Source: Acidimicrobiales bacterium | GTDB taxonomy: Bacteria > Actinomycetota > Acidimicrobiia > Acidimicrobiales > Acidimicrobilacustridaceae | Assembly: GCA_038324235.1 (NCBI GenBank) | Contig: JBBQHT010000026.1 | Span: forward strand, 1-26,564 | DNA length: 26,564 bases | Direction of reading: 5' to 3' | Part shown: piece by piece, positions 1 to 26,564 of the stretch | Numbering within the stretch: position 1 is the stretch's first letter | How the letters are laid out: every line of letters begins with the position of its first letter | Made by a program: the position numbers and the translations under genes | Notes under the pieces: model-generated | Databases searched by the model: none | The model's input: the letters and a program-made list of their open reading frames with translations, nothing else | What the model was told of the DNA's origin: nothing

Positions 1-273
1 CACCCCGGTCGCGGTCCACGCGATCGCGAGCGTCACCAGCGTCGCGGCACTCACGAGGGCGACGCAGCCGGCCGTCAGGGCGATCGTGAGCCCCACGAAA
101 CGCGCCTGGGTCGCCTCGGCTCGCAGGTACCGGCGGGCGAAGGATTGGACGGTGGCCGACACGCCGGTCACCAACATGACCAGCACGATGGTCAGCCGAT
201 CGACGCCGAAGCTCACCCATGCGTGGCTGTCTGCTCGCACGAGCGGACCACCGGCTGCGTCAGCGAAGGTCAC
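1..273 (-). CDS. Partial proton-conducting membrane transporter subunit of the NuoL/NuoM/NuoN-MrpA/MrpD family (Proton_antipo_M-like). Its N-terminal part lies in the window and the gene runs off the window start.
   Basis: The reverse-strand translation of 1..226 has no stops and is strongly hydrophobic: VSFGVDRLTIVLVMLVTGVSATVQSFARRYLRAEATQARFVGLTIALTAGCVALVSAATLVTLAIAWTATGV. This resembles the conserved 'FRFDGLS..MLIVTGVGFLIHIYSLGYM' block of NuoL/N-type subunits. All three reverse frames carry stops at about 300-360, so the N-terminus is short. The start is probably the GTG near 273, which is uncertain. Confidence 0.4.
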   Translation of the reverse strand, partial: MTFADAAGGPLVRADSHAWVSFGVDRLTIVLVMLVTGVSATVQSFARRYLRAEATQARFVGLTIALTAGCVALVSAATLVTLAIAWTATGV

Positions 274-508
274 GGCCGCGGCGACGACGGTGCCGGCGAA
301 CGCGGTCCAGGTCAGCCGAGCGGCGACGAGCGCCTATCGGTCACGGTCCGCTCCCGTTCCAAAGGTCAACCTCATCATGCGTTTTACAGTACACGTATTG
401 GAGTTCGCATATCAACTGTGGCCTGGGCCGAGCTCTGTCCTCCAAAGCGTGTCCCTCGCGAGGCGGTCGATTCCGGCACGCTCAGGGACCCTGGGGTACC
501 TTGCGGCG

Positions 509-1384
509 ATGAGCACCTTCAGCACCGATGTTCGTGTCCTGGCGTGTTCCAACTGCGGCGCGCCATTGCCATCGGTGGGTTCTGCGGGCGGGATGGTGCA
601 GTGCACGTTCTGTCGGCAGTCCAACGTCGTCGGCATGCGCGATGACGGATCGATCGCGTCGGGAGCCCCTGTCGATGAGGCGCAGCGCGTCGCATCGCTG
701 TGGCAGCAGGTGGATGTCGGCTTCATGGTCCATCCCGAAGTGACACAGCTCGGCGAGCACGGCGCGCTGACCGAGCACAACGTCGAGGCGGCGCGCCAGC
801 AGTGGGAGCGGACGCGCGCCATCGCCGGCGATCCGATGCAGGCGGCAACGGTGGGCGACGACCTCATGTGGCTGACGACGCTCCTGGCCGGCTTCTACGC
901 CAGCCAGGGCGACCGAGTGCGGGTGCGAGCCTTCTGGGAGAGCACGCTCGAGGCCTCCCACGGGCCCCGGCAACGCCAGTTCTCCCGCGGGTCGTTGTGT
1001 CGCTTGTCGGTCAACGACGGCGACCTCGCCGCCGCGACGCAATGGTTGCGTCCGTGCGACCCGCAACCGGGCGACCTGTGCAGCGACAGCACGTACCGCC
1101 TCTCGTACGCGTTCATCACGACGGTGCAGGGGCAGTTCGACAACGTGCTGCTCGCCCTCGGCCAGACCGCGAACGAACTCCCGTGGTTCTTCTCGCTGCG
1201 GCTCCTCGCCACCGCGGTGCGGGCCAACGCGATCGAGCGTCAGGGTGACGTTGCGCGAGCAGCGGACCAGTTGCGGCAACTCGCGGCGGCGTCGCCCGAT
1301 GCCGCCGCCGTGCTCCCCGCGATGCGCAAGGCCAACGTCGCGCTCGACCTGTGCCCCCAGACCATCCCGATGCTATTCGGCTAG
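509..1384 (+). CDS. Hypothetical protein with an N-terminal zinc-ribbon (CxxC...CxxC).
   Basis: The ATG at 509 is in frame with ORF 86..1384 and follows a lower-GC stretch (about 360-505) that looks like a promoter. The N-terminus reads MSTFSTDVRVLACSNCGAPLPSVGSAGGMVQCTFCRQS, a zinc-ribbon. The rest is a globular region of unknown family. The upstream part of the ORF (86..508) overlaps the reverse-strand membrane gene and is probably a shadow. Confidence 0.45.
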   Translation: MSTFSTDVRVLACSNCGAPLPSVGSAGGMVQCTFCRQSNVVGMRDDGSIASGAPVDEAQRVASLWQQVDVGFMVHPEVTQLGEHGALTEHNVEAARQQWERTRAIAGDPMQAATVGDDLMWLTTLLAGFYASQGDRVRVRAFWESTLEASHGPRQRQFSRGSLCRLSVNDGDLAAATQWLRPCDPQPGDLCSDSTYRLSYAFITTVQGQFDNVLLALGQTANELPWFFSLRLLATAVRANAIERQGDVARAADQLRQLAAASPDAAAVLPAMRKANVALDLCPQTIPMLFG

Positions 1385-1473
1385 TACCGTCATGGGGCCA
1401 TGGTCGATCCTTACGAGCCAACGCGTCACCCGCGACCGACCCGAGTCGTGCATCGCCGGGCCGGGGCGACAAC

Positions 1474-2238
1474 ATGACGTTCGGTGACCACACCCGACCG
1501 ACGTCTGGCGAACTCGAAGAGCTCGGCCCGTTCATCGAGCTCGCCCGTGAGATCAAGCGCAACGTCGATCGCTTCGCGGCAGACGACGTCGCCGACCTCG
1601 AGCAGCTGTCCGAAGCCATCGACGCCATCCCCCGGGCGGAGCGCCGCACCGTGACCGAGGCCGTGTTCGAGCGGCTCCCCGTGGATGTGCAGTGGGCGAT
1701 TCTCGAACGGGTCTTCGGCTCGACCGAGATCCGCGAGCACCTCGAGCGGGAGCACGAGCGACGCCTGGCCGAGGTGACCCGTCACGGTGATCAGCAGCGC
1801 CTCGCCGACGCCGCCCGTGCCTTGCGCTGCGTCGATGTCGGGCAGCTTCCCGCGGGTGCCGAGCTCACCATCGGGCTGTTCCGCGAAGCCGACGTGCGGC
1901 CCGCCGTGCTTCGCGGTCACGTGTCGGACAGCTGCGCCCGGCGCGTCGTCCTCCGGGTTGAAGACCCGCCGTTCGTGCGCGTCATCGAGGATGTGTTCAA
2001 CCCTCGAGGTGGCTACTTCGTCACCCGCGAGTACGACGAGGCGGCGTGGGAGGCGGACCGCTTCGTGGCGCACTCGACGATCGAGGTCGGCGCGGCCACC
2101 GATGTGGTCAGCACCCCCTTCGAGCCGGTCCTCTACGTCGGTGGCCGAGTCGACTTCAAGACCGAAGCTGGCGTATGCCGCGGCCTTTTGCACCTGGGCT
2201 TCGTTATGTTGGGGGACATCGACGTCTTCGCCGGCTGA
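1474..2238 (+). CDS. Hypothetical protein. It lies 63 bp upstream of the flotillin gene on the same strand.
   Basis: There is an in-frame ATG at 1474 (MTFGDHTRPTSGELEELGPFIELAREIKR...). I recognise no family. I placed the start after the intergenic stretch 1385..1473, which is uncertain. Confidence 0.4.
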   Translation: MTFGDHTRPTSGELEELGPFIELAREIKRNVDRFAADDVADLEQLSEAIDAIPRAERRTVTEAVFERLPVDVQWAILERVFGSTEIREHLEREHERRLAEVTRHGDQQRLADAARALRCVDVGQLPAGAELTIGLFREADVRPAVLRGHVSDSCARRVVLRVEDPPFVRVIEDVFNPRGGYFVTREYDEAAWEADRFVAHSTIEVGAATDVVSTPFEPVLYVGGRVDFKTEAGVCRGLLHLGFVMLGDIDVFAG

Positions 2239-2301
2239 GGCCTTTGCGAGTCGCCGCAGTCAACCGAGCTCGTAGAGCTCATTCTGAGAGGCGCTCCGCA
2301 G

Positions 2302-4341
2302 ATGGATGTCACGCTCGTAGTGCTCGTCGTCGTCGGAGTTCTGGGCTTCCTCGTGCTGGTGGTGGGGCTACGCAGCTTCCACACGGTGGGGCCGGCCGAG
2401 GTCGGCCTGGTGACCAAGCGCATCGGCGCCCGATCGAAAGGCGACCAGCTCGTCGCGCTCCATGGCGAGGCCGGGTACCAGGCGGACCTCATGATGCCCG
2501 GCCTGCGGTTCAAGCTCTGGCCCATCTTCAAGGTGGAGCGCTACGACTGGGTGCAGGTGCCCCCCGGTCAGATCGGGTTGGTCATCGCGCAGGTCGGGGC
2601 GGCCCTGCCGACCGGGGCGAAGTCGGCGGTCTACCACCCCGAGGCCGGAAGCTTCGCGGACCTCCGCGTGTTCCTCGAGACGGGCGGCCAGCGCGGCGTC
2701 CAGCGACCCGTGCTACCTCCCGGCACGACCGCGCCGATCCATCCGGTGGGCTTCATCGTCGTGACCAGCGATGCGACCTTCGGCAAGGTCGTCTCCGATG
2801 CCACCGGGGCCGCGATCCAACAGGTGGATCCCAACGTCTTGAAGGTCGTGCACATCACCCCGCAGGGAGATCGCGATCTCGTCGGCGTGGTGACGACCCT
2901 GGAAGGCCCACCATCGGGCGACATCGCGAGCCGCATCGGCGGCTTCTCCGACGTCACATCGATGGAGTCGTCGGGGCTGGGTTCTGCGGTGCAGATCATC
3001 CAGGCGGTGCTGCGCTCGAAGAACGATCTGCACGACAACTACCAGGACTACCAGGCGTTCCTGGCCAATGGCGGGTGCATCGGCCTGCAGCATGACCCGA
3101 TCCTCTATGGCTCGTATCTGTTGAACCCGTTCCTGGTCCAGGTCGAGCTCCGCGAGATGCTCGTCGTGCGCCAGGGCGAGGTGGCGGTGATCAAGTCGTA
3201 CGTCGGTCTGCCGACGGAGGACACGTCCGGCGAGGAGTTCAAGTTCGGTTCGATCGTGAAGCCGGGCCACCAGGGCATCTGGTCCGAACCGCTGCGCACC
3301 GGCAAGTACACGTTGAACCCGCGCATCTACGAAGCCGAGATCGTGCCCACGTCGATCCTGACCCTGAACTGGTCGCACGCCACCAGCGAGGCCCACAACC
3401 TCGACGCCCGATTGGCGCCGATCGATGCGAAGAGCAAGGAAGCCTTCACGTTCAGCATCGACCTCCAGGTGCAGATCCACGTGCCCGATACGCGAGCCCC
3501 GAAGGTCATCAGCATGGTCGGCACGATGGCCAACCTCGTCAACGAGGTGCTGCAGTCCGCCGTCGGCAACTACTTCCGCAACAAGTTGCAGACCCTCGGC
3601 GCGACGGAGTTCATCGAGAAGCGGGACGAGGTCCAAAGCGCCGCCGAGCGGTACATCCAGAGCTACCTGTCTCGGTATGAGGTCGAAACTCGCGGCGTGT
3701 ACATCCAGGACGTGATCTTCCCGACCGACCTCGTCGAGGTGCTGACCAGTCGAGAGATCGCGGCGCAGGAGCGAGCGACGTTCGCCCAGCAGCGCGAGGC
3801 GCAGGAGGCCCGAGTCAGCCTCGAGCAGCAGCGCGGCGTCGCCGACATGCAGGCGGAGCTCGCGCAGGCGAACGTGTCGGTCGACATCGAGACCTCCCGC
3901 GCCCAGGCCGCCAGCGCCCGGGCCGAAGGTGAAGCGGCGGTCATCACCACGACCGGCCGGGCCGAGGCCACCCGCACCCAGGCGCTCGGTGAAGCGACGG
4001 CGGCGGCCGAGCAGGCGCTCGGACTCGCCCGCGCGAAGGGTTTCGACGCGCAGCGACATGCCATCGGTGCCGAGCAGACCGCCCTCGTCGCGGCATTGCG
4101 CGAGGTCGGCATCGGCCACGTCAAGATCGTTCCGGACATCCAGGTCGGTGGCGAGAGCGGGGTGCTCGGTGGCGTCGGCGCGCTGCTCATGCGCACCCTC
4201 GCGTTCGACGCATCCGGCGCCAGCAACGGCGCCCCGGCGCCAGCGGCCGTCGAGACGGCGGGTGCCCTGGGGACCCCGGGCACCCCGGGGACTGGCGAAC
4301 CCACGGCGGGCGACGGTGCCGCGGCCGGCTCCGCGACGTGA
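2302..4341 (+). CDS. Flotillin-family SPFH/band-7 membrane protein (YqiK/FloT-like). It has a Pro/Gly/Ala-rich C-terminal tail.
   Basis: It has an N-terminal TM helix (LVVLVVVGVLGFLVLVVGL). The SPFH core (VGPAEVGLVTK..., PGLRFKLWPIFKV) is followed by a long Ala/Glu/Gln-rich coiled region (AQQREAQEARVSLEQQRGVADMQAELAQ...EAEGEAAVITTTGRAEATRTQALGEA). The close is a flotillin-type C-terminal segment (HVKIVPDIQVGGESG). This pattern matches B. subtilis FloT from memory. A GAGAGG lies about 10 nt upstream of the ATG. Confidence 0.8.
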   Translation: MDVTLVVLVVVGVLGFLVLVVGLRSFHTVGPAEVGLVTKRIGARSKGDQLVALHGEAGYQADLMMPGLRFKLWPIFKVERYDWVQVPPGQIGLVIAQVGAALPTGAKSAVYHPEAGSFADLRVFLETGGQRGVQRPVLPPGTTAPIHPVGFIVVTSDATFGKVVSDATGAAIQQVDPNVLKVVHITPQGDRDLVGVVTTLEGPPSGDIASRIGGFSDVTSMESSGLGSAVQIIQAVLRSKNDLHDNYQDYQAFLANGGCIGLQHDPILYGSYLLNPFLVQVELREMLVVRQGEVAVIKSYVGLPTEDTSGEEFKFGSIVKPGHQGIWSEPLRTGKYTLNPRIYEAEIVPTSILTLNWSHATSEAHNLDARLAPIDAKSKEAFTFSIDLQVQIHVPDTRAPKVISMVGTMANLVNEVLQSAVGNYFRNKLQTLGATEFIEKRDEVQSAAERYIQSYLSRYEVETRGVYIQDVIFPTDLVEVLTSREIAAQERATFAQQREAQEARVSLEQQRGVADMQAELAQANVSVDIETSRAQAASARAEGEAAVITTTGRAEATRTQALGEATAAAEQALGLARAKGFDAQRHAIGAEQTALVAALREVGIGHVKIVPDIQVGGESGVLGGVGALLMRTLAFDASGASNGAPAPAAVETAGALGTPGTPGTGEPTAGDGAAAGSAT

Positions 4342-4469
4342 TCGCCGGTCGTCGTTGACGTAGCGCCCGACCTGGCGATCGGGATGGCGTTCTTCGGCCT
4401 CCCCCTACTGGAGGCCTCGGTCGAACCACGGTGACGCCGCGGCGCCGTTGGTCGGGTGTCGCACCGGCC

Positions 4470-4502
4470 GATGCCCTGTCGGCGAGACGCCGACGGGGCA
4501 TC
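4470..4502. terminator. Strong GC-rich hairpin between the convergent flotillin and DUF1269 genes. It is a candidate factor-independent or bidirectional terminator.
   Basis: The left arm GATGCCCTGTCGGCG and right arm CGCCGACGGGGCATC pair over 15 bp with one G.U, around the loop AGA. The hairpin sits 33 nt past the stop of the reverse-strand gene at 4535. Neither side has a U-tract, which is common in high-GC actinobacteria. Confidence 0.35.
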
Positions 4503-4534
4503 CCCGGAGAAACGCGATTGGGGCGCTCGCGGCG

Positions 4535-5116
4535 CTAGGAACCGTCCGCGTCGGCCGACTCGGCCTCCTTGGCCGCCGCCTTCAGGTCCTTCGCCGTGAC
4601 GTCATCGACGGTCGACTGCACGATCCGGTCGGCCAGGGCGAGCGCCTTCTGGATCTCCACGGCGCCGGGGTCTGACACCAGGGCCAGGATGCCCGAGTGG
4701 CCGGGCGCGATCGCATCCTGCAACTCGTCGGCGAGTTGCGTGCGGTGATGAAGTTCGCGCAGCTTGCCCGTCGCCGCTCCGCCGGCGCCCAGGACCAACG
4801 CGCTCCCGAGGATCGACGGCGGGAAGAACACGCCGAGCACCACGCCCCCGAGGATGCCCCACTTCAACCCGGATTTCGTGCTGTGATCCGTGACCTTCTG
4901 CACGCTCAGGGTTCCGTCATCGGCCCGCTGGACGACGATCACCCCTTCGATCTCCACCGTGCGGCCATCCTCGATCTGCTTGAGGGCCTCGTAGGCCTGC
5001 ATCGCCGTCTCGGTGTCCGTGAAGTCCGCGGCGAACAGCGTGTACGCGCCGTCGCTCACGACGGCGCCCACGGCGTCGGTGTTCATCGCGTCCTGATCTG
5101 GGGTTTCGTCTGCCAT
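4535..5116 (-). CDS. DUF1269-family membrane protein with a glycine-zipper TM segment.
   Basis: The central segment reads LKWGILGGVVLGVFFPPSILGSALVLGAGGAATGKL, followed by ...PGHSGILALVSDPGAVEIQKAL. This fits the DUF1269 pattern of a Gly-zipper TM segment plus an 'SSALFLLV'-like C-terminal block. The N-terminal beta-alpha-beta reads YTLFAADFTD...IEGVIVVQRADDGTLSV. A GAAGGA lies 7 nt upstream of the ATG at 5116. Confidence 0.65.
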   Translation of the reverse strand: MADETPDQDAMNTDAVGAVVSDGAYTLFAADFTDTETAMQAYEALKQIEDGRTVEIEGVIVVQRADDGTLSVQKVTDHSTKSGLKWGILGGVVLGVFFPPSILGSALVLGAGGAATGKLRELHHRTQLADELQDAIAPGHSGILALVSDPGAVEIQKALALADRIVQSTVDDVTAKDLKAAAKEAESADADGS

Positions 5117-5182
5117 GTCCAGTTCCTTCGTCTCGAGTAGAAGTTCTCTTCCGCACTACAGGTGGGGTGAACGACCGGTGGG

Positions 5183-5494
5183 TCAGATGCCGAGGATCTG
5201 CGCCTTCTTCGCCGCAAACTCCTCTTCGGTGATGATGCCCTGGTCCTTCAGCCCGGCGAGCTGGGTCAGCTGCTCGATCATGGGATCGACCTCCGCTGCC
5301 GCCGGCGCCGGCGCCGCTTCGGGGGCGGGCGCCGGAGCGGGCGCGGCCGCGGCGGCCGACTGCGCCGCCTTGGCCTCCTGGTTCCGGGCCACCTTGCCCG
5401 ACACCGCGCTCGCCGTTCCCACGACCACCGCGGTTCTGGCAGCCGTACCGACCAATCCGGGACGGCCGACCCGTCCGATGCCACGTCGTCTCAT
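5183..5494 (-). CDS. SHOCT-domain protein, with a short C-terminal oligomerisation domain after an Ala/Pro-rich linker.
   Basis: The C-terminus reads MIEQLTQLAGLKDQGIITEEEFAAKKAQILGI, which matches the SHOCT consensus (..L..L..L...G.ITeeEFe.kKa.lL). A PAPAPAPEAAPAPAA linker precedes it. GAGAGG lies 7 nt upstream of the ATG. The downstream DUF1269 gene is 66 bp away, so an operon is likely. Confidence 0.65.
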   Translation of the reverse strand: MRRRGIGRVGRPGLVGTAARTAVVVGTASAVSGKVARNQEAKAAQSAAAAAPAPAPAPEAAPAPAAAEVDPMIEQLTQLAGLKDQGIITEEEFAAKKAQILGI

Positions 5495-5549
5495 GATGTG
5501 CCTCTCTTTCGAGCGTTTGCGGTGGGGGTGTTGACTCGCACCCGGAGCC

Positions 5550-5966
5550 CTAGTCGCCGAGCCCGGCGAGCGCCGCGACCACGATGTCGTGGCGAACGCG
5601 ACCGCCGGCGACGACCTCGCCGCCGGCGCCGCGCACGGCGGTGGCCAGTTCCGCGGCCCACAGGTCTTCCCAGACGATGAGGAGCGCGGACGAATCGTGG
5701 GGCACGGCGGCGGCGATCTCAGCGATGTCCTCGTCGCTGATCACACCATCAACCTGGGAGTCGATGTGCCCGAAGGTCGCCGTCTCGTCCAGATCGTCGA
5801 ACTCGAAGTAGGTCACCGCGCCGTCGAGGTCCTTCTTCACGAAGACCAGGTCGATGATGCGCACCAGCCCGCGGTCCACGAGGTCGGCGATCGCCGGGGC
5901 GATCTCGCCCCTGAACTGGTTTCCCGGGAAGTCGATAACGACGTATTCGACCGGTGCAATCTCCAC
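5550..5966 (-). CDS. Soluble DUF1269-related protein. It has the tandem alpha/beta modules but lacks the Gly-zipper TM segment.
   Basis: The GTG start at 5966 is preceded by GGAGG with a 5-nt spacer. The protein reads VEIAPVEYVVIDFPGNQFRGEIAPAIADLVDRGLVRIIDLVFVKKDLDGAV... and then ...VPHDSSALLIVWEDLWAAEL. The latter parallels the 'SSALFLLV' block of DUF1269 proteins. The ORF-track start at 6050 would add an unsupported 28-aa extension. The family assignment is tentative. Confidence 0.5.
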   Translation of the reverse strand: MEIAPVEYVVIDFPGNQFRGEIAPAIADLVDRGLVRIIDLVFVKKDLDGAVTYFEFDDLDETATFGHIDSQVDGVISDEDIAEIAAAVPHDSSALLIVWEDLWAAELATAVRGAGGEVVAGGRVRHDIVVAALAGLGD

Positions 5967-6036
5967 GCGCCCCTCCGTTGCTATGGGTGAGTGGCCGACC
6001 GTAGCAGAGCACCAGCAGCGAGGATCCTCTCGGAAA

Positions 6037-7164
6037 ATGAGTCTGCGCACCGCTCGCCCGAGTCCCGGACTGTCGGGGTTGATGGCCTCGCGTCAGACTG
6101 GTCGCATGACTCGACGTGGGGTGGTGCGGTGCTTGGTGGCCGCCGCGCTGTTCGGTGTCTCGACCCCGCTCGCGTCGCGCCTCGTGGGCGACCTCGACAC
6201 CCTGACCCTCGCCGGGTTGCTCTACCTCGGAGCGGGCCTGGCGGTCCTCCCCGCCTGCATCCGCACGCCACCATCACCTGTCGCCCTCCGTCGGAGCTGG
6301 CGACCCTTGACCGTGGCGGTCATCGCCGGCGGTGCGCTCGGCCCGGCGCTGCTGGTCGCGGGCCTCGCTCGCACCGAGCCCACCACGGCATCGCTGCTGT
6401 TGAACCTCGAGTTGGTCGCCACGGTCGTCCTCGCGGCCCTGTTCTTCCGGGAGCACCTCGGCGGACGCATGGTGGTCGCGGTCGGCCTCGTCACCCTCGC
6501 GGGCGCGTCACTGGCGTGGACTCCGGGCGTCGGATTCAACGCTGGGGCCGTGTTCGTCGCTGCCGCGTGCCTGTGTTGGGGTCTCGACAACAACGTCACC
6601 GCCGGCATCGACCATGTCGCGCCTCAGCACATCACGCTGCTCAAAGGCCTGGTGGCGGGAACGGCGAACCTGATGCTGGGACTGGCCATCGCCAGGACCG
6701 CGCTCCCCCCGTTGCACGCAGTGGCGGCGGCCCTGCTGATCGGTGGAGCCGGCTACGGGCTGTCGATCACGTTGTGGGTGCAAGGGGCCCGCGAGCTCGG
6801 GGCCGCCCGCGGTCAGGTGATCTTCGCGACGGCGCCCTTCATCGGGGCGATCGTGGCGTGGCAGATGTTGGGTACACCGATCACCACCGCGGCGGTGCTC
6901 GCGGCGGGGGTGGCGGCCATCGGCGTCGGGTTGGCGTTGCGTTCGGGTCATCACCACGCGCACCAACACGTCGTCATGGACCACGATCACGAGCACAGCC
7001 ACGACGACCCCCACCACGATCATGGCCACGCTGATGGCGTCGCGGGACGCCACAGCCATCAGCACGTGCACGCCGAGTTGGTGCACAGCCATCCCCATGT
7101 CCCGGATCTCCACCACCGCCACCGCCACCATCACGGCGATGGAGCACCGCCGCCCGGTACGTGA
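6037..7164 (+). CDS. DMT-superfamily (EamA-like) transporter with a roughly 70-aa His-rich C-terminal tail.
   Basis: I count about ten hydrophobic helices in an EamA-like duplicated arrangement. The tail reads HHHAHQHVVMDHDHEHSHDDPHHDHGHADGVAGRHSHQHVHAELVHSHPHVPDLHHRHRHHHGD. The start is uncertain: the ATG at 6037 could be replaced by in-frame ATGs at about 6082 or 6106. Confidence 0.65.
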   Translation: MSLRTARPSPGLSGLMASRQTGRMTRRGVVRCLVAAALFGVSTPLASRLVGDLDTLTLAGLLYLGAGLAVLPACIRTPPSPVALRRSWRPLTVAVIAGGALGPALLVAGLARTEPTTASLLLNLELVATVVLAALFFREHLGGRMVVAVGLVTLAGASLAWTPGVGFNAGAVFVAAACLCWGLDNNVTAGIDHVAPQHITLLKGLVAGTANLMLGLAIARTALPPLHAVAAALLIGGAGYGLSITLWVQGARELGAARGQVIFATAPFIGAIVAWQMLGTPITTAAVLAAGVAAIGVGLALRSGHHHAHQHVVMDHDHEHSHDDPHHDHGHADGVAGRHSHQHVHAELVHSHPHVPDLHHRHRHHHGDGAPPPGT

Positions 7165-7245
7165 CGGTGAACGTCACCAGGCCCTCGACATCCTCCTCGA
7201 CAACGCGCTGCGCCACGGCGCCGACCTGAAGCGGCCGTCGGTTGC

Positions 7246-8442
7246 TCAGCCCGTGAACGTGGGCTGCACGTTGAGCGGCGTGGCCGCAGCCGCCGCAGGC
7301 ATCGTCGTCGATGAGGTTGGCAAGGGGGTTGACGACGACGATGACGATGACGGCGGCAGGGCGGGCGTCACCGTGGTCGTCGTGGCGGGGACGGGGGCCG
7401 CAACCTGCACCTTGGCGATGCGGTCGCCCTTGCCTTCGGTGAACCAGAGGTTGCCATCTGGTCCGGGCGCGATCAGGAGCGGGCCGGCTGCGGGAGAGAT
7501 GCCGGTGGCGAACTCGGTCACGACGCCGGAGGGGGTGATGCGCCCGACGCGATCGCCGTTGAGCTCGGTGAACCAAAGGTTGCCGTCAGCGCCGGGGGCG
7601 ATGCCATCGGGCCCGGCTCCGGGAGAGATGCCGGCGGCGAACTCGGTCACGATGCCGAAGGGGGTGATGCGCCCGACGCGATTGCCGTTGAGCTCGGTGA
7701 ACCAAAGGTTGCCGTCGGCGCCGACGGCGATGGTGGCAGGCACGCTGCCGACGTGGATGCCGGCGGCGAACTCGGTCACGACGCCGGACGGGGTGATGCG
7801 CCCGATCCGACTGCCGAGGTGCTCGGTGAACCAGAGGTTGCCGTCGGGCCCTGCGACAAGGCGAGTCGGACCGCTTCCCGCAGTGATTCCAGCCGCGAAC
7901 TCCGTCACCGTGCCGCTGGGGGTGATGCGCCCCATCCGCTCGCCGGCGGACTCGGTGAACCACAGATTGCCGTCGGGCCCCGCCGCAATCCCGTACGGCG
8001 CACTGCCCGCGGTGATGCCCGTCGAGAACTCGGTCACGGTGCCGGTGGGAGTGATGCGCCCGATCCGGTTGCCCGCGGATTCGGTGAACCACAGGTTGCC
8101 GTCGGGCCCCGCGGCGATGCCGTACGGCGCACTGCCGGCGGTGATCCCGGCCGAGATCTCGGTGATCACGCCGGTGGGAGTGGCGTGACCGATGCGGTTG
8201 CCGACCGCTTCCGCGAACCAGAGGTCGCCGTCGGATCCGGTCACGATCCCATCGGGGAACGCACCGGCGGTGATAGCCATCGAGTATTCGGTGACCGTTC
8301 CATCAGCGGCAGTCGCGGCGCCCACTCTCGGCATGGCCACCAGGGCAACGGGCATCACCAAGACGACGGCCGCCCGTAGCAGGTGAACCCGGCGCAGCCG
8401 CGCCAACCCTGACCACGGCCTGGAGACGGGTCCACGGCTCAC
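7246..8442 (-). CDS. Secreted Vgb-like (streptogramin-lyase-type, COG4257) beta-propeller repeat protein. It carries a Ser/Thr/Pro-rich C-terminal region and ends in ...QPTFTG.
   Basis: The N-terminus has a signal-peptide-like hydrophobic segment (RRVHLLRAAVVLVMPVALVAMPRVGAATAADG). Seven or more roughly 43-aa blades follow the pattern TEF..GIT.GS.P.GIA.GPDGNLWFTE..G.RIGRITP.G.V. The tail is TTTTVTPALPPSSSSSSSTPLPTSSTTMPAAAAATPLNVQPTFTG, then the stop. GAGGTGG lies 6 nt upstream of the GTG at 8442. Confidence 0.7.
   Translation of the reverse strand: MSRGPVSRPWSGLARLRRVHLLRAAVVLVMPVALVAMPRVGAATAADGTVTEYSMAITAGAFPDGIVTGSDGDLWFAEAVGNRIGHATPTGVITEISAGITAGSAPYGIAAGPDGNLWFTESAGNRIGRITPTGTVTEFSTGITAGSAPYGIAAGPDGNLWFTESAGERMGRITPSGTVTEFAAGITAGSGPTRLVAGPDGNLWFTEHLGSRIGRITPSGVVTEFAAGIHVGSVPATIAVGADGNLWFTELNGNRVGRITPFGIVTEFAAGISPGAGPDGIAPGADGNLWFTELNGDRVGRITPSGVVTEFATGISPAAGPLLIAPGPDGNLWFTEGKGDRIAKVQVAAPVPATTTTVTPALPPSSSSSSSTPLPTSSTTMPAAAAATPLNVQPTFTG
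7500..7760. repeat. Near-identical tandem repeat inside the first Vgb-like gene, about 129 bp (one beta-propeller blade, 43 aa).
   Basis: The segment 7500..7590 (GCCGGTGGCGAACTCGGTCACGACGCCGGAGGGGGTGATGCGCCCGACGCGATCGCCGTTGAGCTCGGTGAACCAAAGGTTGCCGTC) recurs at 7629..7719 with only a few mismatches, a period of 129 bp. A more diverged copy follows at about 7758. The protein blades '...ITAGSAPYGIAAGPDGNLWFTESAGNRIGRITPTGTVTEF' appear twice almost verbatim. Confidence 0.55.
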
Positions 8443-8594
8443 CTACCACCACCTCAGGATCCGCTCGTTGTGACCTCGGGTCGAGTCGCGCGTCGCGCAG
8501 GTCTGCGGTGACGAAGATAGCTTCATCGGTCGCCAGGATCATGCCGGGCAACCTGAGGGGTCGATTGGCAACATCGGCCGTCCCGCGAGTGCCG

Positions 8595-9755
8595 TTAGCC
8601 GGTGAACGCTGGTGCCGTCTTCACCGCGACCGCGGGTGCGCTGGGCTGAACGGAAGTCGGGGGCGCCGTCGTCGGGGTCACCGTGACCGGGACCGTGGTC
8701 GTCGGCGCCGCGGTCGTCGTGGTGGTCGGGACCGGGGTGAGGTCGAGGCGGCCGATCCGGTTGGACTCGGTGAACCAGATGGCCCCGTCGGGGCCCGCCA
8801 CGGGTGTGGTCGGTTCGCTGTCCGCGTTCGGGAGCGGGTAGACGGTGAGGGTTCCCGTCACGGTCAGGCGGGCGATGGTGTTGCCCACCTGGGCCACCAC
8901 CCAGAGGTTGCCGTCAGGACCGGTGGTGATGCCCTCGAGCACGTCTCCTGCCGCAGCGACGTCGAACTGGTCGGTCAGCACCCCAGATGTCGTCATGCGC
9001 CCGACGTGTTGGCTGGCGCTGAGCGTGGTCCACAGCGCGCCATCAGGTCCGGTGGTGATGTCGAACGGGCCCGAACCGGCGGTGACCGGGAACTCGATCA
9101 AGGTGGCGAGCGGGTCGGGGGTGGCCGGGGCGAAGCGGCCGATGTGGTCGGAGTCCTGTTCGGTGAACCACAGCAGGCCGTCGGGGCCCGCGGTGATGTC
9201 GGTGGGGAAGTTGTCCGCGGTCGGCAGCGGGTACTCGGTGATCGATGCGCCCGGATCGGCGGCCGCGGGATCGATGCGGCCGATCTGGTTGCCGGTGGAC
9301 TCGACGAACCAGAGCGCGCCGTCCGACGCGCTGGTGATGCCGAGCGGGTAGCCGTCCGGGGACGGGATGTCGAACAGGTCGATGGCGCCGGCGGGGGTGG
9401 CCCGGCCGATCTTGTCGCCGAAGGCGTCGTAGGTGAACCAGAGGTTCCCGTCCGCGCCGACCGTGATGCTGTGCGGCTGGCCGCTGCCGGTGATGGGGAA
9501 GGTCGACACCGCGCCCGCGGTGGTGATGCGGCCGATGCGGTTGGCACCCAGCTCCGTGAACCACATGGCCCCGTCCGGACCGACGACGATGTCCGATGCC
9601 CGCACGTCGCCGACGCCGAGGTCGTACTCGGTGATGGCCCCGAAGGCGCCGACCGGCGCCACGGTGGCGCCCGCGATGACGAGGATCGCAGTCAGCGCCG
9701 CCGTCGACACCGCCACTGCTCGTCGGCGAACTGTGCGGGTCTGGTGGTGGCGCAT
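8595..9755 (-). CDS. Second secreted Vgb-like beta-propeller repeat protein, a paralog of 7246..8442. It has a Thr/Pro-rich C-terminal region ending in ...TAPAFTG.
   Basis: The probable start is MRHHQTRTVRRRAVAVSTAALTAILVIAGATVAPVGAFG, a signal peptide, at the ATG at 9755. A GGGAG lies 4 nt upstream. Repeats follow the pattern ITEY.LP....P..IT.GPDG.LWFTE....IGR. The tail is TTTTAAPTTTVPVTVTPTTAPPTSVQPSAPAVAVKTAPAFTG, then the stop. Confidence 0.7.
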   Translation of the reverse strand: MRHHQTRTVRRRAVAVSTAALTAILVIAGATVAPVGAFGAITEYDLGVGDVRASDIVVGPDGAMWFTELGANRIGRITTAGAVSTFPITGSGQPHSITVGADGNLWFTYDAFGDKIGRATPAGAIDLFDIPSPDGYPLGITSASDGALWFVESTGNQIGRIDPAAADPGASITEYPLPTADNFPTDITAGPDGLLWFTEQDSDHIGRFAPATPDPLATLIEFPVTAGSGPFDITTGPDGALWTTLSASQHVGRMTTSGVLTDQFDVAAAGDVLEGITTGPDGNLWVVAQVGNTIARLTVTGTLTVYPLPNADSEPTTPVAGPDGAIWFTESNRIGRLDLTPVPTTTTTAAPTTTVPVTVTPTTAPPTSVQPSAPAVAVKTAPAFTG

Positions 9756-9820
9756 GGGACTCCCGGACATCGATGGAGTGTCAGCCTGCGCCCCGTCGAC
9801 CAAAGCTGCATGAGTAAGAC

Positions 9821-11347
9821 CTACTCATTTTTGGAGACCACTGGTTCGCGCGCGTCAGGTGCTCGGCCCGAGCCGCCCTGCGCGGGGGCGCCGAACCAGC
9901 GCTCGATCGCTCGAGGCAACGTCGCATCGGCGATGTCGCCGACCCAGGCGACGTGCCCGTCTGGTCGGATGAGGACGGCAGGCGGTGCGGTGATCTCGCC
10001 GACGACGGGGAGCTCCCAGACGCCGACGTAACTCGCGTCCACGAACCGGACTCGACCGGCCCACGGCGTGACGTCGAACCCGTCGGACCCCGAGAGGTCG
10101 AGGAGCACCGGGCGGGCGTCGTGCAGGAAGGCGAACATGCGCGTCGGACCGTCGGCTGTCCGCAGGTCGAGATCGGGCATGCGCCGGCCGAGCAGGGGAT
10201 GGTGTCCATCCGCCTCGTAGCAGATGTCGAGCCCGGAAATCGTCCCGGCGATGCACCGCCGGGGCCCGTCCATGGCCAGCAGCTCGGTCACGGTCGCATG
10301 CAGCGCGCGATGGCGGTCGTCGGGAGTGATGAGCGCGGTCTGCGCCATGGTGTTCTCCTGCACGCGGGCGCCCACCGGATGCCGCTCGGCGTGGTAGGTG
10401 TCGAGCAGGCTCTCGGGCGAGGCGCCGTCGACGACCTGGGCCAACTTCCATCCCAGGTTCACCGCGTCCTGCACCCCGACGTTGAGCCCTTGACCACCGA
10501 GGGGGGCGTGAACGTGCGCCGAGTCGCCCGCCAGCAGCACCCGGCCGCGGCGGTACGACTCGGCCTGACGCGTCGTGTCGTTGAACCGCGAGATCCAGGC
10601 GGGACTGTGGGCACCGAAGTCCGATCCGTACGCCGCGACGAGCGCGGCACAGAGGTCCGCCATCGTGGGTTCGGTGGGGTGATCGATCTGCCGTTCCTTC
10701 ACCACGACCCCGTACGGGCCTCCGCCGCCGGGGTTGACGGGACCGATGCCACCGCCCTCGGGCCGGATCCCGAGGGGCGGGTCCTCGGTCATCGCGACCT
10801 CGGCGATCACGAAGCTGCTTGATGGGTCGGTTCCCGGGAAGTCGATGCCCGCGGTCTTGCGGATCAGGCTGCGCCCGCCGTCGCAGCCGACGAGGTACCG
10901 CGCTCGCAGCACCGAGTCGTCGGACAACATGACGTCGACACCGCCATCGTCCTCGATGAAGCCCACCACCTCGCACGCGCGGATGGTCGGGACCCCGAGC
11001 TCTTCGATCCACGCGGCCAGGATGCACTCGAACTCGCGCTGGGAGAGCGCGAGCAGGTAGTTGTGGCGGGTCGGGAAGTCACTGATGTCCAGCGGGATGT
11101 ACGCGTAGCCCACACCGGGGTACGGCTGTCCCTCGGCGAGGAACCGCTCGGCCACCCCCCGCTGGTCGAGCACCTCGATGGTGCGCGAGTGCAGGCCACG
11201 AGAGCGTGGGCTGTCCAGCTCCTGGGTGGCGCGCCGTTCGACGATCACGACGTCCACTCCGGCCAACGCCAGCTCGGCCGCCAACATCATCCCGGTCGGC
11301 CCCCCTCCGGCGATGACCACGGCGGGCTGGATCAGCGGCGCATCCAT
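9821..11347 (-). CDS. Class A FAD-dependent monooxygenase (PHBH-fold aromatic hydroxylase, Rox/RdmE/PgaE-like) with a C-terminal thioredoxin-like domain.
   Basis: Three hallmark motifs are present: the GxGxxG Rossmann (VVIAGGGPTGMMLAAELALAGVDVVIVER), the DG motif (RYLVGCDGGRSLIRK), and the GD/FAD motif (RVLLAGDSAHVHAPLGGQGLNVGVQDAVNLGWKLA). It also carries LLDTYHAERHPV and a C-terminal ...LIRPDGHVAWVGD...LPRAIERWFG that is typical of rifampin-monooxygenase-like enzymes as I recall them. GAGGAG lies 7 nt upstream of the ATG at 11347. Confidence 0.8.
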   Translation of the reverse strand: MDAPLIQPAVVIAGGGPTGMMLAAELALAGVDVVIVERRATQELDSPRSRGLHSRTIEVLDQRGVAERFLAEGQPYPGVGYAYIPLDISDFPTRHNYLLALSQREFECILAAWIEELGVPTIRACEVVGFIEDDGGVDVMLSDDSVLRARYLVGCDGGRSLIRKTAGIDFPGTDPSSSFVIAEVAMTEDPPLGIRPEGGGIGPVNPGGGGPYGVVVKERQIDHPTEPTMADLCAALVAAYGSDFGAHSPAWISRFNDTTRQAESYRRGRVLLAGDSAHVHAPLGGQGLNVGVQDAVNLGWKLAQVVDGASPESLLDTYHAERHPVGARVQENTMAQTALITPDDRHRALHATVTELLAMDGPRRCIAGTISGLDICYEADGHHPLLGRRMPDLDLRTADGPTRMFAFLHDARPVLLDLSGSDGFDVTPWAGRVRFVDASYVGVWELPVVGEITAPPAVLIRPDGHVAWVGDIADATLPRAIERWFGAPAQGGSGRAPDAREPVVSKNE

Positions 11348-11579
11348 GCGACAACTCCTCGGCTCGTGTCCCGGGCCGGGATCGGCGCGGCAAACGAGTC
11401 ATCATCAGCACGGTCCGCTCGTTTGCGGCAAGCCCCCTCCCCCACGTTACGATTCGTACGGCGGCGGGGGGCCGAGGGGCCGACGGGCCCAGGACGATGG
11501 GCGCGCAGGAGCGCCAGCGGAGCCCGCGGCAGCTCACCGTGGGCCGCGCCGAACGCCCGGCTGTCGCTCCCTCAGCTCA

Positions 11580-11933
11580 TCAGCCCTGGCCCAACCGACC
11601 GAGGTGGTTGTCAATCACCGAGGTGTCCCGGATGACCGAGGTGCCGCTGACGGCGATCACGCCGCCAAAGATCACGGACGTGCCCGAGGTGCCGATCGTT
11701 TGTGCGTAGGTCGCTTTCACCGGCCCGTTCTTGCCGACCTGGGCGAAGCCTTCGACTTCGGAGCCGGCGAGGGCCTCTTCGATCTCAGCCACGGTGTCGG
11801 GACGCAGTCCGGCGTCGATCAGCGTGTTGTGCGGGTCGGCGATCAGCGCATCGCGTAGTCCTGGTTCCGCTTCGAGTCGGGCGATGAGGGCATCGGCGTC
11901 GGCTTGGGCTTCGGCTTCGGTGTACACGGTCAT
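11580..11933 (-). CDS. Small protein (117 aa) with an NHLP/Nif11-like leader domain and a Cys-free, Ser/Thr/Gly/Val/Ile-rich repetitive C-terminal region. It is a candidate RiPP precursor peptide.
   Basis: AGGAGG lies 5 nt upstream of the ATG at 11933. The N-terminal half reads EAQADADALIARLEAEPGLRDALIADPHNTLIDAGLRPDTVAEIEEAL. This resembles NHLP/Nif11 leader consensus as I remember it (..LIAKaw.Dp.f...LLaDPkaaLaeaGi.lPegv...). The C-terminal half reads ...ATYAQTIGTSGTSVIFGGVIAVSGTSVIRDTSVIDNHLGRLGQG, with three TSVI motifs (two of them GTSVI), an internal GG, no Cys, and two Arg. The DNA carries the matching direct repeats (ACCGAGGTG three to four times at 11597..11690 on the + strand). It is divergently oriented to the tridomain synthetase 113 bp away. 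Confidence 0.5.
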   Translation of the reverse strand: MTVYTEAEAQADADALIARLEAEPGLRDALIADPHNTLIDAGLRPDTVAEIEEALAGSEVEGFAQVGKNGPVKATYAQTIGTSGTSVIFGGVIAVSGTSVIRDTSVIDNHLGRLGQG

Positions 11934-12046
11934 GGTTTCCTCCTGTCGCGTGTCCGTCCCGACGATCGGGTGCGCCGGGGGTTACACCGCTTCGACAGTT
12001 CTCCGGCGCGGCCGCCGGCGGCGGCGGCGTTGGGTACGTTGTCCAC

Positions 12047-14983
12047 GTGGCACCAGCGACTGATCGATCTGAGGGCGAGACCAGCGAGGAAGACAAAGTG
12101 CGAGCCCGGGTTCGCGCTCGCTGTGATCGCGACGGTGACCGGCAGTGGGCGGTGCACGTCGATCCGTCGGACACCTGGGTCCACGCCCAACCGCTGGACA
12201 CGCGTCTACCGACGCAGGGGTGGAAGCTGCACATGTCAGCGGGGCTGTCGTCGGCCGACGAGGTGCTCCGCAAGGCGCTCGACGTGCTGGTGGACGCGGG
12301 GGTGAGCTTCAAGGTCGCCCGCTCGCGAGCTGTGCTCGACGCCTTGAACTGGGGCTTCGCCGGAGGCAGCCAGATCGGCAAGTTCATGACCGTCTATCCC
12401 GTGGACGACGCGCAGGCGGTGAAGGTCGCCGCGGCGCTGCACGAGGCCACCATCGGCGAACGGGGTCCGCGCATCCCTTCGGACCGGCCCCTCGTTGCCG
12501 GATCGGTCGTGCACTACCGCTACGGATCCTTCGCCACGCGCTACCTGCGTCTCGCGACGGGCGAGGTGGTGCCCGCGATAGAGGACCCCGACGGCGCGCT
12601 GGTCCCCGACGAGCGGCGGATCGCACCACCGAGCTGGGTGGATGACCCGTTCATCCGCGCCGGCGCAGGGGCCCGCGCGCCCGCCGACCCCCAACGATCC
12701 GCGATCGGCGGCCGCTTCGTGTTGACCGGCACGATGCTCCAGACCGCCCGCGGGTCGGTGTTCCTCGCCGTCGACCTCGACGGCCCCCGCCGCTGCATCG
12801 TGAAGCACGCCCGCCGCGACTCGCTGCTCAACGCGCGCGGAGCCGACGCGCGCGACCGGCTGCGAGCGGAAGCCGCGACCCTCGAGCGCCTCGGCGCGGA
12901 TGGTCCCTGGCCGCAACTGCTGGCGCTCGTGGACGACGGCGACGACGTCTACCTCGCGGAGGACGAGGTCCGCGGCACCACGCTGGCGCAGCTCATCACG
13001 ACCCGCATCGCCGCCGGTCGCCACCTCGACCCTGCGGTGATCGTGCGCTGGGGCGTGGCCATCGCCGAAGCACTCGATCGGATCCACGGCCGCGGCCTGA
13101 TCGTCCGCGACCTGAAGGCGGCGAACATCATGGTGGCGCCCGCCTCCCCTGCTGACGACGTCGAAGACTCGGACCGGGCGGAGCAGCCCGGCGGCCCGGA
13201 CCGCACGGACCGCACGGACGGCGAGCGCGAGGTGTGGCTGATCGATCTGGAGTGTGCCGACGCCGGCGCGTCCACGGCCGACGGCACGCTCGGTACCCGC
13301 GGCAGCTGCTCACCTGCGCAACGTCGGGGCGACGCGCCCACGATCGCGGACGACATCTTCTCGCTGGGCGCGCTGCTCTGGTTCATGGCCACCGGCGCAG
13401 ACCCGGCCGCGGCGCCCGACGCCACCGCGCTCGGCGATCGTCAGCTCGGGTGGCTTCGCCCGGAGCTCGGTGAACCGTTGGTCCAGGTGATCACCACGTG
13501 CCTCGCCGACGATCCGCACCACCGGTACCGGGACACAACCGAGGTGGCACGGGCACTGGCCACGACACGCGATCTCGCCGAGCGCCCCTCAGCCCTCCCG
13601 ACCTCGACCGCGCCATCGGCGCCGCGGGTGGGGACAGCCGCGCCCACCAGCCCGACCTCACGAGTCGGCGAGCGCGACCCCGACCTCCACGCTCACCGCG
13701 CGACGGCCGACGCGCCGTCGACGGCGGTGTGGGCGCGCGCCGCCCGGGACATCGGTGCGGTGCTCGTGGAACGGGCCGACCGCCGCGGCGATGATCGGGT
13801 GTCCTGGCAACCGGCATCCGGCGCGCCGCTCACCGATCTCGCCGGTGGCGACGCGGGGGTGGTGCTCGCCCTGAGCGCGTTGGCTCGTGTGTTCCCCGAC
13901 GCCGTCCCCGGTCTCGACGAGGTCATCCACGCGGGCGCTCGCGGACTGCTGCGCGCCCCCGGCTACGGCGGCGACCCCTCCCCTGCGCTCTTCAGTGGCG
14001 AGAACGGGGTCGCGCTCGCGATCCTCGCCGCCGGCACCGTCCTCGCCGAGGCCTCGCTCATCGACGCGGCCGCGGCCTGCGCCGAGACCGCGCGACGGCG
14101 TGCTCACGGTGGCTTCGATCTGCTCGACGGATCTGCCGGTCGCGCGCGCTCGATGCTGTGGTGGCACCAGGCGACGGGTGATCCACGGTGGCTCGACGGG
14201 GCCTGCGTCGCCGGCGAGCACCTCGTCGCGCACGCCCGACCGATGACCCTGGAGGGCGGTCGCGGGTCGGGCCGGTACTGGACGGCCGGTCCGCCCGATC
14301 GCCAGGTCGAGCCCCGCCTGCAGCCGGGGTACGCCGGCGGCGCGGCCGGCATCGCCGACTGCCTGCTGCAGCTCTACGCCGCGACCGGCGACCAGATCTT
14401 CTGCGCGACGGCGTGCGCGGCGCTTCGCGCGGTCGTGGCGGCGGCGGTGCCGGCCCTCGACGGTGATCACGGCATCACCTGGCCCATCGCGGCCGGCGAG
14501 CCAGAGGTGCGGATCGCATGGTGCCACGGCACGACGGGCGTGGCCACGACGCTGCTGCGCGTGCGCGAGCTCGGCCTCGAGACGGGCGCCGCGACCGAGC
14601 TCGATCTGGCCGCCCTTCTGCCCGATGCCATCGATCCCGCGATCGGCCGCGACCTCGACGGGCTGATCACCGCGGCGGCGACCACAGTCGCCGCGGGCAC
14701 GCGGGCCGCGAGCTCCAGCCAGCGCGACGGACTCGCCGGGTCGCTGGAGCTGCTGGTGGACCTGTCGGGCTCCTACCACACCGCCGCCGACCGCGTCGCG
14801 CCGGCGGTCGCCGATCTCGCCGACCTCCTGCTGGCGTTCGTACCGAGCCCCGATCATCCCGATCGGATCGCGCCGGCCTCCGGCTACCTCGACGGGCTGA
14901 GCGGGGTGCTCGCCGTCGCCCTCCGCCTCGCCGCGCCGGCGACGCCGGGTCTGCTGGGGCCGCAGTGGTGGTTCGCCAGCTGA
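12047..14983 (+). CDS. Tridomain class III/IV lanthipeptide-synthetase-like enzyme (LanKC/LanL-type). It has an N-terminal pSer/pThr-lyase-like domain, a central Ser/Thr protein kinase domain, and a C-terminal LanC-like domain.
   Basis: The N-terminus has QGWKLHMSAG...GKFMTVYP, the lyase-domain signature seen in RamC, LabKC and VenL-type enzymes as I recall. The kinase block includes the VAIK-like RCIVKHARRD, the catalytic loop LIVRDLKAANIMV, LIDLECAD, and DIFSLGALLW. The C-terminal LanC-like block has LFSGENGVALAIL, GFDLLDGSAGRARSMLWWHQ, GYAGGAAGIADCLLQLY and IAWCHGTTGVATTLL. The canonical zinc-ligand triad (Cys...Cys-His-Gly) is only partly present: there is no second CHG motif and the GxAHG His is replaced. 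The GTG at 12047 is the first in-frame start. An alternative GTG at 12098 is preceded by GAGGAAG 5 nt upstream. Confidence 0.7.
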   Translation: MAPATDRSEGETSEEDKVRARVRARCDRDGDRQWAVHVDPSDTWVHAQPLDTRLPTQGWKLHMSAGLSSADEVLRKALDVLVDAGVSFKVARSRAVLDALNWGFAGGSQIGKFMTVYPVDDAQAVKVAAALHEATIGERGPRIPSDRPLVAGSVVHYRYGSFATRYLRLATGEVVPAIEDPDGALVPDERRIAPPSWVDDPFIRAGAGARAPADPQRSAIGGRFVLTGTMLQTARGSVFLAVDLDGPRRCIVKHARRDSLLNARGADARDRLRAEAATLERLGADGPWPQLLALVDDGDDVYLAEDEVRGTTLAQLITTRIAAGRHLDPAVIVRWGVAIAEALDRIHGRGLIVRDLKAANIMVAPASPADDVEDSDRAEQPGGPDRTDRTDGEREVWLIDLECADAGASTADGTLGTRGSCSPAQRRGDAPTIADDIFSLGALLWFMATGADPAAAPDATALGDRQLGWLRPELGEPLVQVITTCLADDPHHRYRDTTEVARALATTRDLAERPSALPTSTAPSAPRVGTAAPTSPTSRVGERDPDLHAHRATADAPSTAVWARAARDIGAVLVERADRRGDDRVSWQPASGAPLTDLAGGDAGVVLALSALARVFPDAVPGLDEVIHAGARGLLRAPGYGGDPSPALFSGENGVALAILAAGTVLAEASLIDAAAACAETARRRAHGGFDLLDGSAGRARSMLWWHQATGDPRWLDGACVAGEHLVAHARPMTLEGGRGSGRYWTAGPPDRQVEPRLQPGYAGGAAGIADCLLQLYAATGDQIFCATACAALRAVVAAAVPALDGDHGITWPIAAGEPEVRIAWCHGTTGVATTLLRVRELGLETGAATELDLAALLPDAIDPAIGRDLDGLITAAATTVAAGTRAASSSQRDGLAGSLELLVDLSGSYHTAADRVAPAVADLADLLLAFVPSPDHPDRIAPASGYLDGLSGVLAVALRLAAPATPGLLGPQWWFAS

Positions 14984-14990
14984 GAAAGAA

Positions 14991-15545
14991 TCAGCCTCGG
15001 GTCATGCCATCGATGGCGACGGTGATCGCCAGGATGAGCGCAGGATCCACACCCGGTTCGATCTCGACGCCATAGGTCTCACGCACCCGAAACCACTTCT
15101 TCGAGATCTCCGCGACCTTGTCGCCGTTGCGCTCGATCTCGTACTCGTGGTCAACGATGTTGCCGTGGGCCTTGAGGTCGTCGCCCCCGTCCACATCGAT
15201 CTTGAAGCGCTCCCGCACCCCGACGAGCGCCTTGTGCACCGTCGCACTCGAACCGTCGAGCTCGATCGCGATCCTGTCGCGGATGCTCAACTTCTTCTCG
15301 CGGATCAACGCCACCTGGTTGCCGTTCATGTCGTCGAGCTTCCACGTGTCGCGGATGCGCATGGCCTTGCCATCGACATGAAACGCCTTGGCCCCGCCTT
15401 CGTCCTCGATCCAGTAGTCGTCGCCGATCGACAGGAGGTCCTGGCGCATCTGGAAGCGCCGCTTCGGCGGGCCCTCGTTGCGGTGGAGCAGTCCCATGAG
15501 CGTCCTTCCGTCGAGCGGCCATTCCGCGTCCTCGTAGCGCTTCAC
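14991..15545 (-). CDS. LURP-one-related (LOR, DUF567; tubby C-terminal-like fold) protein.
   Basis: The protein reads ...RFQMRQDLLSIGDDYWIEDEGGAKAFHVDGKAMRIRDTWKLDDMNGNQVALIREKKLSIRDRIAIE...YEIERNGDKVAEISKKWFRVRETYGVEI, which is typical of the LOR family as I remember it. It starts at the GTG at 15545 with no clear SD. Its stop is only 7 nt from the convergent synthetase stop. Confidence 0.55.
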   Translation of the reverse strand: MKRYEDAEWPLDGRTLMGLLHRNEGPPKRRFQMRQDLLSIGDDYWIEDEGGAKAFHVDGKAMRIRDTWKLDDMNGNQVALIREKKLSIRDRIAIELDGSSATVHKALVGVRERFKIDVDGGDDLKAHGNIVDHEYEIERNGDKVAEISKKWFRVRETYGVEIEPGVDPALILAITVAIDGMTRG

Positions 15546-15639
15546 CGTACGTCATCGCGGCTGTCGGCAGCGTCATCCAAAACGGGTGAAAAGCGAGCGC
15601 CGTGCCTCGCGACTGGGTGGTCTCGCCGACGACTTCGGT

Positions 15640-16371
15640 TCACTCCGCGCGTCGCCGGAACCCCTCGATGATCGCCCGGAGCTGGGCCCCGTTGGTGGCC
15701 ACGGCCGGTGCGTCAGGACCGACCTCCACCGCCTCGGTCCCCCACTCGGTGGCCGCCAGTTCGTCGAACACCGCCCGGGCGATGGCCTGCGCCCTGCTCT
15801 CGGCCTGCACGACCAGGCTGGTGCTCGTCGACGGCGTGCGGGCGATGCCGAGGTGCGGCCACCCGAGCGGCAGGTACACCACGTCACCGGGACGAGCGAC
15901 GCACTCCCAGTCCGGCTCGTGGATCGCCACGACGCCGGCCGACGCGTCCCCGAGCATCCGCCGCCGCCACTGCTGGGGCGGCACCCTCTCGGGTCGAGCG
16001 AGCCACCACTGCTTCACGCCGTCAAGGTGCACCACGAAGTTGTCGCTATCGTCCACGTGGGCCCCGATCGTGCCGAGCCCGGTGGTGCGGACCACGTCGA
16101 ACCAGACCGCGGGAGTACCGAACAGCGCTTCCGCGGCGGTGAGCGCCTCCGCCACCGCGGGGTCACGGATGCCTTCGAGGAACTGGACCTCGCCGTCCCG
16201 ACGGAGCACCGGCGAGTCGCCAGGCCCGGTAGCGGCAAGCACCCACGAATCGATCGTCGCCGAGGAGAGGCCACGCGGGAGCACGTGATCCACACCGCCT
16301 CGCAGCAGCACCGGGGACCGGCGCCAGTGCTGAGCGAAGAACGCGTTGTCGAGGAGGTCGGTCAGGGACAT
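15640..16371 (-). CDS. Cupin-4/JmjC-domain Fe(II)/2-oxoglutarate-dependent oxygenase (ribosomal-oxygenase-like hydroxylase).
   Basis: It reads MSLTDLLDNAFFAQHWRRSPVLLRGG (cupin_4 N-terminus), then GAHVDDSDNFVVHLDGVKQWWL (the HxD facial triad plus the double-stranded beta-helix core), then ...VVYLPLGWPHLGIA (the distal His). The ATG at 16371 was chosen over the ORF-track start at 16527, because 16527 would overlap the strongly supported GNAT start at 16506. Confidence 0.6.
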   Translation of the reverse strand: MSLTDLLDNAFFAQHWRRSPVLLRGGVDHVLPRGLSSATIDSWVLAATGPGDSPVLRRDGEVQFLEGIRDPAVAEALTAAEALFGTPAVWFDVVRTTGLGTIGAHVDDSDNFVVHLDGVKQWWLARPERVPPQQWRRRMLGDASAGVVAIHEPDWECVARPGDVVYLPLGWPHLGIARTPSTSTSLVVQAESRAQAIARAVFDELAATEWGTEAVEVGPDAPAVATNGAQLRAIIEGFRRRAE

Positions 16372-16505
16372 CGGATCGAGGTCGGCGGATTCGGTAACCG
16401 TTTCGGATCGAGAGCGTCCGGTAACATACCAGCCAACCAGCTCCGGTCTCCGCCTTCCGTCGCCTCCGTGGCCGGTTCGGGGCCGGCCGATAACCAGGAG
16501 GTCCC

Positions 16506-17276
16506 ATGGGCCGTGTCCTCGGGTCAACTGTCAATGCCGGCATGAACGCAGCCACCGGCTTCGGGGGCGTCGGCCCCCGCCGGTTCGGTACGCAGTTCGT
16601 TACCCCCCGCGGGATGGGCGGGCCCGGCCTTGCCGCGCAGCCCTTCGGTGGCGCGGACGTGCTCGGGTTCGAAGCAGCGCTGGTGAGCGAGGCGGTGCTG
16701 ACCGGCCGGAACATCGTGCTGCGTCCGCTGAACACAGGTGACCGTGACCACTACTGCGACACCGTCGAGCGCAACCGGCCGCGGCTCGATGCCAGCGGAA
16801 CCGGTCCGGCGCACGAGCAGACCGCCCCCGCCACGCGCGGCGCGTACGACGAGCTCATCGAGCACTACGACCTCCTCCGCTTGCTCGATCAGGGCCATTG
16901 GTTTGCGCTCGTCGACGGCGACGAGGTCATCGGTGAGATCGGGCTCGAGGGCGTGGTGCGCGGCCAGGTGCAATCGGCGTTCCTCGTGCTCTGGGTCGAC
17001 GAGGCCCACGCGGGCCGGTCCCTCGCGCCGGAGGCGTACGTGCTGCTCGCTCGACATGCGTTCGAGGACCTGGGCCTGCACCGCGTGGAGGCCGCCGTGC
17101 TCACCGACAACGAGGCCGTCAGGCGGGCGTTGGCGAAGCTCGACATCCGCAGCGAAGGAGTCTCACCGCGCTACCTGCTCGTCGAGGGCGAGTGGCAGGA
17201 CCACGAGCGCTTCATCCTCACCGCCGAGGAGTGGACGGAGCGACGCGAAGCGCTCATCGCCGAGTGGGTCGGCTGA
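16506..17276 (+). CDS. GNAT-family N-acetyltransferase (RimJ/RimL-like) with an unusual Gly-rich 50-aa N-terminal extension.
   Basis: AGGAGG lies 4 nt upstream of the ATG at 16506. The core reads LTGRNIVLRPLNTGDRDHY...WFALVDGDEVIGEIGLEGV...FLVLWVDEAHAGRSLAPEAYVLLARHAFEDLGLHRVEAAVLTDNEAVRRALAKL, typical of RimL-type GNATs. The N-terminal extension is MGRVLGSTVNAGMNAATGFGGVGPRRFGTQFVTPRGMGGPGLAAQPFGG. Confidence 0.7.
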   Translation: MGRVLGSTVNAGMNAATGFGGVGPRRFGTQFVTPRGMGGPGLAAQPFGGADVLGFEAALVSEAVLTGRNIVLRPLNTGDRDHYCDTVERNRPRLDASGTGPAHEQTAPATRGAYDELIEHYDLLRLLDQGHWFALVDGDEVIGEIGLEGVVRGQVQSAFLVLWVDEAHAGRSLAPEAYVLLARHAFEDLGLHRVEAAVLTDNEAVRRALAKLDIRSEGVSPRYLLVEGEWQDHERFILTAEEWTERREALIAEWVG

Positions 17277-18538
17277 TCCAGCGGCACCTGCTCGTCCTGC
17301 ATCCGCACCTCGTCCCCCACCCCGCCGGCGGCCTGCTCGTCGACAGCACCACCGGCGCCCGGATCACGCTACCGGCCTCGCTGTTGGCGCTCGCGTCCGC
17401 CTTCGTCACACCCGCGGACCCGGAACGGGTCCTCGCGGCTCGGGCGACCGGCGCCGACCACAGCGATGGCCGCTCGCAGCTCGCCGGGCTCCTCCGGCGC
17501 GGACTGCTCGTGTCTGCGTTTCGCCTGCCGCCGCCGCGCATGGGGCTGTTCGACGCGCCGCGCACGACGCTCGCCCAGGCGTTGGCCAGCCCTGGACCGA
17601 TGGTGGTCGTGTGCGCGATGCCCTACGACGCCGGCACGAGCGGTCGACCCGGCACGCGCGACGCCCCGCAGGCCATCCGCGAGGCCAGCACCGACCTGTA
17701 CTGCCACGATCCGCTCGTCCGCGCCGGATGGTGTGATCCCGTCCTCGACCGTGTGATCCTCGAGGGCGTCGGGCTCGCCGATGTCGGCGACCTCGCGCCG
17801 GTCCTTGCGGCGCGCAACGGTCCGTCGTTCGACGCACTGGCGGGCAACGTCGAGCTGATCATCGCGGGCGGGGCGTTCCCCGTCGTGCTCGGCGGGGACC
17901 ATTCCCTCGCCCTCGCCGCCATCCGGGGGGCCGCCCGAGCTCGACCGGGCATCGGCGTGCTGCACCTCGACGCACATGCCGACGTCGATGTCGGCATCGT
18001 GTTCGGCGGCGAGTCCGGGTCCGGGTCGACCCGCGAGCCAACCGCGGACGCATCCGGCGCAAGCGGCGCACCCGACGAAATCAGCGCTGACGATGGTCGA
18101 TCGGACGACTGGTGGCGCACGGTGCTCCACCACGGCAACGTCATGACGTTCGTGGCGGCCGAGCCCAACGTGGCGTCGCTCGTGCAGGTCGGCATGCGTC
18201 AGCGCTCGCCGGTGCCGGTGCCCGTGCCCGCAGGGACCCGACGCCTCCCCGGCGTCGTGGGCGTGGTGGACGTGCTCGCGGCCATGGACCCGAACCTCGA
18301 CTGGTACGTCTCGCTCGATGTCGACGTGCTCGACCCTTCGGCGCTCCGCGGTACCGGCACACCCCTGCCCGGCGGCTTCACCGCACGCGAGCTGGCCGAC
18401 CTGCTCGCCGGTGTCATCGCCGCCCGCACCGTGATCGGCCTCGACGTCTGCGAACTCATCCCGGATCACCCATCCGAGGTGGCGCTCGTCGCCGACCTCA
18501 TCCTCCAGATCCTGGCCGCCGCCCTTCCTCGACACTGA
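17264..18538 (+). CDS. Fusion protein: an N-terminal PqqD-like RiPP recognition element (RRE) followed by an arginase/agmatinase-family (ureohydrolase) domain with a complete binuclear-Mn ligand set. It is a candidate peptide arginase.
   Basis: The arginase motifs are all present: VLGGDHSLALAAI (GGDHS), VLHLDAHADVDVG (DAHxD), and YVSLDVDVLDPSAL (SxDxDxxDP). The N-terminus is ...MVVVCAMPYDAGTSGRPGTRDAPQAIREAS. About 100 aa precede the core: HPHLVPHPAGGLLVDSTTGARITLPASLLALASAFVTPADPERVLAARATGADHSDGRSQLAGLLRRGLLV. This fits the PqqD pattern (..geallld..tg.il.LNetaa.iwelldg..t.eei...la.........a..dv..fl.eL...GLl). The frame has no ATG. Candidate GTG starts are at 17192, 17231 and 17264. The GTG at 17264 overlaps the GNAT stop (GTGGGTCGGCTGA), which implies translational coupling. 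Confidence 0.6.
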   Translation: MGRLIQRHLLVLHPHLVPHPAGGLLVDSTTGARITLPASLLALASAFVTPADPERVLAARATGADHSDGRSQLAGLLRRGLLVSAFRLPPPRMGLFDAPRTTLAQALASPGPMVVVCAMPYDAGTSGRPGTRDAPQAIREASTDLYCHDPLVRAGWCDPVLDRVILEGVGLADVGDLAPVLAARNGPSFDALAGNVELIIAGGAFPVVLGGDHSLALAAIRGAARARPGIGVLHLDAHADVDVGIVFGGESGSGSTREPTADASGASGAPDEISADDGRSDDWWRTVLHHGNVMTFVAAEPNVASLVQVGMRQRSPVPVPVPAGTRRLPGVVGVVDVLAAMDPNLDWYVSLDVDVLDPSALRGTGTPLPGGFTARELADLLAGVIAARTVIGLDVCELIPDHPSEVALVADLILQILAAALPRH

Positions 18539-18696
18539 GCACCTTCGCGCTGCTGGCACGATGGCGCCGCCGCGGCTTCGGCCCCGCGGCTGGTGGAATT
18601 GCTCGCAGGAGCCATCTCCAACCGCGCCGGGCGCCTTCGTTGGAGCGAGCACCCCTGCGCACGGCATCGGTCGCCGCAGCCGATGCCTGGCACCGC

Positions 18697-19860
18697 TCAC
18701 ACCCGGTGGACGTACGCCTGACAGTACGGGCAGTTCGTCTCGGTGGCGCCAGGCGGGAGGGTCATGGTGGCACCACACGATGTGCACGGGATCTCCGCCG
18801 CGCCGACATCGAGCCGCCGGCCACACCCGTCGCAGACCACGATCGTCGCCCCCGACAACTTGTGCAGCTGCCCGCCGCATCCGCCACAACGGCGCGGCTC
18901 GCCCTGCTCCGGCACGATCGGGACGTAGACGTTGGTGAGCCCCGCCCACTCGATGAGCTGGTGGGCCGAGTCTTGCGGCAGAAACGCGATCCAGGCCTGG
19001 CAGAAGCTCGAGCAGGCCAGCTTCGTGTCGAGGTGCGCGGTCTGGTCGGGATTGAGGTCGTTGACACCGAGGTCCTGATTGAGCCGGTTCACCACCTCGA
19101 TCTGGCGCGACAGCGTCTCGCACATCGGCCAGAACGACGCCGGATCGACCGCCATCGGCATCATCGACGTGTAGCGCAGCCCGACGGCGCGCTGCTTCAT
19201 CTCCTCCGTGACCGCCACCGCCGCAGGCTCGAAGGCGGTGACCGCCGCCGCGGCGGCGAGGTAGTCGACCAATCGTTGCCGGTAGGTGAGATCGCCGCGA
19301 GCCCGGTGGGAGAACGAACCTGGGAAGCTGGAGACATACGCGTCGTAGCACCGGTGCTGCAGCGCGAGGTACCCGTCGCGGTCACCCGCGCCCTGCGCCG
19401 CTCGGAGCTGGGCCTGCATGTCGTTCACCCACATGGCGTAACCCAGGTCCGGGGTGGTGGTGCTCTCGCCGGCACGCCGCATGTCGAAGTCGACCAGGGA
19501 GCCGCAATAGTCGCAGTACACGTAGGCGGTGACCGACGCGAGCTTCTTCGGCGCGCCGCAGTTGGCACACGTGCACCGCTTGACGTACCCGGCGGCCGGT
19601 GGCTCGATGATCGCGAGCACGCGGTGAGCCCAGGTCGCGGCCAAGGCCATCGCGTCCACGTTCGCGCCGCCGGTCCCACGCATCGCACCCATGGCGGCAC
19701 GGGCGTGCGGATCGGCATACAACTGGTGGGCGAGGCGCAACCCGTCGAGCATCGACGGTGCCGCCGGCATCGGATGGCCCGCGGCGCTGGTCACCGGTTG
19801 CTTCTTGCGGAACAGCGCCACACGGACCTCCCGGCCGAGTCGAACGGTGACGAATCGCAT
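18697..19860 (-). CDS. Hypothetical protein with three zinc-ribbon motifs.
   Basis: The three ribbons are [11 protein letters not shown]...(15)...[16 protein letters not shown]...(14)...CDGCGRR, and CTSCGATMT...(13)...CPYCQAYV. The probable start is MRFVTVRL at 19860. The ORF-track start at 19980 would add a 40-aa Cys/His-rich extension that overlaps the gadB upstream region. The start is uncertain. Confidence 0.45.
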
Positions 19861-20042
19861 CGACTCTTGCACACGTGGCACGGGCGCACCTCGGCCGGCG
19901 TGCCCCGGTGCGTCCTGCCCGGATATACATTCGGTCGAATGGCACGCGCCACACGCTGTCCGGTGCGCACCGGCCCGCACGTCCGGCGCCAGCCCACGCT
20001 CGACATCGACCTCGCCCCCCTCCAGAACCGAAGGACCTCACC

Positions 20043-21443
20043 ATGACTCTGCACATCCGCGATGCGGTTCGGGATTCGTTGAACGACTCGGTCTTCGCCG
20101 GCCAGAACCTGAACTCGGCCGTCCCGAAGTATCGGTTCCCCGACACCGAGACGAATCCTGACCAGGCGTACCAGATCGTCGCGGACGAGCTCATGCTCGA
20201 CGGCAACTCGCGACAGAACCTGGCGACGTTCTGCCAGACATGGGAGGAGCCGCAGGTCCACAAGCTCATGGAGCTGGCGATCGACAAGAACATGATCGAT
20301 CGCGACGAGTACCCGCAGACCGCGGAGATCGAGCGTCGCGCCGCGCACATGATGGCGGACCTGTGGAACGCACCCGACGCCGCGAACACCGTGGGGTCGT
20401 CGGCGATCGGGTCATCCGAGGCGTGCATGATGGCCGGCATGGCCGCCAAGTGGCGGTGGCGGGCCAAGCGTGAGGCAGCCGGCCTGCCGACCGACCGGCC
20501 GAACATGGTGTGCGGCCCGGTGCAGGTGGTGTGGCACAAGTTCGCCCGGTACTGGGACATCGAGATCCGGGAAGTGCCCATGTCCCCCGGGCACTACGCC
20601 ATGGACGCCACCGACATGCTCGAACGCGTCGATGAGAACACCATCTTCGTCGTACCCACGCTCGGGGTGACCTACACCGGTGCGTTCGAGCTGGTGAAGC
20701 CCCTCGCCGACGCGCTCGATCAACTCCAGGAGAACACGGGCCTGGACATCGACATCCACGTGGACGGGGCCAGCGGCGGGTTCCTGGCCCCGTTCTGCGC
20801 GCCGGAACTCGAGTGGGACTTCCGGTTGCCGCGGGTGAAGTCGATCAGCGCGTCCGGCCACAAGTTCGGCCTGGCCCCGCTCGGCGTCGGTTGGGTCATC
20901 TGGCGCGACGTCGCCGAGTTACCCGACGACCTCATCTTCCACGTCAACTACCTCGGCGGCGACATGCCCGTCTTCCAGCTCAACTTCTCCCGGCCCGCCG
21001 GCCAGATCATCGCCCAGTACTACGACTTCCTGCGCCTCGGGAAGGAGGGCTATCGTCGCATCCACATGGCCTCCTACGAGACCGGCCAGTACCTCGCCGC
21101 GGCGGTACCGCGCCTCGGTCCGTTCGAGCTGCTCTGCGACAGCGACCCGCTCACGGGCATCCCGGCCGTCACATGGCGGATCAAGGAAGGCGAGGATCCC
21201 GGCTTCACGCTCTTCGACCTCGCCGATCGGCTGCGCATGAACGGCTGGCAGGTGCCCGCCTACACCCTGACCGGCGCGGCCGCGGACATCCCGGTCCAGC
21301 GGATCCTGGTACGCCAAGGCGTCAGCCGCGACCTGGCGTCGCTGCTCCTCGAAGACATGCGCGACGCGATCGCCCACTTCGCCAAGCACCCGGTCACCGT
21401 GTCGATGACCAAAGAGGAGTCCAGCGGCTACAGCCACCTCTGA
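20043..21443 (+). CDS. gadB: Glutamate decarboxylase (PLP-dependent).
   Basis: The protein reads [33 protein letters not shown]...[18 protein letters not shown]...[23 protein letters not shown]..., which is the GAD family signature including the PLP-Lys motif S-x-S-G-H-K-F. AAGGA lies about 8 nt upstream of the ATG at 20043. Confidence 0.85.
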
Positions 21444-21701
21444 CCGAGAGCGATCGCGATCACCACCGATCCTCACTTGGTATGTGCAGCGCAGGCAGCC
21501 GCCGTGCCGACGGTGTCATTCGGCACGGCCCCGGTCGGCCAGTCCCGTGGCGGCGCGCAGCTTGGGGTCTCCCCAGCCGGTCACAAGGTCGATCACACTC
21601 GTCACGGCGTCGTCGTGCGTCTCGCTGAGACCGACGCGGAAATCCGTCAGCAGTTCACAGATCTCGGCCCGGCTCCGGGCTTCGTCGAGGAGTTCGAGCG
21701 C

Positions 21702-21740
21702 GACCACGCGTAGGACGACGAAGGCGTCCTACGCGTGGTC
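21702..21740. terminator. Perfect 16-bp inverted repeat (GACCACGCGTAGGACG / CGTCCTACGCGTGGTC, 7-nt loop) between convergent gadB and DUF1269 genes. It is a candidate bidirectional terminator.
   Basis: I read this directly. The sequence is GACCACGCGTAGGACGacgaaggCGTCCTACGCGTGGTC. It sits 259 nt after the gadB stop and 64 nt after the stop of the reverse-strand gene at 21804. There is no U-tract. Confidence 0.4.
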
Positions 21741-21803
21741 GGGGAGCCGCCACGACACCCCGGCGCATCCGCGCCCGATCTGTGCGGCGCGGGGCAAACG
21801 TCC

Positions 21804-22292
21804 TTACTCCTTGCCGTGCAGCGCCTCTTGGATCTCGGCTTCCTGCTCGGCGCTGAGCGAGGTCTTGATGACGGTGCCGCCGAACTTCGAGAGCTCGGCG
21901 AGCGCCCGATCGGTGGTCATCTGCTCGACGATCATGAACAGGGCCGAGGTCCCGGGCTGGATCTGCGCGCGCACCTGGTCCTGGAACTGCTTGTCGATCG
22001 TCGACTTGCCCAGCTTGCCGCCGAGAGCCCCGAACGCGGCGCCGAGGACCATGCCGAAGAACGGGACGAAGAACAAGATGCCGAACAGCAAGCCCCAGAA
22101 CATGCCCCACGTCGCACCCTGACCGACCACGTGCTGGTTGGTGACCGTGCGGAACTTGCCTTCCTCGTTGCGCACGATCGCCGCCAGGGCGTCGGGCTGG
22201 ATGATCAGATCGGCGGCCATGGCCTCGGCGGCGTCGAGCGCCGAGATCGCGGTCGTCGTGTCGTCATAACCGATGGCAATCAGATCAGGCAT
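21804..22292 (-). CDS. DUF1269-family membrane protein, a canonical member.
   Basis: It reads MPDLIAIGYDDTTTAISALDAAEAMAADLIIQPDALAAIVRNEEGKF...ATWGMFWGLLFGILFFVPFFGMVLGAAFGALGGKLGKSTIDKQFQDQVRAQIQPGTSALFMIVEQMTTDRALAELSKFGGTVIKTSLSAEQEAEIQEAL. This matches the DUF1269 architecture I recall: LIVITFDDE..., the Gly-zipper, ...LPAGSSALFLLV..., ...GGTVLKTSLSEEQE. The start is the internal ATG. The upstream 25 codons of the ORF track are unsupported. Confidence 0.75.
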   Translation of the reverse strand: MPDLIAIGYDDTTTAISALDAAEAMAADLIIQPDALAAIVRNEEGKFRTVTNQHVVGQGATWGMFWGLLFGILFFVPFFGMVLGAAFGALGGKLGKSTIDKQFQDQVRAQIQPGTSALFMIVEQMTTDRALAELSKFGGTVIKTSLSAEQEAEIQEALHGKE

Positions 22293-22668
22293 GGGTGAAA
22301 CTCCTCTAGTGTTTGTTGAATGATGTGTCGCCAATCGTAGGCCGCTCCGCCGAACACGCCGCCACATCTGAGGTCGTCAAGCGAGGCGAGCCCGTCAGGT
22401 CGACCGGCCGAACGCACCAGTTCCGGGGGACCGCCCGGGCACCAGAGCTCGTCGCTCAGCTCCCTGGGGGGATCGTGACATGACCCGGCTCGGCGGCCCG
22501 AGGCGCAGGACTCCCACCGGTCGTGGTCTTCCAGCGCGCAGCTGCCGCGGCGAAGCTCTTCGCAAGGCCCCACACAGAACCCTGTGCGAGCGCCAGATCA
22601 TGCTGTACCCTCTCACGATCCCCCATAGCCAAGGGGACTTTGCGTATCGACCAGCTGGGGGTTGCGTC

Positions 22669-24495
22669 ATGATGAAGGCGGGAAAGTTGTTGGGACGGAT
22701 CGGCATTGCCGCGGGCGTCTCGATCGCGATGATGGGCTTCGCCTTGTCGCTGCCAGCGAATGCCGAGTCCACGACGGTGACCTACACGGCGAACATCACC
22801 ATTCCGGTGCCGCCGGCCTCGAGCTTTGCCGGCAGCGCGGGCGGGGACGGCTGGGATCTGGCGATGACGCCGACCGCCGTCTACAACGTCTTCCACCACA
22901 ACAGCACGTCGCTCAACGTGGCCTGCCACATCCAAGTCGACGCCAGCAAGTGCTGGGATACCGACGCCAAGACGATCACCGACGCCGACGGCAACAACTT
23001 CACCGGGTCGAGCCACCCGGGGATCTACCTCGACCAGGCAACCGGGAAGCTGTACATCTACTCAACCCGAACGTCGGACAATACCGCCGGCGTGGTGTGC
23101 GTCGACACCAAGCAGCCCCCGGCGAGCCTCTTCTGCGGGTTCACACCCTTGAGCGCCGTCGGTGACGGCGGCATCACGAGCGTCCCGATGAAGGCTGGCT
23201 CGAACCTGTACTCGTTCAACTACGTGACCGGCGCAACGGCAGCCGGCGGCGCGGGTGGCACCGCCAACACGCTCCTGTGCTTCAGCCTGACGTCGTTCGC
23301 CCCTTGCGCCGCCCAGCCGTTCTCCGTCAACATCGGTGCGGGCACCTTCGCGACGAGCACGTTCCCCGTCCCCTTCGCCGCCGTCATCGCCGGAAAGATC
23401 CTCGTACCCACAGTCTTGAGCAATGGCGGTACGACCTACGTCATGGGCTGCTTCGATCCGAGCACCGGGGCGTCGTGCGCCGGTTCATGGCCGATCGCGG
23501 TGCCGTCAAGCTACATCGGGACCAACGGCTCGGCGTTCCCCCTGCTCAATGCTGCGGGCGTCATCACCGGCTTCTGCCTGCCGACCGGCACCGATGAGTG
23601 CTTCGACCTCGGCGGTGCGACGGTTGCGACACCAGCCGGCATGTCTGGGGTCATCGGCGGGAACTCGCAGTGGAACGGCCCGGCGGTGACCATCGGCGCA
23701 CGCGTCTACCTGCCCAACGGCAACGCGGGCCAGGTCGAGTGCTTCAGCTACGCGACGGGAGCTGGGTGCGCCAACTTCCCGAAGGTTCTGAGCAATGCGA
23801 CCTACATGTACACGGTGAACGCCGACCCGCAGCGGCCGGCGTGCATCTGGGTGAACTCCGACTCCGGCAGTGCGCAGATCCAGAACTTCGACGCGTTCAG
23901 CGGTGGGAGCTGCGGGCAAGGTGCTATACGTGTGCTGAGTTCGTCCTTCGTGGTGCCCACCGAAGTCTGTGCCCCCAGCAAGTGGCTCTCACTCGCCGTG
24001 AACGCCCCTCCGAGAGACCAGTACGCGTCGGGCACCGTCGACTTCCTGGACAGCGACGCCAACGCGATTCCCGGGGTGGCGAGCCAACCGATCGATGCAA
24101 ATGGCGCCGTGGACATGAGCACGCTGGCGCTGACCTCCACGCTGCCACAGTTCCTCATCACGCTGAACGGCCTCACGGGCAGCCTCGGGCAGGTCGAACT
24201 GACGCTGACCTGGCAGGCCACCTACGACCCGTCGTGCGTGAGTGCCGCAGTCGTCGCTGCGCCGCCGACCACCACCACGTCGACGACGTCCACGTCGACT
24301 AGCACCACGTCGACCACCACGATGGCCAGCGCTAGTCCGGAGTTCGCCACGGCGCCCACCACGGTGACCGGCACGTTGCCCGTCACGGGCAGCACGAGTG
24401 GCCCGCTCGCTGGGGGCGCACTTGCGCTGATCGCGGTCGGCGCCGGGCTGGTGCTCGTCTCCGTTCGATTCCGCAGATGGGAAGCTCGCGGCTGA
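22669..24495 (+). CDS. Secreted, LPXTG-anchored cell-surface protein. It has a large Cys-rich domain (at least 20 Cys) and a Thr/Ser-rich stalk.
   Basis: The start MMKAGKLLGRIGIAAGVSIAMMGFALSLPANAEST is a signal peptide. The C-terminus is ...PPTTTTSTTSTSTSTTSTTTMASASPEFATAPTTVTGTLPVTGSTSGPLAGGALALIAVGAGLVLVSVRFRRWEARG. It carries LPVTG, a hydrophobic helix and the basic tail RFRR, which is a classic sortase substrate. The Cys-rich ectodomain is of unknown family. Confidence 0.65.
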   Translation: MMKAGKLLGRIGIAAGVSIAMMGFALSLPANAESTTVTYTANITIPVPPASSFAGSAGGDGWDLAMTPTAVYNVFHHNSTSLNVACHIQVDASKCWDTDAKTITDADGNNFTGSSHPGIYLDQATGKLYIYSTRTSDNTAGVVCVDTKQPPASLFCGFTPLSAVGDGGITSVPMKAGSNLYSFNYVTGATAAGGAGGTANTLLCFSLTSFAPCAAQPFSVNIGAGTFATSTFPVPFAAVIAGKILVPTVLSNGGTTYVMGCFDPSTGASCAGSWPIAVPSSYIGTNGSAFPLLNAAGVITGFCLPTGTDECFDLGGATVATPAGMSGVIGGNSQWNGPAVTIGARVYLPNGNAGQVECFSYATGAGCANFPKVLSNATYMYTVNADPQRPACIWVNSDSGSAQIQNFDAFSGGSCGQGAIRVLSSSFVVPTEVCAPSKWLSLAVNAPPRDQYASGTVDFLDSDANAIPGVASQPIDANGAVDMSTLALTSTLPQFLITLNGLTGSLGQVELTLTWQATYDPSCVSAAVVAAPPTTTTSTTSTSTSTTSTTTMASASPEFATAPTTVTGTLPVTGSTSGPLAGGALALIAVGAGLVLVSVRFRRWEARG

Positions 24496-24651
24496 CGGTC
24501 ATGTGGTCCATCATGGGCAACTCGACGAAACCGGCCGCCACCAACTCATCGACGAGAGGTCTTTGCCACCGGCTGGCCGTTGCGCGACACGTTCAGGTCC
24601 TGACCGTGTTCAGCCTCCCCGGATGAGCTCGGAGAATTACTGAGGGCCCTA

Positions 24652-26049
24652 TCAGGCTTTGGTCGGAATCCAGTTGCCGTGCAGGCCATTGGGCACGCGG
24701 TGTGGCATCCGGACCTTCGCCACCGGCTCGGACGGAAATGACTGCGCGTCCCAGACGACGACGTACGAATGCCGCGCGGCCAGGTCGGAGGCGTAGGTGA
24801 GGTACCAGCCGTCGAGCTCTGGGTCGCCCCGCCCGACCTGCGCGCCGGCCCGAGCGGCGTGCACCACTTCCCCGAACACGAGATCGCTGTCGTGGTGGAC
24901 CGCCTCGCCGGTCTCCAGGTCGTGACGCACGAGGCGATCGAACTCGCCGTTGAGCAACCCTTGGCGCTTCCCCGACTTCTGGGAGACGGTCACGTAGCGG
25001 TGGGGCTGGCCACAGAGGCGGTCGTCGATGCGGGTGAACTCGGACATCGCCGTGTCCAGGTGGGTGAGCGTGGCCTTCCCCGAAGCCGGCGATACGCGCA
25101 TCTGCGTGAACGCTCCTGTCCGAGCCGGATCGGCAGTCAGGCTGAAGGCGCTCCACCAGGAGAAGTCGACGACGACGTCGCCACCGTCGTCGTACGCGTT
25201 GCCGTAGTGCCACACGAAGAACGGGTCGGCCTCGATCCACTTCACGGCGCTGCCATCGCGAGGCACGAGGGCGATCCGCGTGCCGAGTTCGGGCTGCCAG
25301 GACAGGACGTCGCCGCCAGTCATCATCGCATCGAGGTCGAACACGACGGGTCCCAGCACGAGCACCAGGTAGGTGGGTGTGATGGTGAAGTCGTGGACCA
25401 TGAAGCCCTTGTCGACGGACGGCACCGTGGTGGGCCCGCTCGTGACCGTGCCGTCGGGCCCGACGATCGCCCAGACGAGGAACGGCGCCTCCACGTCGTA
25501 GGCGAACAGCAGCATCTCGCCGGTGACCGGGTCGATGCGGGGGTGGGCGCACATCCCCTGCAGTTTCCCGTGGAAGTCCCAAAGGCCGACGGTGTCGAGC
25601 TCAGGCGTGATCTCGTAGCCGGGGAGGCCCTCGGAAAATGTCAGATGACGGCCGGCATGGCGGACGACGTTGATGAACGGGTCGAGGCGGAACGGCCACC
25701 CCGGGTCCGGGTCGTCACCGAGCAGCGTCACGTCAACGAACGCTGGTGACATGAGCCCGCCGAAGATGTCGCGACCGGCCACGACGTCGGCCGCCATGCC
25801 CTTCGTGCGCACCCAGCGGTTCTTGTACCTCGCCCCTCCCTCACCATCGAGCCAGACGCCGTGCACCATGGCATCGCCCTCCATCGGGAAGCTGTAGCTG
25901 CCGAGGGGCGGGAACATCTGGTTGGGTCCGTTGCGCAGGTAGGCACCGGCCAGACCCTCGGGCAACTTCCCCTCGACCTCGAGCCCCGCCACCTCGACCT
26001 CCTCGGCGATGGGCGCGAACCGCCCGGACAGGTAGGGGTGAGTCGCCAT
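24652..26049 (-). CDS. Carotenoid cleavage oxygenase family enzyme (RPE65 / lignostilbene-alpha,beta-dioxygenase-like).
   Basis: The N-terminus MATHPYLSGRFAPIAEEVEVAGLEVEGKLPEGLAGAYLRNGPN is the canonical CCD/LSD start ('F.P..eE.....L.V.G.iP..L.G.y.RNGPN'). It is 466 aa, with His-containing blades (HDF, HYGNAY, HHDSD). The start at 26049 was chosen over the ORF-track start at 26118. Confidence 0.75.
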   Translation of the reverse strand: MATHPYLSGRFAPIAEEVEVAGLEVEGKLPEGLAGAYLRNGPNQMFPPLGSYSFPMEGDAMVHGVWLDGEGGARYKNRWVRTKGMAADVVAGRDIFGGLMSPAFVDVTLLGDDPDPGWPFRLDPFINVVRHAGRHLTFSEGLPGYEITPELDTVGLWDFHGKLQGMCAHPRIDPVTGEMLLFAYDVEAPFLVWAIVGPDGTVTSGPTTVPSVDKGFMVHDFTITPTYLVLVLGPVVFDLDAMMTGGDVLSWQPELGTRIALVPRDGSAVKWIEADPFFVWHYGNAYDDGGDVVVDFSWWSAFSLTADPARTGAFTQMRVSPASGKATLTHLDTAMSEFTRIDDRLCGQPHRYVTVSQKSGKRQGLLNGEFDRLVRHDLETGEAVHHDSDLVFGEVVHAARAGAQVGRGDPELDGWYLTYASDLAARHSYVVVWDAQSFPSEPVAKVRMPHRVPNGLHGNWIPTKA

Positions 26050-26116
26050 GTCGACAGGGTGCAGGTCCGGCACGGGAAGTTCCTTTCGAGTCGGGAGAGC
26101 CTTCCGTCCACCGCCC

Positions 26117-26137
26117 ATTGTTATCGCAGCTCACAAT
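26117..26137. promoter_or_regulatory. AT-rich, lac-operator-like pseudo-palindrome upstream of the dioxygenase gene. It is a candidate LacI/GalR-type operator.
   Basis: The reverse strand reads ATTGTGAGCtgcGATAACAAT, against E. coli lacO1 AATTGTGAGCGGATAACAATT. The half-sites TGTGAGC / GATAACA are conserved with a 3-nt centre. It lies about 70 nt upstream of the dioxygenase ATG at 26049, in a locally low-GC patch. Confidence 0.25.
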
Positions 26138-26564
26138 CCCTCGCCCGCTTGCGCCGATGGCATCGAAGGCGTACGCGCCGACCGTCACGCCGGAGACGTC
26201 CTTGAAGTCGTCCATCGGTTTGAGGACATCGGACTCGAACCACTGGGAAACCAAGGAGCGATCGGTATGGGTGTCGGTCACAGCAATTCCCCCAGGGGAT
26301 GGTCGTCGCGGCTCATGTCAGGTCCCAATGGTGCAGCCTGGTCCGGGCGGTTCCGTTGTTGCCGAGATGGAAGATCGCGAACCCGGCGGGATGGAACGTG
26401 AAACGGTCGACCCCACGACCGGTCCCAGACCACCGGTCACATCGGTATCAACACTCACGCCGCTCGACGCTGGGCGAGCTGCGCGAGACGCTGCACCTCT
26501 GAGCCATCTCGACCCAGGCGGGCCGGGGGTCCAGCGCCGTCCCGGTCGATCTCGCCACATAGGT

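Follow-up and report, generated by a model that had tools for sequence, protein, structure and literature searches.

A predicted dehydration-only RiPP cassette: a cysteine-free NHLP-type precursor beside a LanL-lineage enzyme with a dismantled cyclase active site

A divergent pair of genes in a contig of 26,564 nucleotides from an Acidimicrobiales bacterium (this whole stretch of DNA is called the window hereafter) is probably a dehydration-only RiPP cassette derived from the LanL synthetases, whose product would be a thioether-free peptide rich in dehydroalanine and dehydrobutyrine (Dha/Dhb). This reading is carried by a precursor peptide that keeps a conserved leader and a selected block of Ser and Thr residues, and by a partner enzyme in which the lyase and kinase active sites are intact and the ring-forming residues of the LanC-like domain have been dismantled.

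The precursor gene, its leader and its core

The features of the precursor gene and of its flanks are the following:

11580..11933, minus strand: gene of the precursor peptide, 117 aa and a stop codon (from the translation, codon-position GC, homologs and a start codon that matches the Met of the homologs)
11939..11944, minus strand: Shine-Dalgarno sequence AGGAGG, 5 nt upstream of the precursor ATG (direct reading)
11745..11933, minus strand: leader, aa 1-63, an NHLP-superfamily helical domain with an invariant EVEGF end
11703..11744, minus strand: variable linker, aa 64-77 (AQVGKNGPVKATY), with dN/dS of 0.7-0.8 and indels among close homologs
11628..11702, minus strand: conserved Cys-free block rich in Ser and Thr, aa 78-102 (AQTIGTSGTSVIFGGVIAVSGTSVI), with dN/dS of 0.18-0.23; predicted target of dehydration
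11583..11627, minus strand: variable tail, aa 103-117 (RDTSVIDNHLGRLGQG), which contains the third TSVI unit, with dN/dS of 0.7-2.1
11597..11691, plus strand: direct DNA repeats (G/C)ACCGAGGTG, three exact copies and one near-copy
11934..12046, no strand: divergent intergenic region between precursor and enzyme (extending to 12097 should GTG 12098 be the enzyme start)

The precursor ORF is a real gene, as indicated by its coding-type codon bias, its ribosome-binding site, its homologs and the purifying selection acting on it. The translation of 11580..11933 on the minus strand, MTVYTEAEAQADADALIARLEAEPGLRDALIADPHNTLIDAGLRPDTVAEIEEALAGSEVEGFAQVGKNGPVKATYAQTIGTSGTSVIFGGVIAVSGTSVIRDTSVIDNHLGRLGQG, is identical to the peptide quoted in a previous sequence-only reading of this DNA, and every element described there was found in it: no Cys among the 117 residues, three TSVI units (aa 86-89, 99-102 and 105-108, with an additional GTS at aa 82-84), an internal Gly-Gly at aa 91-92 and two Arg at positions 103 and 113. 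The strong AGGAGG signal that had been invoked for its expression is also there. Codon-position GC of the ORF (0.69/0.48/0.80) is the best among the six frames, and GC3 of the leader, 0.74, lies below that of typical genes of the window. A consensus scan of positions 11300-12200 found no sigma-70 promoter in the divergent intergenic region and no terminator, and folding of the 3′ flank of the gene is no better than that of shuffled sequence (z=-0.8). Ten close homologs of the peptide (E=1e-47 to 6e-14) were retrieved from a database of 5.8 billion proteins, and a profile search run exhaustively over 1.8 billion representatives gave 40 matches at E<1e-3. The family is rare, and scanning of the 185,579 GTDB representative genomes with its alignment yielded no relative.

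The leader shows in close homologs and profile-search relatives the consensus YTE.QA.ADADAL(I/V)ARLEADP.LR..L..DP..TL..AGL..DTV.E.E.ALAG.EVEGF, is near-invariant in A1 and A2, and evolves with a dN/dS of 0.16-0.20 against the two homologous loci with available DNA. Its proposed likeness to the nitrile-hydratase-leader peptides holds at the level of the clan. Taken alone, the window peptide remains below all curated NHLP-clan models (TIGR03793, TIGR04509, NF038399 and PF14407), with 13-15.5 bits against cut-offs of 34-48 and sub-threshold E-values of 0.022 for PF14407, 0.035 for TIGR04509 and 0.068 for NF038399, but HMM support is consistent across the family, whose members match NF038399 (45/51), TIGR04509 (43/51), PF14407 (28/51) and TIGR03793 (18/51). 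Moreover, the family profile aligns with the alpha subunit of nitrile hydratase (1v29, E=4.9e-8; others, 5e-6) and with solved NHLP precursors (9cjx, E=2.5e-4; 8tb1, E=9e-4). The AlphaFold2 model of the peptide comprises four helices within aa 6-55 (pLDDT 70-75) and disorder across aa 58-117, and Foldseek searches with this model gave weak matches only, with E above 2, the top ones being RiPP precursors. The leader is a clan-level relative of the NHLP superfamily that falls outside every curated family.

The internal Gly-Gly had been taken for a typical NHLP cleavage signature. Close homologs carry SG, GN, GR or QS at this position, and the dipeptide lies inside the selected block, so it was rejected as a cleavage site; the conserved end of the leader is EVEGF. 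Neither a peptidase nor an ABC exporter is encoded in the window, and the combination of Gly-Gly and a C39-peptidase exporter that serves as an NHLP criterion was not found.

Downstream of the leader, the C-termini are hypervariable throughout the family, and relatives carry xPGTSVVPP..GQA at the position of the tail. A uniformly conserved globular protein of 117 residues, which would speak against a precursor, is not what is seen: the C-terminal half is predicted to be disordered and is hypervariable across the family. The expected division into a conserved leader and a variable core thus stands for the family as a whole, with disordered C-termini after the leader, but not in its simple form for the window clade (P0001-P0009), in which the 25-residue block AQTIGTSGTSVIFGGVIAVSGTSVI is selected and common to all members. 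The only residues in this block are A, Q, T, I, G, S, V and F; at Ser84 the codon switches between TCG and AGT/AGC with the Ser retained. The motif (Q)TIG.SGTSVI recurs beneath three leader subtypes and is therefore considered a conserved functional element and not a chance repeat.

Whether the homologs ever contain Cys was a question raised at the outset, and they do: of the 50 members whose leader end can be recognised as [ED]V.G[FY], 28 carry Cys downstream of the leader and 22 lack it. The relatives P0002-P0010 are also devoid of it. Two other products had been put forward for a Cys-free substrate. An amine-crosslinked one finds no support, with Lys and His unconserved, and a lysinoalanine-type crosslink was rejected because Lys is not conserved among close homologs. 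A multi-core substrate was likewise rejected, since no cleavage motif is repeated in the flanks of the TSVI units and these lie inside one selected block.

At the DNA level, ACCGAGGTG occurs in three exact copies inside 46 nt (at 11598, 11617 and 11635), compared with 0.41 copies expected over the whole 26.5-kb window, and none of 100 shuffles attained the repeat total of 4 observed in the window. The 10-nt unit GACCGAGGTG has a further near-copy (9/10) at 11682-11691, which encodes G-T-S-G. The idea that these direct repeats mirror the TSVI units three to four times is right as to their number but only partly as to their coding: T-S-V is encoded at 11617 and 11635, whereas at 11598 the 19-nt spacing shifts the frame and the copy reads H-L-G, and other codons are used for TSVI at aa 86-89, the first unit.

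The partner enzyme and the loss of its cyclase residues

The enzyme is encoded divergently from the precursor:

12047..14983, plus strand: LanL-lineage enzyme with lyase, kinase and pseudocyclase, 978 aa from GTG 12047 (Pfam, NCBIfam and AlphaFold)
12137..12667, plus strand: pSer/pThr lyase (RamC_N) domain, with K60, H62, K89, K112 and R158 intact
12752..13528, plus strand: Ser/Thr kinase domain, with K253, E275, D355, K357, N360 and D400 intact
13835..14941, plus strand: LanC-like domain whose active site is dismantled (D691, G764, C826, R893 and D894)

The database gene call for this protein is shorter (961 aa, from GTG 12098). Pfam recognises RamC_N (1e-53), Pkinase (7e-11) and LANC_like (3e-19), and the AlphaFold model is confident (pLDDT 89, pTM 0.90). 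Among solved structures CuvL (8cav, TM 0.78) matches best, both by sequence and by fold, and class III enzymes come next. The best NCBIfam model is LanL (NF038150), which scores 500.3 bits and stays under the equivalog cut-off of 650, and a neighbour-joining (NJ) tree with the LanKC enzymes as outgroup places the window enzyme within the LanL radiation. This placement, together with a LanKC score (NF038151) of 328.7 bits against a cut-off of 575, led us to reject membership of class III. On these comparisons the partner enzyme appears to have descended from LanL enzymes, the lanthipeptide synthetases of class IV.

The pairing with a lanthipeptide-synthetase-like neighbour, first noticed in the window, turned out to be a conserved trait: an enzyme with RamC_N, Pkinase and LANC_like domains stands divergently beside the precursor in 10 loci (the window, L001, L002, L004, L006, L007, L012, L013, L014 and L016). 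L001 comes from the JGI contig Ga0604939_0000033 and L002 from the assembly GCA_038320935.1. An adjoining LanL was not seen in L003, where 8 kb were inspected on either side of a Cys-free relative (P0051), nor in the short contigs L005 and L015. Beyond precursor and enzyme nothing is conserved among the neighbourhoods of related loci. An FAD monooxygenase gene and two Vgb-like genes lie downstream in the window; neither L001 nor L002 has them, and they are thus placed outside the system. No conserved protease or exporter gene was found in the neighbourhoods of related loci, nor is one encoded near the window cassette. Six-frame profile searches of the window, L001 and L002 gave no second precursor. 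More than one peptide is found in other loci. In L014 two precursors flank an intact enzyme: one, rich in Cys, lies on the divergent side, and the other, which is free of Cys and has another leader subtype (...GSGTSVIAQATYAQTVSGSYGRTFWYG), is convergent with the enzyme and ends 27 bp from its stop. L004 carries in tandem a precursor with one Cys and a Cys-free one. Cys-containing precursors of NHLP type also lie beside more distant, intact LanL enzymes of the same clade (two in L010 and one in L011), and one is found in L008. The LanL clade with NHLP-type precursors is mostly metagenomic.

The catalytic residues were followed in an alignment of 89 full-length homologs, whose columns were checked against LanCL1 and LicM2, and the roles of the cyclase residues were taken from the mutagenesis of SgbL (D642, H710, C769, C814 and H815; PMC9292228). 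In that enzyme MeLan is not formed when any one of the five is mutated, but dehydration persists (PMC9292228). Lyase and kinase residues are conserved in nearly all the 89 homologs, with lyase gaps only in P0097 and P0112, and the cyclase signature D-H-C-C-H is intact in about 75 LanL-type homologs. At the same five positions the window enzyme reads DGCRD, that of L001 DSSRD and that of L002 DSCRD, so that three to four residues out of five are lost. In the window enzyme the catalytic His has become G764 and the zinc ligands Cys-His have become R893-D894 (14723-14728), with D691 and C826 kept. This loss is derived, since in the NJ tree the degenerate clade branches from within the DHCCH radiation, at a long distance from class III.

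The state of the enzyme co-varies with the Cys content of the peptide. In the immediate clade all three enzymes without cyclase residues are paired with Cys-free GTSVI peptides, and the four intact sister enzymes (P0060 of L004, P0057 of L006, P0059 of L007 and P0058 of L014) each have at least one Cys-containing precursor. The dehydration-only product that had been suggested from the peptide alone thereby gains support, the cyclase residues being dismantled exactly in the Cys-free clade. Against this reading, the degenerate enzyme is known in three loci only, and the degenerate P0071 (L008) adjoins a peptide with two Cys; P0071 and P0079 represent in the NJ tree a second, independent loss of cyclase residues.

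Proposed mechanism and competing explanations

In the mechanism that we favour, the 63-residue helical leader presumably docks the precursor on the divergently encoded enzyme, whose kinase domain would phosphorylate Ser and Thr residues of the disordered core, mainly those of the block AQTIGTSGTSVIFGGVIAVSGTSVI, which provides some 10 hydroxyl residues when the third TSVI unit is included. The lyase domain would then eliminate the phosphate to give dehydroalanine and dehydrobutyrine. No (methyl)lanthionine should be able to form, because Cys is missing from the core and, in the LanC-like domain, the catalytic His and two of the three zinc ligands are gone, and for this reason the predicted product is a thioether-free, multiply dehydrated and hydrophobic peptide. 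The retained pseudo-cyclase probably serves as a scaffold or a substrate-binding module, and the leader may be removed by a protease encoded elsewhere. Dehydration is here predicted from the conserved residues only; the modified sites, the cleavage of the leader and a bioactivity of the product are likewise predicted features of the system.

Other explanations assign a different fate to the LanC-like domain or to the peptide. All three degenerate enzymes share R893-D894 although they diverge by about 30% overall, the Arg codon showing a synonymous change (CGC/CGA), and the domain around this pair is predicted to be well folded (AlphaFold, pLDDT mostly above 90) and is under purifying selection. 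Moreover, cyclisation by the cyclase domains of class III (LanKC) needs no zinc ligands (PMC7268733), so loss of these ligands does not by itself prove that all cyclase-type chemistry has been lost. A new function could then be conceived in which Arg-Asp drives a non-thioether reaction (an O- or N-Michael crosslink, a hydration or an isomerisation) and a new crosslinked RiPP results. This seems unlikely, as the composition of the block and the unconserved Lys and His of its flanks leave no obvious nucleophile except hydroxyls, the drift at other catalytic positions (G/S at 764, C/S at 826 and H/D at 827) looks like decay, and the omega of the LanC-like domain (0.33-0.37) is above that for the lyase and the kinase domain (0.20-0.31). 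Quite unlikely, too, is a two-component or trans system, where the dehydrated Cys-free peptide would join or act with a Cys peptide or a low-molecular-weight thiol from elsewhere. An enzyme that still put rings on a partner peptide would be expected to retain its cyclase catalytic residues, and the searches of the window, L001 and L002 for a second precursor were negative; in favour of such a system are the intact LanL of L014 between its Cys-rich and its Cys-free GSGTSVI precursors and the tandem of L004. As the window is a 26.5-kb contig, a Cys-bearing partner or a thiol may be encoded elsewhere in the genome.

The piecemeal loss of catalytic residues, a leader GC3 under that of typical window genes and the rarity of the family, absent from the GTDB representatives, would all suit a decaying relic, that is, a cassette which after the loss of Cys drifts toward a pseudogene and makes no functional product. 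With both reading frames intact in three lineages at a dS of about 0.4-0.6, an omega of 0.16-0.37 for the leader, for the core block and for each of the three domains of the enzyme, and the lyase and kinase residues preserved, we regard this as very unlikely. Least credible, to the point of being hardly tenable, is that the peptide is no substrate at all and represents a small helical regulatory or immunity protein linked to the enzyme by chance. Such a protein would fit with the members at L003, L005 and L015 that have no adjacent LanL; the homology with the NHLP superfamily, the disordered and hypervariable C-terminal half, the typical divergent LanA-LanL layout in 10 loci and the co-variation of the Cys content of the peptide with the active site of the enzyme all oppose it.

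The dehydration-only cassette could form part of something wider. If the Cys-free peptide of the relatives with intact enzymes (L014 and L004) is a second substrate beside a true lanthipeptide, this suggests a two-component ancestry, from which the window clade would have kept only the unringed component. A distinct and undescribed type of RiPP might thus have arisen from class IV machinery, with NHLP-led, Cys-free (Q)TIG-SGTSVI cores multiply dehydrated by an Arg-Asp LanL whose LanC-like domain has become either a non-thioether modifier or a dedicated substrate chaperone; we consider this extension doubtful and offer it as a speculation.

Relation to known systems

The class IV systems (CuvL-curvocidin, SgbL-globisporin and VenL-venezuelin) share with the window an enzyme made of an OspF-type lyase, a Ser/Thr kinase and a LanC-like domain, as well as a minimal cassette of precursor plus synthetase, and the lyase and kinase residues of the window enzyme are intact. 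They differ in the cyclase, D-H-C-C-H in SgbL (PMC9292228) versus D-G-C-R-D here, and in the precursor, which in the window has no Cys, hence no lanthionine, and begins with a 63-aa leader domain of NHLP type. By definition, the window system is not a lanthipeptide. The class III LanKC enzymes (ThurKC, CurKC and PneKC) show the same domain order and a cyclase domain without zinc ligands, and are the second-best structural matches of the window enzyme, but they are phylogenetically distant from it. Lanthionine or labionin is formed in their Cys-containing substrates, whereas the window core lacks Cys and shows no Ser/Ser/Cys-type motif.

The closest functional precedent for the proposed mechanism is CcaM, the dehydrazole LanMbC, whose cyclase domain is zinc-free and non-catalytic and yet indispensable for dehydration (PMC10676384). 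In SgbL, by contrast, dehydration can do without the LanC-like domain. By analogy, CcaM/CcaA and the window have in common a synthetase-derived enzyme, a zinc-free cyclase domain, a precursor of NHLP type and a dehydro-rich, lanthionine-free product, the latter being a prediction in the case of the window. On the other hand, CcaM has a class II (DUF4135) dehydratase domain, acts after azole formation by YcaO and is leader-independent; no YcaO, radical SAM or DUF4135 gene is found among the genes of the window. As for the precursor, the NHLP/Nif11 peptides, such as proteusins and the prochlorosin-type cyanotins with ProcM-like LanM, have a leader homologous to nitrile hydratase alpha and a hypervariable core, like the window family, and some Cys-free members have been noted among cyanotins (PMC7268733). 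The window departs from them in its partner, of LanL type and not LanM, YcaO or radical SAM, in a leader that ends in EVEGF instead of Gly-Gly, and in having no C39-peptidase ABC exporter. Linaridins such as cypemycin and legonaridin are linear peptides rich in dehydrobutyrine, with or without Cys. They resemble the product predicted for the window in type, their biosynthetic machinery is unrelated, and no linaridin-type genes appeared among the scanned neighbours in the window.

Systems of this kind are filtered out of surveys, because large-scale lanthipeptide mining drops Cys-free precursors by design; in this regard, the RODEO lanthipeptide survey discarded all ORFs without Cys (PMC7268733). 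A literature search, whose coverage left out many papers in subscription journals, found no description of NHLP-led LanL enzymes, of Cys-free LanL substrates or of LanL enzymes with lost cyclase residues. The window lineage can be regarded as a natural counterpart of the SgbL cyclase knockouts, its substrate having lost Cys and its enzyme the ring-forming residues, with kinase and lyase intact. It points to a largely metagenomic clade of NHLP-led class IV systems without a characterised member, and opens the questions of what role a LanC-like domain plays once ring formation is gone, of whether class IV machinery makes linear poly-dehydro peptides in nature, and of how LanL enzymes recognise leaders of NHLP type. 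As the cassette consists of two genes, its heterologous expression should be simple.

Genes around the precursor and its enzyme

On the strand of the gene for the Cys-free precursor, and directly downstream of it, a monooxygenase gene and two Vgb-family genes occupy positions 7246..11347 (minus strand) of the window, with an inverted repeat lying just upstream of the monooxygenase start:

7246..8442, minus strand: Vgb (streptogramin B lyase) family gene, second paralogue
8595..9803, minus strand: Vgb (streptogramin B lyase) family gene
9821..11347, minus strand: Rox/PRK06834-type FAD monooxygenase gene
11387-11398 / 11418-11429: 12-nt inverted repeat, GCGGCAAACGAG / CTCGTTTGCGGC (arms 92% complementary)

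Together these three genes look like an antibiotic-resistance-type trio, the two Vgb-family paralogues scoring 195-228 bits against a cut-off of 600, and the trio is missing from the related loci L001 and L002. The reaction of Vgb enzymes is likewise a beta-elimination at Thr, which makes a tailoring role just conceivable. The inverted repeat is a candidate operator, in which case the monooxygenase gene would probably be under regulation separate from that of the peptide.

The start of the window enzyme, a LanL-lineage lyase-kinase-LanC-like protein, is ambiguous. The longest ORF begins at GTG 12047 (978 aa) versus GTG 12098 (961 aa), the start used in the database gene call, which is preceded by GAGGAAG at a distance of about 5 nt; in L001 and L002 the 17 extra N-terminal residues of the longer form are conserved in part. 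Beyond the enzyme gene, JmjC-domain, GNAT, arginase-family and PLP-decarboxylase genes are clustered at 15640..21443, and several large window ORFs gave no family match (86-1384, 1351-2238 and 22480-24495). Neither this cluster nor the family-less ORFs are conserved in the related loci.

Enzymes, precursors and reductase-like neighbours in related loci

The following elements were found in the related loci:

L008 3651-6476: LanL-type enzyme P0071, cyclase catalytic residues AIGGY
L009 425-3028: LanL-type enzyme P0079, cyclase catalytic residues GLGAY
L014 1816-2154 (plus), 2181-4904 (minus), about 5001-5354 (plus): LanL with two flanking precursors
L002 10409-11062, L004 8113-8754, L007 3878-4468: RibD_C-family (NADPH reductase-like) genes, each adjoining a precursor/LanL pair

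P0071 and P0079 represent a second loss of the cyclase catalytic residues inside the LanL radiation, independent of the one in the window enzyme's clade. The NHLP-like peptide adjoining P0071 in L008 carries two Cys, so that this loss looks like a convergence on chemistry of the class III type.

In L014, an intact LanL (EHCCH) has a different precursor on each flank, one of them Cys-rich (...SNCCGHN) and the other Cys-free, with a second leader subtype, a GSGTSVI...GRTFWYG core and a gene that stops 27 bp from the enzyme's stop, which could be a two-component arrangement. A single intact LanL in L004 adjoins tandem precursors (6435-6770 and 6758-7186) with one Cys in P0020 and none in P0028. 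The RibD_C-family protein, whose gene does not adjoin the pair in the window or L001, might conceivably act as a reductase of dehydro-residues.

Unusual members of the precursor family

Two or three tandem copies of the leader-like segment are found in P0040 (275 aa) and P0038 (174 aa), a Cys-rich segment following every copy in the former and the first copy only in the latter, and a leader-like repeat occurs seven times in P0027 (487 aa). Each of the three could be a multi-unit precursor, or else an unrelated protein built of repeats. The branch of P0052 (L005 3706-4029) and P0024, whose core lacks Cys and nearly all Ser/Thr (one hydroxyl residue), presumably serves a different maturase, and LanL is missing from the 5.5-kb L005 contig carrying P0052. 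No LanL was found within 8 kb either side of P0051 (L003 8001-8345, on a 1.3-Mb contig), another Cys-free member (...SGGTSVIVGPSISTYLPTGSI...), whose gene is oriented divergently from the genes for an ECF sigma factor and a LytR_cpsA_psr protein.

Follow-up and report, generated by a model that had tools for sequence, protein, structure and literature searches.

A fusion of an RRE-like domain with an arginase-fold enzyme at the core of a probable peptide-tailoring cassette

A 26,564-nucleotide stretch of DNA from an Acidimicrobiales bacterium (hereinafter, the window) encodes a fusion of an RRE (PqqD-like) domain with an arginase-fold catalytic domain that, most likely, represents an undescribed kind of enzyme converting arginine to ornithine within a peptide. 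The RRE-arginases are a rare family, and we found no description of such a fusion in the open-access literature searched. The gene lies next to genes for a GNAT acetyltransferase and a JmjC oxygenase, and we consider it probable, if far from assured, that the three constitute a single peptide-tailoring cassette in which RRE-guided hydrolysis of peptidyl-Arg to ornithine would be followed by JmjC-catalyzed hydroxylation and GNAT-catalyzed acetylation. The features of this region are the following:

15640..16371, minus strand: JmjC_2 (cupin) Fe(II)/2-oxoglutarate oxygenase (PF08007), divergent from the GNAT gene
16372..16505, no strand assigned: divergent intergenic region, 134 nt, separating the JmjC and GNAT genes and presumed to contain the promoters
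16506..16700, plus strand: N-terminal extension of the GNAT, about 65 aa, Gly/Pro-rich, GC3 0.83
16701..17276, plus strand: GNAT core (Acetyltransf_3, RimJ-like; PF13302), including the TGA stop codon at 17274-17276
17264..18538, plus strand: RRE-arginase fusion gene, 424 aa, 100% identical to the deposited protein P0001
17291..17518, plus strand: RRE/PqqD-like domain, aa 10-85
17600..18523, plus strand: ureohydrolase (arginase/agmatinase-fold) catalytic domain, aa 113-420 (PF00491)
17990..18109, plus strand: low-complexity loop between the DAHAD and HHGN motifs, predicted to be disordered, lineage-specific

The two plus-strand genes, GNAT (16506-17276) and RRE-arginase (17264-18538), overlap by 13 nt, from the GTG at 17264 through the GNAT stop codon. 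Three in-frame GTG codons, at 17192, 17231 and 17264, are available as the arginase start. The deposited protein begins at 17264, one of the GTGs considered plausible in the earlier note, and the alignment of homologues also fits this position. The longer version starting at 17192 is ruled out by this alignment together with the third-position GC frame plot, in which the arginase frame takes over from that of the GNAT at approximately 17230-17290. In the closest relatives, the start/stop overlap between GNAT and arginase is TTGA, the equivalent in the window being CTGA, and an overlap with the upstream gene (TTGA, ATGA or GTGA) is kept in relatives. This conservation points to translational coupling of GNAT and arginase, which would be produced from one transcript. 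A sigma-70 consensus scan detected no promoters in the divergent intergenic region, and the promoter and terminator scans of the window were uninformative.

The catalytic domain of the fusion protein matches PF00491 with 150 bits (cutoff 22) in two stretches split by an insertion. All the metal-ligand motifs, namely, GGDHS (aa 210-214, nt 17891-17905), DAHAD (aa 236-240, nt 17969-17983) and SLDVDVLDP (aa 350-358, nt 18311-18337), are retained, as previously noticed, and the six ligands (H213, D236, H238, D240, D352 and D354) are invariant among the 11 aligned family members. Two additional invariant motifs, HHGN (nt 18128-18139) and TGTPLPGG (nt 18353-18376), are specific to the family. In the AlphaFold2 (AF2) model of the complete protein (pTM 0.84), the three-layer alpha/beta/alpha ureohydrolase fold is present; a Foldseek search with this predicted structure retrieved E. 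coli agmatinase (E 1.5e-18, target-normalised TM 0.77) as well as guanidinase and proclavaminate amidinohydrolase. The solved structures that are closest in sequence, with E values from 1e-26 to 4e-22 and structural-alignment identity of 23-27%, are SpeB, GdmH (7esr), the Nitrospira guanidinase (9fek) and proclavaminate amidinohydrolase (1gq6), all with the same catalytic fold and metal ligands. Unlike these enzymes, the window protein contains the HHGN and TGTPLPGG motifs and the RRE, and the genomic context of its family is RiPP-like rather than indicative of polyamine metabolism. The best NCBIfam match is the agmatinase model TIGR01230, but with a score of 121 bits, below the cutoff of 174.3, so the RRE-arginase is not an agmatinase equivalog; the arginase model TIGR01229 (77 versus 227.6) and HutG (61 versus 229) also fall short of their cutoffs.

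The long low-complexity insertion between the arginase motifs that had been pointed out earlier, GESGSGSTREPTADASGASGAPDEISADDGRSDD (aa 249-282, nt 18008-18109), is indeed there and, among the aligned homologues, is unique to the window, being absent from all of them (P0002-P0011); a search for tandem repeats within it yielded none. The pLDDT is below 50 over aa 243-280 of the AF2 model, which span most of the insertion, and the GC3 of the loop is 0.78. The loop apparently corresponds in position to the substrate-specificity loop of arginases, and a 38-residue disordered insertion next to DAHAD could impair the enzyme.

The N-terminal 85-95 aa of the fusion protein are confidently modelled by AF2 as a beta-sheet (strands 10-12, 16-18, 24-27 and 33-35) and three helices (38-45, 53-60 and 66-78), and the model displays the winged-helix topology of RREs, that is, a three-stranded antiparallel sheet followed by three helices. 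The best matches of this domain among solved structures are almost all RiPP leader-binding proteins, including TigE, MccB, MibB, LynD, NisB, TbiB1 with bound leader, and PqqD. Thus, the domain shares its predicted fold and topology with PqqD, with the lasso B1 proteins TbiB1 and TfuB1, and with the RREs of NisB, MibB, LynD, MccB and TigE; it differs from them in scoring under the Pfam PqqD thresholds and in being fused to a ureohydrolase. No Pfam match to the window domain, the PqqD profile (PF05402) included, was detected even at E<=1, and Pfam and NCBIfam scans of the domain, alone and in nine homologues, returned nothing significant, the PqqD profile giving an E value of 0.19 for the homologue P0008. 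An exhaustive HMM search of 1.84 billion proteins with the profile of the domain produced 81 matches at E<=1e-3; among these, Pfam PqqD accounts for 23 of the 38 short proteins (best E 7e-25), and 29 of the 41 long ones contain an arginase domain. On the strength of the AF2 fold, the matches to solved structures and the retrieval of PqqD, we identify the domain, as predicted, as an RRE of the PqqD type despite the lack of a Pfam match, so that the earlier assignment, for which structural comparison with RRE/PqqD structures had been suggested as the check, is upheld. [quoted passage not shown]

The relatives of the RRE-arginase occur in three types of genomic context. Type A clusters, found in Thermoactinospora, Catenulispora, Kitasatospora, Lysinibacillus and metagenomes, encode precursors of 45-61 aa with an invariant ...DL..L.GSRP motif, along with two enzymes resembling diaminopimelate and ornithine decarboxylases (LysA-like). 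Type B clusters, from Streptacidiphilus and metagenomes, encode a B12-type radical SAM enzyme, a JmjC protein, and precursors that are annotated 'aroma-sacti' in NCBIfam, end in GQD(V/F)NI(F/V)R(F/IG), and are not described in the open-access literature searched. In both types, an invariant core arginine is present in the short precursors encoded directly beside the arginase. These associations favour a peptide over free arginine as the substrate, in line with the earlier proposal.

The third type is the three-gene cassette itself (JmjC, GNAT, RRE-arginase), represented by four loci, the window and L009, L010 and L094, in unrelated flanks. Only the three genes are common to all four loci, none of which includes an adjoining precursor gene with a core containing the target residue, as seen in the type A and type B relatives; a tblastx comparison of L009 and L010 with the window revealed no small ORFs that are conserved beyond these genes. 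A single-protein scan of the GTDB genomes recovered no relative; an alignment-based scan found the fusion in six genomes, none of them of the cassette type. In metagenomes, a scan with a cassette-specific alignment yielded no further cassette locus with long flanks.

The JmjC protein encoded divergently from the GNAT matches PF08007 with 49.9 bits (cutoff 22) and has no match among NCBIfam models. It is 33% identical to the type B JmjC protein (E 3e-30), and the segments GAHVDDSD and WPHLG, which contain the HxD...H iron triad, align with this homologue. The gene probably starts with the ATG at 16371: the L010 homologue aligns from this position, and GC3 is 0.89 inside the gene compared to 0.65 upstream of it. 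We rejected an alternative TTG start at 16527, given the overlap with the GNAT start that it would entail and this low upstream GC3. The JmjC_2 family includes the ribosomal-protein arginine hydroxylase YcfD, and the oxygenase shares this Pfam family with the YcfD/RoxA-type ribosomal oxygenases in general. The JmjC gene was detected in L009, L010, L094, L004, L012, L016 and L097, and accompanies the arginase in all four type B loci with sufficient flanks and in all four cassette loci. This divergent gene, overlooked in the earlier note, is the most consistently co-conserved partner of the arginase.

The GNAT matches PF13302 with 57.9 bits (cutoff 25.4; aa 70-213, E 2.4e-15) and also PF00583. 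It is closest to proteins resembling RimJ, the ribosomal protein S5 alanine N-acetyltransferase, although its score with the NCBIfam RimJ model NF008072, 56.7 bits, is under the cutoff of 190. The GNAT and the JmjC protein differ from RimJ and YcfD/RoxA, respectively, in being encoded in a three-gene cassette with a ureohydrolase. RimJ and the RimJ-like relatives, which are about 197 aa long and begin at 'L.GRRVVLRPL', lack the N-terminal extension of the cassette GNAT. The Gly-rich extension behind a strong AGGAGG (5 nt upstream of the ATG) that was noticed previously is thus present and conserved, but its length was underestimated at 50 aa, being about 65 aa when measured against these relatives. 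In every close relative, the extension follows the same pattern, MGRAL(G), a variable Gly/Pro-rich middle, and DVxGFEAxT, and it was found in four GNATs of cassette loci and in P0201, the context of which is outside the survey. Profile comparison of the extension with the type A and type B precursors showed no significant similarity (hhalign E 0.06-0.3); with the type B precursors and the family of a 117-aa peptide encoded elsewhere in the window, the extension shares a short [DE]-V-x-G-[FQ] likeness that is not significant either (E 0.02-0.3). The extension may serve the RRE as a docking peptide or as a substrate encoded in cis. The three cluster types encode non-orthologous GNATs, which makes acetylation the least secure of the proposed steps.

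From the computed architecture, metal site, RRE fold, gene linkage and precursor arginines, we infer the chemistry, the order of the steps and the substrate. The RRE of the arginase would recruit a ribosomal peptide, the recognition stretch of which would add to the domain as a beta-strand. The binuclear-metal ureohydrolase would then hydrolyse the guanidino group of a peptidyl arginine, yielding peptidyl ornithine and urea; the JmjC oxygenase would hydroxylate the resulting ornithine side chain; and the RimJ-like GNAT would acetylate a free amine, either the new delta-amine of ornithine or an N-terminus. The candidate substrates for the window enzyme are the GNAT extension, a peptide from another part of the genome and, the least supported, the 117-aa peptide encoded at 11580-11933.

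The precedents for such a pathway come from several RiPP systems. In biphenomycin biosynthesis, an ornithine produced by a peptide arginase within an FRF motif is subsequently hydroxylated by a JmjC enzyme (PMC12707348, PMC12257519); in the selidamide pathway, a peptide arginase is paired with a GNAT that acylates ornithine (PMC12703449, PMC8784127). The arginases of the OspR/BipC/PbsE type (PF12640, UPF0489; landornamide, biphenomycin and related pathways) use a binuclear metal center for the same reaction that is proposed here (PMC12703449, PMC10028609, PMC12707348, PMC12257519), and they are partnered, too, with the JmjC ornithine hydroxylase BipG for the biphenomycins and with a GNAT acyltransferase for the selidamides. 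However, the OspR-type enzymes recruit the substrate via a dimer cleft or a TPR domain, whereas the window enzyme has a fused RRE. Nor is the latter a PF12640 member: it matches only PF00491, and GGDHS and SLDVDVLDP replace the last two OspR-type motifs. Thus, the proposed chemistry parallels that of biphenomycins and selidamides but would be carried out by a non-orthologous arginase. KgrD, from enteropeptin biosynthesis, is described as a Mn-dependent PF00491 arginase that converts peptidyl arginine to ornithine in a RiPP (PMC12703449). Going by this published description, it resembles the window enzyme in its Pfam family and differs in that it is described as requiring a thiomorpholine-modified substrate and belongs to a sactipeptide-like Enterococcus cluster; the description consulted mentions no fused RRE.

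The intact metal site, the RRE fold, the precursors of the relatives, the linkage with JmjC and these precedents support the peptide-tailoring interpretation, whereas the cassettes without an adjoining precursor, the missing Pfam PqqD match, the action of the closest solved sequences on small molecules, and the decarboxylase-like enzymes of type A, which would fit small-molecule guanidino/amine metabolism, argue against it. Some of these observations would be accounted for if the enzyme were a small-molecule ureohydrolase acting on a free guanidino substrate, with candidates including agmatine, a guanidino acid, guanidine, or a biosynthetic intermediate as in the case of proclavaminate amidinohydrolase; the GNAT would then acetylate the product amine, and the N-terminal domain would function in oligomerization or regulation. 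Guanidine hydrolase, guanidinase, agmatinase and proclavaminate amidinohydrolase are indeed the best sequence and structure matches, agmatinase is the top NCBIfam hit, type A clusters include two LysA/ornithine-decarboxylase-like genes, a PLP decarboxylase (PF00282) is encoded 1.3 kb downstream in the window, and the cassette has no adjoining precursor gene. Yet, we regard this possibility as unlikely. Conservation of the PLP decarboxylase does not extend to L009, L010 or L094; the scores are under every small-molecule equivalog cutoff; the N-terminal domain is linked to PqqD by profile searches and has the predicted fold of an RRE, and its structural matches do not include the N-terminal regions of guanidine hydrolase and guanidinase. 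Furthermore, the relatives adjoin invariant-Arg precursors in clusters of two unrelated types, with a spread from Actinomycetota to Bacillota.

Alternatively, the cassette could be self-contained, with no separate precursor gene and with the RRE binding the N-terminal extension of the co-translated GNAT, either as a tether or built-in leader or as the substrate. In the former case, a GNAT-arginase or three-enzyme complex would act on an unlinked cellular peptide or protein; in the latter, the invariant Arg3 of MGRAL would be converted to ornithine and then hydroxylated or acetylated. The extension is precursor-like in length (60-75 aa) and composition, with conserved ends flanking a variable middle, and it is present in the four cassette GNATs and P0201 but not in the RimJ-like relatives; translational coupling would favour complex formation, and the cassette moves as a unit between unrelated flanks. 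Only five extension sequences stand behind this pattern, however, the extension is not significantly similar to the type A or type B precursors, and we are not aware of any other RiPP-type substrate that is fused in this manner to its own tailoring enzyme; on balance, such an arrangement appears improbable. The 117-aa peptide, proposed in the earlier note as the substrate, would make the RRE-arginase a tailoring enzyme of the neighbouring lanthipeptide-like cluster, in which this peptide is encoded beside a LanL/LanKC-like synthetase. Its gene, 5.3 kb from that of the arginase, is real (an AGGAGG ribosome-binding site, GC3 0.80); the product is weakly NHLP-like (E 0.035), and its leader end, EVEGF, resembles the type B EVEGQ (hhalign E 0.018). 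Nevertheless, the gene is a part of the adjacent LanL-like unit and shows no co-conservation with the cassette: on the 427-kb contig L093, a homologue of the peptide and the large divergent neighbour are kept, but none of the three cassette genes occurs within 10 kb, and in the other cassette loci, DUF2804 or GGDEF-EAL genes occupy the synthetase-side position. The peptide and arginase genes are separated by two genes on the minus strand, including an unrelated LURP-one gene, and although the window copy has two core arginines, core Arg is not conserved across the peptide family. The claim is accordingly not supported, and we consider this peptide a very improbable substrate. The preferred interpretation remains RRE-guided tailoring of a ribosomal peptide by the three enzymes of the cassette.

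Conversion of arginine to ornithine in ribosomal peptides was found only recently and is now exploited in the engineering of ornithine-containing antibiotics and GLP-1 analogues (PMC12703449). The characterized peptide arginases nearly all belong to the atypical family PF12640, with KgrD as the single PF00491 example. If our interpretation is correct, the RRE-arginase would be a new peptide arginase that is probably leader-dependent and therefore programmable. The self-contained arrangement, if valid, would reveal a new use of an RRE and would make the RRE-fused PF00491 arginases a third family of peptide arginases, with an independent origin; the cassette would offer a test of RRE use without a dedicated precursor gene. 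The RRE-arginases would also mark at least two uncharacterized families of RiPP clusters in culturable strains, one with 'GSRP' precursors and decarboxylase-like enzymes, and the other with 'aroma-sacti' precursors, a B12 radical SAM enzyme and JmjC. The recurrent pairing of the arginase with JmjC suggests that hydroxy-ornithine formation extends beyond the biphenomycins and is more common than these compounds alone would indicate.

The contig under study (26.6 kb, ~70% GC) is identical to the one deposited at NCBI, and the real genes in it were delimited by third-position GC analysis. The following genes surround and include the arginase-family gene:

about 12098-14983, +, LanL/LanKC-like synthetase
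14991-15545, -, LURP-one-related gene
15640-16371, -, JmjC_2 oxygenase
16506-17276, +, GNAT
17264-18538, +, arginase-family gene
18697-19980, -, zinc-ribbon protein (427 aa) with C-terminal CxxC zinc ribbons
within 19851-21443, +, PLP decarboxylase (PF00282)

The divergent stop-to-stop ORFs of the last two genes (18697-20037, -, and 19851-21443, +) overlap by almost 190 nt, so that one or both of the annotated starts must be placed further inside; beyond its CxxC ribbons, the 427-aa protein contains no recognisable domain. Elsewhere in the window, the DUF1269 profile matches three scattered genes (4535-5155, 5550-6092 and 21804-22376, all -), one of which matches DUF6325 more strongly, and a 707-aa ORF (22372-24495, +) has no Pfam matches.

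The arginase ORF matches PF00491 with 150 bits. As the earlier note had proposed, the set of metal ligands is complete: the motifs GGDHS, DAHAD and SLDVDVLDP provide H213, D236, H238, D240, D352 and D354, all six of which are invariant in the family alignment. A start at GTG 17264, giving a 13-nt overlap with the GNAT stop, is corroborated by the frame plot as well as by the deposited annotation and the alignment of homologues. In the nearest relatives, the start and stop overlap as TTGA, and other relatives overlap their upstream gene via ATGA or GTGA; thus, coupled translation is a habit of the family. The equivalent position in the window is CTGA (17273-17276), and the usable start apparently moved 9 nt upstream, to GTG 17264. 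The low-complexity insertion noticed previously maps to aa 249-282; it is unique to the window protein and predicted by AlphaFold2 to be disordered, and, located beside a metal motif, it could affect arginase activity.

The N-terminal domain was suggested to be of the RRE (RiPP leader-peptide-binding), PqqD-like type, and the predicted fold, its structural neighbours and a profile search all agree with this assignment. Pfam yields no matches for this domain in the window protein, and one homologue matches PqqD at no better than E 0.19. In AlphaFold2 models of both the full-length protein and the domain alone, which are predictions built on shallow alignments of 10-11 sequences, aa 10-85 form a compact domain (pLDDT >90) in which three helices follow short strands. 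When the domain model is compared with other structures, nearly all of its neighbours are RiPP leader-binding domains, the best Foldseek match being TbiB1 complexed with a leader peptide; generic winged-helix DNA-binding proteins rank lower by score. A domain profile derived from ten family members and searched against 1.84 billion representative proteins produced 81 matches at E<=1e-3. Among the short stand-alone matches, 23 of 38 are bona fide Pfam PqqD proteins (best E 7e-25), and the long matches contain an arginase domain in 29 of 41 cases and a methyltransferase domain in three. By this tally of domain partners, the RRE-arginase fusion is a real, recurrent architecture. It encompasses some tens of 50%-identity clusters and is still rare; a word-indexed search retrieved only about ten full-length relatives. 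In the three methyltransferase cases among the profile matches (P0108-P0186), a PqqD-like domain is fused to a SAM methyltransferase; a few repeat-rich matches (P0110, P0160) are probably low-complexity false positives.

The relatives of the arginase fall into three gene contexts:

Type A: Thermoactinospora rubra, Catenulispora rubra, Kitasatospora sp., Lysinibacillus sphaericus and metagenomes (loci L001, 7498-16509; L013, L014, L017, L018, L002, L098)
Type B: Streptacidiphilus sp. and metagenomes (loci L004, 1-11251; L012, L016, L097)
Type C: the window, L009, L010 and L094 (n = 4 loci, three on contigs <7 kb)

Type A clusters, which are found in both Actinomycetota and Bacillota and are apparently new to the literature, have a gene for a 45-61 aa precursor that precedes one or two LysA/ornithine-decarboxylase-like genes and the RRE-arginase. 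A ...DL..L.GSRP.. motif with an invariant Arg is common to the precursors, which end in ...DL..L.GSRPxxN, or, in Lysinibacillus, GSRPRGDLQQF. Further genes encode a protein of 480-526 aa that is conserved and lacks Pfam matches, small proteins, one of them weakly similar to 2OG oxygenases, a GNAT, transporters and, in some loci, a stand-alone PqqD. The type B precursor is an 'aroma-sacti' peptide (NCBIfam NF045560, E 1e-17) with the C-terminus GQD(V/F)NI(F/V)R(F/IG), that is, NIFRF, NIFRIG or NIVRIG. It is accompanied by a B12-binding radical SAM enzyme, a kinase/cyclase-like protein, an S8 protease, a GAF protein, an MFS transporter, the arginase, a JmjC protein and, in at least one locus, a GNAT; the flanks that were examined showed no MNIO gene. 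The L012 arginase (P0007, 10001-10945, 314 aa), which overlaps the upstream MFS gene, lacks the RRE and begins at a conserved GLFG motif, and the L097 arginase probably lacks it as well, which implies that in those clusters the RRE is either dispensable or provided in trans.

Type C loci share only the divergent JmjC, the extended GNAT and the RRE-arginase. The genes around them are unrelated: LURP-one flanks the window cassette, DUF2804 the one in L009 and GGDEF-EAL the one in L094; a secreted lipase-like gene lies downstream of the cassette in L009 and L010. Across the whole domain, the JmjC of the window and that of type B share 33% identity; this homology indicates that arginase and JmjC are an evolutionarily linked pair. 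The three types have GNATs that are unrelated to each other beyond the fold. The architecture, ligand set, fold and gene linkage are shown computationally.

For the GNAT, the earlier note was right about the N-terminal extension and the AGGAGG, located 5 nt before the ATG, but not about the length: Acetyltransf_3 spans aa 70-213, and compared with RimJ-like relatives of ~197 aa, the extension comprises ~65 aa rather than 50. In the closest relatives, it runs from MGRAL(G) through a variable Gly/Pro-rich stretch to DVxGFEAxT. Since the cassette is transferred as a unit and includes no precursor gene, no peptide-like element other than this extension is invariably found with the RRE; conserved in five sequences and precursor-sized, the extension may serve for docking or could even be the substrate itself. 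The pattern [DE]-V-x-G-[FQ], common to the extension, the type B leaders and the 117-aa peptide family, is statistically not significant.

This 117-aa peptide, the product of 11580-11933 (-), had been proposed as the arginase substrate. The gene is genuine (AGGAGG ribosome-binding site, GC3 0.80, weak NHLP-like similarity) and, in a conserved arrangement, is paired divergently with the large synthetase-like gene. One homologue lies on a 427-kb contig with no cassette within 10 kb, and the family core has no conserved Arg, so that this peptide is unlikely to be the substrate. The peptide family has approximately ten homologues. The leader is conserved, ending in LAG(S/T)EV(E/D)GF; the core contains repeated GTSV(I) motifs and no Cys, which is odd next to a lanthionine-synthetase-like enzyme. 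The window synthetase reaches neither the class III nor the class IV cutoff of NCBIfam, and in locus L093 the homologue is partnered by a protein of 946 aa without Pfam matches. Directly downstream of the peptide gene, on the same strand, are an FAD-dependent aromatic-ring hydroxylase (9821-11398, -) and a virginiamycin B lyase-family beta-propeller (8595-9824, -), which may be additional tailoring or resistance genes of the peptide unit; the genes in this position in L093 differ.

The window arginase might instead act on a small molecule: its nearest solved proteins are a guanidine hydrolase, a guanidinase, an agmatinase and proclavaminate amidinohydrolase, and type A clusters encode decarboxylase-like enzymes. 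However, the predicted RRE fold, the adjacency of relatives to precursors with an invariant Arg in distant phyla, and scores under the threshold for every small-molecule equivalog make this improbable.

The arginase-JmjC pairing has a direct precedent in biphenomycin biosynthesis, in which the peptide arginase BipC/PbsE turns the Arg of an FRF motif into Orn, which is then hydroxylated by the JmjC enzyme BipG or the cupin enzyme PbsQ, and the flanking aromatic residues are cross-linked by a B12 radical SAM enzyme (PMC12707348, PMC12257519). The ingredients of type B clusters resemble those of this pathway (an FRF motif, conversion of Arg to Orn, hydroxylation of the Orn and an aryl cross-link), down to an FRF/FRI C-terminus, but their arginase is a canonical PF00491 member, non-orthologous to the PF12640 enzyme of biphenomycin. 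A GNAT that acts on the newly formed Orn amine has its precedent in the selidamides (PMC12703449). From these precedents, we infer every chemical step of the pathway: RRE-guided hydrolysis would convert peptidyl-Arg to Orn, which would be hydroxylated by the JmjC and then acetylated by the GNAT. The window arginase, a PF00491 member with an RRE-type domain, does not belong to the OspR family, the defining motifs of which are absent, but probably works like OspR, BipC and KgrD. No NCBIfam model was found for an RRE-arginase fusion, and no paper in the searched open-access literature describes an RRE- or PqqD-arginase fusion, although an earlier mention elsewhere is possible. The reaction type and the domains are known; what is new is their combination, and a cassette that carries no precursor gene.
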